Assembly: GCA_016839805.1 (NCBI GenBank)
Contig: JAEOTO010000015.1
Coordinates: forward strand, 32,001-96,000
Source of the DNA: Candidatus Hermodarchaeota archaeon
GTDB lineage: Archaea > Asgardarchaeota > Hermodarchaeia > Hermodarchaeales > Hermodarchaeaceae
Reading direction: 5' to 3'
DNA: 64,000 nt
In this document: piece after piece, positions 1-64,000 of the stretch
Layout of the letters: each line of letters starts with the position of its first letter
How positions within the stretch are numbered: the stretch's first letter is position 1
Position numbers and translations under genes: made by a program
Notes under the pieces: generated by a model
Databases searched by the model: none
What the model was told of the DNA's origin: nothing
The model's input: only the letters and a program-made list of their open reading frames with translations

Positions 1-88
1 TCTACAATTGTCTGTTGAAAATAAACCATTCATCTATCAGACCAACTAGTGGGTCTTTTGATATGAACAGGAATGGGTTCCACCAATA

Positions 89-865
89 TTAGGATGGAAT
101 GAAGGCGGTTGCTTGCCAATAGTTGAGACTAATAATTTGGCAGTTGGTGACCTGTGATCCATACGTTGCGATCCATTCAGTGTTAGAATCTACAGCATAA
201 TGAATTGGGATGAAGAATCGAGGCTCGATTACATTCAGAGCATGGACGACTTCTTCGTTAGCCATGGTCTGACATCCAGGCCCTAGAGGGAGGAGTGCCA
301 CATCAATCTCGCCTGTTATTTGATAATATTCAGGGATGTTCTTTGAGTCTCCAGCGTGGAATATCGTAAAGCCATTGATGTCGATGATGTAGCTGGTCCA
401 GTTCGCTTCTTCTGGATGACTAGCTGGATACCCTTGGAGAGAAAATGTGTACATATAGAAGGCTGTAATCGTGATATGTCCCACTTGGAGTTGGTCTTCC
501 GGATTCACGCCGATTCCATCATGAACCAGAATCTCTGCGCTCATGTTCTCTGGAAAGATATTTACTGTCCCCTCCCTCTGCAAAAGAGTAACCACATCAC
601 CCTGATAATGATCACCATGGGGATGTGTGATCAACACTGCATCAGCAGGTAAGTCTCCATATGTTGAATCTAGGTTAATTGGGTCCACGTAGATGCGTAT
701 TCCCTGGTGTTCAATCATTACTCCAGCATTATCCAATAAGGTGAATCGAATTGAATTGGCATTTTGGTTTAGGAAAGAAAACGCTACAACGGATGAACCT
801 ACTACGACAATGGTGATAATCGCTGTTACAGTGACTGTAATCTTCATTCGTTTGGAAAGGCTCAT
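89..865 (-). CDS. Membrane-anchored MBL-fold metallo-hydrolase (UPF0173/YtkL-like)
   Basis: N-terminal hydrophobic helix; THPHGDH (HxHxDH), FHAGD and IPIHY motifs. Confidence 0.85.
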   Translation of the reverse strand: MSLSKRMKITVTVTAIITIVVVGSSVVAFSFLNQNANSIRFTLLDNAGVMIEHQGIRIYVDPINLDSTYGDLPADAVLITHPHGDHYQGDVVTLLQREGTVNIFPENMSAEILVHDGIGVNPEDQLQVGHITITAFYMYTFSLQGYPASHPEEANWTSYIIDINGFTIFHAGDSKNIPEYYQITGEIDVALLPLGPGCQTMANEEVVHALNVIEPRFFIPIHYAVDSNTEWIATYGSQVTNCQIISLNYWQATAFIPS

Positions 866-1056
866 GTCATTTCATAGAATTTCGTGGAATATATTTTCAT
901 GGAATCCGGTTAGTTCGGAATTTCGCTTTTAGGTGAGGAGGAGTTACGATATTCGAACTAATTGGTTCGGGTTTGTAACCATAGAATCGAACTCATGCTC
1001 TCTTGAATGTGTCCTAACTTGAATGGCTGGCTAACGGTTTTGTATTCATCCGTTAC

Positions 1057-1671
1057 TCACTCATTCTTGAGTGGTTGCCTAATCACGGTTCGTAGCTTTT
1101 CTGGGGTTGTCCGTCGTGGATCACTGAGGTAGATTTCATGGTGTTTTCCTCGGAGTTCATAGCCCTGATTAAAGGCGTATTGGTGCATGGTTTCAATGAC
1201 TGGGCCTTCTTCGGAGAAGGGACCGATATGCATCACTTGGACTGATACACCTTCTTGGTAGGTTTCTAATCGCATCTTTGACAAGGCAGTTGGATTCTTT
1301 TTCTCTTGCACAACTTCAATAGCTTCTCTGTAGTGGTCTGTAGTTACTTCAGGAGGTTGCATAATCATGGATGTCCACAGCCATTCTTCTTTTCGGCTGT
1401 TGATAATGAACGCGTTCATATCCTTTGCCCACCATAATCCTTCTAAGGGCATGACCGTGTAATCGATAACTTCGGCTTTTTTTAGTGCGAATTTTAAGGT
1501 GTACGCTATGGGGTAGAGGGCTTCCATGGCCTCCTGATATTCTTGAGAGGTTTCGGGGTAGCCCTTTCCGTCAATCATAAGAAACTGCATGTCTGGCACA
1601 TAAACGATGACCGGTGTTAGTGGGGGATTATAGAATTCCTTGAAGATTTTTTTGTGGTCAACTTTTTCCAT
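1057..1671 (-). CDS. GyrI-like small-molecule-binding protein (Lin2189/YtkR7-like subgroup)
   Basis: FLMIDGKG, PLEGLWW, HIGPFSEE and GKHHEIYLSDPRR motifs. Confidence 0.85.
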   Translation of the reverse strand: MEKVDHKKIFKEFYNPPLTPVIVYVPDMQFLMIDGKGYPETSQEYQEAMEALYPIAYTLKFALKKAEVIDYTVMPLEGLWWAKDMNAFIINSRKEEWLWTSMIMQPPEVTTDHYREAIEVVQEKKNPTALSKMRLETYQEGVSVQVMHIGPFSEEGPVIETMHQYAFNQGYELRGKHHEIYLSDPRRTTPEKLRTVIRQPLKNE

Positions 1672-1672
1672 T

Positions 1673-2836
1673 TTATATCACATCTGCGTTACTCGCGTTT
1701 TTGAGTAGTTCAATTGCCTCCTTTTCCACCTCATAGAGCTGTAAAATCCATTCCTGAGTAATGGGGAGAAACTTCGGAGCATTGGCAACTTCGACTAGGA
1801 TTTCATCCAAATTCGAAGCGAGTTCACGATTAATAGCTTGCAACCGCTCTGTGGCCCCTGGTGCCTGTTCCTCACCAATACGATTTTGTTCCAGAATAAG
1901 TTCACGGGCTCGACGGAGCATCGGATACTCGTCGGGTAGTAAAAAGGTAGCAATCTCACTCCATATAGTTGCCGCTTGCTGATACTTGGTAATCACTGCG
2001 TCCAACCCCGGCATGTGGAAAAGCTCAGATGCCTCTTGCAGGTATCGCGCATACATGGGACGAAATGCACTTCCGCCAGTGCCACCTACTTCGATATAGA
2101 TGAAGCCTTGATAGAGGGCGTTCCATAACTTTTCTCCAGGGAACAGCTTTGGCCATTTAACGATAAGCTTCGCCCATTTCTCGATGCCTTTCAATCCGAT
2201 ATTTCGTATCGGCGGATTCAACATCCCATCAATTGTATGGTGTATAGATTCATTTATCATCTCTCTGGTGATGTTCAATTGTTCAGGGAGTTCGAGATCA
2301 AAAATTGCATGCTGGGGTGGCCAAGGAGGAAACTTAGACGCTCTCGCCCTCTTCAACTCATCTATCCTTACTGTCACACCTCGGTGTGCCCGATCAGAGA
2401 TGTACACAATATCCGCGGCTTCGTCGATACCGTAGACGACGAAGACGTGCTGCCCAAAATGGGAGTCTTCAGGAACCCCCATATAGGGAAGATAGGCCAT
2501 GTCCGCATAAATCACGGCTGGCTCCATGTTCGCCAACTTTTCAAGCAGCCAGGTATGTCCCTTTTTGCTACTCGTTGTTCGCTGCACGACCAGTGAGGCA
2601 CCAGTCCGTCGGACCGCATCATCGATGAAATGCCGTCCACCACCACGACCACCTACCATGGGTGCTGGCATCTGCTTAACATACCAATAGATGAACCCGA
2701 TTCCGCCCCCGAGTCCGAAGAGCATCTCTTCCGTTATTGGTAATCCATGATGGCGGTAAACTTTCTGAACGGCACTGGTTTCACAATGCAGCCCACCAAA
2801 CAAGTTGAAATCATCAACGACAAACTGATTACTCAT
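1673..2836 (-). CDS. BtrH N-terminal/DUF4872 family protein (papain-like Cys-His-Asp)
   Basis: HCETS, EEMLFGLGGG, D.xYLPY, HFGQH..VV.G.D and ISD motifs; C-terminal GTGG..FR..Y. Confidence 0.8.
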   Translation of the reverse strand: MSNQFVVDDFNLFGGLHCETSAVQKVYRHHGLPITEEMLFGLGGGIGFIYWYVKQMPAPMVGGRGGGRHFIDDAVRRTGASLVVQRTTSSKKGHTWLLEKLANMEPAVIYADMAYLPYMGVPEDSHFGQHVFVVYGIDEAADIVYISDRAHRGVTVRIDELKRARASKFPPWPPQHAIFDLELPEQLNITREMINESIHHTIDGMLNPPIRNIGLKGIEKWAKLIVKWPKLFPGEKLWNALYQGFIYIEVGGTGGSAFRPMYARYLQEASELFHMPGLDAVITKYQQAATIWSEIATFLLPDEYPMLRRARELILEQNRIGEEQAPGATERLQAINRELASNLDEILVEVANAPKFLPITQEWILQLYEVEKEAIELLKNASNADVI

Positions 2837-3390
2837 ACTCTATTCTCACTCCGTTCTTTCAGCTGATGTGTCACACTTTCAATCCACGCAAGTTCTGCTT
2901 GTCCACGAACAAGCCCGTGATCGAAGATGATTTCTGCTCCGAAGGGAAGGGGGCGTTGTTCCTTGCGTAGCTGCTTTAGGTGGTTAATCCGTTGACGCAA
3001 TTTTTCAGCGTAGCCTACAAGACCTTTGATAGCTTCTTCGACGGGAAGTAATTCAATGTACGCAGCGCCTAGATCAACACGCCCACGTGGACGTTCAGGT
3101 TCTGAAATATACAGTTTGATGATGTGCTTCAAAGTAGAACGTCCCCGACGTGTCAATCGGTATAACTTCCGAGCTGGACCTTTCTCCGATGGGTTCAGTC
3201 GGCTTGTAATTAATTTGACTTTTTCGAGTCGATTAAGAATTGCATAGATTGAAGAAAAGCCGATATCTGTCCAATTCCGAACTCCCCGCTCTTCTATGGC
3301 TTCGTTTAGTGCATATCCGTGGGCTTCACCTTCACTGAGTAAACTAAGTACTGCGACTTCAGCCTGTGTTAACTCATCAGGTATTCTCAT
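2833..3390 (-). CDS. PadR-family transcriptional regulator
   Basis: LSLL..HGYAL, SSIYAILNRLE and RKLYRLT..G motifs; 4-nt overlap with the downstream gene. Confidence 0.9.
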   Translation of the reverse strand: MRIPDELTQAEVAVLSLLSEGEAHGYALNEAIEERGVRNWTDIGFSSIYAILNRLEKVKLITSRLNPSEKGPARKLYRLTRRGRSTLKHIIKLYISEPERPRGRVDLGAAYIELLPVEEAIKGLVGYAEKLRQRINHLKQLRKEQRPLPFGAEIIFDHGLVRGQAELAWIESVTHQLKERSENRV

Positions 3391-3396
3391 GATATA

Positions 3397-3416
3397 GTAT
3401 TCTAATAATAGAATAC
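3397..3416. promoter_or_regulatory. Perfect inverted repeat, candidate PadR autoregulatory operator
   Basis: GTATTCTA-ATAA-TAGAATAC between the minus-strand TATA-like element (~3417-3428) and the PadR ATG. Confidence 0.65.
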
Positions 3417-3609
3417 ATATTAATGTTTCGAATTCAACAAACCAAGGAATAGATTCGACTACTCGGCATTTCGAAAGGTCAACCGATTTCTTTAGCCGGA
3501 TGTCTAAAATTTATATAGCTCGCATTCCTTTTGCATCATGATGTTTGGGAATAGTGGGTAGGTTATTCTGGCCATATTCTACGTCAAGATCGAGCTTGGT
3601 GGGTAGAAG

Positions 3610-6600
3610 ATGTATAAATTCCGATTTAAGCAATTCATTTGCCTCCTGGCGATTTCGTTTTTAGTTGTTCCATCATTGGTAGCAACTGCAACACCATCTT
3701 TTGCAGTAAGGGACCCTTCAAGTTCTTCCAGCTCTCCTACTGTTAATACTTTAGACACTAATCGATTTGAGGGGCTAACAGAGGGAGTTGGAAGCTTAGA
3801 TGATCGAGTTAGTGATAAAGAACGAGAGTGGTATTGGCGTGATGCGAAGGGATCTTGGCAGGATTATCGTGATAGTTTAACATCATATCGTCAGGCTGCG
3901 GAAAGAATCCGCCATCGGCAAACAAGCTATTTTACTCAAATGGGTTCAGGAATGCTAATACAAGAACAAGTGGAAGGGAACCGACTTCGAATATCGGTAC
4001 GTATTGGGAGTTATAGTATTCTCTCCTATGCTTTTGATGAAGGTATGTATCAGACAGTTATTGTGGAGGGGGCAGAGACATCGACAGATTATGGATGTCC
4101 AACACTTCCATATAAGAACCTCTTGTTTTCTCTACCTGCTGATGTTCATCCACTTTCTGTTCAAGTGAATTCACGATTAATGGAATCTATTGATGGGTTA
4201 TCTCTAGTCCCTGGTCCTGAACCTCTGCGTCTTGCGAGTACTTATCCTAATAATCCCACAATTTACTTTGATGAGCAAGCATATTCAACTTCAAGTTTTA
4301 TGCCTACATCCTTAGTGGATTACAACGAGGTGGGAATGCGAGGGACTAAGGGCTTATTTGTGAAACTGAGTCTCATGCAATATAATCCTGTTCAAAAACA
4401 CGCTAGTATCGTGGTCGCCCTCGAAGTCGATATCACCTTTTCAGAACCCGTAACATCTGAGGAGTTGCACATCAATCCATATGAATCCCAGTTCAACGGT
4501 GGGGGACAGGATTATGTGATAATTGCCCCCGCATCATTTGTACCAAATTTGGGTTCCTTTCAGCAGTGGAAGCAAGATTTGGGATATGACGTCTCCATTA
4601 TGCCTGTGGAAACCATCTATGCTACCTATTCCGGACGGGACTACGCTGAGCGTATGCGGACTTTCATCCAAGCGTCTTACACACAAAATAATACGTTGTT
4701 CTTTCTCTTTGTTGGAGATGGTGATGTAGTGCCGACACGAATGGTTTGGGATCCATACCTAGCAGGTGGACTAGATAACGGCACCGAACCCAGTGATATG
4801 TATTTTGAGTGCCTAGATGGCGATTGGGATGCAAACGGTAATAGCCTTTTTGGGGAGACGGACGATAACGTTGATTTCTTCCCTGAGGTTTTGGTTGGAC
4901 GTATCCCTGTTCAAACTGTTACTCAGGCTGAAGACGTACTTGACGCCATTATTCAATTAGAAAGCAATCCCCCACCTGGTTCATGGATGAATGATGTTCT
5001 GTTGATTGGACCCGATTGTTTTGGATCCGGGGATGGTGCAAATATGATTGAAGAGGAACTCAATCAACAGTTCCTCTATGATTCTTTCTTTGATGTCTAT
5101 CGTACTTATCCTACTGATGGATCTTTATCCAACATTAACGTGATTAACCGGATTAATACTGGTGTGGGTATCGTCGACTTCTTTGATCATGGGTGGTATG
5201 GAGGCTGGGTTGGGGCATTAGATGAAGAAAGCGGAAGTGAGGTTTCGAATCTTCTGAATGGTGCGAAAACGCCCTTTGCCTTTGCTATGGCCTGTGAAAC
5301 TGCGGCCTTTGATGCTGAAGCTTACGAGCCAACAATTGGTGAAGCTTTCTTCCGGAATCCCAATGGTGGTGCCATTGCTTATATTGGTGCTACTCGGATT
5401 GCTTGGGCAGGCTATCATGCTTTTGACGGGCTTCATAATCGCTTCTGGCATTATTTCTTTGACTCAGCACTCACTAAATGGTTTGCCAGTCCGAAGCTCG
5501 CTCTCCATGCAGCTCGTCAAGAAATGGTAACGACCTATTCTATGACTGATCCAATCAGTCTTGAGACAGTCTATCAGGCCATCTATTTCGGGGACCCCTC
5601 AATGTCCCTATACTGGAAACACAATATAACCAACTCTGCCACTCAGGTTGAAATCAACGAAGTTGTGCAATTGAATGGAACCTGTAATCTACTCTACAAT
5701 AATACACCTATCAGTGACACCGTCAATGTACTTGTTCGTGATCCTCTTGGACACGTCGTCTATAATAGCCCTCACATTACAGATAGTCAAGGCAGATATA
5801 CTGCAACTTTTACTGTCAGTGAAGTTGCTGGGAATTACACTGTTGAAACCACTATTACACAACCTTTTGACTATACGGCCGTTAACACCTTTTATGTTGG
5901 CAACCATTCACTAACGCTTCAGTTGGATTCTTCTCCCCAATACTTCAATTTTCTCGACTTCTCAGGAAGTGCCACAGCTGATGGAACTGGAAATGCTACA
6001 TTGGTTGATGCTGAAGGAAATCTCGTTTCCAGTAAACTCTTTACTATAACGGGTGGGGCATATTCAGAAAGTCTGAATCTCACTGCATTTGGCTGGCTTA
6101 TTCTCCATTTAACCTTAGAAAGTGGCATGGAGCATGGTGGAGTTAGCACGAACTTTTTGGTACGACGTGGTGACATACTTGTAATCGCTGATGATACAGG
6201 TGCATTTGGACCTGACTATCCCGGTGGCTGGACCGCTAATAATCGCGGTGATTCAACAAATCTTGGTGATTATTATGTTGCACTCAAATCCGAATATGCG
6301 GTCTCTATTTTCTATCCTAGGTATGAGAGAGAACCTAGCCTTTCATTACTTCAGAGCTATGACGCTGTCATAGTTACCGTCGGAGATAACTTTGGATATC
6401 CTCTCATTTCACCAGATAGTTTTCTCCTCGATGTGTTATTCTCCTACCATAACAGTGGTGGTCAAATCCTCTTTGAAGGATGCTTAATGTCCGAAGACCT
6501 TGCAAATTCCATGCATAATGCAACTTTCAAGAGCCTTACCCATACCGAACACGTAAAGAACCTAGCAAATACTGGCTCATTAACACTGGAAAACACTTTG

Positions 6601-9600
6601 CATACAATCACGTCTGGATTACCTGCTACTATTGCCCTGCTTGATGGTCTTGGAACACCCTATGCGGATGTCATCACGGCTTTTAATGGTTCAACCTGTG
6701 TAAGTGGTTATGTGGGGGAGGTGGCACCACATGCCGCTATCACTGCTCTCACTCCAACTCCTACCTATGGAGGTGTGGTCTATATCGGATTTTCTATCGA
6801 CGCGATTAGTAATCAGGATCACCGCACACTCCTCATTCAAAACGCCATCGCCTTTCTTCTACAACCTAGTATTGAAGCTATTCTTTCCGATGATGCCTTA
6901 CAAACAGGTACTACAGAAACTATCATTATCGAAGTCTTTGAGGCTGCTACAGGTCAACCCATTTCTGGTGCAGAAGTAACCTTCAATGGATGTGGGATTT
7001 CAGCTACCAACCATACTACTTCCTTTGGCAACTGTTCACTCATCATCACACCTACCAGCGCAGGAATAATTACCGTTCAAATCACCAAGTATGGGTTTCT
7101 AAATTTGACTGGTGCCATCATTGTCTACGATTTACCCATAATTGAAGTCAACACTATTCCAACCTATCTGGTCAGAACCACACCCCAAGACCTAGTGGTG
7201 ATTGCCACCAATTATTATGAACACTTCCCTCTCGATGGCTGTTTCATTAATATTACAGGTTGTGGCGTTAGCGATACTGGTTTCACGAATTCTTCAGGAA
7301 TGGTGGAATTTACAGTTTCACCAACCATCTCTGGATTAATATCAATACATGCCAACCTCAGTGCTTATGTAAATGTCACTAGCTCAATCGGCGTTCGTCT
7401 AATTGCATTAGTATTACCAAGTGCTGGAACCGAGTTTCCCAGTGACTTTTGCTGGGACGAAATTAACCTAAATTGGCAGGATTATGGCACGATACCACTA
7501 TTCATCAATTATACGACCTTTGCTGGTACAAATACTAGCTTCACTATTCAAGACCTCGAAACAAGCAATGCTGATGCCCTTATCATTCCATATCTCTTTG
7601 AACCCTATTCTCCCCAAGAAATTGAAGCGATTAACACTTATGTGCGTGCTGGCCATGGATTATTTGCCAGCGGTTTTGCCATAGCATTGCATTCGGAATC
7701 GATGGGTCCCTTTTTTGGTGTAAAAGAGAATCTGTTCTTCGACACATATTATAGTCTATCCAATCTGAATATATTGCAGCCTGGACACGCTATTTTTCTG
7801 AATCTTCCTGATCCCTTCACAACATCATATCCGTTCTCCTTTTATCCAATGGGTACAGGTTGGGACCTTTCAGTACTCCAAGGGGCTAGTTACCTTGCCA
7901 TAGATACATCTGGATCAAATTATGGAACAATTCTTACATACCGAGGAATAGTCTACACATCATACTTCCCTGAATTACTATCCAATAGGGACGATCGACA
8001 ATTAGTGTATAACATCCTTACCTGGTCTGAGTATGAGATCCCCGACCATGAACTTCGTGTAAGTCTGGCAGCTCCTAATTACTGTGAACCCGGTGACACA
8101 GTGCAAATTAACGCCACCGTATACAATGAGGGCTTGAATAACGAAACTAATCTTCTGCTTCAGCTCTTCATTGATAGTCTACAGGTGGCATCACTCCCAA
8201 TTCCTGAACTAGCAAATTTCACGAGTGAAACCTTGTCGTATCTTTGGACACCCTTAACGGAAGCTATTTACAACATTACTGCCTACGTCGCGCCAGTCCA
8301 AGATGAAACAGACACGAGTAATAATGCAGTTACAAGATTTGTCACCGTTAGACCTATTGAAGGTTGGATTCTCTGGGATAGCATACACCTCACAGATCCC
8401 ATGAACTATTACTCAGACTGGTTAACAGATTTGTCGAATTTAGGGTACGTAATCGAGGAAATTTCAAGTGGCTCTATTACATCTGTTCTTCTGGATAGTT
8501 ATGATATCCTAATATGTGCCCAACCCTATGCCAGCTACTCAGGTGCAGAACAGACTGCCATTCAAACCTTCGTTTTGAATGGAGGCGGATTACTAGTCAT
8601 TGGTGATGATTCACCCACCATCTTTGATATGTTGACACTCTTTGCGGGGATCGACTGGGAATATGGAGGATATGCTGGGACCACATCAGATATCACTCCT
8701 CATCATGTTACAACTGATGTTTTTTCTGCCTACTTCGATTCTCCAATTTGTGAACTTTTGGTTTCAAGTGGTGCAATTAGTCTCATTCGGAATGGTGGGG
8801 ATACACTTCTAGCGGTTTCTGAAGTTGGATCTGGTCGAGTTCTAGGGATTGGTGATGAGCACACGATTCAGGATGGTGCTATCAATCAAGCTGATAATCG
8901 TCAATTAGCGCTCAATATGATTGACTGGCTTCGTCGGATTCAATATCTCCATGATCTCCGTGTGTTTCTTGAAGTTCCTCTCTATGGCTTACCTGACGAT
9001 CCGGTATACATCAATGCAACAGTCAGAAACAGTGGCTTAGAAAATGAAACTAATATTACTGTCCGTTTTTACGTCAATACTTCCTTAGAAGATACAATCA
9101 CAATACCTGAATTAAATAGCAGCGATTCAATCAAAGTTGGAACGATATGGACAACCTCCACCCTTGGACACTATAACATCACTGCATTCATTGTCCCAGT
9201 TCCCTTGGAAAATGTCACAACAAATAACATTGACACACGATGGATACGAATCCGTGAAATTAGCACATATGTGTTATTCGATCGATCCCACGAGAACATG
9301 TTTGAAGAAAATTACACTCAATGGTTTGCTGAGTTATACACCTTAGGCATTTCAGTTGATGTTTTATATTCTGGTCCTATTGATGCTTCAACCTTGAGTG
9401 GTTATAATGCACTTTTGTGTATGAATCCCTGGCTCACCTATTCTAGTGCTGAACTAACAGCAATCCACAACTTTGTTGATAATGGTGGTGGACTATTCGT
9501 GACCGGTGGATGGAACCCTGCTGTTGCTTCCAGCCTTACGGCGCCTTTTGGTATCACATACGAAGATGATTTTAATTCGAGCATTGTCAGTGATATAACA

Positions 9601-10536
9601 AACCATCCGGTAACTGAGAACGTAAATTATATTTATCTAGAATGGATGGAGACACACCTTGTAGTGTCAACTCCGGCGATATCTCTTGCTCGAACACCAG
9701 GAGGTGATACAATCCTTGCTGCTTCAGAATCTGGTGGTCGGGTCGTCGGCTTCGCATCAGGTGTCGCACTTTCCGATTACCTAATTCAAACCATGGACAA
9801 CTTTCAGCTAGCTGTAAATATTATTACATGGCTAACTGATGACAACATTGCCCCACTCCCACCCATCCTTAATGAGATAGCAGAAACTATAACTTCACCT
9901 GACTTTACCGTCACTTGGTCTACCGCTACAGATCCTGATGGTGTTATCAGTTTATACCACCTGCAACTCGATGACGATTCTGCATTTATTGGAGTCATCG
10001 GATCGTGGTCTACAAGCGACACAAATTACACGGTGACCATAGTACTTGATGGAACCTACTACTTGCGAGTCCGGGCCCGAGATGATGGGGGTCGGTTTAG
10101 TTCATGGAGTAATGTCATCACGATTACTGTTGAATTACCCAACCTTCTACCCATTGCACCGGTTCTCAGTATTACTGATTTTACCGGTACGACTGTGACT
10201 TTAAGCTGGACTGAATCAGATGATCCTGATGGCTATGTAAGTAACTATCTTATCCAACTGTCTCCAAATCCTGCTTTTACATTCATCTCCGGAACCTGGT
10301 TCATCAATGATACTTCCCTAGCCATCGCAAATCTTCCCGCTGGTCCCTGTTTCTTCCGCGTCTCAGCCATCGATAATGAAGACGCCTTAGGTGAATGGAG
10401 TAATGTCTGTGACATTCTCGTTCCTGGTATTCCCACTACAATCTTCATCGCTGTAACTGCAATAATCGCTACTAGCGTTTGTGTTATTGTCATTGCATAT
10501 TGGGTCCGAAAACGACGAATTCCCGGCAAAGCTTAA
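3610..10536 (+). CDS. Secreted, membrane-anchored peptidase C25 (gingipain-like) with propeptide, Ig-like/CARDB, DUF4350-type and FN3 modules
   Basis: Signal peptide; LFVGD, SD.YF, VGRIP, FFDHG (His) and MACET (Cys), AIAYIGATR, FGDPS; two CARDB+DUF4350-like units; two FN3-like repeats; C-terminal TM helix + RKRR. Confidence 0.88.
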   Translation: MYKFRFKQFICLLAISFLVVPSLVATATPSFAVRDPSSSSSSPTVNTLDTNRFEGLTEGVGSLDDRVSDKEREWYWRDAKGSWQDYRDSLTSYRQAAERIRHRQTSYFTQMGSGMLIQEQVEGNRLRISVRIGSYSILSYAFDEGMYQTVIVEGAETSTDYGCPTLPYKNLLFSLPADVHPLSVQVNSRLMESIDGLSLVPGPEPLRLASTYPNNPTIYFDEQAYSTSSFMPTSLVDYNEVGMRGTKGLFVKLSLMQYNPVQKHASIVVALEVDITFSEPVTSEELHINPYESQFNGGGQDYVIIAPASFVPNLGSFQQWKQDLGYDVSIMPVETIYATYSGRDYAERMRTFIQASYTQNNTLFFLFVGDGDVVPTRMVWDPYLAGGLDNGTEPSDMYFECLDGDWDANGNSLFGETDDNVDFFPEVLVGRIPVQTVTQAEDVLDAIIQLESNPPPGSWMNDVLLIGPDCFGSGDGANMIEEELNQQFLYDSFFDVYRTYPTDGSLSNINVINRINTGVGIVDFFDHGWYGGWVGALDEESGSEVSNLLNGAKTPFAFAMACETAAFDAEAYEPTIGEAFFRNPNGGAIAYIGATRIAWAGYHAFDGLHNRFWHYFFDSALTKWFASPKLALHAARQEMVTTYSMTDPISLETVYQAIYFGDPSMSLYWKHNITNSATQVEINEVVQLNGTCNLLYNNTPISDTVNVLVRDPLGHVVYNSPHITDSQGRYTATFTVSEVAGNYTVETTITQPFDYTAVNTFYVGNHSLTLQLDSSPQYFNFLDFSGSATADGTGNATLVDAEGNLVSSKLFTITGGAYSESLNLTAFGWLILHLTLESGMEHGGVSTNFLVRRGDILVIADDTGAFGPDYPGGWTANNRGDSTNLGDYYVALKSEYAVSIFYPRYEREPSLSLLQSYDAVIVTVGDNFGYPLISPDSFLLDVLFSYHNSGGQILFEGCLMSEDLANSMHNATFKSLTHTEHVKNLANTGSLTLENTLHTITSGLPATIALLDGLGTPYADVITAFNGSTCVSGYVGEVAPHAAITALTPTPTYGGVVYIGFSIDAISNQDHRTLLIQNAIAFLLQPSIEAILSDDALQTGTTETIIIEVFEAATGQPISGAEVTFNGCGISATNHTTSFGNCSLIITPTSAGIITVQITKYGFLNLTGAIIVYDLPIIEVNTIPTYLVRTTPQDLVVIATNYYEHFPLDGCFINITGCGVSDTGFTNSSGMVEFTVSPTISGLISIHANLSAYVNVTSSIGVRLIALVLPSAGTEFPSDFCWDEINLNWQDYGTIPLFINYTTFAGTNTSFTIQDLETSNADALIIPYLFEPYSPQEIEAINTYVRAGHGLFASGFAIALHSESMGPFFGVKENLFFDTYYSLSNLNILQPGHAIFLNLPDPFTTSYPFSFYPMGTGWDLSVLQGASYLAIDTSGSNYGTILTYRGIVYTSYFPELLSNRDDRQLVYNILTWSEYEIPDHELRVSLAAPNYCEPGDTVQINATVYNEGLNNETNLLLQLFIDSLQVASLPIPELANFTSETLSYLWTPLTEAIYNITAYVAPVQDETDTSNNAVTRFVTVRPIEGWILWDSIHLTDPMNYYSDWLTDLSNLGYVIEEISSGSITSVLLDSYDILICAQPYASYSGAEQTAIQTFVLNGGGLLVIGDDSPTIFDMLTLFAGIDWEYGGYAGTTSDITPHHVTTDVFSAYFDSPICELLVSSGAISLIRNGGDTLLAVSEVGSGRVLGIGDEHTIQDGAINQADNRQLALNMIDWLRRIQYLHDLRVFLEVPLYGLPDDPVYINATVRNSGLENETNITVRFYVNTSLEDTITIPELNSSDSIKVGTIWTTSTLGHYNITAFIVPVPLENVTTNNIDTRWIRIREISTYVLFDRSHENMFEENYTQWFAELYTLGISVDVLYSGPIDASTLSGYNALLCMNPWLTYSSAELTAIHNFVDNGGGLFVTGGWNPAVASSLTAPFGITYEDDFNSSIVSDITNHPVTENVNYIYLEWMETHLVVSTPAISLARTPGGDTILAASESGGRVVGFASGVALSDYLIQTMDNFQLAVNIITWLTDDNIAPLPPILNEIAETITSPDFTVTWSTATDPDGVISLYHLQLDDDSAFIGVIGSWSTSDTNYTVTIVLDGTYYLRVRARDDGGRFSSWSNVITITVELPNLLPIAPVLSITDFTGTTVTLSWTESDDPDGYVSNYLIQLSPNPAFTFISGTWFINDTSLAIANLPAGPCFFRVSAIDNEDALGEWSNVCDILVPGIPTTIFIAVTAIIATSVCVIVIAYWVRKRRIPGKA

Positions 10537-10594
10537 CTTCAGTTAAACCCCGCTTTGCATCAGTTTGCTTATCTTAGTGCATGGTGAAAGAGAA

Positions 10595-11404
10595 ATGGTA
10601 TCCTATGCTGGTATGGTAACCAAAACAAAACAAGCGTTATTAGAAATTAGTAAAGCAGAGTACCGCTATCCTGAAGTGATTGAACAAGCCGAGAAAATAG
10701 GTTGGTATGAGGATTTTTCATCTGGTTATAAGGGACTTTACTATTTTGTTCCGATCTCTATTTCTCCGAACTATCAACGGCGATTACGAGTGTCCGCAGT
10801 AGATGTTCCGATGGTTCGAAAAGTGAGTGCAACACTATTTCAATCCCTAAAAGACGACGATATTAGTGACGTTGATACGGTTCTTTCCCTTTGCAATGAA
10901 TTATTGGAGAAGTGGAGTTGGGAGTATCGTACCATTGCCTTCGACTGGTCCTTCCGGGTCCGCAAGCAATTGAAACCACGGCATTTTCCGCTTTTTAAGG
11001 ATTGGACAGAACTCTATCTTTCAACCTGGGGTAGTGTCGACGATTTTTGCACTCACACAATAGGTTACTTCTTTCATGCATTCCCAGAATTCGCATCCCA
11101 AGTAAAAAATTGGGCTACCTCTCAAAATCCATGGATTCTGCGTGCAGCTGCCGTGTCACTAATTTATGGTTTGCGGCGTGGGGTGCATCTTGAGTATATC
11201 TTCGATGTTGCAGATGCCATGTTGTTGGATCCTCGGAAGTATGTCCAAAATGGGTATGGTTGGATGCTCAAGGAAGCAACCAAATTTTACCAAGATCAAG
11301 TCTTCGAATACATTATGCGAAAAAAGGACGTGATGCCGCGTCGGGCTCTCCGTTATGCTATTGAGAAAATGCCGAAAAATCTTAAGGTTCAGGCGATGGC
11401 ATGA
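10595..11404 (+). CDS. AlkD-like HEAT-repeat DNA alkylation repair glycosylase
   Basis: TWGSVDDFC, NPWILRAAAV, YVQNGYGWMLKE and R.ALRYAIEK motifs; ATG at 10595 preferred over TTG at 10565. Confidence 0.82.
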   Translation: MVSYAGMVTKTKQALLEISKAEYRYPEVIEQAEKIGWYEDFSSGYKGLYYFVPISISPNYQRRLRVSAVDVPMVRKVSATLFQSLKDDDISDVDTVLSLCNELLEKWSWEYRTIAFDWSFRVRKQLKPRHFPLFKDWTELYLSTWGSVDDFCTHTIGYFFHAFPEFASQVKNWATSQNPWILRAAAVSLIYGLRRGVHLEYIFDVADAMLLDPRKYVQNGYGWMLKEATKFYQDQVFEYIMRKKDVMPRRALRYAIEKMPKNLKVQAMA

Positions 11405-11468
11405 TTTTTTCCGGAACAGTTAGGCTCTTAATGAACTTCATATTCGCTATCACAAGGGTCATGTTCTG

Positions 11469-11909
11469 ATGAAAGAAAATTATGGATATTGTGGCTATCG
11501 ATGCCATCTGTGTGCAGCCCAGTCACCTGATAAAGACATCCGCCAGAAACTCGTAGATGGCTGGCGAAAATATTTCGGACATCAAGATTACACAGCCGAG
11601 AATGTCCAATGCGATGGTTGTAAGGCCGATGGCAAACTCGCGGATAAAAAATGTAAAGCTCGACCTTGCGCTAAAGAAAAAGGCGTGGAATATTGCATGC
11701 TGTGTGATGAGTTTCCCTGTGATAAAGTGAAACATCTCATGGGCAGCCGTAGTGGCATGCTCCTCTATTGTTTACCCCGCACCTTCGAGGTCTCTGAAGA
11801 CGAGTATAATCTGTGTATGACACAATTCAACAGCATGCCTTTCATTATCAAAACCCTTGTTCAACAAAATAGGGTACCCTCCTGGTGGAACAATACAAAA
11901 AAATCCTAA
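11469..11909 (+). CDS. DUF3795 family Cys-rich protein
   Basis: YCGYRCHLC...CDGC...C..RPC...YCMLCDEFPC pattern. Confidence 0.8.
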   Translation: MKENYGYCGYRCHLCAAQSPDKDIRQKLVDGWRKYFGHQDYTAENVQCDGCKADGKLADKKCKARPCAKEKGVEYCMLCDEFPCDKVKHLMGSRSGMLLYCLPRTFEVSEDEYNLCMTQFNSMPFIIKTLVQQNRVPSWWNNTKKS

Positions 11910-11958
11910 GCCAAATGAATGGTAGAATCGCACTAGCAAAATTACCAAAATACTGGGA

Positions 11959-13218
11959 TTAAGAGGCTAATTTAGTTTTTAATTGAGCCGGCTTTGCTCT
12001 TTCAATCTGAATCCTATCAAGATCATGAAATCTCATAAATCGTACCAATTCCTGTTTAATTGGATCGATAGTTTCTGAAATTATTTTTCGAGGAAGATTG
12101 ATTTCCATGTTACGAAGAATCAGAGTCCCTGTCGCTCGATCTGCCTTGGGATCTATTCGCCCAATGAGATTATGTTGCCATAGAATGGGAGTGACATAAT
12201 ACCCGAATTTTCGATTCGCAGAGGGCGTATAGGCTTCAAGTTTTATTTTAACATTAAAAAGACGTTCAACTCGGGCTCTGTTCCAAACAACATTGTCAAA
12301 TGGATTGAGAAACCATGCACGTGAAGCCGAATCACGGCGGTCTTGTACTTCGTGAAGAAAGGGCATTTGTCGAGTGAGTATATAATACTGGCTTTTAGCG
12401 TTGTGAACCGAGATTTTCGTCACCACATCCTCTTGTTCTAAAATGTCAAGATGCCTTTCCATGGTCTTGGTGCGATTTCCTATGATATCTAACGCGAAAT
12501 TCCCACAGGTTATGTACTCACACAAGCCCTGGGCCGTGCTAGCAACCAAACAATCCAGGTTGCGTTCCATGAAGTGCCGCCAAACCTGGTCTTTATCTAC
12601 ATATCCCTCGAAGTATTTACTTGGGATGACGCGTTCGGATAGGTCATAGACTCGTTGGAAATTTTTTCGTTCAGTGACCGCAAGACGACCGGTTTGCCAA
12701 AGTAGATCTAGTGCCTGTTTTGCTGGTTTCCAGTCCCAGAATCCTCCCCGTTTTTTCCCGCTAGGGTCTTCAAAATCCTTACTACTCAACGGACCTTCAT
12801 TTCGAATTCGTGCTTCAACGGTGTCCATGTGGTCTTTGTACTTGTGGAGTTGGTTCTTCTCCCAGTTATTAATTGGAAACCGCTTCATGCGATAGCGATA
12901 GAAAGGATACTCTTCGATGGGTACGAAGCAGCAGGCATGAGCAAAGTGCTCGAATACCTGACGGTTTCGAAGTGCATCCCAGATGTGGTCAGGATGATAG
13001 TTCTGCACACGGTTTCGAAGTGTTAAATGATGACTCCTTGCAACTACAGAAATCGTATCAATCTGAACGGCTGCAAGTTGCTGGATGGCATTTTGGACAC
13101 TATACCATGGAGGCGCATCATCTAAGCCCTGACGTATAATGAAAGCTGCTCGAAGCAATGATGTATCGAAATAATCCACAAAACCACATCTAATCTGCTC
13201 AGAAAGGAGCCATCTCAT
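11959..13218 (-). CDS. AlkZ/YcaQ-like (HTH_42) interstrand-crosslink DNA glycosylase
   Basis: VQIDTISVVARSH (QxD type), WDWKPAK..L..LW..G, PFDN.VW.R, EAYTP...R.FGYY and GRIDPKADR motifs. Confidence 0.88.
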   Translation of the reverse strand: MRWLLSEQIRCGFVDYFDTSLLRAAFIIRQGLDDAPPWYSVQNAIQQLAAVQIDTISVVARSHHLTLRNRVQNYHPDHIWDALRNRQVFEHFAHACCFVPIEEYPFYRYRMKRFPINNWEKNQLHKYKDHMDTVEARIRNEGPLSSKDFEDPSGKKRGGFWDWKPAKQALDLLWQTGRLAVTERKNFQRVYDLSERVIPSKYFEGYVDKDQVWRHFMERNLDCLVASTAQGLCEYITCGNFALDIIGNRTKTMERHLDILEQEDVVTKISVHNAKSQYYILTRQMPFLHEVQDRRDSASRAWFLNPFDNVVWNRARVERLFNVKIKLEAYTPSANRKFGYYVTPILWQHNLIGRIDPKADRATGTLILRNMEINLPRKIISETIDPIKQELVRFMRFHDLDRIQIERAKPAQLKTKLAS

Positions 13219-13351
13219 AATCTGGAATTTTCCTCATCTGCTCGAATAGGGTTCTCGTTGTAACCTAAATAAGTTCAACTCTTAAAAAGGTCGTTTGATA
13301 TTTCTCGTTGTGGAACTTCAGAGTTAATAATAAACATTTTTAAAAATCATG

Positions 13352-14152
13352 TTAGAATTTTGCGAAACCAAGCATTTGTGGGACTAGCTCATCTAACATC
13401 GGATCAAGATTGGGACCCTTTGGGCTCCGTGTCTCATGATATAGCATCTCCAGTTGTTCTGCGAGTGATTGTGCGGCTTTTCTGGTTACTTGACGACGAC
13501 CAGATTGACTCGGTTTATAACCTATAAGGCCCGCTGGAATATCGTTATTGATGTCTTGCACTACTCCAAGAAGTGAAGGGATTTGATCTAAAGCTTGTTT
13601 CTTGCGGACATCGTAGAAGAAAAGTGCCCCATGAGCTCCACGATAGTGAGTGAGAAAATAGGGAATATATGGTGGGAGGATACTCCACGCTAATACTCGA
13701 ATCTGATATTCGAGACGCTCATAATCCCGAAAGGCTAAATTGAATCCCAAGGTGGCTCGATAATCCGTAGGACTTGGTTCGAATCCTGAACGTTCCAAGA
13801 GTTGAGTTAGATCTAAGTCCTTTTCCGCGATTAATAAGAGTTTTAACCCATATCTTTGACGAGACAAATCACCCACTAATGCACGTTGCGTAGTAAAGGT
13901 GTAGCCACCAGGGAGAATCTCTTTGTCCTTCAACCATTCATGGAACTGGTTCGCCAATTCAGCTTCTTTAAGTTTAATGGGGTCTTTTGGATCCACCGGA
14001 ACTCTTGGTGGTTCTTGGGAACCATCCTCTTCATCGATAATACGGATTCTCATATCAAACCGGGTCAATTGAGTGTGACATTTCGGACACTGTCCTCGTT
14101 CATCGGGATCTACCGAATGACCACAACTCCAACACTTTTCTGAAATAATCAC
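13352..14152 (-). CDS. Zn-ribbon fused to Rab-like small-GTPase fold with degenerate G boxes
   Basis: CWSC..CPKC; colinear with Rab over KLLLI, YRATLG, HYRGAHG..FFYDV, RQVT and HET; G1, G3, G4 and G5 non-canonical. Confidence 0.75.
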   Translation of the reverse strand: MIISEKCWSCGHSVDPDERGQCPKCHTQLTRFDMRIRIIDEEDGSQEPPRVPVDPKDPIKLKEAELANQFHEWLKDKEILPGGYTFTTQRALVGDLSRQRYGLKLLLIAEKDLDLTQLLERSGFEPSPTDYRATLGFNLAFRDYERLEYQIRVLAWSILPPYIPYFLTHYRGAHGALFFYDVRKKQALDQIPSLLGVVQDINNDIPAGLIGYKPSQSGRRQVTRKAAQSLAEQLEMLYHETRSPKGPNLDPMLDELVPQMLGFAKF

Positions 14153-14180
14153 TCGCCCCTATTCTTCAGATATTAGATGC

Positions 14181-14396
14181 TTATTTCTCTGTTGTGCATT
14201 GGCCTAATTTCTCGAATTCATCTTTCAATTCTTTACCAATACTCCAAGCTTGTGCAAATTTATCGCCGACCTGCCAGTAACTCAACTTTGGAGCATGACT
14301 CGCTTCTGTTACGCTACAAGGAAACGCTCCTACATAATCCCGAAGTCCTAGGTATTTGGGTCCCAATTCGTTCTCCATAGAAAAATTCACTTTCAT
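14181..14396 (-). CDS. Small hypothetical protein or gene fragment
   Basis: 71-aa ORF in operon position between the radical SAM and GTPase-like genes; no recognised motif. Confidence 0.35.
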   Translation of the reverse strand: MKVNFSMENELGPKYLGLRDYVGAFPCSVTEASHAPKLSYWQVGDKFAQAWSIGKELKDEFEKLGQCTTEK

Positions 14397-14401
14397 TATT
14401 A

Positions 14402-15691
14402 TTATTGATTTTTTAGGTGTTCTCCTAATGTATTAAGCTCTTCTTGGGTTCGAGTCAATCCATCAAATGTACCATACTTCAGTATGTCATTAATGGCTCT
14501 AGCCATTTTGGAATTTATGCCAAGTCGGTCTTCTAGGAGTCCACGATTGGAGAGTTCCTTTACGTCCTCAACGCCTTTTTCAATTTTGATGGCAAAATCT
14601 TGGTAGGGTTTCCACATATTTTTGGGTTTTCCAAGAAGAATCTGACGATAGTAGACGAGGTCAAGGAGCCGGTTAATCGCCTGAACATTGGCTTCAGGTT
14701 CACCGGGTGGCATATGCCGGACTGAACGATCCGAAATCCCCACTTTTTGACACACAATTCGACCTTGCAGACCTGGGTGGACTGGTAAGAGATTGAAAAT
14801 GGGATGACCATAGGTGTGATTATTTGCATAGATCTTTTGCAAATCATCATACATTTGGGGAACTTGACGACGTACCACATTGAAGAAATAGTCCTTTTGG
14901 CGTCCAGGTTTTAGTGTCATTCCCCCAAAGAGAATAAACTCCGCTCCTGCTTTTTTCGCTTCATTCGCCAGCCCATGCATATTATCAACACTATCACCCA
15001 CAGTCGGGATTATTGGATAAGCCATCACTCCGCCAAACAAACCAGCTTTTCGAATCTGTTTCAACGCATCGAAACGTTCCCATGTCGTCGAAGATTTGGG
15101 CTCAAAAATTGACTTCATTTTCTCTTCGTACAACGTGATGCTGAAGCAAACACTGACAAAAGCTTGTTCATGGATTTCTTTCAATAAGTCAAGATCTCGC
15201 AATACGAGATTCGACTTGGTCAAAATGAACACCGGCAGACGGAAATCATGAAGCGTTTCAAGGACCTGTCGAGTGACTCGATATTTCACTTCAGCTTGCT
15301 GATACGCATCCGAAACGCCACCTGAGACACCAACAATTATTTTTCGGGGTCCTTTATCCAGCACTTTAGATTTGTCTTGCTCGCTTAGGAACCGGACGAG
15401 GGTATCTGACTGCATCTTACGCTGTGACTGGAACCGAGCTCGTTCTAGTTCCCGACGCAAGACCTTCGACGCATTTTCCTTGACACGGATATGGGTATAG
15501 AAATTATCAATGCGGTAATATTGGCAATGCCCATCACAGTAAACACAACCATGTTCACAACCGCGATATGAGTTCATGGACCGGTTGCTATGGAACCAGG
15601 CATCACCATAAATGGGTTTGGATAAGAGGGTCTTAGCTTGAATACTTTCATACCGCATAGTAGAATCACATTTCGACTTTCTATTGCTCAT
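14402..15691 (-). CDS. Radical SAM protein, SplB/Rv2578c-like (DNA-repair-associated group)
   Basis: N.YRGCEHGCVYC (CxxxCxxC), SDAYQ..E, ILTKS.LVLRDLD and FEP motifs. Confidence 0.85.
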   Translation of the reverse strand: MSNRKSKCDSTMRYESIQAKTLLSKPIYGDAWFHSNRSMNSYRGCEHGCVYCDGHCQYYRIDNFYTHIRVKENASKVLRRELERARFQSQRKMQSDTLVRFLSEQDKSKVLDKGPRKIIVGVSGGVSDAYQQAEVKYRVTRQVLETLHDFRLPVFILTKSNLVLRDLDLLKEIHEQAFVSVCFSITLYEEKMKSIFEPKSSTTWERFDALKQIRKAGLFGGVMAYPIIPTVGDSVDNMHGLANEAKKAGAEFILFGGMTLKPGRQKDYFFNVVRRQVPQMYDDLQKIYANNHTYGHPIFNLLPVHPGLQGRIVCQKVGISDRSVRHMPPGEPEANVQAINRLLDLVYYRQILLGKPKNMWKPYQDFAIKIEKGVEDVKELSNRGLLEDRLGINSKMARAINDILKYGTFDGLTRTQEELNTLGEHLKNQ

Positions 15692-15779
15692 TATAATGAG
15701 CCTTTAAGCTTGCGATTTTACGGTTCTTCGCTTACCTATGATATTGCCTCTTCATTATGAGAGGACTTGAGTGGGGGGT

Positions 15780-16148
15780 TTAGGCGTGGTGATGACCGTT
15801 GATTTGTTGAATGACTTGGAAGATAAACACGCCAAAGTTACTACTGTTGCGAATGCGTTTCTTCATATAGTCGCGGAGAATGTGTTTGTCCATTCCGACA
15901 TCACATTGACTGAGGACCACTACTTCGGTGAGCAGGTCTAAGAGGAGGCGTTGTTCACGCCGTGTGAGGGCGGGTCCAAGCTTATCGAGGATAAAGAATG
16001 CATCCTGGAATTCGAGAGGACCAATACTAGACAGTTCTGTTAATGCGGAGAGGGTACGACCAGCCAAGTAGTCCTTCCCGATTTCGAGAAGGCGATCATT
16101 TAATTTTCCATCCTTTCCCACGGATTTCTTGGTTTTACTTATTGACAT
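15780..16148 (-). CDS. Hypothetical protein
   Basis: 122-aa helical ORF 6 nt downstream of the HTH regulator. Confidence 0.6.
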   Translation of the reverse strand: MSISKTKKSVGKDGKLNDRLLEIGKDYLAGRTLSALTELSSIGPLEFQDAFFILDKLGPALTRREQRLLLDLLTEVVVLSQCDVGMDKHILRDYMKKRIRNSSNFGVFIFQVIQQINGHHHA

Positions 16149-16154
16149 GATTGT

Positions 16155-16817
16155 TTACTCCTTTCTCTCCTCAATGAGAACACGAAAACCGTGAGTCATC
16201 GGCTCTGGCATTTCTACAATTCGAACCCGAATCCCGTCAAGTATGCGGGCGAGTCGTTTCCAGAATTCTTGTTGAAACCGTATTGCTTGTTCTTCAGGAA
16301 TGACGCGGAATGCTGGTTGAAAGACATCGTTGTGAATTCTAATTGCATACTGGTTATCAACGAGCTCGAATGATGCGTAAAATCCAAAATTATCAAGAGC
16401 TTCCACTATGGTGCTAATTTGTTCTTGGAGGTTTCCACTTGGTTTATCAGGGAGAATCTGTTGCCATAAACTCGCCACAACTTGGCGAATGAGAGAATTG
16501 GTCGTTTTCACATCGAATGATCGGGCTATCGCCTCTACTAGTGCGGAGAGGACTTGCCCTGTTTTCACTGGAAAGAGACTGTTGGCTAGCAGTGTTAAGC
16601 TGTAGATACGTTTGGGACGACCACGCTTGGCTTGTTCGAAGGATGAGGAGACGAGTCCAGCGATTTCCAAAACGTCCAGATGACCTCGAATAGCACTGAT
16701 GTTGATATCCAGATTCTCTGCGAGGGTGACAGCATTAGCATCTGTTCTTAGCAAGTACTCGAGAATGACTCGCCGTGTACCGGTCATAAGTGGGGAGAGC
16801 TTGCTAGGTGACGTCAA
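16155..16817 (-). CDS. ArsR-like wHTH transcriptional regulator (COG2345-type)
   Basis: TRR.IL..L, LA..L.I...AIR.HL..LE..GLV and RGRPKRIYSLT motifs. Confidence 0.8.
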   Translation of the reverse strand: MTSPSKLSPLMTGTRRVILEYLLRTDANAVTLAENLDINISAIRGHLDVLEIAGLVSSSFEQAKRGRPKRIYSLTLLANSLFPVKTGQVLSALVEAIARSFDVKTTNSLIRQVVASLWQQILPDKPSGNLQEQISTIVEALDNFGFYASFELVDNQYAIRIHNDVFQPAFRVIPEEQAIRFQQEFWKRLARILDGIRVRIVEMPEPMTHGFRVLIEERKE

Positions 16818-16924
16818 GGTGCTGAACCTTAGGGCTTCCTATGTACGCTCCCTATTTAAAACATTATAAGTGATATTTAGTGACTATAATATGAACGCTA
16901 GACCGGCTCTCAGTTGAAATAAGA

Positions 16925-16957
16925 AAAAGGATGGTGTAGTAAAATGTTAACTACACC
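16925..16957 (-). terminator. Hairpin + U-tract terminator-like element after ABC permease
   Basis: GGTGTAGT (16933-40)/ACTACACC (16950-57); minus-strand RNA continues AUCCUUUUU. Confidence 0.6.
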
Positions 16958-16986
16958 GCGCCTTGAATTTCGGTGATTTTGTAAAT

Positions 16987-18261
16987 TTATTCGTAGCGTA
17001 AGGCTTTGACTGGGTCGAGTTTGGCGGCTTTTCGTGCAGGATAAATTGCGAAGATGACGCTAATGAGAACTGCAAAACAAATTGCGATAAAAATGGTTTC
17101 CAAGGGTAGAACGGGAACCAGCGTGAAGTTGCTGCTCCCACCAAATCCTCCAAATCCATTTCCGTCACCACCGACGAATCCGCCTGTCATTCCTCCGCTG
17201 AAGAGTAATGGCAGTGCTAAACCCATTCCATAGGCAAGTACCCAACCGATGATAATGCCAAAGATTCCTCCTATAATTCCAAGTAGAACAGCCTCAGAAA
17301 GAAATTGACTTAGGATGGTTCGGTCTTTTGCACCCAATGCTTTCATGATACCAATTTCTCGTGTCCGTTCCATGACTGACACTAACATGATATTCAGAAT
17401 GGAAATTCCCGCCACGAGTAAGGCAATTGAAGCTATAGCCAACAGAAAGACCTCCATGATATCAAATACACCCATGACTGTGTTAATGATGGCTGTTGGT
17501 ACAATCACCAAAACTTGATCTTCAAACGCAGTGCTTATTTCTTCAGCGATGGCATCTGCTTGAGTTGGATCTGCGATTCGAGCGAGAATCATATCGATGC
17601 TTTCAGAATTGAAGAGAGTCTGATAGGTATCTAAGGGAATAAAAACGGATCGATCAAAGGGTAACATCCCTGATGATCCTACTTCTTCGAGGACGCCACT
17701 TACAATGAAGGAAACGTTCACATAGACAAAGGTAAAACCAACACGGACTAGAATCTCGGTTGTGACATTGTCACCAACCGCAGCAATTGGGTCTTCAAGA
17801 TAGCCAATTATGCATGAATCATTGGACCCTGAATCCGGGAACCCGCCGTCTGCAAATCGTAATCGGTGTCCATAGGTTGCTTCAAGGTCTGTGAAATTAA
17901 GACCCACAATTCGGGTATCAAGTGTTCCGTCAGTTTCGTTGTATACGGTGGTTCCAGATTGTGAAAAGCCTAAGGTTGCTTCAACGCCCGTGATGTTCTG
18001 AATGACTACAGTATCGTTCATGTGAAGAGTGGTTAATCCGCCTCCACCAAGAATACCGCCGCCTGGTAAGACAGTTAGGATATCCATGTCAAGGCCTTGG
18101 GTAAGTTGATCAGTTATCTGGGCTTCAAAGCCTCCACTTAGCGCTGAGATCGAAACTACGGCCATTATGCCAACTACGATGCCTAGCGTGGTTAGTGCAG
18201 TGCGGGTTTTTCGACGCCGCATATTTGTCCATGATAGTCCTAGAATATTTCTGAATTTCAT
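16987..18261 (-). CDS. ABC transporter permease, MacB/FtsX family
   Basis: RTALT.LGIVVG, MLVSVMERTREIGIMKALGA and YPARKAAKLDPV.ALRYE motifs. Confidence 0.92.
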   Translation of the reverse strand: MKFRNILGLSWTNMRRRKTRTALTTLGIVVGIMAVVSISALSGGFEAQITDQLTQGLDMDILTVLPGGGILGGGGLTTLHMNDTVVIQNITGVEATLGFSQSGTTVYNETDGTLDTRIVGLNFTDLEATYGHRLRFADGGFPDSGSNDSCIIGYLEDPIAAVGDNVTTEILVRVGFTFVYVNVSFIVSGVLEEVGSSGMLPFDRSVFIPLDTYQTLFNSESIDMILARIADPTQADAIAEEISTAFEDQVLVIVPTAIINTVMGVFDIMEVFLLAIASIALLVAGISILNIMLVSVMERTREIGIMKALGAKDRTILSQFLSEAVLLGIIGGIFGIIIGWVLAYGMGLALPLLFSGGMTGGFVGGDGNGFGGFGGSSNFTLVPVLPLETIFIAICFAVLISVIFAIYPARKAAKLDPVKALRYE

Positions 18262-19046
18262 TGGACCAACTCCTCTCCTCCACCTTCTCGTTCACTTACA
18301 AATTCACCATCACGCATCTCAATGACGCGATCTGCTACGGTGGTGAGTCGGCGGTCATGACCGACTACGATGAATGTGAGCCCTTGGGTTTGATTGAGGT
18401 TACGAAGCAGCTGAATGATTTCAGCTCCTGTCTTGGTATCCAGATTGCCAGTGGGCTCATCTGCTAGAATAATTCGTGGATTGTTTGCCAGCGCTCGAGC
18501 AATAGCAACCCGTTGTTGTTCGCCACCACTTAGTTCGGAGGGTACATGGGTACGACGTTCACCGAGACCTACTCGCGTTAGTAATTCGCGTGCACGACCA
18601 TGGGCGTTTTCTGCTGGGACATCTGCAAACTTCAATGGTAATTCGACGTTTCCTTGGGCTGTGAGTTGAGGCATTAGGTTGAAGAACTGGAAGACAAAAC
18701 CTACGCGTCGTAATCGGACATCAGCTAACTGATTATGGTCTAAGGTGGATAGGTCTAATCCCTCGACATATGCCTTGCCTTCGGTTGGTTGGTCTAATGC
18801 ACCTAATAGGTGAAGCAGGGTTGATTTTCCACTGCCTGAAACACCTAATATTACTAGAAATTCACCGCGGCGAACTTGAAGGTCTACACCGCGAACTGCA
18901 TGAACCTCCACGCTACCCATTTGGTAAGTTTTTGATAGCTTTGAGGCTTCGATAATGAATTCTGATGTGCGGGATTGATAATCAAATAGTGAAGTTAATG
19001 TATCTTCGCTTTGGATGGGTTGTTCTCCGGTCATAGAATCCACCAT
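18258..19046 (-). CDS. ABC transporter ATP-binding protein, LolD/MacB type
   Basis: [23 protein letters not shown] and [11 protein letters not shown] motifs. Confidence 0.93.
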
Positions 19047-19139
19047 ATTTATTTTTTGGGAGTTACTTCGCTTTTTTTATGACTCTAAAAGACATGAAAT
19101 TAACAAACATATATAAGCTTTAGGAATTCCTTATTTGTT

Positions 19140-19625
19140 ATGGCATTTCCCCCGTTCTACCAACGACCTAAAGGCGTACTCCTGCGCATATCAATTCTTT
19201 GGATGCTCTATGAGGAACCCATGCATGGCTACCAACTCATGAAACGCATTGAGGAACAGACAGGCGGAGCCTGGGTACCATCTCACTCACTTCTCTATAA
19301 TACGCTTGGGGATCTTGAAAAGCAAGGTCTCATCACCAGTCAAAAGGATTACAAAGGCGAAGTGGAACGAACTATCTACACTGTCACAGATAATGGAAAA
19401 GCCCATTTTGATGAAGAAGTAAGACAGATTGTTCGAATGTTTTCCCAAATGATGGGTGCCGCTGCTAAACAACCCTTTCCGCGCATGCCACGAATTTTTC
19501 TAGAACATTTGGATAATGAAGAACGTAAGACTCTTCTCATCCAAGTTCGGGATCGCTTGAAAGAGGCCCTTAGTGAAGTGGAAAAGGATCTTGCGGAACT
19601 AAGAGAAACGAATGAAATTACTTAG
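19140..19625 (+). CDS. PadR-family transcriptional regulator
   Basis: EPMHGYQLM, W.PS...LY..L..LE..GLI and YTVT..G motifs; divergent from the ABC operon. Confidence 0.9.
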   Translation: MAFPPFYQRPKGVLLRISILWMLYEEPMHGYQLMKRIEEQTGGAWVPSHSLLYNTLGDLEKQGLITSQKDYKGEVERTIYTVTDNGKAHFDEEVRQIVRMFSQMMGAAAKQPFPRMPRIFLEHLDNEERKTLLIQVRDRLKEALSEVEKDLAELRETNEIT

Positions 19626-19668
19626 GATTTTAATAGCCCCACTTCCCCTTACAATTTGAGTGGTTTAA

Positions 19669-20328
19669 TTGACTGTTAAAATCAAATGGTTAGATCATGC
19701 CAGTTTCCAGATTCGATCCGAATCGAGCGTTATCTATGTTGATCTCGCAGAGGAAGCTGAACCCGCTGAAAATGCAGACATTATCCTCGTTAGCCACATT
19801 CATGGAGATCATTGCGATCCTAAAATCATTAAGAAGGCTCGAAAAGAGGACACAGTTGTTATTGCTCCTGCTAATTGTTCATCGAAAATTGGTGGCGCGG
19901 TGACTTCATTGAAACCTGGAGAAAAAACAACTGTTAGTGACGTAACTGTCAAGGCCGTGGAAGCCTATAATTTCAAACGGTTTCGTTCCCCAGGTAATCC
20001 GTTCCATCCCAAAGGATTAGGAGTAGGTTACATCATTACACTGGAGGGCAAAACTATCTACCATGCAGGAGACACGGATTTCATCGAAGAAATGAAACAA
20101 CTCGGTCCCATTGATGTTGCATTGTTACCTATAGGTGGTAAATACACAATGGAGGTTGAGGACGGTGCAGAAGCAGCGATTGCGATTAATCCGAAAGTGG
20201 TGATTCCTCATCATCACTGGGAGGGAAAATTCGGACAGACGCCTGACGCATTCAAAAAGAGGGTCGAAGCTACTTCTGATGTCAGTGTAGTCGTGCTTGC
20301 GCAGAATGGCGAATTTCAACTCTCCTAA
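19669..20328 (+). CDS. MBL-fold metallo-hydrolase (UPF0173-like)
   Basis: SHIHGDH, YHAGDT and LPIGG.YTM motifs; TTG start. Confidence 0.88.
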   Translation: MTVKIKWLDHASFQIRSESSVIYVDLAEEAEPAENADIILVSHIHGDHCDPKIIKKARKEDTVVIAPANCSSKIGGAVTSLKPGEKTTVSDVTVKAVEAYNFKRFRSPGNPFHPKGLGVGYIITLEGKTIYHAGDTDFIEEMKQLGPIDVALLPIGGKYTMEVEDGAEAAIAINPKVVIPHHHWEGKFGQTPDAFKKRVEATSDVSVVVLAQNGEFQLS

Positions 20329-20392
20329 ATGTCAAGAATAATAATTCATCCATAAGAGATACTAGCTCAGTTATTGTGCGATGAGATAGATT

Positions 20393-21172
20393 ATGCCATT
20401 GAAAGTTCAACCACTATCGAAATCTACAAAAGAAGTTGAAGATTTCCTTCGCAAAGACCTTCCATTTAATGGTCTACCTCTTTATGATTTGACAATAGCA
20501 AGGAATCAGTGCGAGTGGTTCACTGCGCATGACAAGAATCGCCTGGTTGGTTGTCTAATCGTTTTCAAAGGAGGACGGGGTATGTATAGTTTCTTCACCC
20601 GAGGAGACCTCAAAGCTGTTAAACTGCTAGTCTCCCTCCTCCCATATTCCTCGATTTTTGCCATCGTTCCACAAGATCACCGGGTACTAGTCGAAGAACA
20701 TTACCAATTCCTAACGATTGGAAAATTTCTCCTAATGGACCTTACTGAAAACCAGTATCGGAAGCCTGAAACCCATCCAACCGAACGGCTAACACTAAGA
20801 AATCTTGAGGAAGTCAATGATTTCTACCTTACAACGAATGCCGGTGCCTGGAATCCCACACAACTGGAAATAGGGTCATTTCATGGCATTCGAGTGAGTG
20901 AAAAATTAGTGTCCATCTGTGGCACAATTGGTGTCTATCAAAAAAAGCCAGGGGTTTCTGTAATCGGTAATCTAGTTACTAAGCCAAAATTCGAGGGACA
21001 TGGCTTCGGTACAAGTGTCTTATGTGGTGTAATTGATGATCTCTTCAAGAACTATCAACACGTTACCCTCATGGTTGAATCCGATAATCATACCGCCCTT
21101 CGCATCTACGACCGTTTAGGATTTACACTTCATGCAACTCAAACTATTGGTGTATGCCAGCGACGAGTCTAG
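20393..21172 (+). CDS. GNAT acetyltransferase (FR47-like C-terminal domain)
   Basis: IGNLVT.P.F.G.G.G and N..A.RIY.RLGF motifs. Confidence 0.85.
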   Translation: MPLKVQPLSKSTKEVEDFLRKDLPFNGLPLYDLTIARNQCEWFTAHDKNRLVGCLIVFKGGRGMYSFFTRGDLKAVKLLVSLLPYSSIFAIVPQDHRVLVEEHYQFLTIGKFLLMDLTENQYRKPETHPTERLTLRNLEEVNDFYLTTNAGAWNPTQLEIGSFHGIRVSEKLVSICGTIGVYQKKPGVSVIGNLVTKPKFEGHGFGTSVLCGVIDDLFKNYQHVTLMVESDNHTALRIYDRLGFTLHATQTIGVCQRRV

Positions 21173-21218
21173 TCTTTGAGAGGAAACATTTTTAATTTAG
21201 AAAGTTGAACTCGGTCTT

Positions 21219-21376
21219 GAGGCGTATCCGGTGAGGATGAATCTTCAGGATAAATAGGCCTTTTCGCCATGTGGACAGTGAGATTGGCGAATCTTTTTCA
21301 AAATCATCTTTTGGATGGAAAATGAGATGGAAAGACTGGACAGATAATCGTGTCTGAATGCGATTGGGTTAGTCCA
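21219..21376 (+). ncRNA. Candidate structured ncRNA (four tandem hairpins)
   Basis: TATA-like TTTTTAATTT at 21189-98 about 20-25 nt upstream; four back-to-back stems with G-U pairs on the + strand; no ORF longer than 20 codons seen on +. Confidence 0.45.
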
Positions 21377-21462
21377 ATTTATATTAATTAAATACTAATT
21401 CTTTTAGAAAACCTTTTATACTAAAGGTGCCTACCTCGAACCAAAACATAGGAGGCGTAACC

Positions 21463-22512
21463 ATGCCCCTTACCCAAGAGCCTATAGCAGAACTCACCAA
21501 CGTTGTCAGAATCTATACAAAACCCCTCCGACGCCCGAGAAAAGGCACTCTTCGCCGCTTTGTCGGATTCCTTAAGCGCGAGAAGCAAAAGATCCGAGCC
21601 TTAGACGGTGTGAGCTTCAAAATTCATCCAGGTGAATGTGTAGCCCTGCTAGGGCCAAATGGGGCTGGGAAATCCACCACCGTCAAACTACTCAGTGGCA
21701 TCTTACACCCCACTTCGGGTCAAGTACGTCTCTTCAATTCAGACCCCTATCACAACAGAATCGACTGTGCCATGCAATATGGAGTCGTATTCGGGCAACG
21801 TAGCCTCTTATGGACACATGTTCCGGTTCATGAAAGCCTGAAGTTATATCAGAAAATGTATAACATCCCGAAATCCATCTTCGAAGAACGACTCAAAGAA
21901 TTCACTGAAATCCTTGAAATCAAAGAACATCTTCCGACAGCTCCACGACGTCTTTCCTTAGGCGAACGAATGCGATGTGAAGTCATTGCAGCATTATTAC
22001 ATCAGCCCAAAGTGATCTTTCTTGATGAACCAACGGTTGGTCTAGATGTTGTAGCGAAAAAACGAATTCGGGATTTCATTCGCCGCATGAACCGAGAAGA
22101 AAAAGTTACTGTTCTCCTTTGTAGTCACAGCATGCGCGACGTTGAAGAACTTAGTGATCGCATCATTCTAATCTCTAAAGGTCACATCAAATTTGACGGA
22201 CCTAAACGCCGACTCAAACACCAATGGAGCAACGAACGCAAAATTCGAATCATCTATAAAAAACCAAACGTTGCTAACTGGCAAAACCAACTCGAGGGGA
22301 CTCCCGGGGTAATAAATATCCAAGCAGAAAATGGTCAAGTTAATCTTCGAATCAATCAAGATCAAGTCCATGTCAGTGATATCATGAAGAAGCTGATGGA
22401 CATGCTGATAGTTGATGATATCGAAGTTACTGAACCAAATCTCGAAGACATAATTCGCGAAATATTTGGCGACGAAGAACGCACCCTCAATCAACTGGCG
22501 GAGGTAACTTGA
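21463..22512 (+). CDS. ABC-2 type exporter ATP-binding protein
   Basis: GPNGAGKST, LSLGERMR and FLDEPT motifs; GGAGG at 21451-55 before ATG 21463. Confidence 0.92.
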   Translation: MPLTQEPIAELTNVVRIYTKPLRRPRKGTLRRFVGFLKREKQKIRALDGVSFKIHPGECVALLGPNGAGKSTTVKLLSGILHPTSGQVRLFNSDPYHNRIDCAMQYGVVFGQRSLLWTHVPVHESLKLYQKMYNIPKSIFEERLKEFTEILEIKEHLPTAPRRLSLGERMRCEVIAALLHQPKVIFLDEPTVGLDVVAKKRIRDFIRRMNREEKVTVLLCSHSMRDVEELSDRIILISKGHIKFDGPKRRLKHQWSNERKIRIIYKKPNVANWQNQLEGTPGVINIQAENGQVNLRINQDQVHVSDIMKKLMDMLIVDDIEVTEPNLEDIIREIFGDEERTLNQLAEVT

Positions 22513-23343
22513 ATGCGAACCCAAGATATACTTCGTCAACTAAAACTACTCCCTAGCTATCTACGGCTTTCCCTTCTTCGTACTGCAGAAGACAAAATCC
22601 AGCTTTGGGGAGCTTTCGCCACCTCGATAATAAGCATCGTATTGTATGTGTTCTTCTGGAATGTTATCACATACCAAATCCCAGTACTCACAGGTGTTGG
22701 ATGGGTAGTATGGGGTCGAGCGGAACTAACCTTCCTGATTGGTGTAACAGAAATTGCATGGGGGTTTGGTTCATTTGCATATATGGGGCTCTGGGAAGTA
22801 CACTGGTATATCACAGAGATTGGATTAGAAGAATTCCGGATTCGACCTGTAAGCTCTATCTACCAAATATTCGCTCAGAATTTTTGGGCAGGTGGACTGC
22901 TCCAAGTGGCTATAGGGGGAGCTATGCTTTTCCTCTCTACGATTACCTTCGGATTAGTAATAATTCCAATCAATTTGGTATTAGGGATTTTCGCCCTCCT
23001 TATTGGACAAGCAGCCTTGTACATCCTTTGGGGCTGTCTATGCTGTTTGGCCTTTTGGATAGGACGAAATCAGGGTTTACTCGAGGTCTCTGATGCCGTG
23101 GAAATGAATTTTGCCCGAATGCCAATAGACATCATGCCACTTGGTGTTCAGTATTTCCTCACTTTCATCTTACCAGTGATTTTCATCTCCACTATCCCAA
23201 CTATGATTATGTTAGGTCAATTACCTCTAGGGTTAATATTGGTCTATTTTGTGATTGCAGGTGTTCTCGTTTTAGTATGGAGCGTCGTATTCAGATCTCT
23301 CTGGGCAAAGGGGGTAAAACGGTACCAACCTGTTGGAGGCTGA
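22513..23343 (+). CDS. ABC-2 family permease (DUF990-like)
   Basis: About 6 TM helices; RP and P.DI.P motifs; follows the ATPase gene. Confidence 0.85.
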   Translation: MRTQDILRQLKLLPSYLRLSLLRTAEDKIQLWGAFATSIISIVLYVFFWNVITYQIPVLTGVGWVVWGRAELTFLIGVTEIAWGFGSFAYMGLWEVHWYITEIGLEEFRIRPVSSIYQIFAQNFWAGGLLQVAIGGAMLFLSTITFGLVIIPINLVLGIFALLIGQAALYILWGCLCCLAFWIGRNQGLLEVSDAVEMNFARMPIDIMPLGVQYFLTFILPVIFISTIPTMIMLGQLPLGLILVYFVIAGVLVLVWSVVFRSLWAKGVKRYQPVGG

Positions 23344-23347
23344 GAAA

Positions 23348-24172
23348 ATGGCACAACGATCTCGACTTCGTAGTTATTTGGCAGTATCTGAAATCTCATT
23401 TCGAAATATGCGCCAGTATACCATAGAATTTCTAACTACCTTTGCGTACTTCCCCGCCCAATTAATCGCCCTATTCTTTGTCTATTCTATCGTTTACTTT
23501 CAAGCCCTGATTCTCAATGGTGTCACTGTAATTGGTGGGTTTACATTCCCCCAACTGATTAGTTATCTCTTCATTGCTATTATCATGTATCACGTTATCC
23601 CAGTTTATCGATTGAGTGGTGAAGTGGAAAAGGACATCGTCCGAGGTCCACTCATCTCTTATCTGGCAAAACCCATTGACTATGCAGGATTCAAATTCTT
23701 CGGAGAACTCCCCCGCACTCTTCTCTACCTCTTCTTCGGCGCTATTACCTATAGTATCACATTGATCTTCATACCACTCCCAATGCCATCCCTACTCAAC
23801 ATCCTCTTATTCATCCCCTTCTTCTATCTCGGTTATCTAATGGCCTTTCTACTCATATTTACGATGGCCTTGGCCGCCTTCTGGGTGAGTCACCAATGGT
23901 GGTTACGGCATCTGTTCAGCCTGTTAATGGCCATCATAGGCGGTGGACTAATTCCACTCAGCTTCTATCCACACACTATTCAACTCGTTCTGAGTATCCT
24001 TCCCTTCCAATACCTCTACTTTGTTCCCGCAATAATCTTTCAAGGCTACTACCTCCCTGAACTTCTAATACCACTCGCTGTACTTGGGGTATTTTGGCTT
24101 GTCATCGTTTATGGCCTATCGCGTCTAGTCTGGTATCGAGGACGCCACCAATATGAGGGTGCAGGGGGTTAA
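23348..24172 (+). CDS. ABC-2 family permease (DUF990-like)
   Basis: DI..G....YL.KP, GG.LIPL.FYP, LPFQY and Y.G.GG motifs. Confidence 0.85.
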   Translation: MAQRSRLRSYLAVSEISFRNMRQYTIEFLTTFAYFPAQLIALFFVYSIVYFQALILNGVTVIGGFTFPQLISYLFIAIIMYHVIPVYRLSGEVEKDIVRGPLISYLAKPIDYAGFKFFGELPRTLLYLFFGAITYSITLIFIPLPMPSLLNILLFIPFFYLGYLMAFLLIFTMALAAFWVSHQWWLRHLFSLLMAIIGGGLIPLSFYPHTIQLVLSILPFQYLYFVPAIIFQGYYLPELLIPLAVLGVFWLVIVYGLSRLVWYRGRHQYEGAGG

Positions 24173-24304
24173 AGACAAATTCAAAACCATATTGCAAATA
24201 ATGATGAATTGATAATTTAGATATCTAAAGGCAAATGAATATGATTGAACTCATAGCGAAAGATGGGATTAAATATAACATCATACGACCACCATCGACT
24301 ACAG

Positions 24305-25063
24305 ATGCCATTTCACCTTATTGACGGAAAACAACTGTTTTATCAGATTCAGGGTCAAGGATTACCCTTAGTCCTAATCCATAGTTCGATGCAAAGCCAC
24401 CGACAGTGGCAATACCAACAGAGCATAGCGAAGCAGGAACGACTCATTTTATTAGATTTGCCTGGGCATGGTCAATCCGAGCAATTGGATGGTGACGTTT
24501 CAGTAAAGCGTTTAACAAGCATTGTTGCCCAACTCATTCAAAAATTAGATTTCGATAAAATCATTTTTCTGGGACACTCCATCGGTGGAGCAATCGGACT
24601 TCAGTTTGCCCTTGATTATGCTGAACTTTTAGAGGGACTCATATTAGTTGGAACAGGAGCAAAAATGGGTGTGTTTCCAGCGATTTTGGAAGATATCCGA
24701 ACGCATTATCATGAGGGCATTGAACTTACCATTGGTCAGCTCGGATTTGGATCAACTGCGGACCCCAAGCTCGTCGAATTTGCAAAGCAAGAATGTTTTC
24801 ACTGTAATCCTAAGGTGGCCTACGATGATTTTAATGCCTGTAACAACTTTGACGTTCGACAGCGACTCAACCAAATACACATACCAACCCTAGTCATTGT
24901 AGGGGATGAAGACCAACTCACACCCTTGAAGTGGTCTCAATTCCTCGCGAACCAGATACCCAATGCTGACTTGGTGGTCATCGAAAGTGCAGGTCATATG
25001 GTGATGATGGAACAACCCGAGCAATTCAACAATGCTATCAAGTCATTTCTTCAGAAATTTTGA
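24305..25063 (+). CDS. Alpha/beta hydrolase
   Basis: DLPGHG.S, GHSIGG, G.ED and AGH motifs; start 24305 or 24263. Confidence 0.9.
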   Translation: MPFHLIDGKQLFYQIQGQGLPLVLIHSSMQSHRQWQYQQSIAKQERLILLDLPGHGQSEQLDGDVSVKRLTSIVAQLIQKLDFDKIIFLGHSIGGAIGLQFALDYAELLEGLILVGTGAKMGVFPAILEDIRTHYHEGIELTIGQLGFGSTADPKLVEFAKQECFHCNPKVAYDDFNACNNFDVRQRLNQIHIPTLVIVGDEDQLTPLKWSQFLANQIPNADLVVIESAGHMVMMEQPEQFNNAIKSFLQKF

Positions 25064-25083
25064 GTATTTCATCGAATATTTCT

Positions 25084-25249
25084 GGATGCCGGTATAGGAG
25101 TCCTTATAGAGTTTCACTCCATATTGGGGCTGCTTCTCTTAGATGGGCGGAGATAACGAGAAGCTATTGGAAGTATGGTCGCATTGGCGGGATTGTCACA
25201 TGCCACCCAGCTGTTGACGATTCTTCTAGTCTCCGCCCCCCGCCATTTT
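25084..25249 (+). ncRNA. Candidate multi-pseudoknot structured RNA
   Basis: Perfect pairings GGGCGGAGA/TCTCCGCCC (9 bp), GCTTCTC/GAGAAGC (7 bp) and TGGCGGG/CCCGCCA (7 bp), plus G-U-containing stems; ends CCA + TTTT. Confidence 0.55.
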
Positions 25250-25316
25250 CTATAATCTGTAAATTTTTCTAAATCTTATTGTAAATGGTTAACAAAATTC
25301 CATTGAAGGGATTAAT

Positions 25317-26141
25317 GTGCCTGAACTTCCTGATATCCTTCTGCTAGCAGAAAGCATGAACAAAGCATTAGTTGAAAAGATAATTTTCGATTCCAAGGTG
25401 AACCAGCCCAAAGTCTTGAACTATTCTAAATCCACATTTCAAAAGCGTGTTAAAGGACGTTGTTTTCAGGGGTTTCGTCAACGAGGGAAATGGGTGATTA
25501 GTTATTTAGATAATAAATGGATGATTGCATTCAATTTGGGGATGGGGGGTGAACTTCGACTTCATTGGTCCGTTGAGACACCAGATCCAAAACGAGAAAG
25601 AATCATCTTCTTCTTCGAAAACGGTGATCAACTCTGGGTGCATTTTTGGTGGTTTGGACATGTTCACCTCATTAAACCCGGAAATGAAGCAAAACACGCA
25701 CAATTAGGTACACTTGGTATTGAACCACTTAGTGATGCATTTACATCAGAGGTTCTCGCTTCGATACTTCAAAACAAAAAGGGGCGCATCAAAAGTTACT
25801 TGCTGGACCAAAAGTTCATTGCAGGTATAGGTAATGTTTACGTCCAAGATATTCTCTGGTATGCTCGCCTTCACCCTAATCGTAAAGCCAATACACTCAA
25901 TCTAGTTGATATTGAACGCCTCCATGAAGCTATCCAGCACGTTCTTCAGGAGGGCATTCGTTGGGGTCCTGGTCCCGGAGAGCAAGATGTATGGGGGCAA
26001 CGAGGTCAGTGGGGAAAAAAACCAGGATGGCCACAAATAGCCTACAGGACAGGAAAATCCTGCCCTACATGTCAAACAGTCGTGGAAGAGGTACGGATCG
26101 GGAGTACCACGAGTTATATCTGTCCGCATTGTCAAAGCTAG
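25317..26141 (+). CDS. Fpg/Nei family DNA glycosylase
   Basis: N-terminal PELP, RGK, LGM.G, H2TH motif LLDQ..IAGIGNVY, C-terminal CPTC/CPHCQ zinc finger. Confidence 0.9.
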   Translation: MPELPDILLLAESMNKALVEKIIFDSKVNQPKVLNYSKSTFQKRVKGRCFQGFRQRGKWVISYLDNKWMIAFNLGMGGELRLHWSVETPDPKRERIIFFFENGDQLWVHFWWFGHVHLIKPGNEAKHAQLGTLGIEPLSDAFTSEVLASILQNKKGRIKSYLLDQKFIAGIGNVYVQDILWYARLHPNRKANTLNLVDIERLHEAIQHVLQEGIRWGPGPGEQDVWGQRGQWGKKPGWPQIAYRTGKSCPTCQTVVEEVRIGSTTSYICPHCQS

Positions 26142-26164
26142 ACTCACATGCAGGTTTGATTTAT

Positions 26165-26617
26165 ATGACGAAAAAAGCAATTCAAGACCAGTGGTCTGAA
26201 CTTGACTCGATGTGTTGGGGTTGTGGAAGAAACAATAAAAATGGGTTGCAATTAAAGAGCTACTGGGAGGGGGATGAAACTGTTGCCACGTGGCATCCCC
26301 AACCATATCATTTAGCCTTTCCAGGAACCCTCTGTGGGGGAATTATCGCCAGCTTAATTGATTGCCACAGTACAAACACCGCTAACGCTGCAGCAAATAA
26401 AGAGGCAGAGAAAGAGTCTGGGTCAGATCCACCAAAGGGTTATGTTACAGGTTCATTGTTTGTGAAATACCTCAAACCAACTTCTGTGGACAAACCAGTC
26501 ATATTACGTGCCAAAGTCAAGGAACGTAAAGGACGAAAGATTACAGTGACATGTTCGCTTTACTCAGAAGGTATTGAAACGGCACAGGGTGAAGTAGTTG
26601 CCATACAATTTTTTTAG
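26165..26617 (+). CDS. PaaI/hotdog-fold thioesterase
   Basis: CWGCG..N..GL, GGIIASLIDC and VT..L.V.YLKP motifs; ATG at 26165 (the longer ORF overlaps the Fpg gene). Confidence 0.85.
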   Translation: MTKKAIQDQWSELDSMCWGCGRNNKNGLQLKSYWEGDETVATWHPQPYHLAFPGTLCGGIIASLIDCHSTNTANAAANKEAEKESGSDPPKGYVTGSLFVKYLKPTSVDKPVILRAKVKERKGRKITVTCSLYSEGIETAQGEVVAIQFF

Positions 26618-26685
26618 CTAGAATTTATGAATGAGCAAGGAATAATGAGGAACACAATTGGCAGAATCAGGCTGGTGATGAGCTT

Positions 26686-27453
26686 TTGAAGAAACGCATT
26701 CAACCACATATACGACTCGGTGAAGGTGACGTCGCGAAAATCGTGTTTATTGCAGGAAATCCCGACCGCGTCCCTAAAATTGCAAATAAGATGAAAGATC
26801 CTGCTGAAATTGGAAACTATCGCGGTCTCGTATCGTATCGCGCTTTTACTCCCGAAGGTGTTGAGGTTACAGTAGCTACCTCGGGGATGGGTACGCCCTC
26901 TACCCACATTGTCATCGAAGAACTCCATAAACTAGGTGCTGAAGTATTTATTCGGATTGGAACCTGTGGCGGTGTCAATCCCAAACTAAAAACTGGAGAT
27001 GTCGTTGTGGCGACAGGTGCAGTTCGTGATGAACTCACTAGCTCCAATTATGCCCCTATGGAATACCCGGCAGTCGCAACTCCAGAATTATATTTAGCCC
27101 TCCTCAAAGCGATTCAAGAGCTTCTTCCTACAACTCGCATTCATGCAGGCCTTGTTTGGTCAACTGATATCTACTATGATCATCGTGAGGGAGATATCTT
27201 AGGGCGGTGGACACGGGCACGCGTCCAATGTGTGGAAATGGAATCCTCATTACTTTTTGTCTTTGCACAAACCCGTGGAATCCATGCTGGTTCAATCTTA
27301 GCATGTGATGGCAACCTCCATTCCCACCAGAAAGGTGAACAGACCGATGAGACAGAACAAACCGGAGAACAGAACCCCCTCTTAGTGGAAGCCGTGTCTA
27401 AAGAAACTGAAGCCGCAATCAAAGCCGTTGATGAATTATACGCATCAAAATAG
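26686..27453 (+). CDS. udp: Nucleoside (uridine-type) phosphorylase, PNP/UDP family
   Basis: QPHI, G.PDRV, GMG.PS..I..EEL, RIGTCG and VEMES motifs. Confidence 0.8.
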   Translation: MKKRIQPHIRLGEGDVAKIVFIAGNPDRVPKIANKMKDPAEIGNYRGLVSYRAFTPEGVEVTVATSGMGTPSTHIVIEELHKLGAEVFIRIGTCGGVNPKLKTGDVVVATGAVRDELTSSNYAPMEYPAVATPELYLALLKAIQELLPTTRIHAGLVWSTDIYYDHREGDILGRWTRARVQCVEMESSLLFVFAQTRGIHAGSILACDGNLHSHQKGEQTDETEQTGEQNPLLVEAVSKETEAAIKAVDELYASK

Positions 27454-27581
27454 CTACTTTTCACGCCTCAAAGGATAGTGATAAGAAGGCAAAAGTCAAG
27501 ATATAGATTGTTAAGGAGCAACAACCCTTAACCCCTAAGCAAGTAGCTCTTCACTCGAAGCGGTCTTCATATCAGTAACTG

Positions 27582-27833
27582 ATGACTGATGAGGCTCATC
27601 CTAGGAGTGAAAAAACGTTGAGGCTAATCAAATGTACAATAAGAGGTCACGATTATGTACCTCTATACGCTAGACTCAACAATGACCCGGAAGGGCCCAT
27701 TGAAGGAATCATGCACGTTTGCCGGCGCTGCGGCAATCAGAAACCATTCCAAGGTTTACTCCGTAAGGGAGCTAAGCTCTTCAACGATAAGGGTCAGTGG
27801 CTGACCACCGTTGAAAAAGAAGCTGTTATCTAA
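27582..27833 (+). CDS. Small putative Zn-finger protein
   Basis: C...GH.Y ... C.RCG pattern. Confidence 0.6.
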   Translation: MTDEAHPRSEKTLRLIKCTIRGHDYVPLYARLNNDPEGPIEGIMHVCRRCGNQKPFQGLLRKGAKLFNDKGQWLTTVEKEAVI

Positions 27834-27997
27834 CTTTTTTGTCGAAAACTATTACAATTACTTCAGCTAACTGGCTATGATTTATCCCTCATTAGGAGCT
27901 GTTATGTTTTGCGAAATCAGCTGAAGGGTTGGAACCTGTTCCGTATAGTATACCTCATCGTGTTACTCATTGCCATGTTGGTGTACTTCGACTTTCA

Positions 27998-30592
27998 TTA
28001 ACCCGTACTATTTTTGTTAGATATTAATAATCGCCAACCTAAAATGGCCATGATAGTAATGGGGAGAAAAATCGCAGTGAATGCTAGCACTAAGAGGAAT
28101 GAGACATTAAAATTTAATCCTTGAGGAAATGGATCTTGGCTTGCTGCGCTTCCCGGAATAATAAACGGTATATCCCCATATCCATCTCCATTCAAATCCC
28201 ATCCAACATAATCCGACCAATAATTTCTTTGAAATACATTTGCCTCCCCTTCATCCCAACAATTTGTTATTCGGTTTTCTATGAAGATATTATTTACAAT
28301 TTGGTTGTTAGTACTACTATTGTATAGAAATAGTCCATACTCGTTATCAGCCAAGATATTGAAAAAAATCCTGGCAGAATTTTCGTTTTGAACTTGTATT
28401 CCCCGTCCAAAATTATTGACACAGAAGTTATCTGAAATGAAGTTTAAGCTTCCTTCTTGGAGATTGATACCGGAACTTAAATTTTGACTACAATTATTGT
28501 AATTGATATCTATATAATGGACCTGAACAAGGGAAATCCCGTGTCCATTATCAATGAGTAGATTATGTGACACTGCACATTCATTATTATCTTCCATATA
28601 TTCCAAGTAAATACCTACAGAATTATTCGAACACACATTAGAAGAGATATTCAACCACGATAGTTCAGCTCCCCAAATTCCAGAGTCAGAATTTCCTATG
28701 CAAACATTATCAGTAATAATACAGCTTCGTTCCCATAAAAGAGAAATCCCTACTTCATTAAATTCGCATGTATTGTTATACATGAAACCATCTTCGTTGC
28801 CATACATTTCTATTCCATTGTTTTCATTATTTGAACAGATGTTGTTGAGAATGGAGTATGCTCGTCCATTGTTACAATATATCCCCACCCGATTAAACTC
28901 GCAAAGATTATCGCTTATTGTGATGGTCTCAAAACTCGTTGCCCGTATTCCTATCCAATTATGAGTAAATCGATTTTCTGAAATCTCAATATATGCGCAC
29001 TGAGTGATACTAATACCATAATCGCAATTATCAAATTGATTCTGAATGATTTGACAGTGCCTAGAGCTTATCAGAGTTAAGCCTTCGCCATCCCGAGGGT
29101 CATGTTGCCTATATCTATTACAAGTTATTGTACAGGAATCAGAAAATTCCAATCGAGTACCACAAGAGTACCGATGATGTAGGTAAAAGAGGCTTTGCTG
29201 TACCCTGATGTTCGTTGAAAAACAAATCAGAACACTTGTTGTAAAGGCACTCATATATCGATTCTCTATTTGTATATTACTACAATTGAACAGAAAAATC
29301 TGTGCAGCATTTGCTGGAATAGCAGCGTTAGTTTGATTGACGCAAAAAATGATCGGTTGCCCATTAATTGTGTTCCCTTGAAAATTTGACTGATTAATGT
29401 TTGGAAGGAGATAGGAGAACTCAATTCCACAGTCAATCAATGAATTATTTACTAAAACAACATGTTCAATGGGGGCTGTTATGAATCTGAAATCAGCCTT
29501 TCCTGTGTTATTAATTATCTTGTTATGGAGTGAACTGGAATAGAGATCGATACAACGCCAGTTTGAAAAAAGGGTATTGTGTTGAATGAGATTCGAAGCT
29601 GCATGTTCTAATTCGATTGCTTCACGGCTTTGGCAGTTGTTATAGGTAATAGTATTGTTGTTTGAGTGCCAAAGCGATATTCCACAATGACCCTCATTGA
29701 TTGTGTTATTACTCAATTTGTTGTAGTGTGATAATGAAAGGCTGATTGGATAATTAGTGGAGAGAAAAGTATTGTTGGCGATTGTGTTGTTATGGGATGA
29801 ATAAATGTAGACTCCATGATAATACCCTTGAAACGTGTTGAATCGCATCAAGTTATTTTGACAGCTATCGTAAAATTGAATATCGTAATTGTTGTCTATG
29901 AATGTGTTGTTTTGTATGGTCGTCCAAGAGCAGCCACACATTAGAATTCCTGTATTATCGGACCAACAGGTATTATTTCTCAGAGTGGCATTGACGGTGT
30001 TGAAGAGATGAATTCCAAACATATAGGGGGCTTCAAAGAGATTACAATTCGCGATAATAAAGTGTGCCTGAGTATTGCGGATCTCGATACAATCGCTAAG
30101 GGTGCCCGAAGCATTAATGTTAAGATTTTCAATGCGATAAGGATCTTGAAAGGTGCCGGATCCGGGCCACCCTTGTGTGATAAAATCATCATCACCAAGG
30201 ATCCGAAACGGTTGATGATCGATGTTTGGACCAGGTAGAATAGGAATTGTTGTGTTTTTTTCTTGGAATTCTAATGAGTGTCCTGTTATGTAGCTAGTAT
30301 TTTGGTTTTTAATAGGGATTCGTGAAAGTTGGGTAGGTTGGTAAGAATAGTTCGTTTGATTTGGCAATTGTTTGGTAACAGATTCAATTTTTGTAGGGGT
30401 ATCATGAGAGAATGGATAGGTTAAAACTGAATTGAAGTGAAATACTTGTATGAATGGGATAACCAGGGGCCCCGTTAGTATTAATACAAGGAGGTAATTC
30501 CTCTGTTGAATGGTTCTTCTGGTTCTAAACAGTTGCTGATTCACTTTTTGCCCCTCAAAAGATGCATTCAATTTACATCTGGTGCCATCCAA
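27998..30592 (-). CDS. Surface right-handed beta-helix (NosD-like) repeat protein
   Basis: GSGT..DPY.IENL.I; many G[IL].L..S..N.I..N repeats; NYWSDY.G.D.NGDGYGD.P; C-terminal TM; start uncertain; AT-richer than neighbours. Confidence 0.85.
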   Translation of the reverse strand: MDGTRCKLNASFEGQKVNQQLFRTRRTIQQRNYLLVLILTGPLVIPFIQVFHFNSVLTYPFSHDTPTKIESVTKQLPNQTNYSYQPTQLSRIPIKNQNTSYITGHSLEFQEKNTTIPILPGPNIDHQPFRILGDDDFITQGWPGSGTFQDPYRIENLNINASGTLSDCIEIRNTQAHFIIANCNLFEAPYMFGIHLFNTVNATLRNNTCWSDNTGILMCGCSWTTIQNNTFIDNNYDIQFYDSCQNNLMRFNTFQGYYHGVYIYSSHNNTIANNTFLSTNYPISLSLSHYNKLSNNTINEGHCGISLWHSNNNTITYNNCQSREAIELEHAASNLIQHNTLFSNWRCIDLYSSSLHNKIINNTGKADFRFITAPIEHVVLVNNSLIDCGIEFSYLLPNINQSNFQGNTINGQPIIFCVNQTNAAIPANAAQIFLFNCSNIQIENRYMSAFTTSVLICFSTNIRVQQSLFYLHHRYSCGTRLEFSDSCTITCNRYRQHDPRDGEGLTLISSRHCQIIQNQFDNCDYGISITQCAYIEISENRFTHNWIGIRATSFETITISDNLCEFNRVGIYCNNGRAYSILNNICSNNENNGIEMYGNEDGFMYNNTCEFNEVGISLLWERSCIITDNVCIGNSDSGIWGAELSWLNISSNVCSNNSVGIYLEYMEDNNECAVSHNLLIDNGHGISLVQVHYIDINYNNCSQNLSSGINLQEGSLNFISDNFCVNNFGRGIQVQNENSARIFFNILADNEYGLFLYNSSTNNQIVNNIFIENRITNCWDEGEANVFQRNYWSDYVGWDLNGDGYGDIPFIIPGSAASQDPFPQGLNFNVSFLLVLAFTAIFLPITIMAILGWRLLISNKNSTG

Positions 30593-30732
30593 TCAGTCGT
30601 AAATCGTCTTTATGAGATAAAAATTAGCAGGGTACACGTAAACACGGAGAAGATTGCTTCTAGTAATGTATAAAGATTTATTTAGGCAAGTCAAGTGACT
30701 TCTATCTATCATCATCTTTGGTGACAGATATT

Positions 30733-30909
30733 ATGAGTATTCATTGTCATGAAATGAAAAAGGGACAAATCTTCACTTGTGAAGACTGTGGGCTTGAACT
30801 GCAAGTAGTGACTGAATGTACCGAATGTGAGACGCCGGAAGGCACCTGTGGCTGCGAGGCCCCTTGCACCTTCGAATGCTGTGGAAAAGATCTCACTCTC
30901 AAGAAGTAA
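30733..30909 (+). CDS. Small Cys-rich desulforedoxin-like metalloprotein
   Basis: 58 aa, 10 Cys; GQIFTCEDCG...CCG frame. Confidence 0.7.
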   Translation: MSIHCHEMKKGQIFTCEDCGLELQVVTECTECETPEGTCGCEAPCTFECCGKDLTLKK

Positions 30910-30943
30910 TCGATGTTTCTTCTAAAATGGTTCAATAAGGGAC

Positions 30944-31294
30944 TTAGGGTTTTATGTAAACCCATCCCTCTGCCTGTTTTTTTACCAGTTCACCGACACC
31001 TGAGGTCACGAACTCAACTGTATCCAACAAGAAATCTCGTCCTAGATTATTAGCGGCTAGCGAATTCTCACAAATCGCAAACACAACTCCACAGTTCACC
31101 AGCTTCTTGATTCTATTAGGGACTGGGCAGGTCTCAGTCACAAAGAGTTTCACACCTGCACCATTCACAACAAGTTCTACAGAGACCTCTCCCTCTCCAA
31201 GATCTGTGAGTAGATTCTCAATGTTGCTTAGCGCTAGTTTTAGGCGAAAGTTACTGCCTTCATCCAAATGAAACAGAACTCGATATTTTGTCAT
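30944..31294 (-). CDS. DsrE-family protein
   Basis: VLFH.D, ELVVNG.GV, AICENSL, SGVGEL...Q..GW.YIKP motifs; ATG at 31294. Confidence 0.85.
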   Translation of the reverse strand: MTKYRVLFHLDEGSNFRLKLALSNIENLLTDLGEGEVSVELVVNGAGVKLFVTETCPVPNRIKKLVNCGVVFAICENSLAANNLGRDFLLDTVEFVTSGVGELVKKQAEGWVYIKP

Positions 31295-31424
31295 TAGAAT
31301 CCATCTCAGACGTTTTTTATTGCCTTGTGTTGTTAATTGGGTTATTTGTCTTTCTAAAACAAAAATACTTGAGAACAGTAAAGCTAAGGGCATCTTCCTG
31401 CACTAATACTGGAATGGTGATTTA

Positions 31425-31907
31425 GTGGCTGTCGGTCGATTTCAAGTCATGGCGGTTCTCCAAGCTGCACGGGCACATATCCTCGGCTTAGAAATGTCCA
31501 CTGCAAAAAGTTGGGGGCTAAATCGGGCGATTTTCTATGCAGCGGCAAAACGTGGCTTCAAAGGAGCCAAACCGTACAAACGCTCACGAAGTGAGGTGAA
31601 AGAAACACCTGTCGCTGATACGCCAGAAGCCTTTCATTTAGGGAGTGAAATGGCCTTCAAAGCATCCACTGATGAAGGTCCCATGTTTTTTATGATGGGT
31701 GGAAAAGTCCAAACCGAAGAAGAATTCGAAAGACAAATCGCAACCCGATTTGCTGGAACATTTGATCAAGCATGGAGTGATGCCATTGAATATGTACAAG
31801 GCTTTGACAAGTCAACATTATTGTCGCAAAGTGGCTTTTTCAATCAAGTCTACAAACCTCGTCGAGATGAGCTAGCTACAAAATGGTCTCAACTTGTGAA
31901 AGAATGA
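31425..31907 (+). CDS. Conserved hypothetical archaeal protein
   Basis: GRFQVMA.LQAARA...AKSWGLNRAIFYAAAKRG block looks conserved; function unknown. Confidence 0.7.
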   Translation: MAVGRFQVMAVLQAARAHILGLEMSTAKSWGLNRAIFYAAAKRGFKGAKPYKRSRSEVKETPVADTPEAFHLGSEMAFKASTDEGPMFFMMGGKVQTEEEFERQIATRFAGTFDQAWSDAIEYVQGFDKSTLLSQSGFFNQVYKPRRDELATKWSQLVKE

Positions 31908-31948
31908 AAAAAGAAGGATGGAGTGACGTTTTCTACAAGAACGTCACT
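31907..31948 (-). terminator. Hairpin + U-tract terminator-like element
   Basis: AGTGACGTT (31922-30)/AACGTCACT (31940-48); minus-strand RNA continues CCAUCCUUCUUUUUU. Confidence 0.6.
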
Positions 31949-31950
31949 AT

Positions 31951-32457
31951 TTAATGACCTACAATGCCTTTGAACAACAACGTTAAACCACTGAGAATCG
32001 TTGCACCTGCAATGAACCACATCGTGTAAACGGGAAGAGCGAAGACAAGGGCTGCGATAATGAGTTGAACTAACCCAAGGAGAACCCCCAACCATTTGAA
32101 GGCGCCTCGAGGGCCACCGGCAAGCATCCAGAGAATCCAACTGAATCCTTCTAAGATGAGGGCACCGGCAAGCAGCCAGCCATTATAGGTGAGATAGAAG
32201 AATGGTGTCATGGCGGCTAATGCTATCAAGGTAATGCTGAAGATTACAGCAAGTCCTCGTAGCCAGCCGGGTGCGTCTTTGTGACCAATGGCACGGATAA
32301 GCCAGAGAAATCCGAAGAGTGCAATGGCTCCGGTAAAGAGAAGGTATTGTAGGTATTGATCAGCTAGGATGAATGTGGCTCCTGCGAGAATTATCCCGAT
32401 GAGGGCAAAGAGTATCTCGAGACCACGCATCCATCCGGGAGTTTTTTCTTCGGCCAT
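31951..32457 (-). CDS. HdeD/DUF308-like membrane protein
   Basis: Three repeated two-TM units (PGW.RGL / FKWLG). Confidence 0.7.
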   Translation of the reverse strand: MAEEKTPGWMRGLEILFALIGIILAGATFILADQYLQYLLFTGAIALFGFLWLIRAIGHKDAPGWLRGLAVIFSITLIALAAMTPFFYLTYNGWLLAGALILEGFSWILWMLAGGPRGAFKWLGVLLGLVQLIIAALVFALPVYTMWFIAGATILSGLTLLFKGIVGH

Positions 32458-32697
32458 TATTGTTGACCTCGACGCGAAGTCACAATCTTTTCCTTAAAAA
32501 ATTATCTATTGGTATCAACGTTTAATTTAGTCAATTTTCGAAGTATAGCACTCTCCTTCGAAAAACCCAGATACTTAAACTTTCAAACTAAAATTATAAA
32601 TAAAAAATTAATAATACTTGACAAATAAATGGCGAAATTACAACAAAAAGACATTAAGTATCCGATAGTACTCGTCAATAATTGGAGGTAATAACAA

Positions 32698-33891
32698 TTG
32701 CGCCGACGCTGGCTTGCTCTCATCCTAATTAGCATCATAATTATCTCTGGGATAGGTGTTATTATTTTTTGGAATTGGTTCAAACGCTCTACGCCACTTC
32801 AACATGAAATGGTTTGTCAACTCACCGGTGAAGGGGCTCTTAATGACACAACTGTTGTGAATGTCTATGGTGCTGATTTAGGTCTAATGATTGAGTATCA
32901 AACCCGACTTCACTTCATTTTTGGCGATACTTTTGGTCCTGACAAATGGGACTGGCGATCAAATACTATGGCTTACACGGATGACTCAGATCCCTCTGAT
33001 GGAATTCTGTTAACAGGATGGATTACAGATACGGCCACACATCTGGCGAAAGAATTAATTCATAGCCAGAAAATTGACGAGGTGGAAAAGACGGTGATCC
33101 CCACTGCAGCTTACAGCCATGATAGTTGTCTGTATATCTTTTACATGTCTGTTATTCAGTGGGGTGATGCAGGCGATTGGACTTGTAATAATGCCAGCAT
33201 TGCTTACTCCTTTGATGGCCACACCTTCATTGAAGCAACAAATATGTCCTGGCCTGGCTCTTCCCACTTCATTGAATGGGGCTATATCAAAGGGGATGCC
33301 ACAGCACCTTCCACAGGAGGATACCTCTACTTTCTCACAACCGGCAGTGGTCGATATCACGACTGTTACCTAGCGCGGGTCTTAGAAAACCAGATTTTGA
33401 ATCAAAGTGGCTACCAATACTGTGCAGGGTTGGACTCCAGCGATTTACCTATCTGGTCTTCAAATCATGCTGATGCACAACCTGTTATCGAAGCACCAAC
33501 CGGTGAAGTATCGGTGATGTGGAATTCATATCTTGAGAGGTACATGATGATGAATCTCGACGAGGTTGCAAAGAAGATCGTTATTCGGATGGCCCAAATG
33601 CCCTGGGGACCTTGGAGTCAACCCCATACGGTGATTACCCGCCCCGAATATATCGGGTTTTATGCACCAAATATTGATCCACTAATGGTTGAGGATAATG
33701 GGCGAATTGTGTATTTTTCCATGAGTCTCTGGGCTGAGTATAATGTGTATCTCATGAGGGTTGACTTGACAAGTCTATGGGGAATATATCATCCGAGTTG
33801 CACCATGTTTCTCAATTCCTCTGTGTATTGGGTTAGAGAAATTCACATAAACCTGATGGGCAACCTAAAGGTTGTGATGCGAGATGAATAA
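32698..33891 (+). CDS. DUF4185 family membrane-anchored protein (beta-propeller glycosidase-like)
   Basis: N-terminal TM; GADLG, FGDTFG, WRSN, IPT, GE.SV and PWGPWS motifs; GGAGG before TTG. Confidence 0.8.
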   Translation: MRRRWLALILISIIIISGIGVIIFWNWFKRSTPLQHEMVCQLTGEGALNDTTVVNVYGADLGLMIEYQTRLHFIFGDTFGPDKWDWRSNTMAYTDDSDPSDGILLTGWITDTATHLAKELIHSQKIDEVEKTVIPTAAYSHDSCLYIFYMSVIQWGDAGDWTCNNASIAYSFDGHTFIEATNMSWPGSSHFIEWGYIKGDATAPSTGGYLYFLTTGSGRYHDCYLARVLENQILNQSGYQYCAGLDSSDLPIWSSNHADAQPVIEAPTGEVSVMWNSYLERYMMMNLDEVAKKIVIRMAQMPWGPWSQPHTVITRPEYIGFYAPNIDPLMVEDNGRIVYFSMSLWAEYNVYLMRVDLTSLWGIYHPSCTMFLNSSVYWVREIHINLMGNLKVVMRDE

Positions 33892-34050
33892 CGTGTATGA
33901 TATTATTATCATTGGGGGGTGAACCTGCAGGGCTTTCTATGGCTATTTATTCAGCGCTTATGGCAATGAAGACTCTCATTTTAGAAGGGCAATGGTTCGG
34001 CGGGCGGGCTGCTACCGTTCCTGATGTATGAAACTATTAGGGGGTAATGG
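33884..34050 (+). pseudogene. trxB: Degenerate thioredoxin-reductase N-terminal fragment
   Basis: MNNVYDIIIIGG, a one-base shift in the G6 run (33914-19), then EPAGLSMAIYSALMAMKTLILEGQWFGGRAATVPDV*NY*G, matching the TrxB FAD-binding start; two stops. Confidence 0.75.
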
Positions 34051-34184
34051 CGGGAACCAATGCATACTGATATGTGAAGAAACGGAAATCTAACTAGTTA
34101 ATATTAAGAATTTAGTAGATTCTGAAATCTAATCTCCATGTGATACGCTTAGGAGACACACAATTTCAGTAACTTTGAGTTGGT

Positions 34185-35537
34185 CTAATTTGTGGGAATG
34201 GATAATTTAGTCCAGTCAACGAAATCTTCGCGTTTACGGTCAATGCGCGTACTTAACCAGGTAATAAGGTCATGAACAGTTTTGATAGCAGCAGGGTGCA
34301 TCATCATGAAAACATCCACACCTGCTAAGAGGAACATCAGTGCTGTTGTACTCTCCCAAATAGGTCCTCGAAGCTCTCGGGGTCCCAATTCAGGTCGTTT
34401 CATCCAGGCTTCCCGGGCTGCCCAGGCATTTGTTGTGCCACTACTTAACGGAAATTGAAGTTCTGAATCCCCTAATAATCCCGCTAATCGCATGCGTTCC
34501 ATGATGGTGAAACTATACTCCGCACCATAGCCCAGAGCTGCCGTTGTCGGATCGATGATAATTTGATCCGGGGTGATGTAATCGAGGAGTCGACGATTGA
34601 GTTCCTTTTGCTGGTTGATATCAATGCTAGTCCAAGAGAGTACAAGTTGATTATGGGCCTTAGCTGCTTTGGCCACAGGTTCCCACATATCGACGGTAGC
34701 TGACGCAAGCAGGACACGTTCGCCTTCAGCGACTTCAGCAGCCTTAGCGAGTATTTCGGCATCCTTCGTTGGATCGCCGGAACCCCCGACGATGATTGGT
34801 ACCTTTACTGCCTGTAATACCTTTTCAAAACCTTTCATTGCCTCTTTTACGCTTGTATCCTCGAGGAGGGGATCGGTGCTAATCATGTGATAAGTGATGA
34901 AGTCTGCATCGAATTTGTCGATGACGAGTCGTGCCCAGTCGACAGGATCATCCATGACATCATCGTAATGGACACGAACAGCTTTGGCGAGTTTAATCCG
35001 CATGTCAAAGACGTCAGCAGCGACAACAGGTAGATGCTTTGGTGAAGACTGAAAGAGATTCCAGGCAGGAGTCTTATGGCCACCCACTGTGATCGTTTTA
35101 CTTCGCGATCCGCCTTCGGCTTTTGTAGCACCAAGAGTGATTTCACGGATTTGACCGGAATACTCTGTTAGTGGTGCCTTGAAACGGGCTTTAAGTAACT
35201 TATCAGGGCGAACAGCTGTCGGAATCCCTGGGATGGACACAGATGATTGCCCAGTGGACATTTGTACATTGTATCCCAAGGCTGCGAGCATTTGCTGGGC
35301 AAATTGTTGCATGGCAAAAGCGTTTTGCGCGAGGAATTGGTGAGCTGGTCCAGCTATACCCCCAACACCTCCTGGGGGAACAGTAACTTCGAGTTCATCG
35401 ACATCAATGGTTATCTCTTCCAGTTCCAATTCTTGGAACTTGCCAAATATGGCTTCCAGGGGACCTAGAATACCTAGTGCGGGATCATCTCCGGACAGCA
35501 CGAGCTCGTTTTTCTCTTTCTTCTTTTTTGGCGACAT
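34185..35537 (-). CDS. cdhD: CODH/ACS complex delta subunit (corrinoid Fe-S protein small subunit)
   Basis: TLGATK..GG.R, DVFD, STDP, IIVGGSG, DPTTAALGYG.EY and NAWAAREAW motifs. Confidence 0.93.
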   Translation of the reverse strand: MSPKKKKEKNELVLSGDDPALGILGPLEAIFGKFQELELEEITIDVDELEVTVPPGGVGGIAGPAHQFLAQNAFAMQQFAQQMLAALGYNVQMSTGQSSVSIPGIPTAVRPDKLLKARFKAPLTEYSGQIREITLGATKAEGGSRSKTITVGGHKTPAWNLFQSSPKHLPVVAADVFDMRIKLAKAVRVHYDDVMDDPVDWARLVIDKFDADFITYHMISTDPLLEDTSVKEAMKGFEKVLQAVKVPIIVGGSGDPTKDAEILAKAAEVAEGERVLLASATVDMWEPVAKAAKAHNQLVLSWTSIDINQQKELNRRLLDYITPDQIIIDPTTAALGYGAEYSFTIMERMRLAGLLGDSELQFPLSSGTTNAWAAREAWMKRPELGPRELRGPIWESTTALMFLLAGVDVFMMMHPAAIKTVHDLITWLSTRIDRKREDFVDWTKLSIPTN

Positions 35538-35552
35538 GATTCATCGCCTCGC

Positions 35553-36983
35553 CTACTTCTTCGCCTTTTCATCCAGGCGTTTTATTATGACCTTTTCAGC
35601 GTAGATTTTTGCATTCTTGAAGATAATCTGGAATCCTGGACTACCACCAGCCGCAGGCACAGTGGTCATCATTTGACCTGGCATCATGAAAGGTTGACTA
35701 GCTTGTGTCGTTGGAGCTGCTTCTTCAACGCGTTCTTCTTCCTCAAGGCGAGCCGCTGCACCAGTTTCAGTCCAGCGCTCAACGACTGGGTGATTATGGT
35801 CTTGTAGGTATCGTTTTAATTCATCGATATCAGAAACATCGTTTTCTGTAGGAATGATATCTCTCAGATTATCAGGCATGAAGTCATAGATTCTGTCTTT
35901 GATAGCTTTGGGCAACCAGACAACTCTTTCCCACCCTCCATCAACTTGAAGGAATTTGGGTGATCGCATATATTCTATCGAAACCCCATGAAAACCAGGA
36001 ATCTGGCGACCACCAGCTGTCGAATCAGCCATCGTTGAAAATGGCAAGCCATTTACAGAAGGACCCTTGTAATCACGGTGAACTAAACCAAGACCATCAA
36101 CTTCTGGGATGATAAAAGCAATTGCTTCGAAACAACCACAACTAGTATGTGGTTTATCAAAAGCACTATACAAACATACCTCAGTAACCGCACCCAAGGT
36201 TTTTTCCTTGTAGGCTTGATTAACCCCCTTGTATTCGCCTTTGAACTCATCAATGACATCACCTTTCTCTATGGAAAATAAAGGTCCCTTCGGATCAACA
36301 CGTGCAGCCGCACGACCATCGAACCACGAAATCGCACCACAATTTGCATAGCGCTGTGCAGTAATGGTACAACAATGGGTTGGGGCAAAACTTTGGCAGA
36401 GTGTGCAACCATAAAAGACATCAACCTCTTCGTCTTTTAGACCACGAGCGCGAGCGTCACGTTCATCATACCGTTTTATTGCAGCATCGAATTGTTCAGC
36501 GATTTTATCAGGATCAGTAAAGAAGGTGATTTGGATTTTCTCGATAATAGGTAGTTCACTCTTGTAAAGGCGTTCGTAAACTTGACCAAATACCTTAAAG
36601 GAATTGAGTCCTTTTTGGAATGATTTCTTGCTAATGCGAATCCAAATGTCGTATCTTTGGTTTAGGTGCATAACCCCTTCCATGAAGTTGGTATATTCGT
36701 GGACGTGGCGTTCGAGGACGCCCTCCAGGTCTTCTTCGACTTCTTTACCTGCAACTTCTATCAAGATTCCAAGCGGATGGTAACCTCCTTCGTCCAAATC
36801 TTTGAGATCAGGACCAACGACAGTAATTTTACCATCTTCGACTTCTGCAGCTTTCTTGGCGAGAACGAGTTCGAATTTCTTTTCGATTTTTGGTCCGCCG
36901 AGTTCGACTTGCATATCGCCCTTGCGAATGCGTTCACCCTCATAGATTACACCTACTTCCATTGGGAGATCTTCGAATGACAT
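35553..36983 (-). CDS. cdhC: CODH/ACS complex beta subunit (acetyl-CoA synthase)
   Basis: YEGERIRK, FYGCTLCQSFAPTH.C and PHTSCGCFE motifs; ATG at 36983 (ORF extends to 37001). Confidence 0.95.
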   Translation of the reverse strand: MSFEDLPMEVGVIYEGERIRKGDMQVELGGPKIEKKFELVLAKKAAEVEDGKITVVGPDLKDLDEGGYHPLGILIEVAGKEVEEDLEGVLERHVHEYTNFMEGVMHLNQRYDIWIRISKKSFQKGLNSFKVFGQVYERLYKSELPIIEKIQITFFTDPDKIAEQFDAAIKRYDERDARARGLKDEEVDVFYGCTLCQSFAPTHCCTITAQRYANCGAISWFDGRAAARVDPKGPLFSIEKGDVIDEFKGEYKGVNQAYKEKTLGAVTEVCLYSAFDKPHTSCGCFEAIAFIIPEVDGLGLVHRDYKGPSVNGLPFSTMADSTAGGRQIPGFHGVSIEYMRSPKFLQVDGGWERVVWLPKAIKDRIYDFMPDNLRDIIPTENDVSDIDELKRYLQDHNHPVVERWTETGAAARLEEEERVEEAAPTTQASQPFMMPGQMMTTVPAAGGSPGFQIIFKNAKIYAEKVIIKRLDEKAKK

Positions 36984-36984
36984 T

Positions 36985-37530
36985 CTATTTCTTACCTCCA
37001 TTTTTAGTGAGGATTTCTTTTAGTGCATCATTCCATTTTTGTTTCTTTAAATTCGGGAAGGACCACGACGCATGGGGTTGGAAATACCGACCTAAACTGA
37101 CAGTTTTCATTTCAGTGGAGAAGTTGACTAGGGCGGAGAGCATTAGCCACTCCATATAATAGGGGAAACCAAAGGTCATGACAAGGTCATGCGGGCCCTT
37201 CTTCGGTGCCACCATCCATTCAGGGTCAGTCAGTAGATATGTGATTTCCATAGCGTTGTGGGAGTATACGTTTTTGAATCCTTTTTCCTTGAAGGCTTTA
37301 ATGGTTTGAGCGGTTGCGACAATGGGGATGTTCCAATTCTCGGAAAATTCGATGAAGTAGTCAATCATCGACTTTTTCCGAGTTTGCTCTGTTAGGCTGT
37401 TGGCACCCACAACAAGAAGAGGATGTTTTGCTTTCTTGAGAAGTGCCTTGACCACGACGGGTTTTTCGAGTGATTGGGCTTTCTTTGGACCACAGACTTC
37501 AGCAGTCTGCCAGGGTTCAGCACGCATCAT
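36985..37530 (-). CDS. cdhB: CODH/ACS complex epsilon subunit
   Basis: PWQ.A...GP, KAK.PLL.VG, L.DP.W, G..YY and A.WSFPN motifs. Confidence 0.9.
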   Translation of the reverse strand: MMRAEPWQTAEVCGPKKAQSLEKPVVVKALLKKAKHPLLVVGANSLTEQTRKKSMIDYFIEFSENWNIPIVATAQTIKAFKEKGFKNVYSHNAMEITYLLTDPEWMVAPKKGPHDLVMTFGFPYYMEWLMLSALVNFSTEMKTVSLGRYFQPHASWSFPNLKKQKWNDALKEILTKNGGKK

Positions 37531-39984
37531 TTACCCATCACCTCCACCATAGACCATACGCTGTAGAATTGTTGGATCTGGAATGGGCTTCTCTTGCCAT
37601 TTGTGTTCTTTCATGTGAACGTGGATTTTATCTTTAAGGGTGATGGGGATATCCGATTCTCGGCGAATGAAGCTATGTACGTCGTCAGGGAAGTAACCAT
37701 AGTACCGTTCATGAAGATCGATGTAGTGGCTGAGCTTTATGGACCGACCTCTGCTAGTGTCGTTGGGTCGGAAGCAAAGCTTTGCGGTCATTACCATGCA
37801 CTCTTCCATAGTTTCTACTGCATAGAAGAGGTGTTCAGGAGCTGGCGCAATTTGGACTTGGTTGCCAGTTCGTGCATCGTACACCTTCCAGTCCTCTGCT
37901 TTGTCTGCACGTCCAAGTAACATTCGGCGATATTTCGTTCCATGTGGACCAACGATTACTGGAACTCCAAGGCGCCAAAAGCCAGAAGCAATTGAAGCTG
38001 CTTTTTGTGACATAGCGCCCCAAGATATACCAACTGCACCAACTCGGTTGAGGATGTAGTCAGCGATTTCTTCATAGTTTCCACGAAGGTTACGTTTCGC
38101 GAAGATGCTTGCAATTTTGATGGCAGCACCCGCAATGTGGGGATTCGAAACACAGGAGCCCACGTTAACGACACCACCTGCATCAAAAGCGCCCGTACGT
38201 CGTTCGTAGATACTTTTTCCTTCTTCGTCTTTAACAGTACCAACAGTCATAGCTGCGCAACCAGAGAGTACAATGATGAAGCGGCGTTTTGCGAATTCTT
38301 CAGCCATGTCATGAATTGCTCGTCCTCCGTCAGGATAATTAGCACATCCAACATGTGCAATTACGCCTGGGATTTCTCCGAAAACAACAGGTTGCCCCAC
38401 GGCCCGTATCTCTGTATCTTTGATGGCACCACGCCCTGTCCGAACCTTAAAGGACTCGTTCATCCAACGATCTTTTGCTGCAGTAACCATCCAGCTATGA
38501 AGCTCATATTCGTTGGGACAAGCTGATTCACATCGCGCACATCCAATGCATTCATCATAAACATCTACAAGTGGACCAAAGTTTCCTTCAGATGCTGCTA
38601 GTACTGCTTCCATGACTGGTTGATCATTGGGACAAGCCCTTCGGCATTCTGAACATTGTCGGCAGGTTTGGGCGAGTTCTTTAATTTTGTTCTTGCTTGG
38701 CAATGAGGATTTCTTCTTACGTTTTGGTTTCACAGCCAGAGCAGTCTTTACGACTACTTCACCCACTTTACTATGGTCGCCAATGAAGACTCCAGGCACT
38801 TTAAAGGAGACTAAATCAGCAACAATCGCATCCACATCATCATTTGTACGATCTGGTAAGCCCATACAAGATTTATCACAAGTAGCAATAACTGGTGTTT
38901 TGACTTTTGCTGCATGCAATGGAATATCTGTCCGAATACATTGTTCATCAACAACCAAAACGTCAGCTAAGCCACTTCGCACAAAACGTAGTTGCCAAGA
39001 GATAGGACCGACAATCTTGGCTTTGGAGTCATGTCTGGTTATATCCCAGGCTGTGCAGCAAATTCCACTGACATCGACCTTATCTTGGAGTCCGTGCTCC
39101 ATTGAATAATCAGTTATCGCTGCAGCGGGAACAACATTGTGTCCGATACATAGGATCGTAGCTTTTGACTGATCCATGGAGGCGATGCCAGCTTCAACTA
39201 ATGGTGCCTCTGGATCTGATTGGGGAAAGCCCATTGTGGAGATTTGAACCAGATCCGCGATTTCCATCCCCACTTGGTCAATCATTCCAGCATGAAGTAC
39301 CTTTGATTCAAAGTCTAACCAACTGCCCTCTTGACCCGTATGGACTGCTGACAAAGTATGTGTAAGTTGAGTTTCACAATAATCGATAATCGATGACGCA
39401 TCTTCTAAAGAACGAGGGCGAATTCCAGTTACTAACCGTGAAACAGGAGCTTCAATATCTACACCCTCGCCTTGCGTTAAAGGTGTTCGTGGACCAAATT
39501 CATGAATCAAATGATCAACAAGATGTCGAGCATGCGCCAAGTGTGCCGCACACCCGATGTTCGCGGCAGCCAACACAATTCGTGCGGACTGTCCCTTAAT
39601 GTCCAGACCACAAGCTCCGCGTTTTCCACCCGTCAGGTCACATTTACCGAAGGTACAAAGACAGCACAGCTGACAAGCTGGCATGTATGAGGGTTGGTAA
39701 CGCTTCAGGAGTTTGTGGTCCCAATCGCGAAGCGTGGTGACTTCTGGCATGGGAGTTGGTCCCATGGGTTCGTCCCAGTCTTCATCGATAACTCTGCCAA
39801 TACTGACTTCGACGTTGCGGAAACTTCCGAAACCGGTGTCAAGTCGATCGGCTCGTATTCGGGCCCGTTTTTGTTCTGTCAATGTGGTTCGTTCCTTCCA
39901 TTTGCGCGCATAGTAGGAGGGAAATATTGGTGAAATAGTAGCAGTTTCGCCTTTAAGTTTTGATGCTTCTGCAAGGTTTTGCAT
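37531..39984 (-). CDS. cdhA: CODH/ACS complex alpha subunit (Ni-CODH)
   Basis: PMGPTP.P, C.LCCLCTFGKC, GHN, GICCT, DEQC, GC, SGC and GSCVSN motifs; two ferredoxin motifs; real start probably TTG at 39882. Confidence 0.95.
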   Translation of the reverse strand: MQNLAEASKLKGETATISPIFPSYYARKWKERTTLTEQKRARIRADRLDTGFGSFRNVEVSIGRVIDEDWDEPMGPTPMPEVTTLRDWDHKLLKRYQPSYMPACQLCCLCTFGKCDLTGGKRGACGLDIKGQSARIVLAAANIGCAAHLAHARHLVDHLIHEFGPRTPLTQGEGVDIEAPVSRLVTGIRPRSLEDASSIIDYCETQLTHTLSAVHTGQEGSWLDFESKVLHAGMIDQVGMEIADLVQISTMGFPQSDPEAPLVEAGIASMDQSKATILCIGHNVVPAAAITDYSMEHGLQDKVDVSGICCTAWDITRHDSKAKIVGPISWQLRFVRSGLADVLVVDEQCIRTDIPLHAAKVKTPVIATCDKSCMGLPDRTNDDVDAIVADLVSFKVPGVFIGDHSKVGEVVVKTALAVKPKRKKKSSLPSKNKIKELAQTCRQCSECRRACPNDQPVMEAVLAASEGNFGPLVDVYDECIGCARCESACPNEYELHSWMVTAAKDRWMNESFKVRTGRGAIKDTEIRAVGQPVVFGEIPGVIAHVGCANYPDGGRAIHDMAEEFAKRRFIIVLSGCAAMTVGTVKDEEGKSIYERRTGAFDAGGVVNVGSCVSNPHIAGAAIKIASIFAKRNLRGNYEEIADYILNRVGAVGISWGAMSQKAASIASGFWRLGVPVIVGPHGTKYRRMLLGRADKAEDWKVYDARTGNQVQIAPAPEHLFYAVETMEECMVMTAKLCFRPNDTSRGRSIKLSHYIDLHERYYGYFPDDVHSFIRRESDIPITLKDKIHVHMKEHKWQEKPIPDPTILQRMVYGGGDG

Positions 39985-40093
39985 TAACGGTGTATATGTT
40001 CAGGGCTTACTGACCGTCAACTTAACATCCACAATCCACTTAGCACTCACAGTAATTCGATGGTGAAAATGAATAGAGAATTATATTCATGTC

Positions 40094-41164
40094 TCACCAC
40101 TGTCTGCGTTTTACGAGGTAAATTATTACACCAATTAAAAGAATGCAACCACACAAGCTCACAACGATTATGAGTTGTAATTCGATTGGAATGGGGCTAA
40201 TCGCTGAAGATCTATTTATAGCGAAGAAATCGATTGCTGTATTATCAGGTTGCATTACTGTAACGGTAACTTGGGTTGGGTTGACGTCGATTTTACAGTA
40301 GTGATAGGTGCGATTCGCGACGTCGCCTTCTTGCCAATGTGGGGCGGTTGGATCTGGAGTATAGAGTGAGGCTCCACCACCCCCGCTGACAACATAATAG
40401 ATGTCATCTCGGACACACCGATAATAATAGTGGTCATGTCCATGAAAAACGAGGTCTATGTCATATTGAACGAAGAGCTGGTGAAATTCATGGCAAATGG
40501 TTTCTGCCTGGGACCATCGATCTACTCGATTTTGGTTAACTGACCATGCCGGTCGATGATATGAGGCTACGATAAAGTCTGAAGGCTGGGTATGTGCTAA
40601 ATCATTGATGAGCCAATCCATTTGGGGTTGTGAGCAGTTGTAGGTTTCGGTACCATAATCAAAGTAGTCTTCAGTATTTAGGATGATAAAATGGACGCCT
40701 CCAAAGTCAAAGGAGTAATGGAGCTCTGTTTCTCCTGGGGTGTCGATAACATTGGAGAAGTTGAAGAACCGTTGGTATTGGGTAAAATTCTCATCGAACA
40801 CATCCCATTGGTCTGTGTATTTTTCGTGGTTGCCTACAACACCGAAAAGGGATATTCCAGCATCCCAGAGAGGTTGAATCGAGGCATTGAAACTGAGCCA
40901 CTGGTTCCAGATACCACCTCGGTTCACCATGTCTCCCGTATGAATAATGAGATCAGGATTTTGCTGCATATACGCTGTTACAATTTCCGAATGTATCGGT
41001 GCGACTGCAGAATCACCCCCTCCACGAGTATCTCCATAGGCGATGAATGTGAAACCTAAGGGTGATTGAGCGTCTATTCGAGTTTGCATTATTCCTAGGG
41101 GCGTAGATGTTGTCAATATTAGCAACATGATAGATATGAACGTGGTTTTGATTGTTTGAGGCAT
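40094..41164 (-). CDS. Secreted, membrane-anchored metallophosphoesterase (purple acid phosphatase-like)
   Basis: YGDT, HTGD.V, GNHE, H.P, GHDH.Y and GGGG motifs; C-terminal TM + KRR. Confidence 0.88.
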   Translation of the reverse strand: MPQTIKTTFISIMLLILTTSTPLGIMQTRIDAQSPLGFTFIAYGDTRGGGDSAVAPIHSEIVTAYMQQNPDLIIHTGDMVNRGGIWNQWLSFNASIQPLWDAGISLFGVVGNHEKYTDQWDVFDENFTQYQRFFNFSNVIDTPGETELHYSFDFGGVHFIILNTEDYFDYGTETYNCSQPQMDWLINDLAHTQPSDFIVASYHRPAWSVNQNRVDRWSQAETICHEFHQLFVQYDIDLVFHGHDHYYYRCVRDDIYYVVSGGGGASLYTPDPTAPHWQEGDVANRTYHYCKIDVNPTQVTVTVMQPDNTAIDFFAINRSSAISPIPIELQLIIVVSLCGCILLIGVIIYLVKRRQW

Positions 41165-41360
41165 AATTGTTAACCTTGCATAAAGCGTTTAAAATGGACA
41201 ATTTCATTTTGTCATTAATCATACAAAAACAAAGTGTCACCAGCAATCATCGAGAAAAAATGTTATACATTCGTGAGGATAGCAGTTGTTTTACAATGTA
41301 CAAGAAAAATAAAGGTTTAAGTAAAACCTTCAAGTGATTTTGGAAGTGAGGTGATGGTAT

Positions 41361-41654
41361 ATGCCAATCTATATTACCCTCATGAAATTAACCGCTCAAG
41401 GTGTAAAAAATATCAAGGATGCGCCAAAGCGCATTGAATCAGGAATCAAATATCTTGAACGGCTAGGTGGCAAACTCTTAGCCTTCTATGTGACTTTCGG
41501 AGAATACGACTACATCGGGATTGCTGAAGCTCCCAATGATGAAGTAGCAATGCGATTCCTCGTAGGTTTAGGTTCAGCTGGTAACGTGAAAACAACCACG
41601 TTGAAAGCCTATTCGAAAGAAGAATTTGCGAAGGTCATTGAAAAGGTTCCCTAA
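41361..41654 (+). CDS. GYD domain protein
   Basis: Y.TL...T.QG, GG.....Y.T.G.YD, EAP and G.V.T.TL.A motifs. Confidence 0.88.
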   Translation: MPIYITLMKLTAQGVKNIKDAPKRIESGIKYLERLGGKLLAFYVTFGEYDYIGIAEAPNDEVAMRFLVGLGSAGNVKTTTLKAYSKEEFAKVIEKVP

Positions 41655-41750
41655 CTCACAAAATAACAAATCATCATAAACCACGTAAATCGGATTAGTG
41701 GAAACTGTAACAGTAATTTTCCATTTGCGGTCATCGACTAGTCTGTATCA

Positions 41751-42215
41751 TTAACGACCTAACCCTCGATGTTGGAAGCAGAACCATCGACCATTCCTAT
41801 AATAGTTGCCCGAATCCCCGCAGACACAACAAGTGTTGATCTCATTCGATGCTATAAATCGCTGTTTACCGCGAAGAAGGTTGCTCTCTAGGGGCAAACT
41901 AAGATCACGGTAACAGAACCAACAACGTAAGGCATCAGGGTGACAAAAGCTCTGGCACCGTGGACAGAGGTACCCACCACTTTCATCGCGCTTCAATGTC
42001 TTCTGATAAAAAACGTAACACCATGCGAGTCCTAACAAAACGCTTTCAACAACAAGAATCCCACCCGTTAACTGCACATAGAATAAGGAAAGTCTTGCTG
42101 CAGTTTCCACAGGTCCCCAAAAATTCAATCCACTGGTAAGGAGCCACGAACCTACCAATAATACCCCAGTATTCAGGATAAAGGGGATAATATCTTCAAA
42201 TTGCGAAGTTTCCAT
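41751..42215 (-). CDS. Two-TM membrane protein with two C-terminal Zn-finger motifs
   Basis: CPRC..CWFC and CCVC..FCFQH. Confidence 0.65.
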   Translation of the reverse strand: METSQFEDIIPFILNTGVLLVGSWLLTSGLNFWGPVETAARLSLFYVQLTGGILVVESVLLGLAWCYVFYQKTLKRDESGGYLCPRCQSFCHPDALRCWFCYRDLSLPLESNLLRGKQRFIASNEINTCCVCGDSGNYYRNGRWFCFQHRGLGR

Positions 42216-42338
42216 TAAATCAACGCACTAACTATGTGTCTCATTTCTTAACTAAAAACCATTTCATTTCGGATGAAAAGCCATTCAATTTCCATTGGCA
42301 CAGTCCCGTGATGGACTAATCGTAGTGGGATTAATCTT

Positions 42339-43541
42339 CTATTCAATTGGGATTTTTCGTCCATTTATGTAGACTTCGGAGACTTCACTATAGAATTCAA
42401 ATGGATGACTGGTCCACACAACGATATCAGCATCTTTTCCGGGTTCAAAGGAACCAATACGATCCTGTAGATTTAGAATCTGAGCAGGATTAATTGTGAC
42501 ACATTTTAGGGCGTCTTCTCGACTCATACCGTGTTTGATGGCATACATGGGCAAGAGCGGAAAATAATGCATGGGTGTCAACGAATCCGTTTGCAGCGCA
42601 ACTTTGACTCCAGCCTTATTGAGGATCACTGCGGTCTTGAACCCACGTTCGCGGGTTTCCGGTTTAGAGACCCAAAAAATCGTCGGACCGATTACAGCAG
42701 GAATGTCACTCTTTGCGATGACTTTCGCAATTTTGTGGCCTTCTGTGCAGTGGATCAAAACGAGGTGGAGATTGAATTCCTTAGCGATTCGAATAATCGT
42801 AGCAATATCATCAGCTCGGTGGGCATGGGCATGCAGAGGTATTTCACGTTTCAGTATCTTAGCGATGGTTTCAAGGCCGAGATCACGTTTAGGAGGTTTG
42901 GGTGCTACTTCTTTTTTCTTCTTGGACTCTTTTACTTTAGCTCCAAAGGCTTTCCATTCATCAAGATAATTTTGACCATCGGTGAGTGTTTTTCGGATTA
43001 ATGCTGCAACGCCCATTCGGGTCATCGGCATACGTTTATTTTCATGTCCATGGACACGCTTTGGATTTTCCCCCAGAGCAATTTTGAGACCAGAAGGTGA
43101 CAAGACAATCATCTCGTCGACGACACCCTCAGGTAGTGGTTTAATAACAAAACATTCGCCCGATATCACGTTACCTGACCCAGGACCGGTATTCACGGTG
43201 GTAACACCACCTTTGAGAATTTCTTTGATAGATGGTTCAAAAGGATAGAAGCCATCCATCCCTCGCATTTCAGGTGTGACTGGTGTTGTCATCTCATTGC
43301 CATCCATGCCCATGGGACCAATACTTCCATCAAAGAGTCCATGATGGGCATGTGCCTCAATAAATCCAGGCACAACATACTGTCCCTCAACATCAATGGT
43401 TTTCGTCTTACTTGGGATTGGTATTGATTTCCCTACATCAACAATTTTACCACGATCGAAAAGCAAAGTGCCTTTCTCAATATGTCCCTTCACAGGACAA
43501 AGAATCGTTGCATTGGTAATTGCTTTCAATAAATTCACCAA
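42339..43541 (-). CDS. Amidohydrolase superfamily protein
   Basis: PGFIEAHAH.G, K.ALGENPK, HAHRADD, H.TE, TD and NPA motifs. Confidence 0.9.
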   Translation of the reverse strand: MVNLLKAITNATILCPVKGHIEKGTLLFDRGKIVDVGKSIPIPSKTKTIDVEGQYVVPGFIEAHAHHGLFDGSIGPMGMDGNEMTTPVTPEMRGMDGFYPFEPSIKEILKGGVTTVNTGPGSGNVISGECFVIKPLPEGVVDEMIVLSPSGLKIALGENPKRVHGHENKRMPMTRMGVAALIRKTLTDGQNYLDEWKAFGAKVKESKKKKEVAPKPPKRDLGLETIAKILKREIPLHAHAHRADDIATIIRIAKEFNLHLVLIHCTEGHKIAKVIAKSDIPAVIGPTIFWVSKPETRERGFKTAVILNKAGVKVALQTDSLTPMHYFPLLPMYAIKHGMSREDALKCVTINPAQILNLQDRIGSFEPGKDADIVVWTSHPFEFYSEVSEVYINGRKIPIE

Positions 43542-43594
43542 CGCATCAATTAGCCCTGTTAGTTGAGAAAAGCTTTGCGTGATATAGGTTTTCG

Positions 43595-44203
43595 TTAGTC
43601 TTTTGGTTTACGAAGTTTTGGAAAGATAGCTCCGGTCCGTTTTTGGTACTCGCGATACTCATCCCCAAAGCGTTTGATGAGATCCTCTTCCTCATAATGG
43701 ATGATAATAGGACTAACGATGATAATCATGATGATGGCCCAAATAACTAGGAAAAGGGAGTTAATGAAGAGAGGAATGATAACAAACCAGGGCATCTCGC
43801 CTACGGCTTGGGGGTGTCGAATGTAGTTGTAGATACCGCCATACATTTGTGTAGTTTCGGAGGGTATCATGGTTTCCGGACCAGCATCTTTGATACCTTT
43901 GATCCAAATAGGTGTGAATATGATAGCAAGAATTACGCCAATGAGGATGCTTACGAGATGACAAGGGTTAACGAACCAGGCTAGTTCTTGAATCGGGAAC
44001 CATATCCACAGGATAAAATTTATCGTCATAACTCCCATGAGGATTCCCGATGTGGCTCGGAACCGTTTAGAATCTTGCCAGGCTTTCTCACCATATTTTT
44101 CAGAACGAGAAGCTGGTTGAACGCTAAGGATGTAAAAGTACCAACAAAATATCGCTGCAATATTTAGGATAATGAAATTTGCCCAAGGAATTAATGTCAT
44201 CAC
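43595..44203 (-). CDS. ICMT/PEMT-family integral membrane methyltransferase (copy 3)
   Basis: GGIYNYIRHPQ..GE and EE..L..RFG..Y.EY motifs. Confidence 0.85.
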   Translation of the reverse strand: MMTLIPWANFIILNIAAIFCWYFYILSVQPASRSEKYGEKAWQDSKRFRATSGILMGVMTINFILWIWFPIQELAWFVNPCHLVSILIGVILAIIFTPIWIKGIKDAGPETMIPSETTQMYGGIYNYIRHPQAVGEMPWFVIIPLFINSLFLVIWAIIMIIIVSPIIIHYEEEDLIKRFGDEYREYQKRTGAIFPKLRKPKD

Positions 44204-44823
44204 GAGTCAGCTTTTGTAATTTTAGTCCGATTCCTTCTAAGTTTGGGGATTAGTGCAGGTATAAGTTTTCGATAGTCAATGTAGTCTTGACCAAATCTTT
44301 TCACCAAATCTTTCTCTTCAAAATAAATCGCGAGAGGCGTATAGATCAGGACGAATAATGTCATCCATAATACTAGAAACCAGGAATTCAAGAAAAATCC
44401 TAGAGCAATATACAAGGGCATTTCCCCCAAAGCTCCTGGATGTCGAATGTGGTTATAGATTCCTTCATGCATTGTCGTTTCTTCATGTGCTGCACCATGT
44501 TCCTTTCCACCATCTTTCATTGCCTTGAACATGATAATAGAAAAGGGGGTAGCGATTCCAATCCCCAAAGCCATTGGAATAAATGGATTTAAACTAATAG
44601 GCCAGATGAATGAGGGAATCGGGAACCAAAGCCAAAGAATAGCATTGATGATTACAATGAAGATGGCAATGAAGCAGATTTGTCGGAGCCAAAAGCATCT
44701 TCGCCAAGCCTTTTCTCCCCATCTCTCTGACAACGTTATGGGTAATGTGCTTAATATACTTGTAACTGAAAAAATCACGACGAACACATACATGCTAACA
44801 AAATTCAACCAATTACCAATCAC
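44200..44823 (-). CDS. ICMT/PEMT-family membrane methyltransferase (copy 2)
   Basis: GIYNHIRHP...GE and EEKDL..RFG..Y.DY motifs. Confidence 0.85.
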   Translation of the reverse strand: MIGNWLNFVSMYVFVVIFSVTSILSTLPITLSERWGEKAWRRCFWLRQICFIAIFIVIINAILWLWFPIPSFIWPISLNPFIPMALGIGIATPFSIIMFKAMKDGGKEHGAAHEETTMHEGIYNHIRHPGALGEMPLYIALGFFLNSWFLVLWMTLFVLIYTPLAIYFEEKDLVKRFGQDYIDYRKLIPALIPKLRRNRTKITKADS

Positions 44824-44998
44824 ATTATCGACTCTTTTCTTAGTTGAATTTTTGATCGATGATTATTCTTTAGGGAACTATATATAAAAAGTTAAATTTA
44901 AATGTTAATTAATTGCTATAATTATTAGTATTTATTCTAATATAATACTGAGTGCCTATAATAAATACCCCAACAAACGCAACATAAATTTTGACTGT

Positions 44999-45607
44999 TC
45001 AATTGGAATCGTTCCTTTTCTTTAATTTAGGGAAAAGGGCTCCAGTCCGTTGTTGATATTCACAGTATTCATCACCAAATCGTCGAATCAAATCCTTTTC
45101 CTCGACATAAATCATGATTGGAAGATAAATAAGAATGAAGATAAATGTGTAGACTAACAGGAAGAGAGAATTAACTACGAAGACTAAGACAAAGTACCAG
45201 CTCATTTCACCAAGTGTTTGGGGATGTCGGATGTAGTTGTAGATACCGCCAAACATTTTTGTTTTTGTTGATGGTGTCTTCGCTTCATCCCCAGATTCTT
45301 TTAGACCCTTGTACACAATAGGCAGGGTGCTGAAAAAGATGATGAAGGCAATGGCGTATCCAATCCATGGATTGAAGAATATTAGCCAGGCGAGTTGGGG
45401 AACTGGAAACCATAGCCAAAGAAACATGGTGAAAAGTTGAATGACCATGAAAATTGTGCCAATTGTTCTGAACCGTTCACAGAGTTTCCAGGCGTTTGGT
45501 CCACGTTTTTCTGCTAATTTTGCAGGCATAAGACTGGGGATGTAGAATCCTGCAAAGAGTGCACCACTGATGAACAGCATAGCAAGGTTGAACCATGGGA
45601 TTAGCAC
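44999..45607 (-). CDS. ICMT/PEMT-family membrane methyltransferase (copy 1)
   Basis: GGIYNYIRHPQ..GE and EEKDL.RRFG..Y.EY motifs. Confidence 0.85.
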   Translation of the reverse strand: MLIPWFNLAMLFISGALFAGFYIPSLMPAKLAEKRGPNAWKLCERFRTIGTIFMVIQLFTMFLWLWFPVPQLAWLIFFNPWIGYAIAFIIFFSTLPIVYKGLKESGDEAKTPSTKTKMFGGIYNYIRHPQTLGEMSWYFVLVFVVNSLFLLVYTFIFILIYLPIMIYVEEKDLIRRFGDEYCEYQQRTGALFPKLKKRNDSN

Positions 45608-45673
45608 TAACTGTTCCCCGATTTTCTTGTAGTCGATCTTCTGGTATTTTAGTCTAAATGAATAAATAGTGAA

Positions 45674-46468
45674 TTATAAACTTAAGTGCCTACGCAGTTC
45701 TGGAATAAGACCCTGGATGGCGTTGATAGCTGGGGAATCAGCCGCAAAATCTAATGGGGCAATACCTTCGATATTGGCTTGGCGGATGGCCTTATCAAAG
45801 GGTATTACAGTGAGTAGAGGGATATTCAACTCATTTAGAGTTGTTTCGATAACTTCTTTGTCGGTTTCGTCCATTACCTTATTCGCTATTGCAAAGACTG
45901 TATCGACACCGATATCATGGGCGAGTTTCATGATTCGTCCCACGGTATTGATGGATGTCTGACTTGGCTCAACTACAACAAGTAATGCATCCATTCCCTT
46001 TGATGTGCCTCGACCAAGGTTTTCAATTCCTGCTTCAAGATCCATCACAAAGGCTTCATCCATTCCAACAATTAAGTACCGAATTAGCGCCTTCAGAAGA
46101 GCACCTGCAGGACACATACATCCGGATCCTCCAATGGTAACGGTTCCAGCGACAAGGAGGGTAACATTATCTGGTCCAGCTATTCCAAATTTATCTGCTA
46201 AATCGGCTACGTGCGGATTGAGTTTGAACATCTGACCATAAACTTTGGGATCCATACCTGTTCGTTCTTTCACTAATTCATCGTTTTCAGTTAGTGGGAT
46301 AATCTTGTCAGCAACATCAGAAGGAATACCTAACGTTGCAGCCAATGTTGGTGTGGGATCAGCATCTACAGCAAGTACTCGGATACCCTCTCGGCCTAAT
46401 AGACGAGCTAGGGTTCCTGAAACAAGAGTCTTGCCGACACCACCTTTTCCAGCTACTGCGATTTTCAT
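45674..46468 (-). CDS. cooC: CooC-type nickel-insertion ATPase
   Basis: MKIAVAGKGGVGKT, DADP, GSGCMCP and D.EAG.E.LGRG motifs. Confidence 0.9.
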   Translation of the reverse strand: MKIAVAGKGGVGKTLVSGTLARLLGREGIRVLAVDADPTPTLAATLGIPSDVADKIIPLTENDELVKERTGMDPKVYGQMFKLNPHVADLADKFGIAGPDNVTLLVAGTVTIGGSGCMCPAGALLKALIRYLIVGMDEAFVMDLEAGIENLGRGTSKGMDALLVVVEPSQTSINTVGRIMKLAHDIGVDTVFAIANKVMDETDKEVIETTLNELNIPLLTVIPFDKAIRQANIEGIAPLDFAADSPAINAIQGLIPELRRHLSL

Positions 46469-46532
46469 TCAATCACCAACTGCGCGTAGGTACATTTAGC
46501 TATTGCTTAAAACCTTCGCCTTTCCCACCATC

Positions 46533-47822
46533 CTACAAAACGGCTAACCATGATGCCAGCTGTTCTAACACTTGTACTTCAGTAGGAATGTTAGCTGGTG
46601 GCTTAGTTATAGGTTGAACGGGAACAGCGGATCCATCCATTCGGTAAACTACACCAGTCGTTTCTACGCCTGTTACAGCTGTAGGAATCACAACTGTAGA
46701 TTCACGTGTTGTAAGACTGGGATGGGTTGAAAGGGTGATGAGTGGAATTTTCTCAAGCGCCCTTGCGATTGGCGCAGGTAACATACTGAGTGGGTCCCAA
46801 CCCACGATTAGTGCAGCATCGAACTCGTTAGCGATGAGTCCTTTAAAGACTGATTTGTAGGGTCTAGGGGGTTGACGGTTGAAATCCACTGAATAGGGTA
46901 TTTTTGTATCAGTTTGGCTTGCTGTCACAACGCCTATACTATTACAATATGCGACCATAGGAAGAGTAACGCATGGTCGGCTCTTCTTGTTTAATACTCG
47001 AGCGACCTTCGAAAGTAATGGTAATGTTTTCGAAGCATGAGGTGAATGGAGTAACCCATTTCCATAAAAGATTGCGATGTAGTTCGCTTCTTGAATTTGT
47101 TTAGCAAAACTGAGAAACTCGATGGCGGGTATTCCTCCAACTTTGACAGGTGGGGTTCCAGTTGTGCCCTTGATTTCAGTTAGGAGCGTAGTTAAAAACT
47201 GTTCATCACCATTCTTGAATTCGAGAATGAGTTGGTGGTTGGCCAGTCGCATGGATTCAGTCTGTCGAATATCTAATACGGCAACGGTTCGACTTTCCCG
47301 ACCCTCTGGTATTTTTTCTCCTGTTGGGAAGACAGTATAACGGCTGGCATGGCGGTGGTGGCTCTCGGCTGGGTTGACGCCCCAATAGACGATGAAATCT
47401 GCAAGGTTCCGGATATCCTCGAGGTTAACTGTTCCTGTTTCACCACCCACTAACTTATGTTGACGAAGTTGACCATACTCAAAGCTTGCGGTGCTATCAT
47501 AGACTCCCTTCAAAGACTTGGCAAGTTTCAAACCTAAATGTGAAACTTCGATTGGACTATTGGACCAACCAATTAGCAAGGGACGTTGACTCGAGGAGAG
47601 AATGGAACTTGCTTCTTCATAGGCTTTTTTGAATGGAATAGTTTTAGCACTTGTTGATTTGGCTTTCATCTGAGCTTTCTTTAGCCGCGTTTGACTTCGT
47701 ATTGACGAATAATAAGCATGACCAAGAGCACATAATCCGAGTGACTGAATGCCAGTTTTTGTTACTTTTGCAGCTACATCATCACAGACAACAGAGCATC
47801 CGCAACAAACCGTATCTTGCAT
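46533..47822 (-). CDS. Formylmethanofuran dehydrogenase subunit B-like protein lacking the W/Mo-ligand Cys
   Basis: C.GC...CDD...C [4Fe-4S] ligands; G..NP..SH.RH.SRY; G..YRMDG; DSTASFEYG where FwdB has D..ASVCHG. Confidence 0.8.
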   Translation of the reverse strand: MQDTVCCGCSVVCDDVAAKVTKTGIQSLGLCALGHAYYSSIRSQTRLKKAQMKAKSTSAKTIPFKKAYEEASSILSSSQRPLLIGWSNSPIEVSHLGLKLAKSLKGVYDSTASFEYGQLRQHKLVGGETGTVNLEDIRNLADFIVYWGVNPAESHHRHASRYTVFPTGEKIPEGRESRTVAVLDIRQTESMRLANHQLILEFKNGDEQFLTTLLTEIKGTTGTPPVKVGGIPAIEFLSFAKQIQEANYIAIFYGNGLLHSPHASKTLPLLSKVARVLNKKSRPCVTLPMVAYCNSIGVVTASQTDTKIPYSVDFNRQPPRPYKSVFKGLIANEFDAALIVGWDPLSMLPAPIARALEKIPLITLSTHPSLTTRESTVVIPTAVTGVETTGVVYRMDGSAVPVQPITKPPANIPTEVQVLEQLASWLAVL

Positions 47823-47853
47823 AAATTCCCCGACCTACAGGAATGTGCATCCA

Positions 47854-48321
47854 TTACCAGATTTCAATCGCTTTCACATAACAACCTTGTTCACAGACTC
47901 GACAATTCATCCGATCTGGAGGAAACCGTCGGCATTTTTCGAGATTAATAATTTTTGCAGTGCCATTTTCAACACGAAAAACCGTGTCTGTCGACCGAGC
48001 AGCTTTACCACTAGCTGTGTCAGGTTCCGCAGAGGCATCTACAGGACATACGACGACACAGTTCCCACAACCGGTACACATGGTATCATCAAGTTTAACT
48101 CCCGTTTCTTCAGCAGCCAGTAAGGGTGTTATTAATTCATTGATGGTGGCAAGCTGGGTAGCATATTGTGGGTTCTCATGAAGAGGTGGACAATCCTTGA
48201 GTTCGACCTCGCGAAGAGCTAGACGTGTCGCAAAAGCCATACAGGTCATTCCACATTGTTTGCAATTGGTTTGGGGAAGGAGTTTATACAATTGCATTGG
48301 ATTGAGCTTTTTGTCAACCAT
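47854..48321 (-). CDS. FeS-domain + FwdG-like ferredoxin fusion
   Basis: LYKLLPQTNCKQCG..CMAFA...CP (CdhE/RnfB-type FeS domain), then CTGCGNCVVVCPV and C..C..C...C. Confidence 0.8.
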   Translation of the reverse strand: MVDKKLNPMQLYKLLPQTNCKQCGMTCMAFATRLALREVELKDCPPLHENPQYATQLATINELITPLLAAEETGVKLDDTMCTGCGNCVVVCPVDASAEPDTASGKAARSTDTVFRVENGTAKIINLEKCRRFPPDRMNCRVCEQGCYVKAIEIW

Positions 48322-48488
48322 TCGATCACGACACAGTTCTTAAGTAATCTTGAACCTGTGTGTACCTTTATCTGTTCGGTAACGACTATATGATTTGTTG
48401 TAGTGTTTGCCTCAATAATTAAATCAGAAGATGGTAAGGTAAGAAGTGTTATAGCGTCTCATGTTGCATCGAAACATGGCATAGTCAT

Positions 48489-50951
48489 ATGGTGACATCC
48501 GTGTCAAAGTCCACAAAGCGAAAAAAGGCCAAACAAAAAACTTCGCGTAGGAAACCCCGGAAGCAATCTACACCTCAAGGGGCCCTATTCATTTGTCATT
48601 GTGGAAGCAATATTGAAAGTGTTATTGATATTGATCAACTGAAACAGTATTACAAGACGCGACCTAATCTCATTGTGGTGGATGATGCACACTTTTGTGT
48701 TGAACAGGGACTCAATTCGATTCGTGATACAATTCGAGACAATAAAGTTGACCATGTGGTTGTAGCGGCCTGTTCTCCTCATCTTCATGGAGAATTAATG
48801 AGTCAAACCGTAGAAGAGGCTGGATTGAATCGAGGGCACCTTGCTATTGCTAACATTCGTGAACAGTGTAGTTGGGTCCATTATGGTGACCCGGAAGCAG
48901 CGACCACGAAGGCTCGTTTGATGATTGATGCCGCTATGAAAATGGCTGAGCATAGTCTACCTCTCCATTCAATTGATATTCCTATAACAAAACGAGTCCT
49001 AGTGATTGGTGGAGGAGTTGCTGGTATTATCACCTCATTACAACTTGCCAATGCCGGCTATGAAGTAATTCTTGTTGAAAAAACGGGTTTCTTGGGAGGT
49101 CACATGGCTAAATGGGACAAGTTGTTCCCAAGTTTGGATTGCAGTTTATGCATTCTAGGACCCATAATGACTCAGGTTAACACCCATCCCAAAATCAAAA
49201 CATTAACCCTTAGTGAAATCACAGATGTCCAGGGAACTCCTGGTGCGTATGATGTCCAGATCCACCAAGAACCTCGTTATGTCGATTTAGAAACCTGTAA
49301 CGGCTGTAATAAATGTCTTGAAATTTGTCCGATAGAAGAACCCAACGAGTATAATTATGGCTTGGGATCTCGCCGAGCGATTATCCGACCCTTTCCAAAT
49401 TCAGTTCCGCTTGCTCCATACATCGATATGGACGCATGTGTCGGCTGTCAATCGTGTGTCGGTGTGTGCGAAAAGGAATCTATTCGATTCGAAGATATAG
49501 ATCGTGATTATACATTCAAAGTGGGTGCCATCGTAGTTGCAACAGGATTCCAACCATTTAACCCACAATCATTAGCTGAGTATGGGTATGAGAGATATAC
49601 TGATGTTATTACCGCACCAGAATTGGAACGATTAATGAATCCCACAGGGCCTACAAATGGGATTGTTGTTAATCCATCCACTGGTAAGCAACCGAATAAG
49701 GTCGCCTTCGTGCAATGTGTCGGGAGTCGCGATATTCGAATTGGTCGACCTTATTGTAGCCGAATCTGTTGTACTTACGCTGTCAAGGAAGCAGTGCAAC
49801 TGCGTTTAGCTCAACCAGAAACGGATGTATACATTTTCTATACCGATATGCGAACCTTTGGCAAAGGTTTCGAAGAACTATATGAACGAGCGGCACGAGA
49901 ACATGGTATCACATTCATTCGCGGTCGTGTAGCAGAAGTCGAAGAGGATCCTCAAACAAAGAAGCTCATTATACGTGCAGAGGATACCGAACTTTGTGAA
50001 CCTATTGAGCTACCAGTTGACATGGTAGTATTAAGCGTGGGAGTTGATCCTTCACCCACCAACGCGAAGCTCGCAACCATACTTAATATTCCCCTAGATG
50101 AAAATAACTTCTTTCTTGAGAAACATCCCAAACTCGACCCAACAGGAACCTATTCCACTGGCATTTTTCTTGCTGGAAATTCACAGGGTCCAAAGGATAT
50201 TGCAGATACAGTGGCTCATGCCGGATTAGCTGCAGCTCAGGTTTCCGCCTTACTTCATCGGCGTAAGCTTTCACTTGAAGTGATCGCCCCACTTTTGGTG
50301 GATGCAAATCTGTGTGAGGGATGTAGGCTGTGTGAAAAAACCTGTGATGCCAATGCCATCTCCTTTGAAAATTCTTCTCTTCCAGAAATTGATGAACTAG
50401 CATGTACTGGGTGTGGAGCATGTGTTGCAGCCTGTCCTACTGGTGCTCTAGACCTCCCAGGATATACGCGTCAACAATTGATGGCAGCGGTAAATGCGGC
50501 CTGTACTGACAACCCATTCCAACCCGTTATTATTGGCTTCCTCTGTAACTGGTGTGCTTATACAGCTGCAGATAGCGCGGGAGTGAATCGTTTGCGATAT
50601 CCTCCCCAACTCATTCCTATTCGAGTACCGTGCAGTAGTCGTTTAGATCCACTGCTGATTCTTGAGGCTTTTAGTCAAGGAGCTGATGGTGTAGCGATTT
50701 TGGGGTGTCATGACACTGATTGTCATTACAGGACTGGTGTTGCAAAAGCGAAAACGCGTATTGATAACCTGCTTCCTCTCCTTGGTGAGATGGGGATTAG
50801 TGTTGATCGGATTTTCTTTGGAAGCACCGCAGCGTCAGAAGCTGGACATCTTCAAGAACTCATCTCTGACTTTGTGAAATTTATTGCTGAGTTGGGTCCA
50901 CTAGGTGCCGAATTAACAGTGACGACAAAAACTCGTAAGCATAGAAGATGA
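48489..50951 (+). CDS. hdrA: Heterodisulfide reductase subunit A fused to MvhD
   Basis: ICHCG.NI, ACSP..H, NIREQCSWVH, GGG.AG, DCS.C and QCVGSR..YCSRICC motifs; ferredoxins; C-terminal FLCNWC.Y, RVPC and GCH..DCHY (MvhD). Confidence 0.93.
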   Translation: MVTSVSKSTKRKKAKQKTSRRKPRKQSTPQGALFICHCGSNIESVIDIDQLKQYYKTRPNLIVVDDAHFCVEQGLNSIRDTIRDNKVDHVVVAACSPHLHGELMSQTVEEAGLNRGHLAIANIREQCSWVHYGDPEAATTKARLMIDAAMKMAEHSLPLHSIDIPITKRVLVIGGGVAGIITSLQLANAGYEVILVEKTGFLGGHMAKWDKLFPSLDCSLCILGPIMTQVNTHPKIKTLTLSEITDVQGTPGAYDVQIHQEPRYVDLETCNGCNKCLEICPIEEPNEYNYGLGSRRAIIRPFPNSVPLAPYIDMDACVGCQSCVGVCEKESIRFEDIDRDYTFKVGAIVVATGFQPFNPQSLAEYGYERYTDVITAPELERLMNPTGPTNGIVVNPSTGKQPNKVAFVQCVGSRDIRIGRPYCSRICCTYAVKEAVQLRLAQPETDVYIFYTDMRTFGKGFEELYERAAREHGITFIRGRVAEVEEDPQTKKLIIRAEDTELCEPIELPVDMVVLSVGVDPSPTNAKLATILNIPLDENNFFLEKHPKLDPTGTYSTGIFLAGNSQGPKDIADTVAHAGLAAAQVSALLHRRKLSLEVIAPLLVDANLCEGCRLCEKTCDANAISFENSSLPEIDELACTGCGACVAACPTGALDLPGYTRQQLMAAVNAACTDNPFQPVIIGFLCNWCAYTAADSAGVNRLRYPPQLIPIRVPCSSRLDPLLILEAFSQGADGVAILGCHDTDCHYRTGVAKAKTRIDNLLPLLGEMGISVDRIFFGSTAASEAGHLQELISDFVKFIAELGPLGAELTVTTKTRKHRR

Positions 50952-51065
50952 AGGCTTATAGTTGGTTTCGCTCTCCTATTAGACCAAGTCTAGGATGGCA
51001 ACAACCATTAAAGGTGTTAATTTGTAAGGCTAGAATAAGAACCTCTATTTGAAGAGATGCTCTAG

Positions 51066-52550
51066 ATGACCAAAGCGCAAAGGGACCGCATCATTGTTGG
51101 TGAACGCCCCAAAGTAACCAGTGAGGTTCTTGACGATACTAATATCCGCTATAATTGGAAAACCTCAATTCTTTATAAAAATCTGAAATATGACTTATCC
51201 CGTTGTGTTGGGTGCAGTCTCTGTCTTCCTTGTCCCTGGGATGCTATTACTTTAGGACCCGTTCAGGAAATTGCAGCAGGACGCCTTGAGGGCGCTCCCT
51301 TGATTTTGATTGATGAGGATAAATGTACTTTCTGTGGGTTATGTGATTCAGCCTGTCTTTTCAATGCCATAGAAGCTCGATTTGATGATATACCCGCAGA
51401 TGCCCAATATTCTCGTTTAAAGGGAAAACATGAACTTGACGAGGACAAATGTGCCCCCTGTCTGCTTTGCGCGAAAATCTGTCCAAGGGATGCAATATCC
51501 GTTGATCTGAAGGTTACACCTAAAACCGAACTCGTTCAATACAAGAATCCCAAAGCGGCCCAACGTGTAGCCGATGGTGTCCCTGATGCAAAAGGCTCAA
51601 TAAAAATTGACGAGGACAAATGTACCTGGTGTGGACTATGCGAACTACTTTGCCCGGAATGTATCACTATCTACTGGCTTGAAGAGAAGCCCAAACCTCC
51701 TGATTTTACTGCAGCTGTTGGCATCAGGGTAGACACCAAATATTGTGACTATTGTGGTCTATGCGAAAAGATCTGTCCCTCTGATGCTGTTCATGTTGAA
51801 TGTGAGAGTTCACCACACCGTACCATTAAAGATCCAGAAGTCGATGGCACCATGACCATTGATGACGGATTGTGCGTGGATTGTACGCTTTGCGCTGATA
51901 AATGCCCTTATGAAGCCCTTGATGTCACTCTCCCCTTAACTGGAGCTATTGAGATTCAAAACCTCGAAAAATGTGATCCCACAGGCTGTGTTAATTGCTT
52001 CAATATCTGTCCAACAAAAGCTATCTATGCCACAGGAGATAAGGACAAAATCGCAATAAATGAAGAGATCTGTGTTTTTTGTGGGGCATGCGAAAATGCA
52101 TGTCCCGAACAGGTTCTGAAGGTGACACGTGACAGTTATCAATTGTCTCAACTTGAGAAAGCTCGGGACTGGGAACGCGCTCGCGCACACAGATTCTATG
52201 ACCACTTAATCGGACGTGATATTCCACCCAACGATATCTACGAGCGAATCATTAAGGTCCCCCCAGTAAAACATCCACCTGGGGTACAGACCAAAACGGA
52301 AAAGTGGTCTACAGATACAGCAAGCCGCCATTTAGCCCAAGACCGAATTCAAAAACTACAACAAATCATCCGAAAGAATTGGCGGCTTCGACTACTCTTT
52401 GAAAGAGGTCGCATTGATCCGCTCTGTACTGCGGTCCAAAAAGAGGTTAATAACAAAAAAATATCTAAAAGTAAAAGCAACACAGCGCCTGTAAAACACA
52501 AGGACCCAGCAAAAAAATATAGTAAAAAAACTAGACCCAAAACCCGATGA
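51066..52550 (+). CDS. fwdF: Polyferredoxin, FwdF-like
   Basis: About 8 CxxCxxCxxxCP motifs including CDP.GC..C.NICP; basic C-terminal tail. Confidence 0.8.
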   Translation: MTKAQRDRIIVGERPKVTSEVLDDTNIRYNWKTSILYKNLKYDLSRCVGCSLCLPCPWDAITLGPVQEIAAGRLEGAPLILIDEDKCTFCGLCDSACLFNAIEARFDDIPADAQYSRLKGKHELDEDKCAPCLLCAKICPRDAISVDLKVTPKTELVQYKNPKAAQRVADGVPDAKGSIKIDEDKCTWCGLCELLCPECITIYWLEEKPKPPDFTAAVGIRVDTKYCDYCGLCEKICPSDAVHVECESSPHRTIKDPEVDGTMTIDDGLCVDCTLCADKCPYEALDVTLPLTGAIEIQNLEKCDPTGCVNCFNICPTKAIYATGDKDKIAINEEICVFCGACENACPEQVLKVTRDSYQLSQLEKARDWERARAHRFYDHLIGRDIPPNDIYERIIKVPPVKHPPGVQTKTEKWSTDTASRHLAQDRIQKLQQIIRKNWRLRLLFERGRIDPLCTAVQKEVNNKKISKSKSNTAPVKHKDPAKKYSKKTRPKTR

Positions 52551-52552
52551 TC

Positions 52553-52930
52553 TTAGGGTAATTCCTTGATTTTGGTAAGGGGTCCCTTACTGGGTTTAAT
52601 AATGACCGTTGTGCCCTGGCTAGGGATCATGGATTCAATGACCGCGTATGCCCAAGGACTGGGTTGCATAACCACAATGCTTTCCGGTTGTTCTTCTTTC
52701 AATTTCGCTGCCACAACCACAGAACCAATTTTCGAACCCACCTCGACAAAATCGCCTTCTTTTATATCCAATCGCTGTGCATCACGAGTCGAGAGAGTAA
52801 TTTGGGCTGCGACCTTCTCGTATTCTTTGGATATTGTTCCTTGACTTATCTGAACCACATCGACATCCAGTGCCCGGGCTAGAACTAATTGCGCTTCTAT
52901 CTGTGGGTAAAGGAAATCACGCAGTGCCAA
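52553..52930 (-). CDS. FwdD-like molybdopterin-dinucleotide-binding-fold protein (divergent)
   Basis: EY...AA......D..RL.I.EGD.V.V.S..G.VVV and P.PWA motifs; lacks TGRT..QG and the T.STG.P..K loop. Confidence 0.72.
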   Translation of the reverse strand: MALRDFLYPQIEAQLVLARALDVDVVQISQGTISKEYEKVAAQITLSTRDAQRLDIKEGDFVEVGSKIGSVVVAAKLKEEQPESIVVMQPSPWAYAVIESMIPSQGTTVIIKPSKGPLTKIKELP

Positions 52931-53064
52931 GATTATTCACCAATACTACCTTATACAAACAAGACCCCTTTTTTCCTCTTTTCATAATTCAACAGAAAGC
53001 ATAATAGGCTCAAACCATCAGCGGAAGCACGGGAAATTCACGCAGTTAACTCTGGAGAAGAATA

Positions 53065-53745
53065 ATGGTGGCCTATTCTAGTGTAACTCGTCCATTACAA
53101 CCCTTTATGACATACACGCTGATTCTGTTAAACACCACCATTTTCATTCTGCAAACCATGTATTTCCCACTCACTTACCTCTTTGCCATGTACCCCATCC
53201 AAATAGTAACAGGGCAGAACCTCCATACCCTCATTACAAGCACCTTCTTGCACGCCGACTTCTTCCACCTGCTCATTAACATGTATTTTCTCTACATCTT
53301 TGGAAGCGTTGTCGAACGCGAAATGCACCCCTTAACCTACCTCCTCCTCTACACCCTCGCTGGAATAATCGGTGGACTTGGTCATATTCTCATCGTTTTT
53401 ACTATTAGTCTGCCCCTCGACCCATTAGGACCCCTTATCCCCACCATTGGCGCATCAGGTGCCATCTTTGGAATAATGGCTGCATACGCCTATCTCCTTC
53501 CTCGACGGCCTGTCGGAGTATATGGTGCCACACGCACAATGGGCGCATGGAATCTCATCATCTTCTATTTCATCATCGAAGTTATGTCAATTTTCATCTC
53601 AATTGGCAGTGGTGTTGCCCATGGTGCTCATGTTTTTGGCTTTGTCGGGGGTTACCTTTTTGCCCTCTTGTATCGAAACATTCGTTTACAAATGAATCGA
53701 CGAAAACCCGGTGCAGAATACGATCCCTATGAGTACTATGTATGA
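53065..53745 (+). CDS. Rhomboid intramembrane serine protease
   Basis: FLHA...HL..NM, GASGA and AH..H..G motifs. Confidence 0.92.
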   Translation: MVAYSSVTRPLQPFMTYTLILLNTTIFILQTMYFPLTYLFAMYPIQIVTGQNLHTLITSTFLHADFFHLLINMYFLYIFGSVVEREMHPLTYLLLYTLAGIIGGLGHILIVFTISLPLDPLGPLIPTIGASGAIFGIMAAYAYLLPRRPVGVYGATRTMGAWNLIIFYFIIEVMSIFISIGSGVAHGAHVFGFVGGYLFALLYRNIRLQMNRRKPGAEYDPYEYYV

Positions 53746-53753
53746 GGTCGTAG

Positions 53754-54443
53754 GTGGACGTAATGGCAAAGCATGATACGGTTGCAGTTATTCCGATACG
53801 GTTTGTACCATCACCAAAGCACCGGCTTGCTGAAATTTTTGATGAGCGTTCTCGTCAGCAATTAACTGAAGCAATGCTTGAAGATGTATTGACTGCAATT
53901 AAGACCTCTACGGGAATAACGAAGGTCGTTATTGTTACAAATAATGAGAACATACAATTGATTTCAAATCTTGAAGGCTTTGATGTTATTAAGACCCGAA
54001 TTTCGGATCTAAATACTGAATTATTAGACGCAGCTAGTTCATTATCAAAAGCGGGTTGGAAATGGGTAATCATCGTTTTAGCTGATCTTCCACTTGTTAA
54101 GGGTGAAATCCTTGATCAAATCATTCTTCATGGTCAAAAGAAAGAAAAATCGATTATCGCTCAGGATTGGCGAGGGACTGGAACGAATATTCTTTTTACA
54201 AAACTCCCCTTTCAGTTTCACATCCATTTTGGTCACCAAAGCTTTAAGGCTCATATAGCAGAGTTCGAAAAGAACAATCACCAGTGGCTGAGTTTTCATT
54301 CCCTAGAATCCGCATTGGATATTGATGACCTTGAGGCTATCCAAAAATTCATGTTTCTAGCACAAAAAAAACCTGCAATCCAAGCTACTAATACGTATCA
54401 AATACTTCTCACTCTTCACTCAAAGGTTAACAAGAAAGAGTAG
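53754..54443 (+). CDS. cofC: 2-phospho-L-lactate/PEP guanylyltransferase (F420 biosynthesis)
   Basis: IP......K.RL, AML.DV, ADLP, GTN, FG..SF..H and DID motifs. Confidence 0.8.
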   Translation: MDVMAKHDTVAVIPIRFVPSPKHRLAEIFDERSRQQLTEAMLEDVLTAIKTSTGITKVVIVTNNENIQLISNLEGFDVIKTRISDLNTELLDAASSLSKAGWKWVIIVLADLPLVKGEILDQIILHGQKKEKSIIAQDWRGTGTNILFTKLPFQFHIHFGHQSFKAHIAEFEKNNHQWLSFHSLESALDIDDLEAIQKFMFLAQKKPAIQATNTYQILLTLHSKVNKKE

Positions 54444-54458
54444 AAAAGGTGAAGGGTC

Positions 54459-55814
54459 CTAGTCTTTCTTTGTTTTTTCCTCTTCTTCATTGGTAGCCTC
54501 AAGGGTTGGGTCAAGGTCAATGAAGAACAGAATAATCACTGCGATGATTACTGTTGGAGTATAGATGGGGCCAAACCAGAAATATGAAAGGATTTCTGAG
54601 CCAACTAGCATGAATGAGAGCCAAGCAATGTAGCCAAGAAGGAACGCAGAAAACGCTTGAAAGACATTTAGTGGAACGCCCATGAATCCGTCGTAAATCC
54701 CAGCGCGGGCTTCGCCGGTTTCGATTTCATCTTTATGTGCGATGTCAGCTGGTACCACGTATTTCATGATATAATAGCAAGCCATGCAGGAAAACAATGG
54801 TACACCGTAAATCATTATTTTCACAATGCTTGGTATTGGAAAATAGGGGATGATGAGTGTGAAAGGAAGTAGGATTGCGAGGAGGATCATGGCGACAATG
54901 AGAGTATTGCGTTTCCCTATGCGTTTCATAAGTAAAGGCCAGATAAAGAGAAATATAAGAATGGTAAGAATCGCAGCTACTCCCATGATAATCAGTTCTT
55001 CAATACTACTATATCCAATGACATTTTCAAGAAATCCGACGATCTGATTCGTCATAGCCGCAAACGTAAAGGAGAGAAATCCGACAGCCAGAATCCAACC
55101 GACGTAGGTTCGGTTCCTCAAAATCACAGACATTTCTCGTTTGAGATTGCGTTCAGGCGGTTTAAGACCTGGTCGTTCTTTGACGAAGACTATAGTAGGG
55201 ATATAGAAGATGACTTCAATAAGGGCAATTGAAAAAACAATGGTAAGCATTAGAGATGTGGGTGCTCCTGCAATGAAGAGGAGGGGAGTCGATGCTAGTA
55301 GGCCAATGAAGGCTCCAGAGCCATCTGCAATCCAATTGGATACATTCTGAATACTTGAGACGTTAGCTCGTTCTGGTCCCTCTGTAATTTCAGGCATCAT
55401 GGCTTGATATGGGGTTAAAAGAATGCCATAGGCGAATCGGAATAAACACAAAAATAGTAGATAGTATCCGAAAAGGGCGTATTGAATCATTGGGTCAGGT
55501 GATCCAATTGGGAAAAAGAAATGGGGAATAAAAAGGAATATTGCACCAATTGCCAGTAATGGCGCTCCTATCATTATGAAAGGTTTTCGTCGACCAAATC
55601 GAGTATGGATTGAGTCGCTATAGAATCCAACTAGCCAGTGCGATAAACCAATTACAATATATGAAATTCCTAGACTAATACCGTTAAGTCGCCAATCCAG
55701 TGCAAAAACAGTTCCGTATACATAGAACGCTGTTAATGAGATCAATGTTAGAAGAAAGGAAGACCCGAACCGGGCCATACCATATGCGACCCGTTTTGAA
55801 TATGGAAGCACCAC
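54459..55814 (-). CDS. MFS transporter, GPH/MelB-like
   Basis: SD..HTRFGRRKPFI, PY.AM.PE and D.I.TG..R.G.Y motifs; about 12 TM. Confidence 0.88.
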   Translation of the reverse strand: MVLPYSKRVAYGMARFGSSFLLTLISLTAFYVYGTVFALDWRLNGISLGISYIVIGLSHWLVGFYSDSIHTRFGRRKPFIMIGAPLLAIGAIFLFIPHFFFPIGSPDPMIQYALFGYYLLFLCLFRFAYGILLTPYQAMMPEITEGPERANVSSIQNVSNWIADGSGAFIGLLASTPLLFIAGAPTSLMLTIVFSIALIEVIFYIPTIVFVKERPGLKPPERNLKREMSVILRNRTYVGWILAVGFLSFTFAAMTNQIVGFLENVIGYSSIEELIIMGVAAILTILIFLFIWPLLMKRIGKRNTLIVAMILLAILLPFTLIIPYFPIPSIVKIMIYGVPLFSCMACYYIMKYVVPADIAHKDEIETGEARAGIYDGFMGVPLNVFQAFSAFLLGYIAWLSFMLVGSEILSYFWFGPIYTPTVIIAVIILFFIDLDPTLEATNEEEEKTKKD

Positions 55815-56061
55815 AGAGGCTCACCAACCGATGGGGAATCAACACTACTTTCAGAGGTGGGCTTTAAGTTGGTATGCTTGTCTAAAATCTACTAGAAAAA
55901 ACACCATTATTCTTGTTATTGAATTTTGAGTAGTTTGAATAAAAAAATTGGCTGAAAAATCAATACGTTTATTAGGTGCCTAACTGGTCGTGGAAGCAGT
56001 TAGAGCTGATGAGCTATAGCTACAAATAGAAATACTCCTACTTAGATTGAGGCTAATTTCA

Positions 56062-59000
56062 ATGTCAAATAAATGGGTGTACTTGTTTAGCGAAGGTAAC
56101 AAGGACATGCGTGACCTACTCGGTGGCAAAGGAGCGAACCTAGCAGAAATGACGAACGCTGGGTTACCTGTTCCACCAGGATTTACAATCACCACCGAGG
56201 CGTGTAATGCGTATTTTGCTAATGATAAACAGTTTCCTGAAGGTATGTGGGACCAAGTCCTTACAGCCATAAAAACTCTTGAAAAACAAACAGGAAAACG
56301 CCTTGGAGATCCAGCAAATCCGCTTCTCGTCTCAGCCCGCTCTGGAGCTCGAGTATCCATGCCGGGCATGATGGATACAGTGCTTAACATTGGGTTTAAT
56401 CAAAAGGTATTAGACGGCTTTGCTAAACTCACAGGGAATATTCGAGTCGCCTGGGATGCGTACAGGCGTCTAATTCAGATGTTTGGTAATATTGTAAAAG
56501 AAATTTCTCGTCATAAGTTCGAAGCCATTCTCGATGAATACAAGGCAAAAACTGAAGGTGGTCGGGACACCGATTTATCCGTTGCAATGCTCAAAGAACT
56601 TGTGCGTGATTTCAAGGCGCTTTATCATACTGAACTGGGTGAAAAATTCCCTGATGAACCCCTAGAACAAATCCGGCAAGCTATCGCTGCCGTATTCAAT
56701 TCCTGGTTTGGGGCACCAGCAACCTCTTATCGGAATGCTGAAGGAATCCCCCATGATTGGGGAACTGCAGTCAACATTCAAACCATGGTCTTTGGCAACA
56801 TGGGAGAACGAAGTGGAACTGGCGTCACTTTCACCCGCAATCCGGCAAGTGGTGAAAAGGAAGTATGGGGTGAATATCTCCTAAATGCTCAAGGCGAAGA
56901 TGTCGTTGCAGGGATTCGCACACCTCAACCCATCTCCCACCTCAAAGAGGATCTACCCAAAATATGGGACGAATTCATAAAAATCTCCGACCGCCTTGAA
57001 CAGCATTACCGTGATATGCAGGATCTAGAGTTCACTATTGAACGCGATAAGTTGTATATGCTCCAAACGCGCACTGGCAAGCGAACAGCTATAGCAGCGG
57101 TAAAAATTGCGGTCGATATGGTTCAAGAGGGACTTATCGAAAAGAATGAGGCGATTCTTCGAGTTAATCCCAGTCAAATTGATCAATTTCTCCACCCACG
57201 CTTCGATCCCGAAGCCGTTGAAGAAGCGAAAAATTCTGGACACTTAATTGCCCAAGGACTCAATGCTTCACCTGGTGCTGCGACGGGCATCGCAATTTTT
57301 GATGCAGATACAGCTGCTGAACGTGGACAAACCGGAGAAAAACTCATTCTTGTCCGACCAGAAACCAACCCTGATGATGTCCATGGAATGATCGAAGCCC
57401 AAGGAATACTCACTCAACGAGGAGGAATGACTTGTGTTGCGGGTGAAAGTAAAGTCTTAACAGATCAAGGTTTCATGACAGCAGAGGAGGCATTTCTTTG
57501 GTTGGCCGCTGGTAATCAATTACAAATTCTTGCATTCGATCACCAATCTCGCCGAACGATCTGGCGTAAGGTGATTGCGGCTGGTCAACGAATAGCCGAT
57601 GTTTGTACTATCTCAGTTTCACAAACTGGACGTGCTAAAAAGAACATCCTCCGTTTAACCCCTAATCATAAAATGTTCACGATTCAAAATCGTCAATTTC
57701 AGAAGAAAACACTAGAGGCTTGTCTTGAGGATAAAAATTTCTTATGTGTTATTGAAAATATACCTGCACTAACTGAATCTTTAGTGAATGAATCAACATT
57801 AGCTTATACGGCAGGTGCAATTTTTACAGATGGTTATGTCAATCTTAAACCTACGAAGGGCAGTGTCACTTTTACTCAAAAAAGAACACCTGAAAAACAA
57901 CCATTCATAGAAGCGGTTCGTTCGAAATTTAATGAAACCTTTGGATATTCTTTCACTTATCACCGAAATCGCCAGAGCGATGCAATTCTCGAAGGACGTA
58001 AAATTGAGGGAGAAGTGCAAGACCTAATATGCTTCCATCAAGAACCAGCTCAAATTCTATCGAATACTTGGAATAATTTAGTGCCTTGGATGTTAACATT
58101 AGATAAGGAGTCATTATACTCTTTCCTAGCAGGAGTAATTGATGGAGATGGAACATTTAATGAAAAATCCAGCCGTGTCAACATCTTCATAGGCAAGGAA
58201 GAACTTCTACAAGGAGTTATTATTGCTTGCCTTCGTATTGGAATTCTACCTCAAATAACAAATAACCGCAGCATTTTCAACATACAACTCCCAGTTGAAT
58301 ATTCTCCCATCTTTGAATATACCAAGCGAGTATTTGGAGCAGAAGAGAATCGCTTATACTCACATCGGCTTTTTTCTACACGATCACTTTTCACAGACAT
58401 AATTGACAAAGTCAATTACAAAGGACGGGTTAAGGAGGCAATTAAACGGAATCTTATGTTTGGAGCAGATAAAATTGAACGTGATCTTCTCAGCCTTTGT
58501 GAACCACAAATTCAACAGGAACTTCAAGTAATCTTGGATTCTGATGTTCGGATGTACAGGATAAGCAAAGTGGATGAAACTGAAAAAACGGAAGTCTATA
58601 ATTTTGAGGTCAATGCCACGAATGATTTAGATAAAAATTTCGTTGTGTTTTCGAGTCAATATACTCCTATACTTGTAAGTAACTCTCACGCTGCCGTTGT
58701 TGCACGTGGTTGGGGCAAGGCTTGTGTTGCTGGATGTGAAACCATTTCCATTGACATGGATGCCCGAGCATTTCGCGTTGGGGACATTGTGATTCGTGAA
58801 GGTGATCCTATCTCCATTGATGGAACAACGGGCTCGGTCTTCAAGGGGGAAATTGGAACCATTGATGCCAGTTTTGATGAAGAAAGCGAGTTGGTTACAC
58901 TTCTTTCTTGGGCTGATGATATTCGAAAATTAGGGGTATGGACGAATGCGGATAATCCCAAAGATGCAAGTCGAGCTCGTAGCTTCGGCGCTGAAGGCAT

Positions 59001-60030
59001 TGGATTATGTCGAACAGAGCATATGTTCTTCGAAGAGGAACGCCGACCAATCGTTGTCAAGATGATTATGTCTGATAATGAAGGTGAACGCCAGAAGCTC
59101 CTCGACCAATTATTACCTTTCCAACGCGAGGATTTTGAGGGGATTTTTAAAGCGATGGATGGATTCCCCGTTATTGTTCGTTTAATCGACCCACCGATGC
59201 ACGAATTCCTACCAACCAAGGATGAACTCAATGATGAAATCTGTCAATTACAACTCAAACTGCAAAGTAATCCATCAGAGACTACACTAAAACGGATAAA
59301 GAAGAAGCTCGCGGAAAAAGAACATCTCTTAGATGTGGTTGAAACTATGTGGGAAGTGAATCCCATGATGGGTCTCCGAGGCTGCCGCGCAGGAATATCC
59401 TATCCTGGTCTGACCGAAATGCAAGTGCGAGCCATCTTCGAAGCTGCCTGTAACGTCGCCAAAGAAGGAGTGAAAGTCTACCCAGAAGTGATGATACCCT
59501 TAGTAAGTCATGTCAATGAACTCATGCTTGAACGAGAAAAACTAGAAAAAGTCGTTAAAGACGTATTAGCGGAAAAAAATTGTAAACTCAGGTACAAGTT
59601 TGGGTTGATGATTGAAACGCCCCGTGCCGCCTTAACCGCAGATGTTGTTGCACAATTTGCGGATTTCTTCTCATTCGGAACCAACGACTTAACTCAAATG
59701 ACCTACGGCGTATCACGCGATGATGCTGAAGGCAAATTCCTCCGCCAATACGTCATCTGGGGCATTCTCCCAAATAATCCATTTGAGGTTCTTGACCGCG
59801 ATGGCGTTGGAACCCTAATGAAAATGACCATCGAGAAAGGCCGGGCCGCTAATCCTAAACTTGAAATCGGGGGCTGTGGTGAACACTTCGGCGAACCCAG
59901 CTCCATTGAATTCTCACACATCATCGGTCTCAACTACGTCAGTGCATCCCCCTTTCGCGTACCTATTGCCCGGCTCGCCGCCGCTCAAGCAGCGTTAAAT
60001 CATAAATATGGACGAAATCAAGCGAATTGA
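56062..60030 (+). CDS. ppdK: Pyruvate, phosphate dikinase containing an intein
   Basis: LLGGKGANLAEM, SMPGMMDT, GEDVVAG.RTP, GGMT|intein|SHAAVVAR, GLCRTEHMF and FSFGTNDL motifs; ATG at 56062. Confidence 0.95.
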   Translation: MSNKWVYLFSEGNKDMRDLLGGKGANLAEMTNAGLPVPPGFTITTEACNAYFANDKQFPEGMWDQVLTAIKTLEKQTGKRLGDPANPLLVSARSGARVSMPGMMDTVLNIGFNQKVLDGFAKLTGNIRVAWDAYRRLIQMFGNIVKEISRHKFEAILDEYKAKTEGGRDTDLSVAMLKELVRDFKALYHTELGEKFPDEPLEQIRQAIAAVFNSWFGAPATSYRNAEGIPHDWGTAVNIQTMVFGNMGERSGTGVTFTRNPASGEKEVWGEYLLNAQGEDVVAGIRTPQPISHLKEDLPKIWDEFIKISDRLEQHYRDMQDLEFTIERDKLYMLQTRTGKRTAIAAVKIAVDMVQEGLIEKNEAILRVNPSQIDQFLHPRFDPEAVEEAKNSGHLIAQGLNASPGAATGIAIFDADTAAERGQTGEKLILVRPETNPDDVHGMIEAQGILTQRGGMTCVAGESKVLTDQGFMTAEEAFLWLAAGNQLQILAFDHQSRRTIWRKVIAAGQRIADVCTISVSQTGRAKKNILRLTPNHKMFTIQNRQFQKKTLEACLEDKNFLCVIENIPALTESLVNESTLAYTAGAIFTDGYVNLKPTKGSVTFTQKRTPEKQPFIEAVRSKFNETFGYSFTYHRNRQSDAILEGRKIEGEVQDLICFHQEPAQILSNTWNNLVPWMLTLDKESLYSFLAGVIDGDGTFNEKSSRVNIFIGKEELLQGVIIACLRIGILPQITNNRSIFNIQLPVEYSPIFEYTKRVFGAEENRLYSHRLFSTRSLFTDIIDKVNYKGRVKEAIKRNLMFGADKIERDLLSLCEPQIQQELQVILDSDVRMYRISKVDETEKTEVYNFEVNATNDLDKNFVVFSSQYTPILVSNSHAAVVARGWGKACVAGCETISIDMDARAFRVGDIVIREGDPISIDGTTGSVFKGEIGTIDASFDEESELVTLLSWADDIRKLGVWTNADNPKDASRARSFGAEGIGLCRTEHMFFEEERRPIVVKMIMSDNEGERQKLLDQLLPFQREDFEGIFKAMDGFPVIVRLIDPPMHEFLPTKDELNDEICQLQLKLQSNPSETTLKRIKKKLAEKEHLLDVVETMWEVNPMMGLRGCRAGISYPGLTEMQVRAIFEAACNVAKEGVKVYPEVMIPLVSHVNELMLEREKLEKVVKDVLAEKNCKLRYKFGLMIETPRAALTADVVAQFADFFSFGTNDLTQMTYGVSRDDAEGKFLRQYVIWGILPNNPFEVLDRDGVGTLMKMTIEKGRAANPKLEIGGCGEHFGEPSSIEFSHIIGLNYVSASPFRVPIARLAAAQAALNHKYGRNQAN
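57433..58683 (+). mobile_element. Intein (417 aa) with LAGLIDADG homing endonuclease
   Basis: Starts CVAGESKV, block B LTPNH, endonuclease motifs AGAIFTDG and FLAGVIDGDG, block F VYNFEV, ends ILVSN followed by Ser+1; removing it restores GGMTSHAAVVAR. Confidence 0.93.
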
Positions 60031-60036
60031 AGTGAA

Positions 60037-60867
60037 ATGGTGACTTCTCCTCCCTTCAACATTCGCTCAATGAAGAAACAGGATTGGACCGCCTTCAAAC
60101 CACTCGATACACAACTTTTTCCTGATGATCCCATTGAAGAAGATCACTTCCAGAGGCTGTTAGAGACCAATGGTTTATTCGCCCTTACCACGAAAAACGA
60201 CGAAATCATCGGCTATCTATATGTCACACGATTCGGTGAGGATCTTGGACACCTTGGTCGTATTGGTGTTGCTCAAGCTTACCAGAACCATGGGCTAGGG
60301 AGTAGGTTAATGGAATTTGCGCTTCAATGGTTCCAAGAACAAGGTGGAATAAACACCATTCGATTGTACACCCAAGATTTTAATGCCAAAGCCCAACGCC
60401 TTTATGAAAAATTTAAATTCCGAATAACTGGTACAACCTGGCATTATATCATACCCTTCAACTCAATTCACCCACAGGGAAAATATACCTGCCATATAAT
60501 TCAAGACCACGAAGTAAGAATCCTACAGAAACGCTACCCAGATTCAATGCCAGCAGCCCAGATTCGGAGATGGTTAGAACGCGATTCACTGGTATTGACG
60601 CTCAAAAATTCCCAAGGTCAAATTATTGGTGTCTGCCGCTTTTCTCCCTCTTTTCCTGGGTGTTTTCCCTTTGAACTAGATGCCATCTCATGCTTTGATG
60701 ATTTTATTCATGAACTCCAGAAATTCAGCCTTCCCAACTATGATTACGTTCGAGTCACATTCACGGATTTCCCAGAACTAGCCCAACTAATGGAACACCG
60801 GAATTACAAACTCCACCATCGACTCCACAAAATGGAACTCTCACTAGAAAAAAGGAAGAAGAGGTGA
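60037..60867 (+). CDS. GNAT acetyltransferase
   Basis: IGV...YQ..GLG..LM and N..A..LYEK..F motifs. Confidence 0.85.
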   Translation: MVTSPPFNIRSMKKQDWTAFKPLDTQLFPDDPIEEDHFQRLLETNGLFALTTKNDEIIGYLYVTRFGEDLGHLGRIGVAQAYQNHGLGSRLMEFALQWFQEQGGINTIRLYTQDFNAKAQRLYEKFKFRITGTTWHYIIPFNSIHPQGKYTCHIIQDHEVRILQKRYPDSMPAAQIRRWLERDSLVLTLKNSQGQIIGVCRFSPSFPGCFPFELDAISCFDDFIHELQKFSLPNYDYVRVTFTDFPELAQLMEHRNYKLHHRLHKMELSLEKRKKR

Positions 60868-60883
60868 ACCTAAGGGTTCACCT
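60862..60883. terminator. Perfect hairpin over the GNAT stop codon
   Basis: AGGTGAACC-TAAG-GGTTCACCT; no U-tract follows. Confidence 0.45.
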
Positions 60884-61027
60884 GGCGTTGACGACGAATA
60901 AGGAATATAGCCACAACTATTCGTGAAGTTTTTAATGAAAATGTGTACCTTGCGTTACTATGTTACTCAAATAAGAACCAGCCATAGTGCAAAATCTGCA
61001 GAGTAAAAAGGCACACGAAGGAATAGT

Positions 61028-61059
61028 AAAAAAAGGGAAGGTGGAGGGATTCCCTCCAC
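61028..61059 (-). terminator. Hairpin + U-tract terminator-like element
   Basis: GTGGAGGGA-T-TCCCTCCAC (61041-59); minus-strand RNA continues CUUCCCUUUUUUU; 6 nt after the stop. Confidence 0.65.
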
Positions 61060-61065
61060 TCAGAA

Positions 61066-63843
61066 TTACTTACTGCTTCCACGACGTCGCAAAACTAGTA
61101 CGAGGACGATGATGACAACGATGATGATGACCACCGCTGCGATAATCAACAACCATGGGAAATCAGGGGGAAGAAAAATGAAGTTAAACACTGTAAAACT
61201 GGATGTCGAAATCGCTTCCGAGGATAGATCCCCATCACTAACAACCACGCGAATTCTGTACTGGTCACTATTCGGCAATCCGACGGTATTCCAAGTATAA
61301 CTAGTATTATCTAATCCCGTGACAATTGGATGCCACGTCGAACCGTTATCAAAGCTATAGAAGAGATCAGTGGTTAGCGGTTGCCCGTCGAAATCGTCGT
61401 GGGTCCACTGAATCGTGTAAGTCCCGTTGATGTTTTCGCCACCATCCGGTTGCACCAGGGTAACAAGGGGAGCGCGGTTACTGGTTAACCAGTCCATGGT
61501 ATTCAAGAGTAGGGCTCGGTTGTCATAGTAGTCAATGATCATTGTTTTATTGTCACCATGAAGTCCTGACGTTAGGATTCTTCGAGTGAATTGCCAGGAA
61601 GCTCCAATAGTGACAAGTCTTCCACGACTGGGTGTCAACGCACTCATCACTGGATAATCAGGTGCTGCAGTAAGATTAATCCAGGTCGAAGTAGCATCCC
61701 CATCAGTTTGCACAAGAGTGGTGGCGCTCCCAGGTTGGTTGTTAATTCCAGTAGCCCCAGCTATAATGATTTGATTCAATCCTGCCATTATCGGGTGAGT
61801 TGCGAAATTAGGTGTTCCGTAAATGACATCGGTGGTAATGAAAAAGCCATCTCCGAAGTAATCATCTGAATCGATAAGAAAACTTCCGTAATCGAATCGA
61901 ATGCCAAAGTCCTCGGCGATTTCTGAGGTAAATCCCAGATACATAAACGCATCACCAATGAGGAAGAGGCTTCTTCCCATGACTTCTACATATTCTTGTA
62001 TACTCGTGCGGTTGGATGCTGAGTATTGGGTAAATGAACCACCAATGACTAGAGCATCAGCAGTGGCCATGAAATCGGGGTTAAACTGTCGCATCATTTT
62101 GATGCCATAACCTGCACCTCGTAGTATCTGAGCAGTATCATAGAATGAACCAATGGCGAAACCTGCTTCACCTAACCATCGAACAACGTTAATGCCAAAG
62201 AGCCCATTGTGGGATAAGGCTAAGAGACCATTACTAGTGTCGTTATACCAATGTGACATATCAGCAGTAACCACAACTCGGCCTCTTCCATACGTAAAGG
62301 CGACTGCCACTGGGAGATTTTGTGCGGACGGACTCCCTGGTGGTGTAGTGTACCATCCGGCAGTTGCATCATTATCAGTTCGAATCAATGGAATAGCATT
62401 TGCCGGTGTCTCGTTGAATGCGGTTGCATGAAGGAAAGTAACCTCGTCAATGCCATTGAGAATTGGGTGGTTGGCTAGATTCGCATCACTAAATACAGGC
62501 CAATAATCGTAGGTATTGTAGTTGTCGCTGTCGTTGATTACGCCATCATAGAAGTCACAACCAAAGGTTCGTGCTAGTTGATAGACAGCGTTTGTAAGGA
62601 AGCTTGTCGATTCACCAATGATTAACACACTTCCTCCCTGAATCACGTATCCCTCGATAATGTTGAGTTCATTAGCGGTATAATCCGTTGAAGGTCTCAC
62701 CATGACTAAAACGTCATTTGCGTTTATCGTAGCCGAACTCCAGACAGTCATCTTATCTACATTATAGTCCGCTCCTTCGAGGATTTGAGCAAAATCGCCA
62801 AAACCGGAGAAATCATCTTCGTAACCATAGATGTTGTCATCGTCGTCATCAATCCCATTCCAGGCAGCGTGTGTTTCATCGAAGAGAACGTTAATCGGGG
62901 TAGGAGTCTCATCAATTGAATTGAAAGGCGTGTGGCTCTCATCAAAGACCACGGTCTTCGTGGGAATGTTCGGGTGGGCGAGCCAATCAATTATGTTTCG
63001 GGCAAGAATCTCATTGTCACCATCAAAGTAATTGAAAGTGCCATCACTGTCGGTATCAGCACGTGTCCATGAATCTCCATCACCAGAAACTACGATACGT
63101 CCAAGTCCCAATTCATATTCAAACGCTACAATTCCTGCAATGCCACTAGCAACACCCCCGCCCATATCCCATCGACTGTGATCATCTGCGTCGGTGATTA
63201 GGATAGGCACACCATGTATCGGATACAGAACCAGCCCATCACCATAATATGTTTCAACACGGTTTACTCCCGCTGTTATAGGATGGTCACCAAAATTCGC
63301 TGAGCGATTCCAGACTACCCAGTAGTCGTAGGGTGCAATGAAGTTATTTTCATCTACAAGGGGATCATTACTTAATGTGACATCGAAGTAACTAGCGATA
63401 TCTGCACCGACATCAAATCGGTCACCAATGATGAATAGCCCTCCGCCATGAGCCACGAAGTCATGAAGAAGACCTAGTTCAGTGGCCGAGTACGCTAGGC
63501 TAGGAGTGACTGTAACGAAGATGTCAGCTCCCATTATTGTGGCTGGGTCCCAGGTGGACATGGCCTCAACGGTATAACCCTGTGCTACCATATCGGTTGT
63601 GAAATTATTGTACTGAAGGGTAATGTTGTTATCCCAGTATGGTAGGTGTGATTCATCGAAGACAATGTGTTCTCCTTGGATTGGCGCTGAAGAAAAGTCT
63701 GTGGCATTAGCAGTATAAGATAGGTCAAGTACGCCATTGTTGAAAAAGAAAAATGAACACACTAAACCTACCAGAACAACGATCAAGAAGTATTTTCTCT
63801 TAATCAAAGAATTCACATTCCTGTGACTTGCAGTTAGAGACAT
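61066..63843 (-). CDS. Surface protein with three DUF4350/GIFT-like modules, an Ig-like domain and a C-terminal TM anchor
   Basis: Three [VL]FDE[ST]H starts; GG.L..IG[DE], HPI..G, GR.V and N...WL repeats; C-terminal TM + RRR. Confidence 0.82.
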   Translation of the reverse strand: MSLTASHRNVNSLIKRKYFLIVVLVGLVCSFFFFNNGVLDLSYTANATDFSSAPIQGEHIVFDESHLPYWDNNITLQYNNFTTDMVAQGYTVEAMSTWDPATIMGADIFVTVTPSLAYSATELGLLHDFVAHGGGLFIIGDRFDVGADIASYFDVTLSNDPLVDENNFIAPYDYWVVWNRSANFGDHPITAGVNRVETYYGDGLVLYPIHGVPILITDADDHSRWDMGGGVASGIAGIVAFEYELGLGRIVVSGDGDSWTRADTDSDGTFNYFDGDNEILARNIIDWLAHPNIPTKTVVFDESHTPFNSIDETPTPINVLFDETHAAWNGIDDDDDNIYGYEDDFSGFGDFAQILEGADYNVDKMTVWSSATINANDVLVMVRPSTDYTANELNIIEGYVIQGGSVLIIGESTSFLTNAVYQLARTFGCDFYDGVINDSDNYNTYDYWPVFSDANLANHPILNGIDEVTFLHATAFNETPANAIPLIRTDNDATAGWYTTPPGSPSAQNLPVAVAFTYGRGRVVVTADMSHWYNDTSNGLLALSHNGLFGINVVRWLGEAGFAIGSFYDTAQILRGAGYGIKMMRQFNPDFMATADALVIGGSFTQYSASNRTSIQEYVEVMGRSLFLIGDAFMYLGFTSEIAEDFGIRFDYGSFLIDSDDYFGDGFFITTDVIYGTPNFATHPIMAGLNQIIIAGATGINNQPGSATTLVQTDGDATSTWINLTAAPDYPVMSALTPSRGRLVTIGASWQFTRRILTSGLHGDNKTMIIDYYDNRALLLNTMDWLTSNRAPLVTLVQPDGGENINGTYTIQWTHDDFDGQPLTTDLFYSFDNGSTWHPIVTGLDNTSYTWNTVGLPNSDQYRIRVVVSDGDLSSEAISTSSFTVFNFIFLPPDFPWLLIIAAVVIIIVVIIVLVLVLRRRGSSK

Positions 63844-64000
63844 TTGGACTAGCCTATACTGAACGCCAAGCCTGCCAACTAGTCCCGCTGCAAATCAAAC
63901 CTATCAAATAGGCTTGTAATGGAGCTATTTAAAGATTGATGCAAAATACCTAGAAGCGATTTTCATGTGAAGACTTGTAGTGACAAATTTATGGAAATAA

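Follow-up and report, generated by a model that had tools for sequence, protein, structure and literature searches.

A candidate structured RNA family upstream of fpg in the archaeal genus Candidatus Hermodarchaeum

What occupies the gap between an alpha/beta hydrolase gene and fpg in a Candidatus Hermodarchaeum genome, and is it an RNA in its own right or the leader of the genes that follow? Within the window, by which we mean the whole 64,000-nt stretch of DNA analysed here, the original prediction placed a nested-pseudoknot RNA at positions 25084-25249 of this gap, with a 3' tail tiled by three long-range pairings and ending in CCA. All of the pairing strings on which it was built are present in the window at the positions assigned to them, as is a TTTT run at 25246-25249, and the region is indeed a GC-richer island, albeit a modest one (GC 0.48-0.52 versus 0.31-0.45 nearby). 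Considered as a lone sequence, the last 23 nt were fully tiled by blocks of at least 7 nt in 2 of 3000 dinucleotide-preserving shuffles of the 166-nt span, in a test devised post hoc after the data had been seen; a perfect stem of at least 9 bp arose in 21 of 500 shuffles, and the folding energy of the whole stretch is mildly unusual (z = -1.9 on the + strand and -1.5 on the - strand). The lone sequence is by itself only suggestive, and it is conservation that sets the element above chance. As detailed below, comparison across genomes supports the core of the prediction, namely a strongly conserved, structured RNA on the + strand without a match in Rfam, with the pairing between a hairpin loop and the tail as its defining feature. 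On balance, and judging from comparative sequence analysis, we read the element as a structured small RNA that is specific to the genus, transcribed on its own and a member of a previously undescribed family.

Extent, distribution and conservation of the element

Throughout, G000 denotes the genome carrying the window, other G numbers denote further genomes, and L numbers and M042 denote fetched loci and variants. Matches from blastn and covariance-model searches in 10 other genomes of the genus, plus metagenome contigs, delimit a conserved RNA of about 107-114 nt at 25132-25245 on the + strand. The conserved block reaches from GCTTCTC (25132), where its onset is sharp, to CCGCCC (25238), and is followed by a semi-conserved CCCGCCA with which the otherwise variable 3' flank opens in most variants. 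The span originally proposed holds from 25132 to about 25245 and fails over its first 48 nt (25084-25131), which comprise promoter and variable spacer. A hairpin assigned to this part (AGTCC..GGGCT) falls within the non-conserved spacer that separates the TATA box from the RNA start, and is not a feature of the RNA.

The element is single-copy in G000, and was identified by blastn and a covariance model (R1, built from the blastn hits) in 10 of 14 other species-level genomes of Candidatus Hermodarchaeum. As the four genomes without the element also lack the fpg locus (the G005 contig stops inside the hydrolase gene), the element is present wherever the locus was assembled, i.e. in 11 genomes including G000. 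R1 was run at the level of the family, at that of the class (19 genomes) and, for the phylum, on 150 genomes, and it matched this genus (g1) only. Specifically, no element was found in the four genomes of the sole sister genus, where pattern and model searches gave chance-level matches alone, nor by blastn and R1 in about 130 other genomes sampled from the phylum. A pattern scan of metagenomes, together with contigs fetched through Fpg homologues, added six more distinct variants and one partial copy, all from the same clade; beyond these genus-level variants the metagenome scan returned three bacterial matches attributable to chance. A scan of genome contigs with the 5' hairpin pattern likewise gave 10 archaeal matches, all in the same genus, and 31 bacterial matches by chance, while none of 54 chance pattern matches in viral contigs was confirmed by the model. 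Within the searches made, the RNA thus appears to be confined to one genus of Hermodarchaeia. One further metagenome locus, L047 (JABAOF010006527.1), joins the 5' flank and 5' part of the RNA of G007 to the 3' part and 3' flank of G014; as a recombinant or an assembly chimera, it was left out of the independent variants.

Pairwise identity among the RNAs ranges from 0.66 to 1.00, with a median of 0.82, whereas four-fold degenerate sites of the adjacent fpg gene are only 0.24-0.36 identical in most species pairs, indicative of saturation, and the encoded proteins of those pairs share 64-78% (Fpg) and 52-60% (hydrolase) identity. The RNAs of G000 and G013 are identical despite a four-fold identity of 0.58. 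Given that some 110 nt remain near-invariant beside saturated neutral sites, the RNA is expected to be doing something sequence-specific. This pattern also bears on the suggestion that the region acts at the level of DNA, either as a decayed inverted-repeat mobile element or as a protein-binding regulatory region. Inverted repeats of 10 bp and 7 bp are present, as such a suggestion would have it, but the element is single-copy, syntenic and under strong purifying selection across 110 bp, which excludes a decaying mobile element; no copies occur in viral contigs or the other genomes searched, and the G.U-type substitutions seen in the variant alignment preserve pairing on one strand only, namely the + strand that had been favoured from the outset. 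We therefore consider a DNA-level element very improbable.

Predicted promoter and transcript ends, and downstream genes

Gene order around the RNA is fixed, running from ABC-2 permeases and an alpha/beta hydrolase through the RNA to fpg, a 4HBT thioesterase and a PNP-family phosphorylase. A gap of 70-85 nt, or of 188 nt in G007, separates the RNA from fpg downstream, and all 14 complete loci read hydrolase, RNA, fpg, 4HBT and PNP on the same strand. The order fpg, 4HBT thioesterase and PNP/UDP-family phosphorylase, found at 25317-27453 of the window, is kept in every RNA-bearing genome and is not retained beside the Fpg homologues of other lineages (L160, L163 and L164).

Such a fixed neighbourhood brings forward the main alternative to a separate gene, namely that the fpg-thioesterase-PNP operon begins with a cis-acting 5' leader, either a riboswitch or an attenuator, in which the pseudoknot would serve as the sensor. 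Its folding state would set whether transcription continues into fpg or terminates at the oligo-T run, which lies 0-25 nt downstream. We regard this as unlikely on present evidence, though still deserving of serious weight. In its favour, a highly conserved, 'aptamer-like' core gives way to a variable stretch with a T run beyond it, and in G001 and G008 a small hairpin and U5 come after the RNA. The products of the operon, Fpg and a member of the purine nucleoside phosphorylase family, also have purine chemistry in common; a purine, whether free or damaged, would make a sensible ligand. Set against the co-occurrence in 14 of 14 loci, all of these loci are orthologous, so that the association of RNA and fpg counts only once in evolutionary terms. 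Outside the genus, the element is lacking at Fpg orthologues of 60-65% identity, and none was detected at the loci examined that carry Fpg homologues of up to 65% identity in other contexts.

Evidence for a separate gene comes from the sequences flanking the RNA. A TATA-like box, CTTATAGAG (25103-25111, + strand), starts 29 nt upstream of GCTTCTC, and every homologue carries a TATA-like word (ATAAAC, TTATAG, ATTTAG or ATATAAT) at the same position. Directly 5' of this box and outside the RNA lies an upstream promoter element of the type TGCCG-n-AAT-GGGAACCC (25087-25103, + strand), which occupies the BRE position and aligns in all members of the genus. In five genomes this element was found to be unique to the locus; its use as a regulon motif was rejected on these grounds, the lone near-match lying inside a coding gene. 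Two stable-RNA genes of G000, those for SRP RNA and RNase P RNA, similarly possess a TATA box near -30 and end in CC|TTTTC, as does the RNA itself in G000. A T4 run directly adjoins the RNA end in G000, G012, G013 and G011, resembling stable-RNA genes and speaking against a leader, and in other species the first run of at least four T lies 0-25 nt beyond the conserved block. The run at 25246-25249 is the probable terminator in G000. Together, the fixed TATA-like box at -29 and, in G000, an end like those of the SRP and RNase P RNA genes would favour a stand-alone gene. From promoter geometry we infer a 5' end near 25132; the 3' end is uncertain.

The sister genus provides a further view of this promoter. 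In G015 and G016, a homologous promoter (about 20 of 26 positions matching, by eye) lies downstream of the orthologous hydrolase gene, with an identical 29-nt spacing to (G/A)CTTCTCT (GCTTCTCT..GGG, the GGG falling within a few nt). Since the sister genus has the same promoter at identical spacing, transcription likely starts at about 25132. At the two loci in question, L153 (G015:C33, about 2290-2380) and L154 (G016:C186), the promoter reads TTGCCtAAAaGGaAAggC-ATTTAGA, with 29 nt to GCTTCTCTctaGGG, which runs straight into GAGGAG and the TTG start of a predicted substrate-binding-protein gene (an assignment made by eye). In the sister genus, retention is limited to the promoter and the first ~16 nt, the body of the RNA being absent. 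The comparison shows the ~100-nt RNA body as seemingly peculiar to Candidatus Hermodarchaeum, and suggests that a 5' UTR was expanded in this genus or else that the body was deleted in its sister. That the homologous promoter appears to drive an mRNA directly would count against a stand-alone gene and for a leader.

The interval between the RNA and fpg (25250-25316 in the window) contains, in G000 and its homologues, a conserved T-rich box, CTTTTT(T)ATT, with AGAATAC some 12-15 nt further on and then a purine-rich Shine-Dalgarno sequence; the start codon of fpg is GTG or TTG in most species. The T-rich box and AGAATAC are probably the fpg promoter, and the box may double as a terminator of the RNA. 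A second promoter-like block between the RNA and fpg, with conserved spacing, would favour a stand-alone gene over a leader, but the T-rich box could equally be read as a regulated terminator, which would tell the other way. A leader is further disfavoured by the finding that no conserved alternative pairing joins the core to the T run.

Predicted fold and its variation

The RNA is plausibly a pseudoknot of three helices (P1, PK and P2), a fold compatible with the variants and not proven by covariation. The first of these helices, P1, is the hairpin originally noted between GCTTCTC (25132-25138) and GAGAAGC (25158-25164); this pairing, GCUUCUC with GAGAAG(U/C), comprises 7 bp and can form in every variant. 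The 5' strand is invariant, and the closing pair alternates between G.U and G-C in step with the last base of the 3' strand, GAGAAG(C/U). The 5' strand of P1 is followed by a linker, L1 (25139-25144), of 4-6 nt that vary in sequence and length. Inside the P1 loop lies the 5' strand of PK, GGGCGGAGA(U/C) (25145-25154), which was correctly predicted to pair with the tail: GGGCGGAGA at 25145-25153 and TCTCCGCCC at 25230-25238 form a perfect 9 bp, or 10 with a U.G. In RNA form, the helix GGGCGGAGAC/GUCUCCGCCC of 10 bp can form in all variants; its 3' strand, (G)UCUCCGCCC, occupies 25229-25238, 100% of the cells of the 5' strand are paired with it, and GGGCGGAGA(C)/(G)UCUCCGCCC is either invariant or G.U-compatible throughout, the three variable columns of the 5' strand each changing from G-C or A-U to G.U.

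The core of P2 is the third pairing confirmed from the original prediction, TTGGAAG (25167-25173) with CTTCTAG (25223-25229). Its strands extend to UUGGAAG(GAU) at 25167-25176 and (AUU)CUUCUAG at 25220-25229, and the helix, UUGGAAGGAU/AUUCUUCUAG, extends to as many as 10 bp in most species, G000 having 7 bp, and abuts PK with 0 intervening bases. P2 opens into a three-way junction whose two apical hairpins all variants can form. Hairpin A (25175-25196) has the stem (U)GGUC/GAYC(A), in which the U/C change converts G.U to G-C, and encloses a 10-nt loop, such that it reads (U)GGUC-GCAUUGGCGG-GAYC(A). Hairpin B (25200-25221) pairs AUGCCA with UGGC(G)AU around a loop that begins with an invariant CCCA. 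A minimum-free-energy 'rod' for this inner domain was considered and dropped; the two-hairpin junction is preferred since the two most divergent variants, G011 and M042, fold only in the branched form. The stem originally proposed at ATTGTCA (25192-25198) and TGACGAT (25215-25221) is possible in G000 and G013 only, where a UUG insertion and a G-to-A change yield AUUGUCA/UGACGAU (25192-25221) as an alternative to hairpin B; the other species have AUGCCA/UGGC(G)AU.

Support for these pairings was assessed on a 14-sequence alignment. Overall, 97% of cells are paired, versus 45-56% in a control with partners slid. The six columns that vary in P1, PK and hairpin A and at column 93 of hairpin B exchange G.U for G-C or A-U with the pair kept, and whenever only one side of a pair changes in P1, PK or either apical hairpin, the pair is preserved. 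The PK pairing is kept in every variant, and across the helices 0 of 35 pairs change on both sides, an outcome that three more variants (17 in total) left unaltered, the 17 variants being too alike to provide such covariation. P2 is restored in a slipped register in G007 (UUUGUA/UACAAG) and is imperfect in G006 and L158, with three U.U mismatches. In hairpin B, the bulged G is A in M042 and absent in G011, and in L041 an inserted U pairs with it to give AUUGCCA/UGGCGAU. The parts that vary freely are the tail, the linkers L1 and L2, the stretch joining hairpin A to hairpin B, and loop B in its 3' half. The helices are largely fixed, and loop A (GCAUUGGCGG, 25181-25190) and the CCCA of loop B are invariant across all variants. 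The lack of conservation in the junction linkers L1 and L2 is unlike a ligand pocket, another point against a leader with a sensor.

The tail, CCCGCCA (25239-25245), is a lineage-variable extension that complements UGGCGGG of loop A, which had been predicted as a 7-bp pairing between TGGCGGG (25185-25191) and the tail. This pairing is present in G000, but it does not extend to the family: the full 7 bp occur in 10 of 17 variants and 6 bp in two (G013 and L159), whereas in five (G006, L158, G007, G011 and M042) the tail is cut to CCC or less, with the UGGCGGG partner unchanged everywhere. The tail pairing is a non-defining feature, and there is no conserved CCA end. With respect to the tRNA mimic envisaged on the basis of that end, the 3' GCCA is missing from the same number of variants (5/17) and altered in two, and ARAGORN found no tRNA features.

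The strand order of these helices, P1a-PKa-P1b-hairpin-PKb, matches the order P1-P2-P1-P4-P2 of HDV, inviting the reading of a self-cleaving or otherwise catalytic RNA with a nested P1/PK topology and a large inserted domain. A 7-bp P1 at the predicted 5' end, with a G.U closing pair in most variants, adds to the likeness with HDV-like ribozymes (HDV_ribozyme, CPEB3 and drz), which share the nested double-pseudoknot order and a 7-bp 5' P1 closed by G.U. The catalytic core of these ribozymes (P3/L3/P1.1 and J4/2), however, has no counterpart in the Hermodarchaeum RNA: only 3-6 variable nt separate PKa from P1b, leaving no room for P3/L3/P1.1, and zero nt lie between P2 and PKb, hence no J4/2 with a catalytic C, on which basis an HDV-like ribozyme was rejected. 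Together with the lack of any ribozyme family among Rfam matches at E up to 10, and with single-copy occurrence without linkage to mobile elements, this makes a catalytic RNA highly unlikely.

An open reading frame overlapping the inner domain raises the alternative of a small protein gene. Starting from AUG at 25176, it would encode MVALAG(L)SHATQLLAILLVSAP.., a hydrophobic peptide about 25 aa long; as in type I toxin systems, the mRNA could be a highly structured one. In 9 of 15 variants the frame (MVALAGSHATQLLAILLVSAP..) runs for 24-40 codons without a stop, the insertion in G000 is 3 nt, and two changes in M042 are synonymous. In 6 of 15 variants (G001, G008, G003, G004, G011 and L162), on the other hand, indels of +1 or +2 nt break the frame beyond codon 8-12, with nucleotide conservation undiminished downstream, and the wobble positions of the first codons are invariant next to saturated four-fold sites in fpg. 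Because frameshifts leave conservation intact and wobble positions do not vary, constraint acts on the RNA and not on a peptide. The hydrophobic core also carries non-synonymous changes, with Thr replacing Ala in G000 and Gln replacing Leu in G007, and a properly spaced Shine-Dalgarno sequence is lacking, so that we give a small protein very little credence.

Beyond the observed conservation, promoter geometry and fold compatibility, a working scheme for a stand-alone RNA may be outlined. Transcription would start about 29 nt downstream of the BRE/TATA promoter, at or near GCUUCUC (25132), and end at the oligo-T run 0-25 nt past CCGCCC. The transcript would fold into a compact three-helix pseudoknot, in which the 7-bp P1 hairpin presents GGGCGGAGAC in its loop for pairing with the 3' GUCUCCGCCC (PK, 10 bp), and PK would abut a P2 of 9-10 bp capped by the two short hairpins A and B. 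Loop A (GCAUUGGCGG), presumably exposed, and the CCCA of loop B would be the likely working surface for a protein or RNA partner.

Relation to known RNAs and biological meaning

Searches against Rfam 15 at the gathering threshold gave 0 matches in the whole window. The original prediction had proposed Rfam as a check on novelty. Three homologues were also searched, and no family match was obtained; at E values up to 10 they gave scattered, mutually inconsistent weak matches to eukaryotic and viral families. Resemblances to 16S helix 45 and the 16S 3' end, U6, Y RNA, ZTP, twister and SRP Alu were not borne out by Rfam. A divergent SRP RNA, RNase P RNA or 5S rRNA was rejected as an identity, all three being found above threshold on contig C22 of G000. 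The C box RUGAUGA and D box CUGA of box C/D RNAs occur in 0 of 15 variants, and a TnpB/IscB omega-RNA was dismissed given that no tnpB or iscB gene is adjacent and that the element is single-copy in G000.

ARAGORN detected no tRNA in the window, and none at the element with the intron option either. Manual inspection for an intron-containing, permuted, Sec or Pyl tRNA revealed no T-loop or D-loop and no conserved candidate anticodons, the sole UCA or GUC triplets falling in the variable junction. As a separate observation on this genome, ARAGORN run with introns lists 34 tRNAs in G000, many with non-canonical intron positions, and none for Asp, Lys, Phe or Pro.

Potential RNA partners were examined through complementarity. 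A 13-mer complementary to loop A and its flank, ATCCCGCCAATGC, occurs twice in G000 (C15:24178 and C48:24761, with ~0.07 expected), in coding regions and in opposite senses relative to the genes; with strands inconsistent in this way, a trans target was rejected and the matches put down to chance. Complementarity to the 16S rRNA locus of G006 showed no excess over shuffled controls. That locus, L165 (G006:C71:619-4212, minus strand), is the sole full-length copy of this gene found in the genus, and because it spans 3.6 kb for a model of 1478 positions it must carry large insertions or introns. The 16S matches in G004 are fragmented and lie on a short contig, and the G000 assembly is without 16S and 23S rRNA genes.

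In the SAM-II and preQ1-II riboswitch aptamers, and in the P1-loop pseudoknot of the pistol ribozyme, a hairpin loop pairs with a 3' segment to form an H-type pseudoknot. The Hermodarchaeum RNA shares with such RNAs the pairing of a 5' hairpin loop with a distal 3' strand, abutting helices that can stack, and a compact size (~110 nt), but differs in having a 60-nt branched domain in place of loop 3, non-conserved linkers and an archaeal host, without similarity in sequence or covariance model in Rfam 15. The stable RNA genes of G000 (SRP, RNase P and 5S) resemble it in their TATA near -30, their CC|TTTTC end and their high conservation relative to neighbouring genes; those RNAs, however, are universal, whereas the Hermodarchaeum RNA is found in a single genus and is unrelated to them in sequence and structure. 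To our knowledge, restriction to a single genus is unusual for the RNA of a stable RNP, and it counts against a stand-alone RNA of that kind.

Bacterial 8-oxoguanine and purine riboswitches possess a three-way junction with two apical hairpins and lie upstream of purine or DNA-damage genes. The Hermodarchaeum RNA is similar in its junction, in apical loops that could touch, and in the purine and DNA-damage chemistry of the genes downstream, but it does not match the Rfam models, its junction strands are too short, and it carries the additional P1/PK module. A bolder form of the leader reading, which we offer as speculative and improbable, would make the element the first riboswitch-like sensor in Asgard archaea, in which a pseudoknotted aptamer senses a free or damaged purine and gates read-through into fpg-thioesterase-PNP. 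By analogy, a candidate ligand might be 8-oxoguanine or FapyG released by Fpg. Such a sensor would be of recent origin within the genus, its proposed precursor being a simple 5' UTR of which the sister genus still shows the promoter and the first 16 nt.

Asgard archaea are the closest prokaryotic relatives of eukaryotes. We know of very few structured RNA families in archaea beyond the universal ones, and of none that is Asgard-specific. The RNA described here represents a candidate new family without a detectable relative, with an unusually clear signal of purifying selection and a narrow distribution. Were it a true regulator of the fpg operon, it would tie RNA sensing to DNA-damage repair in archaea; were it a true component of an RNP, it would point to a lineage-specific machine not yet known.

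Follow-up and report, generated by a model that had tools for sequence, protein, structure and literature searches.

A second FwdB/FwdD pair with replaced active-site residues in an HdrA-polyferredoxin module near acetyl-CoA synthase genes of Hermodarchaeota

Introduction

In the electron-bifurcating Hdr-Fmd/Fwd supercomplexes of methanogens used here for comparison (7BKB; Mvh-Hdr-Fmd, PMC13580544; Hdr-Vhu-Fwd, PMC13518236), a low-potential electron passes from HdrA to FmdF, then to FmdG and to FmdB. A second set of such genes, fwdG2B2D2, was named in M. acetivorans, where fwdB2 is constitutively expressed (Rohlin & Gunsalus 2010, PMC2838876). For the Fwd-Hdr cluster of the Methanonezhaarchaeia strain YNP3N, FwdBD was proposed to oxidise formate and to serve as the electron donor, coupled electronically to HdrA (Kohtz et al., Sci Adv 2025, PMC12700198).

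Molybdopterin-fold proteins acting as non-catalytic scaffolds have precedents in two systems, Fhc and the type II HdrA-FdhB clusters (PMC11656701, PMC12054007). FhcB, from the methylotroph formyltransferase/hydrolase complex (6S6Y), is a cofactor-less homologue of FwdB (PMC11656701); it is non-catalytic and structural and lacks the ligand Cys (PMC11656701, PMC12054007), which is replaced by Ser (PMC12054007). The 'Molybdop' protein of the type II hdrABC-mvhD-fdhB clusters of Methanosarcinales and ANME has a Cys-less molybdopterin fold and was proposed as a scaffold of the HdrA complex (PMC12054007).

Results

The window analysed here is a stretch of 64,000 nucleotides from a 114-kb contig (JAEOTO010000015.1) of a Hermodarchaeota (Asgard) genome. 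Near acetyl-CoA synthase genes it carries a module in which a second FwdB/FwdD pair, designated FwdB' and FwdD', accompanies an electron-bifurcating HdrA flavoprotein and the iron-sulfur proteins of an electron wire. All genes were found where an earlier note on this DNA had placed them, and structure-chain and Pfam matches agreed with its naming of FeS-FwdG, HdrA-MvhD and FwdF as neighbours of the pair. fwdG2 (47854..48321, minus strand) encodes an N-terminal CFeSP/AcsC-type [4Fe-4S] domain (PF04060; Pfam FeS domain, 4.4e-12) fused to a FwdG-type 2x[4Fe-4S] ferredoxin, with matches to 4DJD_C over residues 6-79 and to 5T5I_G over residues 74-131. Across a divergent intergenic region of 167 bp (48322..48488) lies the gene for an HdrA-MvhD fusion of 820 aa (48489..50951, plus strand; NF040770 HdrA2, 921.9 bits; FlpD, 1.6e-41), which matches 8RVU_a and 5ODC_A over residues 22-673 (full-length HdrA) and 5ODC_D over residues 677-805 (full-length MvhD). 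The FwdF-like polyferredoxin (51066..52550, plus strand), assigned by motif count and by its match to 5T5I_F (9.5e-44, residues 18-371; 4.6e-21 to MvhB), has 8 cluster motifs and a basic C-terminal tail of ~120 aa. HdrA, MvhD, FwdF and FwdG each match full-length solved counterparts. Directly downstream of fwdB' is cooC (45674..46468, minus strand; 3KJE CooC1, 4.7e-40), coding for the Ni-insertion ATPase of CODH with a CxC motif of the form GCMCP. The CODH/ACS genes cdhA-cdhB-cdhC-cdhD (34185..39984, minus strand; TIGR00314, 1134 bits; Pfam) follow downstream of the module in the same window, with ~5.7 kb of other genes between cooC and cdhA.

fwdB' (46533..47822, minus strand) was identified as a FwdB2-type paralogue of 429 aa using TIGR03129, PDB alignments, an AF2 model and clade alignments. 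It scored 305.6 bits against TIGR03129, below the cut-off of 327.8, whereas the canonical copy of the same genome scored 523.6. The AF2 model (pLDDT 82.8) showed a full-size three-domain fold with TM scores of 0.89-0.91 to 8RJA_B, 5T5I_B and 7BKB_H. The four N-terminal [4Fe-4S] cysteines (C6, C9, C13 and C31) fall on canonical cysteine positions in the alignment. In a HMMER alignment with M. wolfeii FwdB (5T5I_B), SFEYG falls on SVCHG, so that the metal ligand Cys118 becomes Glu115 and His119 becomes Tyr116 (codons at 47475..47480, minus strand; Glu115 is GAG at 47478-47480); the frame has no internal stop. PMVAYCN likewise falls on PMRGHYN, with R288 replaced by V290, G by A291, H290 by Y292 and Y by C293 (codons for M289-V290-A291-Y292-C293-N294 at 46941..46958, minus strand). 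The earlier note had read the same retained cysteines and the same replacements, and had proposed examining their conservation. The C->E, H->Y and R->V changes are fixed in 18/18 Hermodarchaeota species genomes and about 55 database clusters, a recurrence beyond chance, and the Glu-Tyr pair is invariant across all complete Hermodarchaeota sequences aligned. The Cys of AYCN was considered as a substitute metal ligand and rejected, since part of the clade has Ser or Ala in place of C293. The dN/dS ratio of fwdB' was 0.14, compared with 0.07 for fwdG2 and 0.09 for cooC.

FwdB' retains 50 of the 65 columns that are invariant in catalytic relatives, and the losses that it has in common with Thorarchaeota are centred on active-site motifs. 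The general nucleotide-binding motifs (WGxNPxESH, DxR, FxGxG, NxxG and GxExxG...D) are mostly kept. These motifs and the strict conservation of Glu-Tyr, each taken alone, would be compatible with a cofactor or a new site still being bound, which counts against the reading preferred below.

fwdD' (52553..52930, minus strand; 125 aa, TTG start) retains the domain-IV barrel (PF01568, 1.5e-11), and its AF2 model (pLDDT 80.5) gave TM scores of 0.74-0.78 to FwdD chains. In the alignment LARALDVD stands at the position of canonical TGRT..QG, and a 6-residue deletion at canonical STGMPSFKG removes the STG.P..K motif; both losses had been noticed before. The gene is present and conserved across loci, and is retained under selection. 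Because the three active-site replacements in FwdB' are clade-fixed under purifying selection and both FwdD motifs are gone, normal CO2/formate chemistry appears to lie beyond this pair, which supports the earlier note on that point. As judged from sequence, FwdB'/FwdD' is a catalytically dead relative of the formylmethanofuran dehydrogenase core that reduces CO2, and most likely carries no W/Mo-bisPGD pterin cofactor.

The Hermodarchaeota genes are a member of a wider, already named family that includes Methanosarcina fwdG2B2D2 with hdrA-polyferredoxin and the Methanonezhaarchaeia Fwd-Hdr cluster. Here, as in all complete loci sampled from the group, FwdB is directly preceded by a PF04060-bearing FwdG, and this N-terminal domain occurs in all FwdG2 sampled, those of Methanosarcina and Methanothrix included; the Hermodarchaeota module also includes a FwdD paralogue of its own, and hdrA(-mvhD)-polyferredoxin genes are linked to it. 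G2-linked FwdB proteins, including that of Hermodarchaeota, and FwdA-linked ones were placed on opposite sides of one branch (SH-aLRT 97 and 99). None of the sampled G2-linked FwdB proteins has Arg at the Arg288 position, which is occupied by A, I, V, S or some other residue. The earlier note had recognised a disabled pair, while overlooking its family, the absence of Arg288 from all sampled members and the cooC-cdhABCD synteny.

Methanosarcina loci read C-L-G or C-F-G at the ligand position that is Glu115 in Hermodarchaeota. A Bathyarchaeon (YY), some Methanothrix (SQ) and a Helarchaeon lost the Cys independently, with genes and gene order retained; at least three losses occurred in the family. 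The Hermodarchaeota and Thorarchaeota FwdB proteins are sisters, the ligand position of the latter being Gly or Ala, and Thorarchaeota FwdD proteins lack the two conserved motifs as FwdD' does. Among five Cys-His lineages sampled, FwdD2 keeps both motifs in three and keeps them partly in two. Since both sister clades are without these motifs, pterin loss probably predates the Hermodarchaeota/Thorarchaeota split, and given Gly or Ala in the sister clade it most likely came before the fixation of Glu.

The order fwdG2-fwdB'-cooC is conserved across loci, and the divergent arrangement of fwdG2 and hdrA-mvhD is conserved in Hermodarchaeota, Thorarchaeota, Bathyarchaeota and Korarchaeota. In Thorarchaeota, fwdG2-fwdB'-cooC-cdhABCD(E) is contiguous, forming one same-strand array with short gaps; in Baldrarchaeota (locus L098) fwdG2-fwdB2-hdrA/mvhD-pfd forms one overlapping operon, after which come hdrC- and hdrB-like genes, then cooC and cdhA. 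In Hermodarchaeota, Baldrarchaeota, Korarchaeota and Bathyarchaeota loci the module has cdh or cooC genes next to it. The cdh-linked FwdB2 proteins of these four lineages and Thorarchaeota, with the module in or beside cooC-cdhABCD, form one subclade with 99% support. Such synteny may simply mirror the clustering of Wood-Ljungdahl genes; the Methanosarcina and Methanothrix modules lie away from cdh.

The absence of fwdA, fwdC, hdrB and hydrogenase genes from the window, pointed out previously, extends to the entire contig, on which whole-genome family searches found no fwdA, fwdC, CCG-domain (hdrB) or [NiFe]-hydrogenase gene. Canonical genes are present elsewhere in the same genome, where the note had proposed to seek fwdB and fwdAC: fwdB, fwdD, fwdA and fwdC make up a set but are scattered, with a single fwdA (contig C23) and a single fwdC (contig C30), both unlinked to canonical fwdB. 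HdrB-like genes occur on three other contigs. No fwdA, fwdC or ftr was found linked to the module in any Hermodarchaeota or Thorarchaeota locus, and neither fdhB nor hdrBC was found among its annotated neighbours. A neighbouring amidohydrolase was rejected as FwdA, being a generic family member.

Discussion

The most likely role of FwdB'/FwdD' is that of a scaffold for electron handling rather than of a CO2 reductase. In the reading that we favour, at a probability of about 0.5, a pterin-free FwdB'D' scaffold anchors FwdG2 and the polyferredoxin to HdrA-MvhD, and the low-potential electrons that it handles serve CODH/ACS. The pair, retained under selection, would be an Fe-S-bearing structural hub joining FwdG2, the 8-cluster polyferredoxin and the HdrA-MvhD flavoprotein, presumably in a single complex, and the intact wire would terminate at a site without a metal ligand. 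Because the module shares its locus or operon with the CODH/ACS genes and their maturase gene cooC, we infer that low-potential electrons are exchanged with CODH/ACS. Whichever its direction, this exchange might use the polyferredoxin as its route, or else the N-terminal cluster domain of FwdG2, which is mobile and of the CFeSP type. A purely electron-relaying role, as had been suggested, is plausible. With the FwdB' cluster at the end of the wire, a relay would require an additional docking partner, a point against the favoured reading.

A dead scaffold might also serve without a specific tie to CODH/ACS, either as a soluble Hdr-type oxidoreductase of general use for ferredoxin/polyferredoxin, partnered by HdrBC encoded elsewhere, or as the sole FwdF/FwdG arm for canonical FwdABCD. 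The scattered canonical genes and the dispersed HdrB-like genes fit this account, as does the finding that the one FwdF-like and the one FwdG-like gene of the whole genome both lie inside the module. The fwdG2B2D2 genes of Methanosarcina and Methanothrix have no adjoining cdh, hdrA-pfd being nearby in two Methanosarcina-type loci, and Asgard lineages that keep Cys-His are mostly without cdh within ~7 kb of the module. The Hermodarchaeota locus has neither hdrBC nor a mid-potential electron donor linked to it, which tells against the favoured reading as well, as do the ~5.7 kb of other genes between cooC and cdhA. The single Thorarchaeota array with cooC-cdhABCDE and the well-supported cdh-linked subclade spanning five lineages argue for a specific tie, and we regard its absence as unlikely, if worth serious consideration.

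It is appreciably less probable that FwdB'D' binds a metallopterin or other metal centre with Glu115 as ligand and catalyses a different redox reaction, giving electrons to or taking them from HdrA. The parallel would be NarG, in which Asp is the Mo ligand. The invariant Glu-Tyr, the retained invariant columns and dinucleotide-binding motifs, a fold that is that of full-size FwdB and not of trimmed FhcB, and the retention of the D subunit under selection would all suit such a centre. However, FwdD' lacks both conserved motifs and has its deletion there, Arg and His are gone together with the Cys, and the Thorarchaeota sequences point to a loss older than the Glu. In favour of this reading, catalysis has been proposed for the related Methanonezhaarchaeia Fwd-Hdr cluster (Kohtz et al. 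2025, PMC12700198), and a redox reaction here would parallel the formate-oxidising role suggested there.

The earlier note had also raised an archaeal Fhc-like variant. In such a complex FwdB'D' would team up with FwdA and FwdC, and formyl-methanofuran would be hydrolysed or formed with no redox step. FhcB offers the precedent, and the single fwdA and fwdC, both apart from canonical fwdB, fit this reading; but neither they nor ftr are linked to the module, the adjacent amidohydrolase is not FwdA, the D subunit is kept, the TM score to FhcB (6S6Y_B) is 0.67 against 0.89-0.91 to FwdB, and a hydrolase has no use for an intact HdrA/polyferredoxin wire. We consider this very improbable. Strain-level decay of a paralogue or an assembly artefact, to which the FwdB' score below the curated cut-off might point, is refuted by the intact frame, the gene and its replacements in 18/18 species genomes, the conserved synteny and the dN/dS of 0.14.

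Among known systems, Methanosarcina fwdG2B2D2 with hdrA1-pfd has the PF04060-FwdG, FwdD and nearby hdrA(-mvhD)-polyferredoxin in common with the Hermodarchaeota module, and its FwdB2 belongs to the same clade as FwdB' (99% support), Arg288 being missing in both. The ligand Cys is still present in Methanosarcina and in most Methanothrix (C-L/F/Q-G), where Hermodarchaeota have Glu-Tyr; in alignments, the FwdD2 of these methanogens fits canonical FwdD better than does the degenerate FwdD', and their module is not beside cdh, whereas that of Hermodarchaeota is linked to cooC/cdh. The YNP3N Fwd-Hdr cluster likewise combines a second FwdBD with FwdF, FwdG and Hdr, separate from catalytic FwdABCD, but hdrABC are all co-located there while hdrBC are unlinked in Hermodarchaeota. 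Since FwdB' has replacements at the metal ligand, at His and at Arg, the formate-oxidising donor role proposed for YNP3N FwdBD is excluded for it.

HdrA, MvhD, an FmdF-type polyferredoxin, FmdG and FmdB/D are common to the Hermodarchaeota module and the Hdr-Fmd/Fwd supercomplexes. The module differs from these in having no FwdA/FwdC and no linked hydrogenase or Fdh donor, in the fusion of MvhD to HdrA and in the abolished terminal catalytic site. FhcB, also without the ligand Cys (Ser reported, Glu in FwdB'), is trimmed to 356 aa with remodelled loops and has no D subunit, in contrast to the 429 aa of FwdB' and its accompanying fwdD'; its partners are FhcA/C/D, homologues of FwdA, FwdC and Ftr, with no Hdr, and the Hermodarchaeota module has no such gene partners. 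The type II Molybdop clusters are without FwdD, FwdG, FwdF or a CODH link, and Molybdop itself lies near FdhG/FhcB with FdhB (F420) as its partner, whereas the closest relatives of FwdB' are FwdB proteins.

Gene layout of the module

Six genes, the module and cooC, were found in 45674-52930. On the minus strand lie fwdG2 (47854-48321), which encodes an FwdG-type ferredoxin with an N-terminal PF04060 (CFeSP/AcsC-type) cluster domain, fwdB' (46533-47822), which encodes the FwdB-like protein, and cooC (45674-46468). An hdrA-mvhD fusion (48489-50951) diverges from fwdG2 across 167 bp and is followed on the same divergent side by the gene for a FwdF-like polyferredoxin (51066-52550), on which the FwdD-like gene fwdD' (52553-52930; TTG start) converges. 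Further down, on the minus strand, is cdhA-cdhB-cdhC-cdhD (34185-39984); between cooC and cdhA, also on the minus strand, are three PEMT-like methyltransferase genes, an amidohydrolase gene and two small genes. The window belongs to a MAG of 2.3 Mb that is 87% complete. Family searches of the window's 114-kb contig returned neither fwdA nor fwdC, and no gene for a CCG-domain protein or a [NiFe] hydrogenase. For the window, the earlier note had stated the absence of fwdA/fwdC, hdrBC and hydrogenase genes.

The methyltransferase genes are a tandem trio of PEMT/isoprenylcysteine-methyltransferase-like paralogues of about 200 aa each (window 43595-45607 region), accompanied by the amidohydrolase of 400 aa; in other Hermodarchaeal genomes, one to three methyltransferase genes and the amidohydrolase recur between cooC and cdhA. 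The conserved amidohydrolase was rejected as a degenerate FwdA, only a generic superfamily N-terminal motif being common to the two (38 bits); its best matches were hutI and other amidohydrolases. In most Hermodarchaeal relatives, hdrA-mvhD and the polyferredoxin gene are separated by one or two additional genes of 456-574 aa (retrieved loci L040:13653-15344 and L043:2658-5806). These were rejected as module parts, since they have no Pfam match, are beta-propeller- or cell-surface-like (ESM Atlas) and are missing in the window; a second Hermodarchaeal genus also lacks the insertion. The first 30 or so residues of HdrA-MvhD form a Lys/Arg-rich tail (window 48489-48580), and the polyferredoxin has a basic C-terminal extension, some 120 residues long, that is not in solved FwdF (window 52380-52550). 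Both could be docking or nucleic-acid-binding tails.

Active sites of FwdB' and FwdD'

FwdB' (429 residues, no internal stops) was aligned by HMMER with Methanothermobacter wolfeii FwdB (5T5I_B) at E 1e-52, which placed SFEYG on SVCHG and PMVAYCN on PMRGHYN. By chain count, the metal ligand Cys118 is replaced by E115 (codon GAG, 47478-47480), and the catalytic residues H119 and R288 by Y116 and V290, respectively; all four [4Fe-4S] cluster cysteines are present. The TIGR03129 score was 305.6 bits, below the cut-off of 327.8. FwdD' has LARALDVD at the position of the canonical TGRT..QG and a deletion of six residues at that of STGMPSFKG. The earlier note had described these residues and motifs, and the neighbouring genes, correctly in every point. 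In AF2 models, FwdB' (pLDDT 82.8) superposed on FwdB/FmdB chains with TM 0.89-0.91 and on FhcB, the cofactor-less methylotroph relative, with only 0.67, which speaks against the Fhc-like reading that the same note had offered. The FwdD' model (pLDDT 80.5) kept the FwdD barrel (TM 0.74-0.78), and its sole poorly modelled stretch, residues 24-30, directly follows the altered first motif.

FwdB'D' has likely lost its pterin, as judged from these sequences. The alternative, that the pair still carries pterin, is the less probable of the two; in its favour are the dinucleotide-type motifs retained in FwdB' and the invariance of the Hermodarchaeal Glu at the ligand position.

The changes in FwdB' are not decay of a paralogue. 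A canonical fwdB that keeps SVCHGP and PLRGHFN is present in the same genome (523.6 bits), which also has fwdD, fwdA and fwdC (contigs C23 and C30). When 400 genomes of the phylum were compared, proteins sharing 52% identity or more with FwdB' occurred solely in the window's own family, in all 18 of its species genomes, and S-x-E-Y-G and the absence of the Arg were common to all these proteins and to about 55 database clusters. Thus, two points raised by the earlier note, clade-wide conservation of C->E, H->Y and the Arg loss, and a canonical fwdB and fwdAC elsewhere in the genome, were both answered in the affirmative. Against the closest relative, the only one for which dS was not saturated, dN/dS was 0.14 for fwdB', 0.07 for fwdG2 and 0.09 for cooC (one pair each), and 0.035 for cdhA. 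Decay was rejected on the fixed replacements, the dN/dS of 0.14 and the canonical set elsewhere.

Cys293 of AYCN was rejected as a stand-in ligand because the second Hermodarchaeal genus has Ser there and several metagenomic members have Ala. A selenocysteine ligand was also rejected, the codon being GAG and the reading frame free of in-frame stops.

The FwdG2-linked FwdB family

Two FwdB paralogue groups were found across the phylum, split by a single branch (SH-aLRT 97 and 99 in two trees). The first has SVCHGP and PMRGHYN and is accompanied by fwdD, fwdA and fwdC. The second (FwdB2) always lies behind an FwdG with an N-terminal CFeSP/AcsC-type cluster domain (FwdG2), usually with hdrA-mvhD, a polyferredoxin and its own FwdD (FwdD2). 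When one genome per prokaryote species was scanned, the second group was found in Thor-, Baldr-, Jord-, Frey- and Helarchaeota and also in Bathyarchaeia, Korarchaeia, other Thermoproteota, Methanothrix and Methanosarcina. FwdG2 was present in 215 of 400 Asgard genomes.

The Cys-His FwdB2 sets of four loci (L059, L063, L070 and L104; Jordarchaeota-type and other Asgard) have a divergent FwdA paralogue, with 26-38% identity to canonical FwdA, and no FwdC; they may be a second Fwd isoenzyme without the catalytic Arg. In Thorarchaeota, the module is flanked at its fwdD2 end by DUF3786 and DUF166 genes (L092:2710-3354 and L101:3267-4067), and in L092 a gene for a Ras-family small GTPase adjoins fwdD2.

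Evolution of the active site

No FwdG2-linked FwdB sampled had Arg288 (the residue there was A, I, V or S, among others), and Q, L or F often stood at the His119 position. Many lineages retain the ligand Cys; Hermodarchaeota (Glu), Thorarchaeota (Gly/Ala), one Bathyarchaeon (Tyr-Tyr) and some Methanothrix (Ser) are four places where it has been lost, and a Helarchaeon has lost it as well. The Hermodarchaeal and Thorarchaeal FwdB2 proteins are sisters (98-99% support), with the Baldrarchaeal protein next, and both conserved FwdD motifs are gone from the FwdD proteins of the two lineages. Of the five Cys-His lineages sampled, three had FwdD2 proteins that kept RT.EQG and P.[FYL]K, and in the other two these motifs were partly kept. 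Out of 65 columns invariant in canonical and Cys-His proteins, Hermodarchaeota keep 50 and Thorarchaeota 38, and the losses that the two have in common centre on both active-site motifs. In the simplest history suggested by these alignments, the metal site, and probably the pterin, would have been lost before the two lineages split and Glu-Tyr fixed later in Hermodarchaeota, for a structural or other cause.

In Bathyarchaeia, the ligand was lost independently: the FwdB2 of L097:329-1600 has SLYYG, with Tyr-Tyr for Cys-His, and its gene is located some 0.75 kb upstream of cdhABC, in the same orientation. Methanothrix is an obligate aceticlastic methanogen. Its FwdB2 proteins in L127, L131, L132 and L141 have S-Q-G for C-H-G and no RGH motif; since sister Methanothrix proteins retain C-Q-G, this is a second or third independent loss.

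Linkage to CODH/ACS genes

Next to fwdB', on its downstream side, is a true cooC, for the Ni-insertion ATPase of CODH (3KJE match at 4.7e-40, CxC motif present). Seven Hermodarchaeal loci have the order FwdD' <> pfd-hdrA/mvhD <> fwdG2-fwdB'-cooC-...-cdhABCD, where pfd is the polyferredoxin gene. In Thorarchaeota, fwdG2-fwdB'-cooC-cdhABCDE-cooC is a contiguous array on one strand; in Baldrarchaeota, an overlapping fwdG2-fwdB2-hdrA/mvhD-pfd operon is followed by fwdD2, hdrC-like and hdrB-like genes, cooC and cdhA; and in Korarchaeal and Bathyarchaeal loci cdhABC directly adjoins the module. The cdh-linked FwdB2 proteins are a single subclade (99% support). Among the loci sampled, the link was not seen in Methanosarcina, Methanothrix or most Asgard lineages that keep Cys-His. 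The window's cdh operon ends after cdhD (window 33884-34184), and a complete cdhE with its own N-terminal cluster domain is on contig C5:10674-12050 (537.8 bits).

Proposed function

The HdrA part aligned end to end with 8RVU_a and 5ODC_A, and the MvhD part matched 5ODC_D. The polyferredoxin, with eight cluster motifs, was better matched by FwdF (5T5I_F, E 1e-43) than by MvhB, and FwdG2 matched FwdG. At the level of sequence, the wire parts of methanogen Hdr-Fmd supercomplexes are thus all intact in the module and only the terminal catalytic site is gone; FwdB'D' may therefore be read as a structural, cluster-bearing hub that would hold FwdG2 and the polyferredoxin on HdrA-MvhD. Low-potential electrons would be exchanged with CODH/ACS and not spent on CO2 at a tungstopterin, and the CFeSP-type N-terminal domain of FwdG2 is a candidate for a mobile plug. 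Three other HdrA paralogues of the genome lie beside hydrogenase and hdrB genes, so that the module's HdrA is a dedicated copy. That pterin-free FwdB'D'-FwdG2-polyferredoxin-HdrA/MvhD serves CODH/ACS as a dedicated, hard-wired unit for flavin-based bifurcation (or confurcation) is put forward tentatively, with a probability of about 0.3; what we infer here is the formation of the complex, its cofactor content, the electron donor, the high-potential acceptor and the Cdh contact.

If this is correct, there would be, alongside the methanogen Hdr-Fmd complexes, a second and parallel kind of bifurcation-to-CO2-reduction supercomplex; it would supply low-potential electrons directly for CO2 -> CO in non-methanogenic Asgard archaea, Bathyarchaeia and Korarchaeia, and would explain the role of orphan HdrA in them. 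Two questions are touched: the job of HdrA-type bifurcating flavoproteins in archaea without CoM-S-S-CoB synthesis, and the source of electrons low enough for CO2 -> CO in the archaeal Wood-Ljungdahl pathway. For both, a concrete and testable candidate is the conserved HdrA-polyferredoxin wire that shares operons with cooC-cdh in several phyla and has a disabled CO2-reductase shell at its end. M. acetivorans has the family and is genetically tractable, and the function is therefore open to experiment. For annotation, the 'fwdB' genes of Asgard archaea, Bathyarchaeia, Methanothrix and Methanosarcina are two paralogue groups; as the catalytic Arg is absent throughout the FwdG2-linked group and the metal ligand was lost there several times, it is unsafe to count this group as formylmethanofuran dehydrogenase in pathway reconstructions.

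Comparison with known systems

The closest known systems are the annotated, uncharacterised fwdG2B2D2 adjoining hdrA-pfd of Methanosarcina (PMC2838876) and a 'Fwd-Hdr' cluster, made up in the same way, that a 2025 study of cultured Methanonezhaarchaeia described and for which it proposed formate oxidation (PMC12700198). A literature search returned no paper on Asgard Cys-less FwdB2 or on the cdh linkage. The window's module equals both systems in defining gene content and clade membership but differs from them in that Cys118 is not retained. FwdB' is neither an FhcB nor the FdhA-like 'Molybdop' scaffold of type II HdrA clusters (PMC12054007); by analogy with these two proteins, FwdB'D' probably works as a cofactor-less scaffold.
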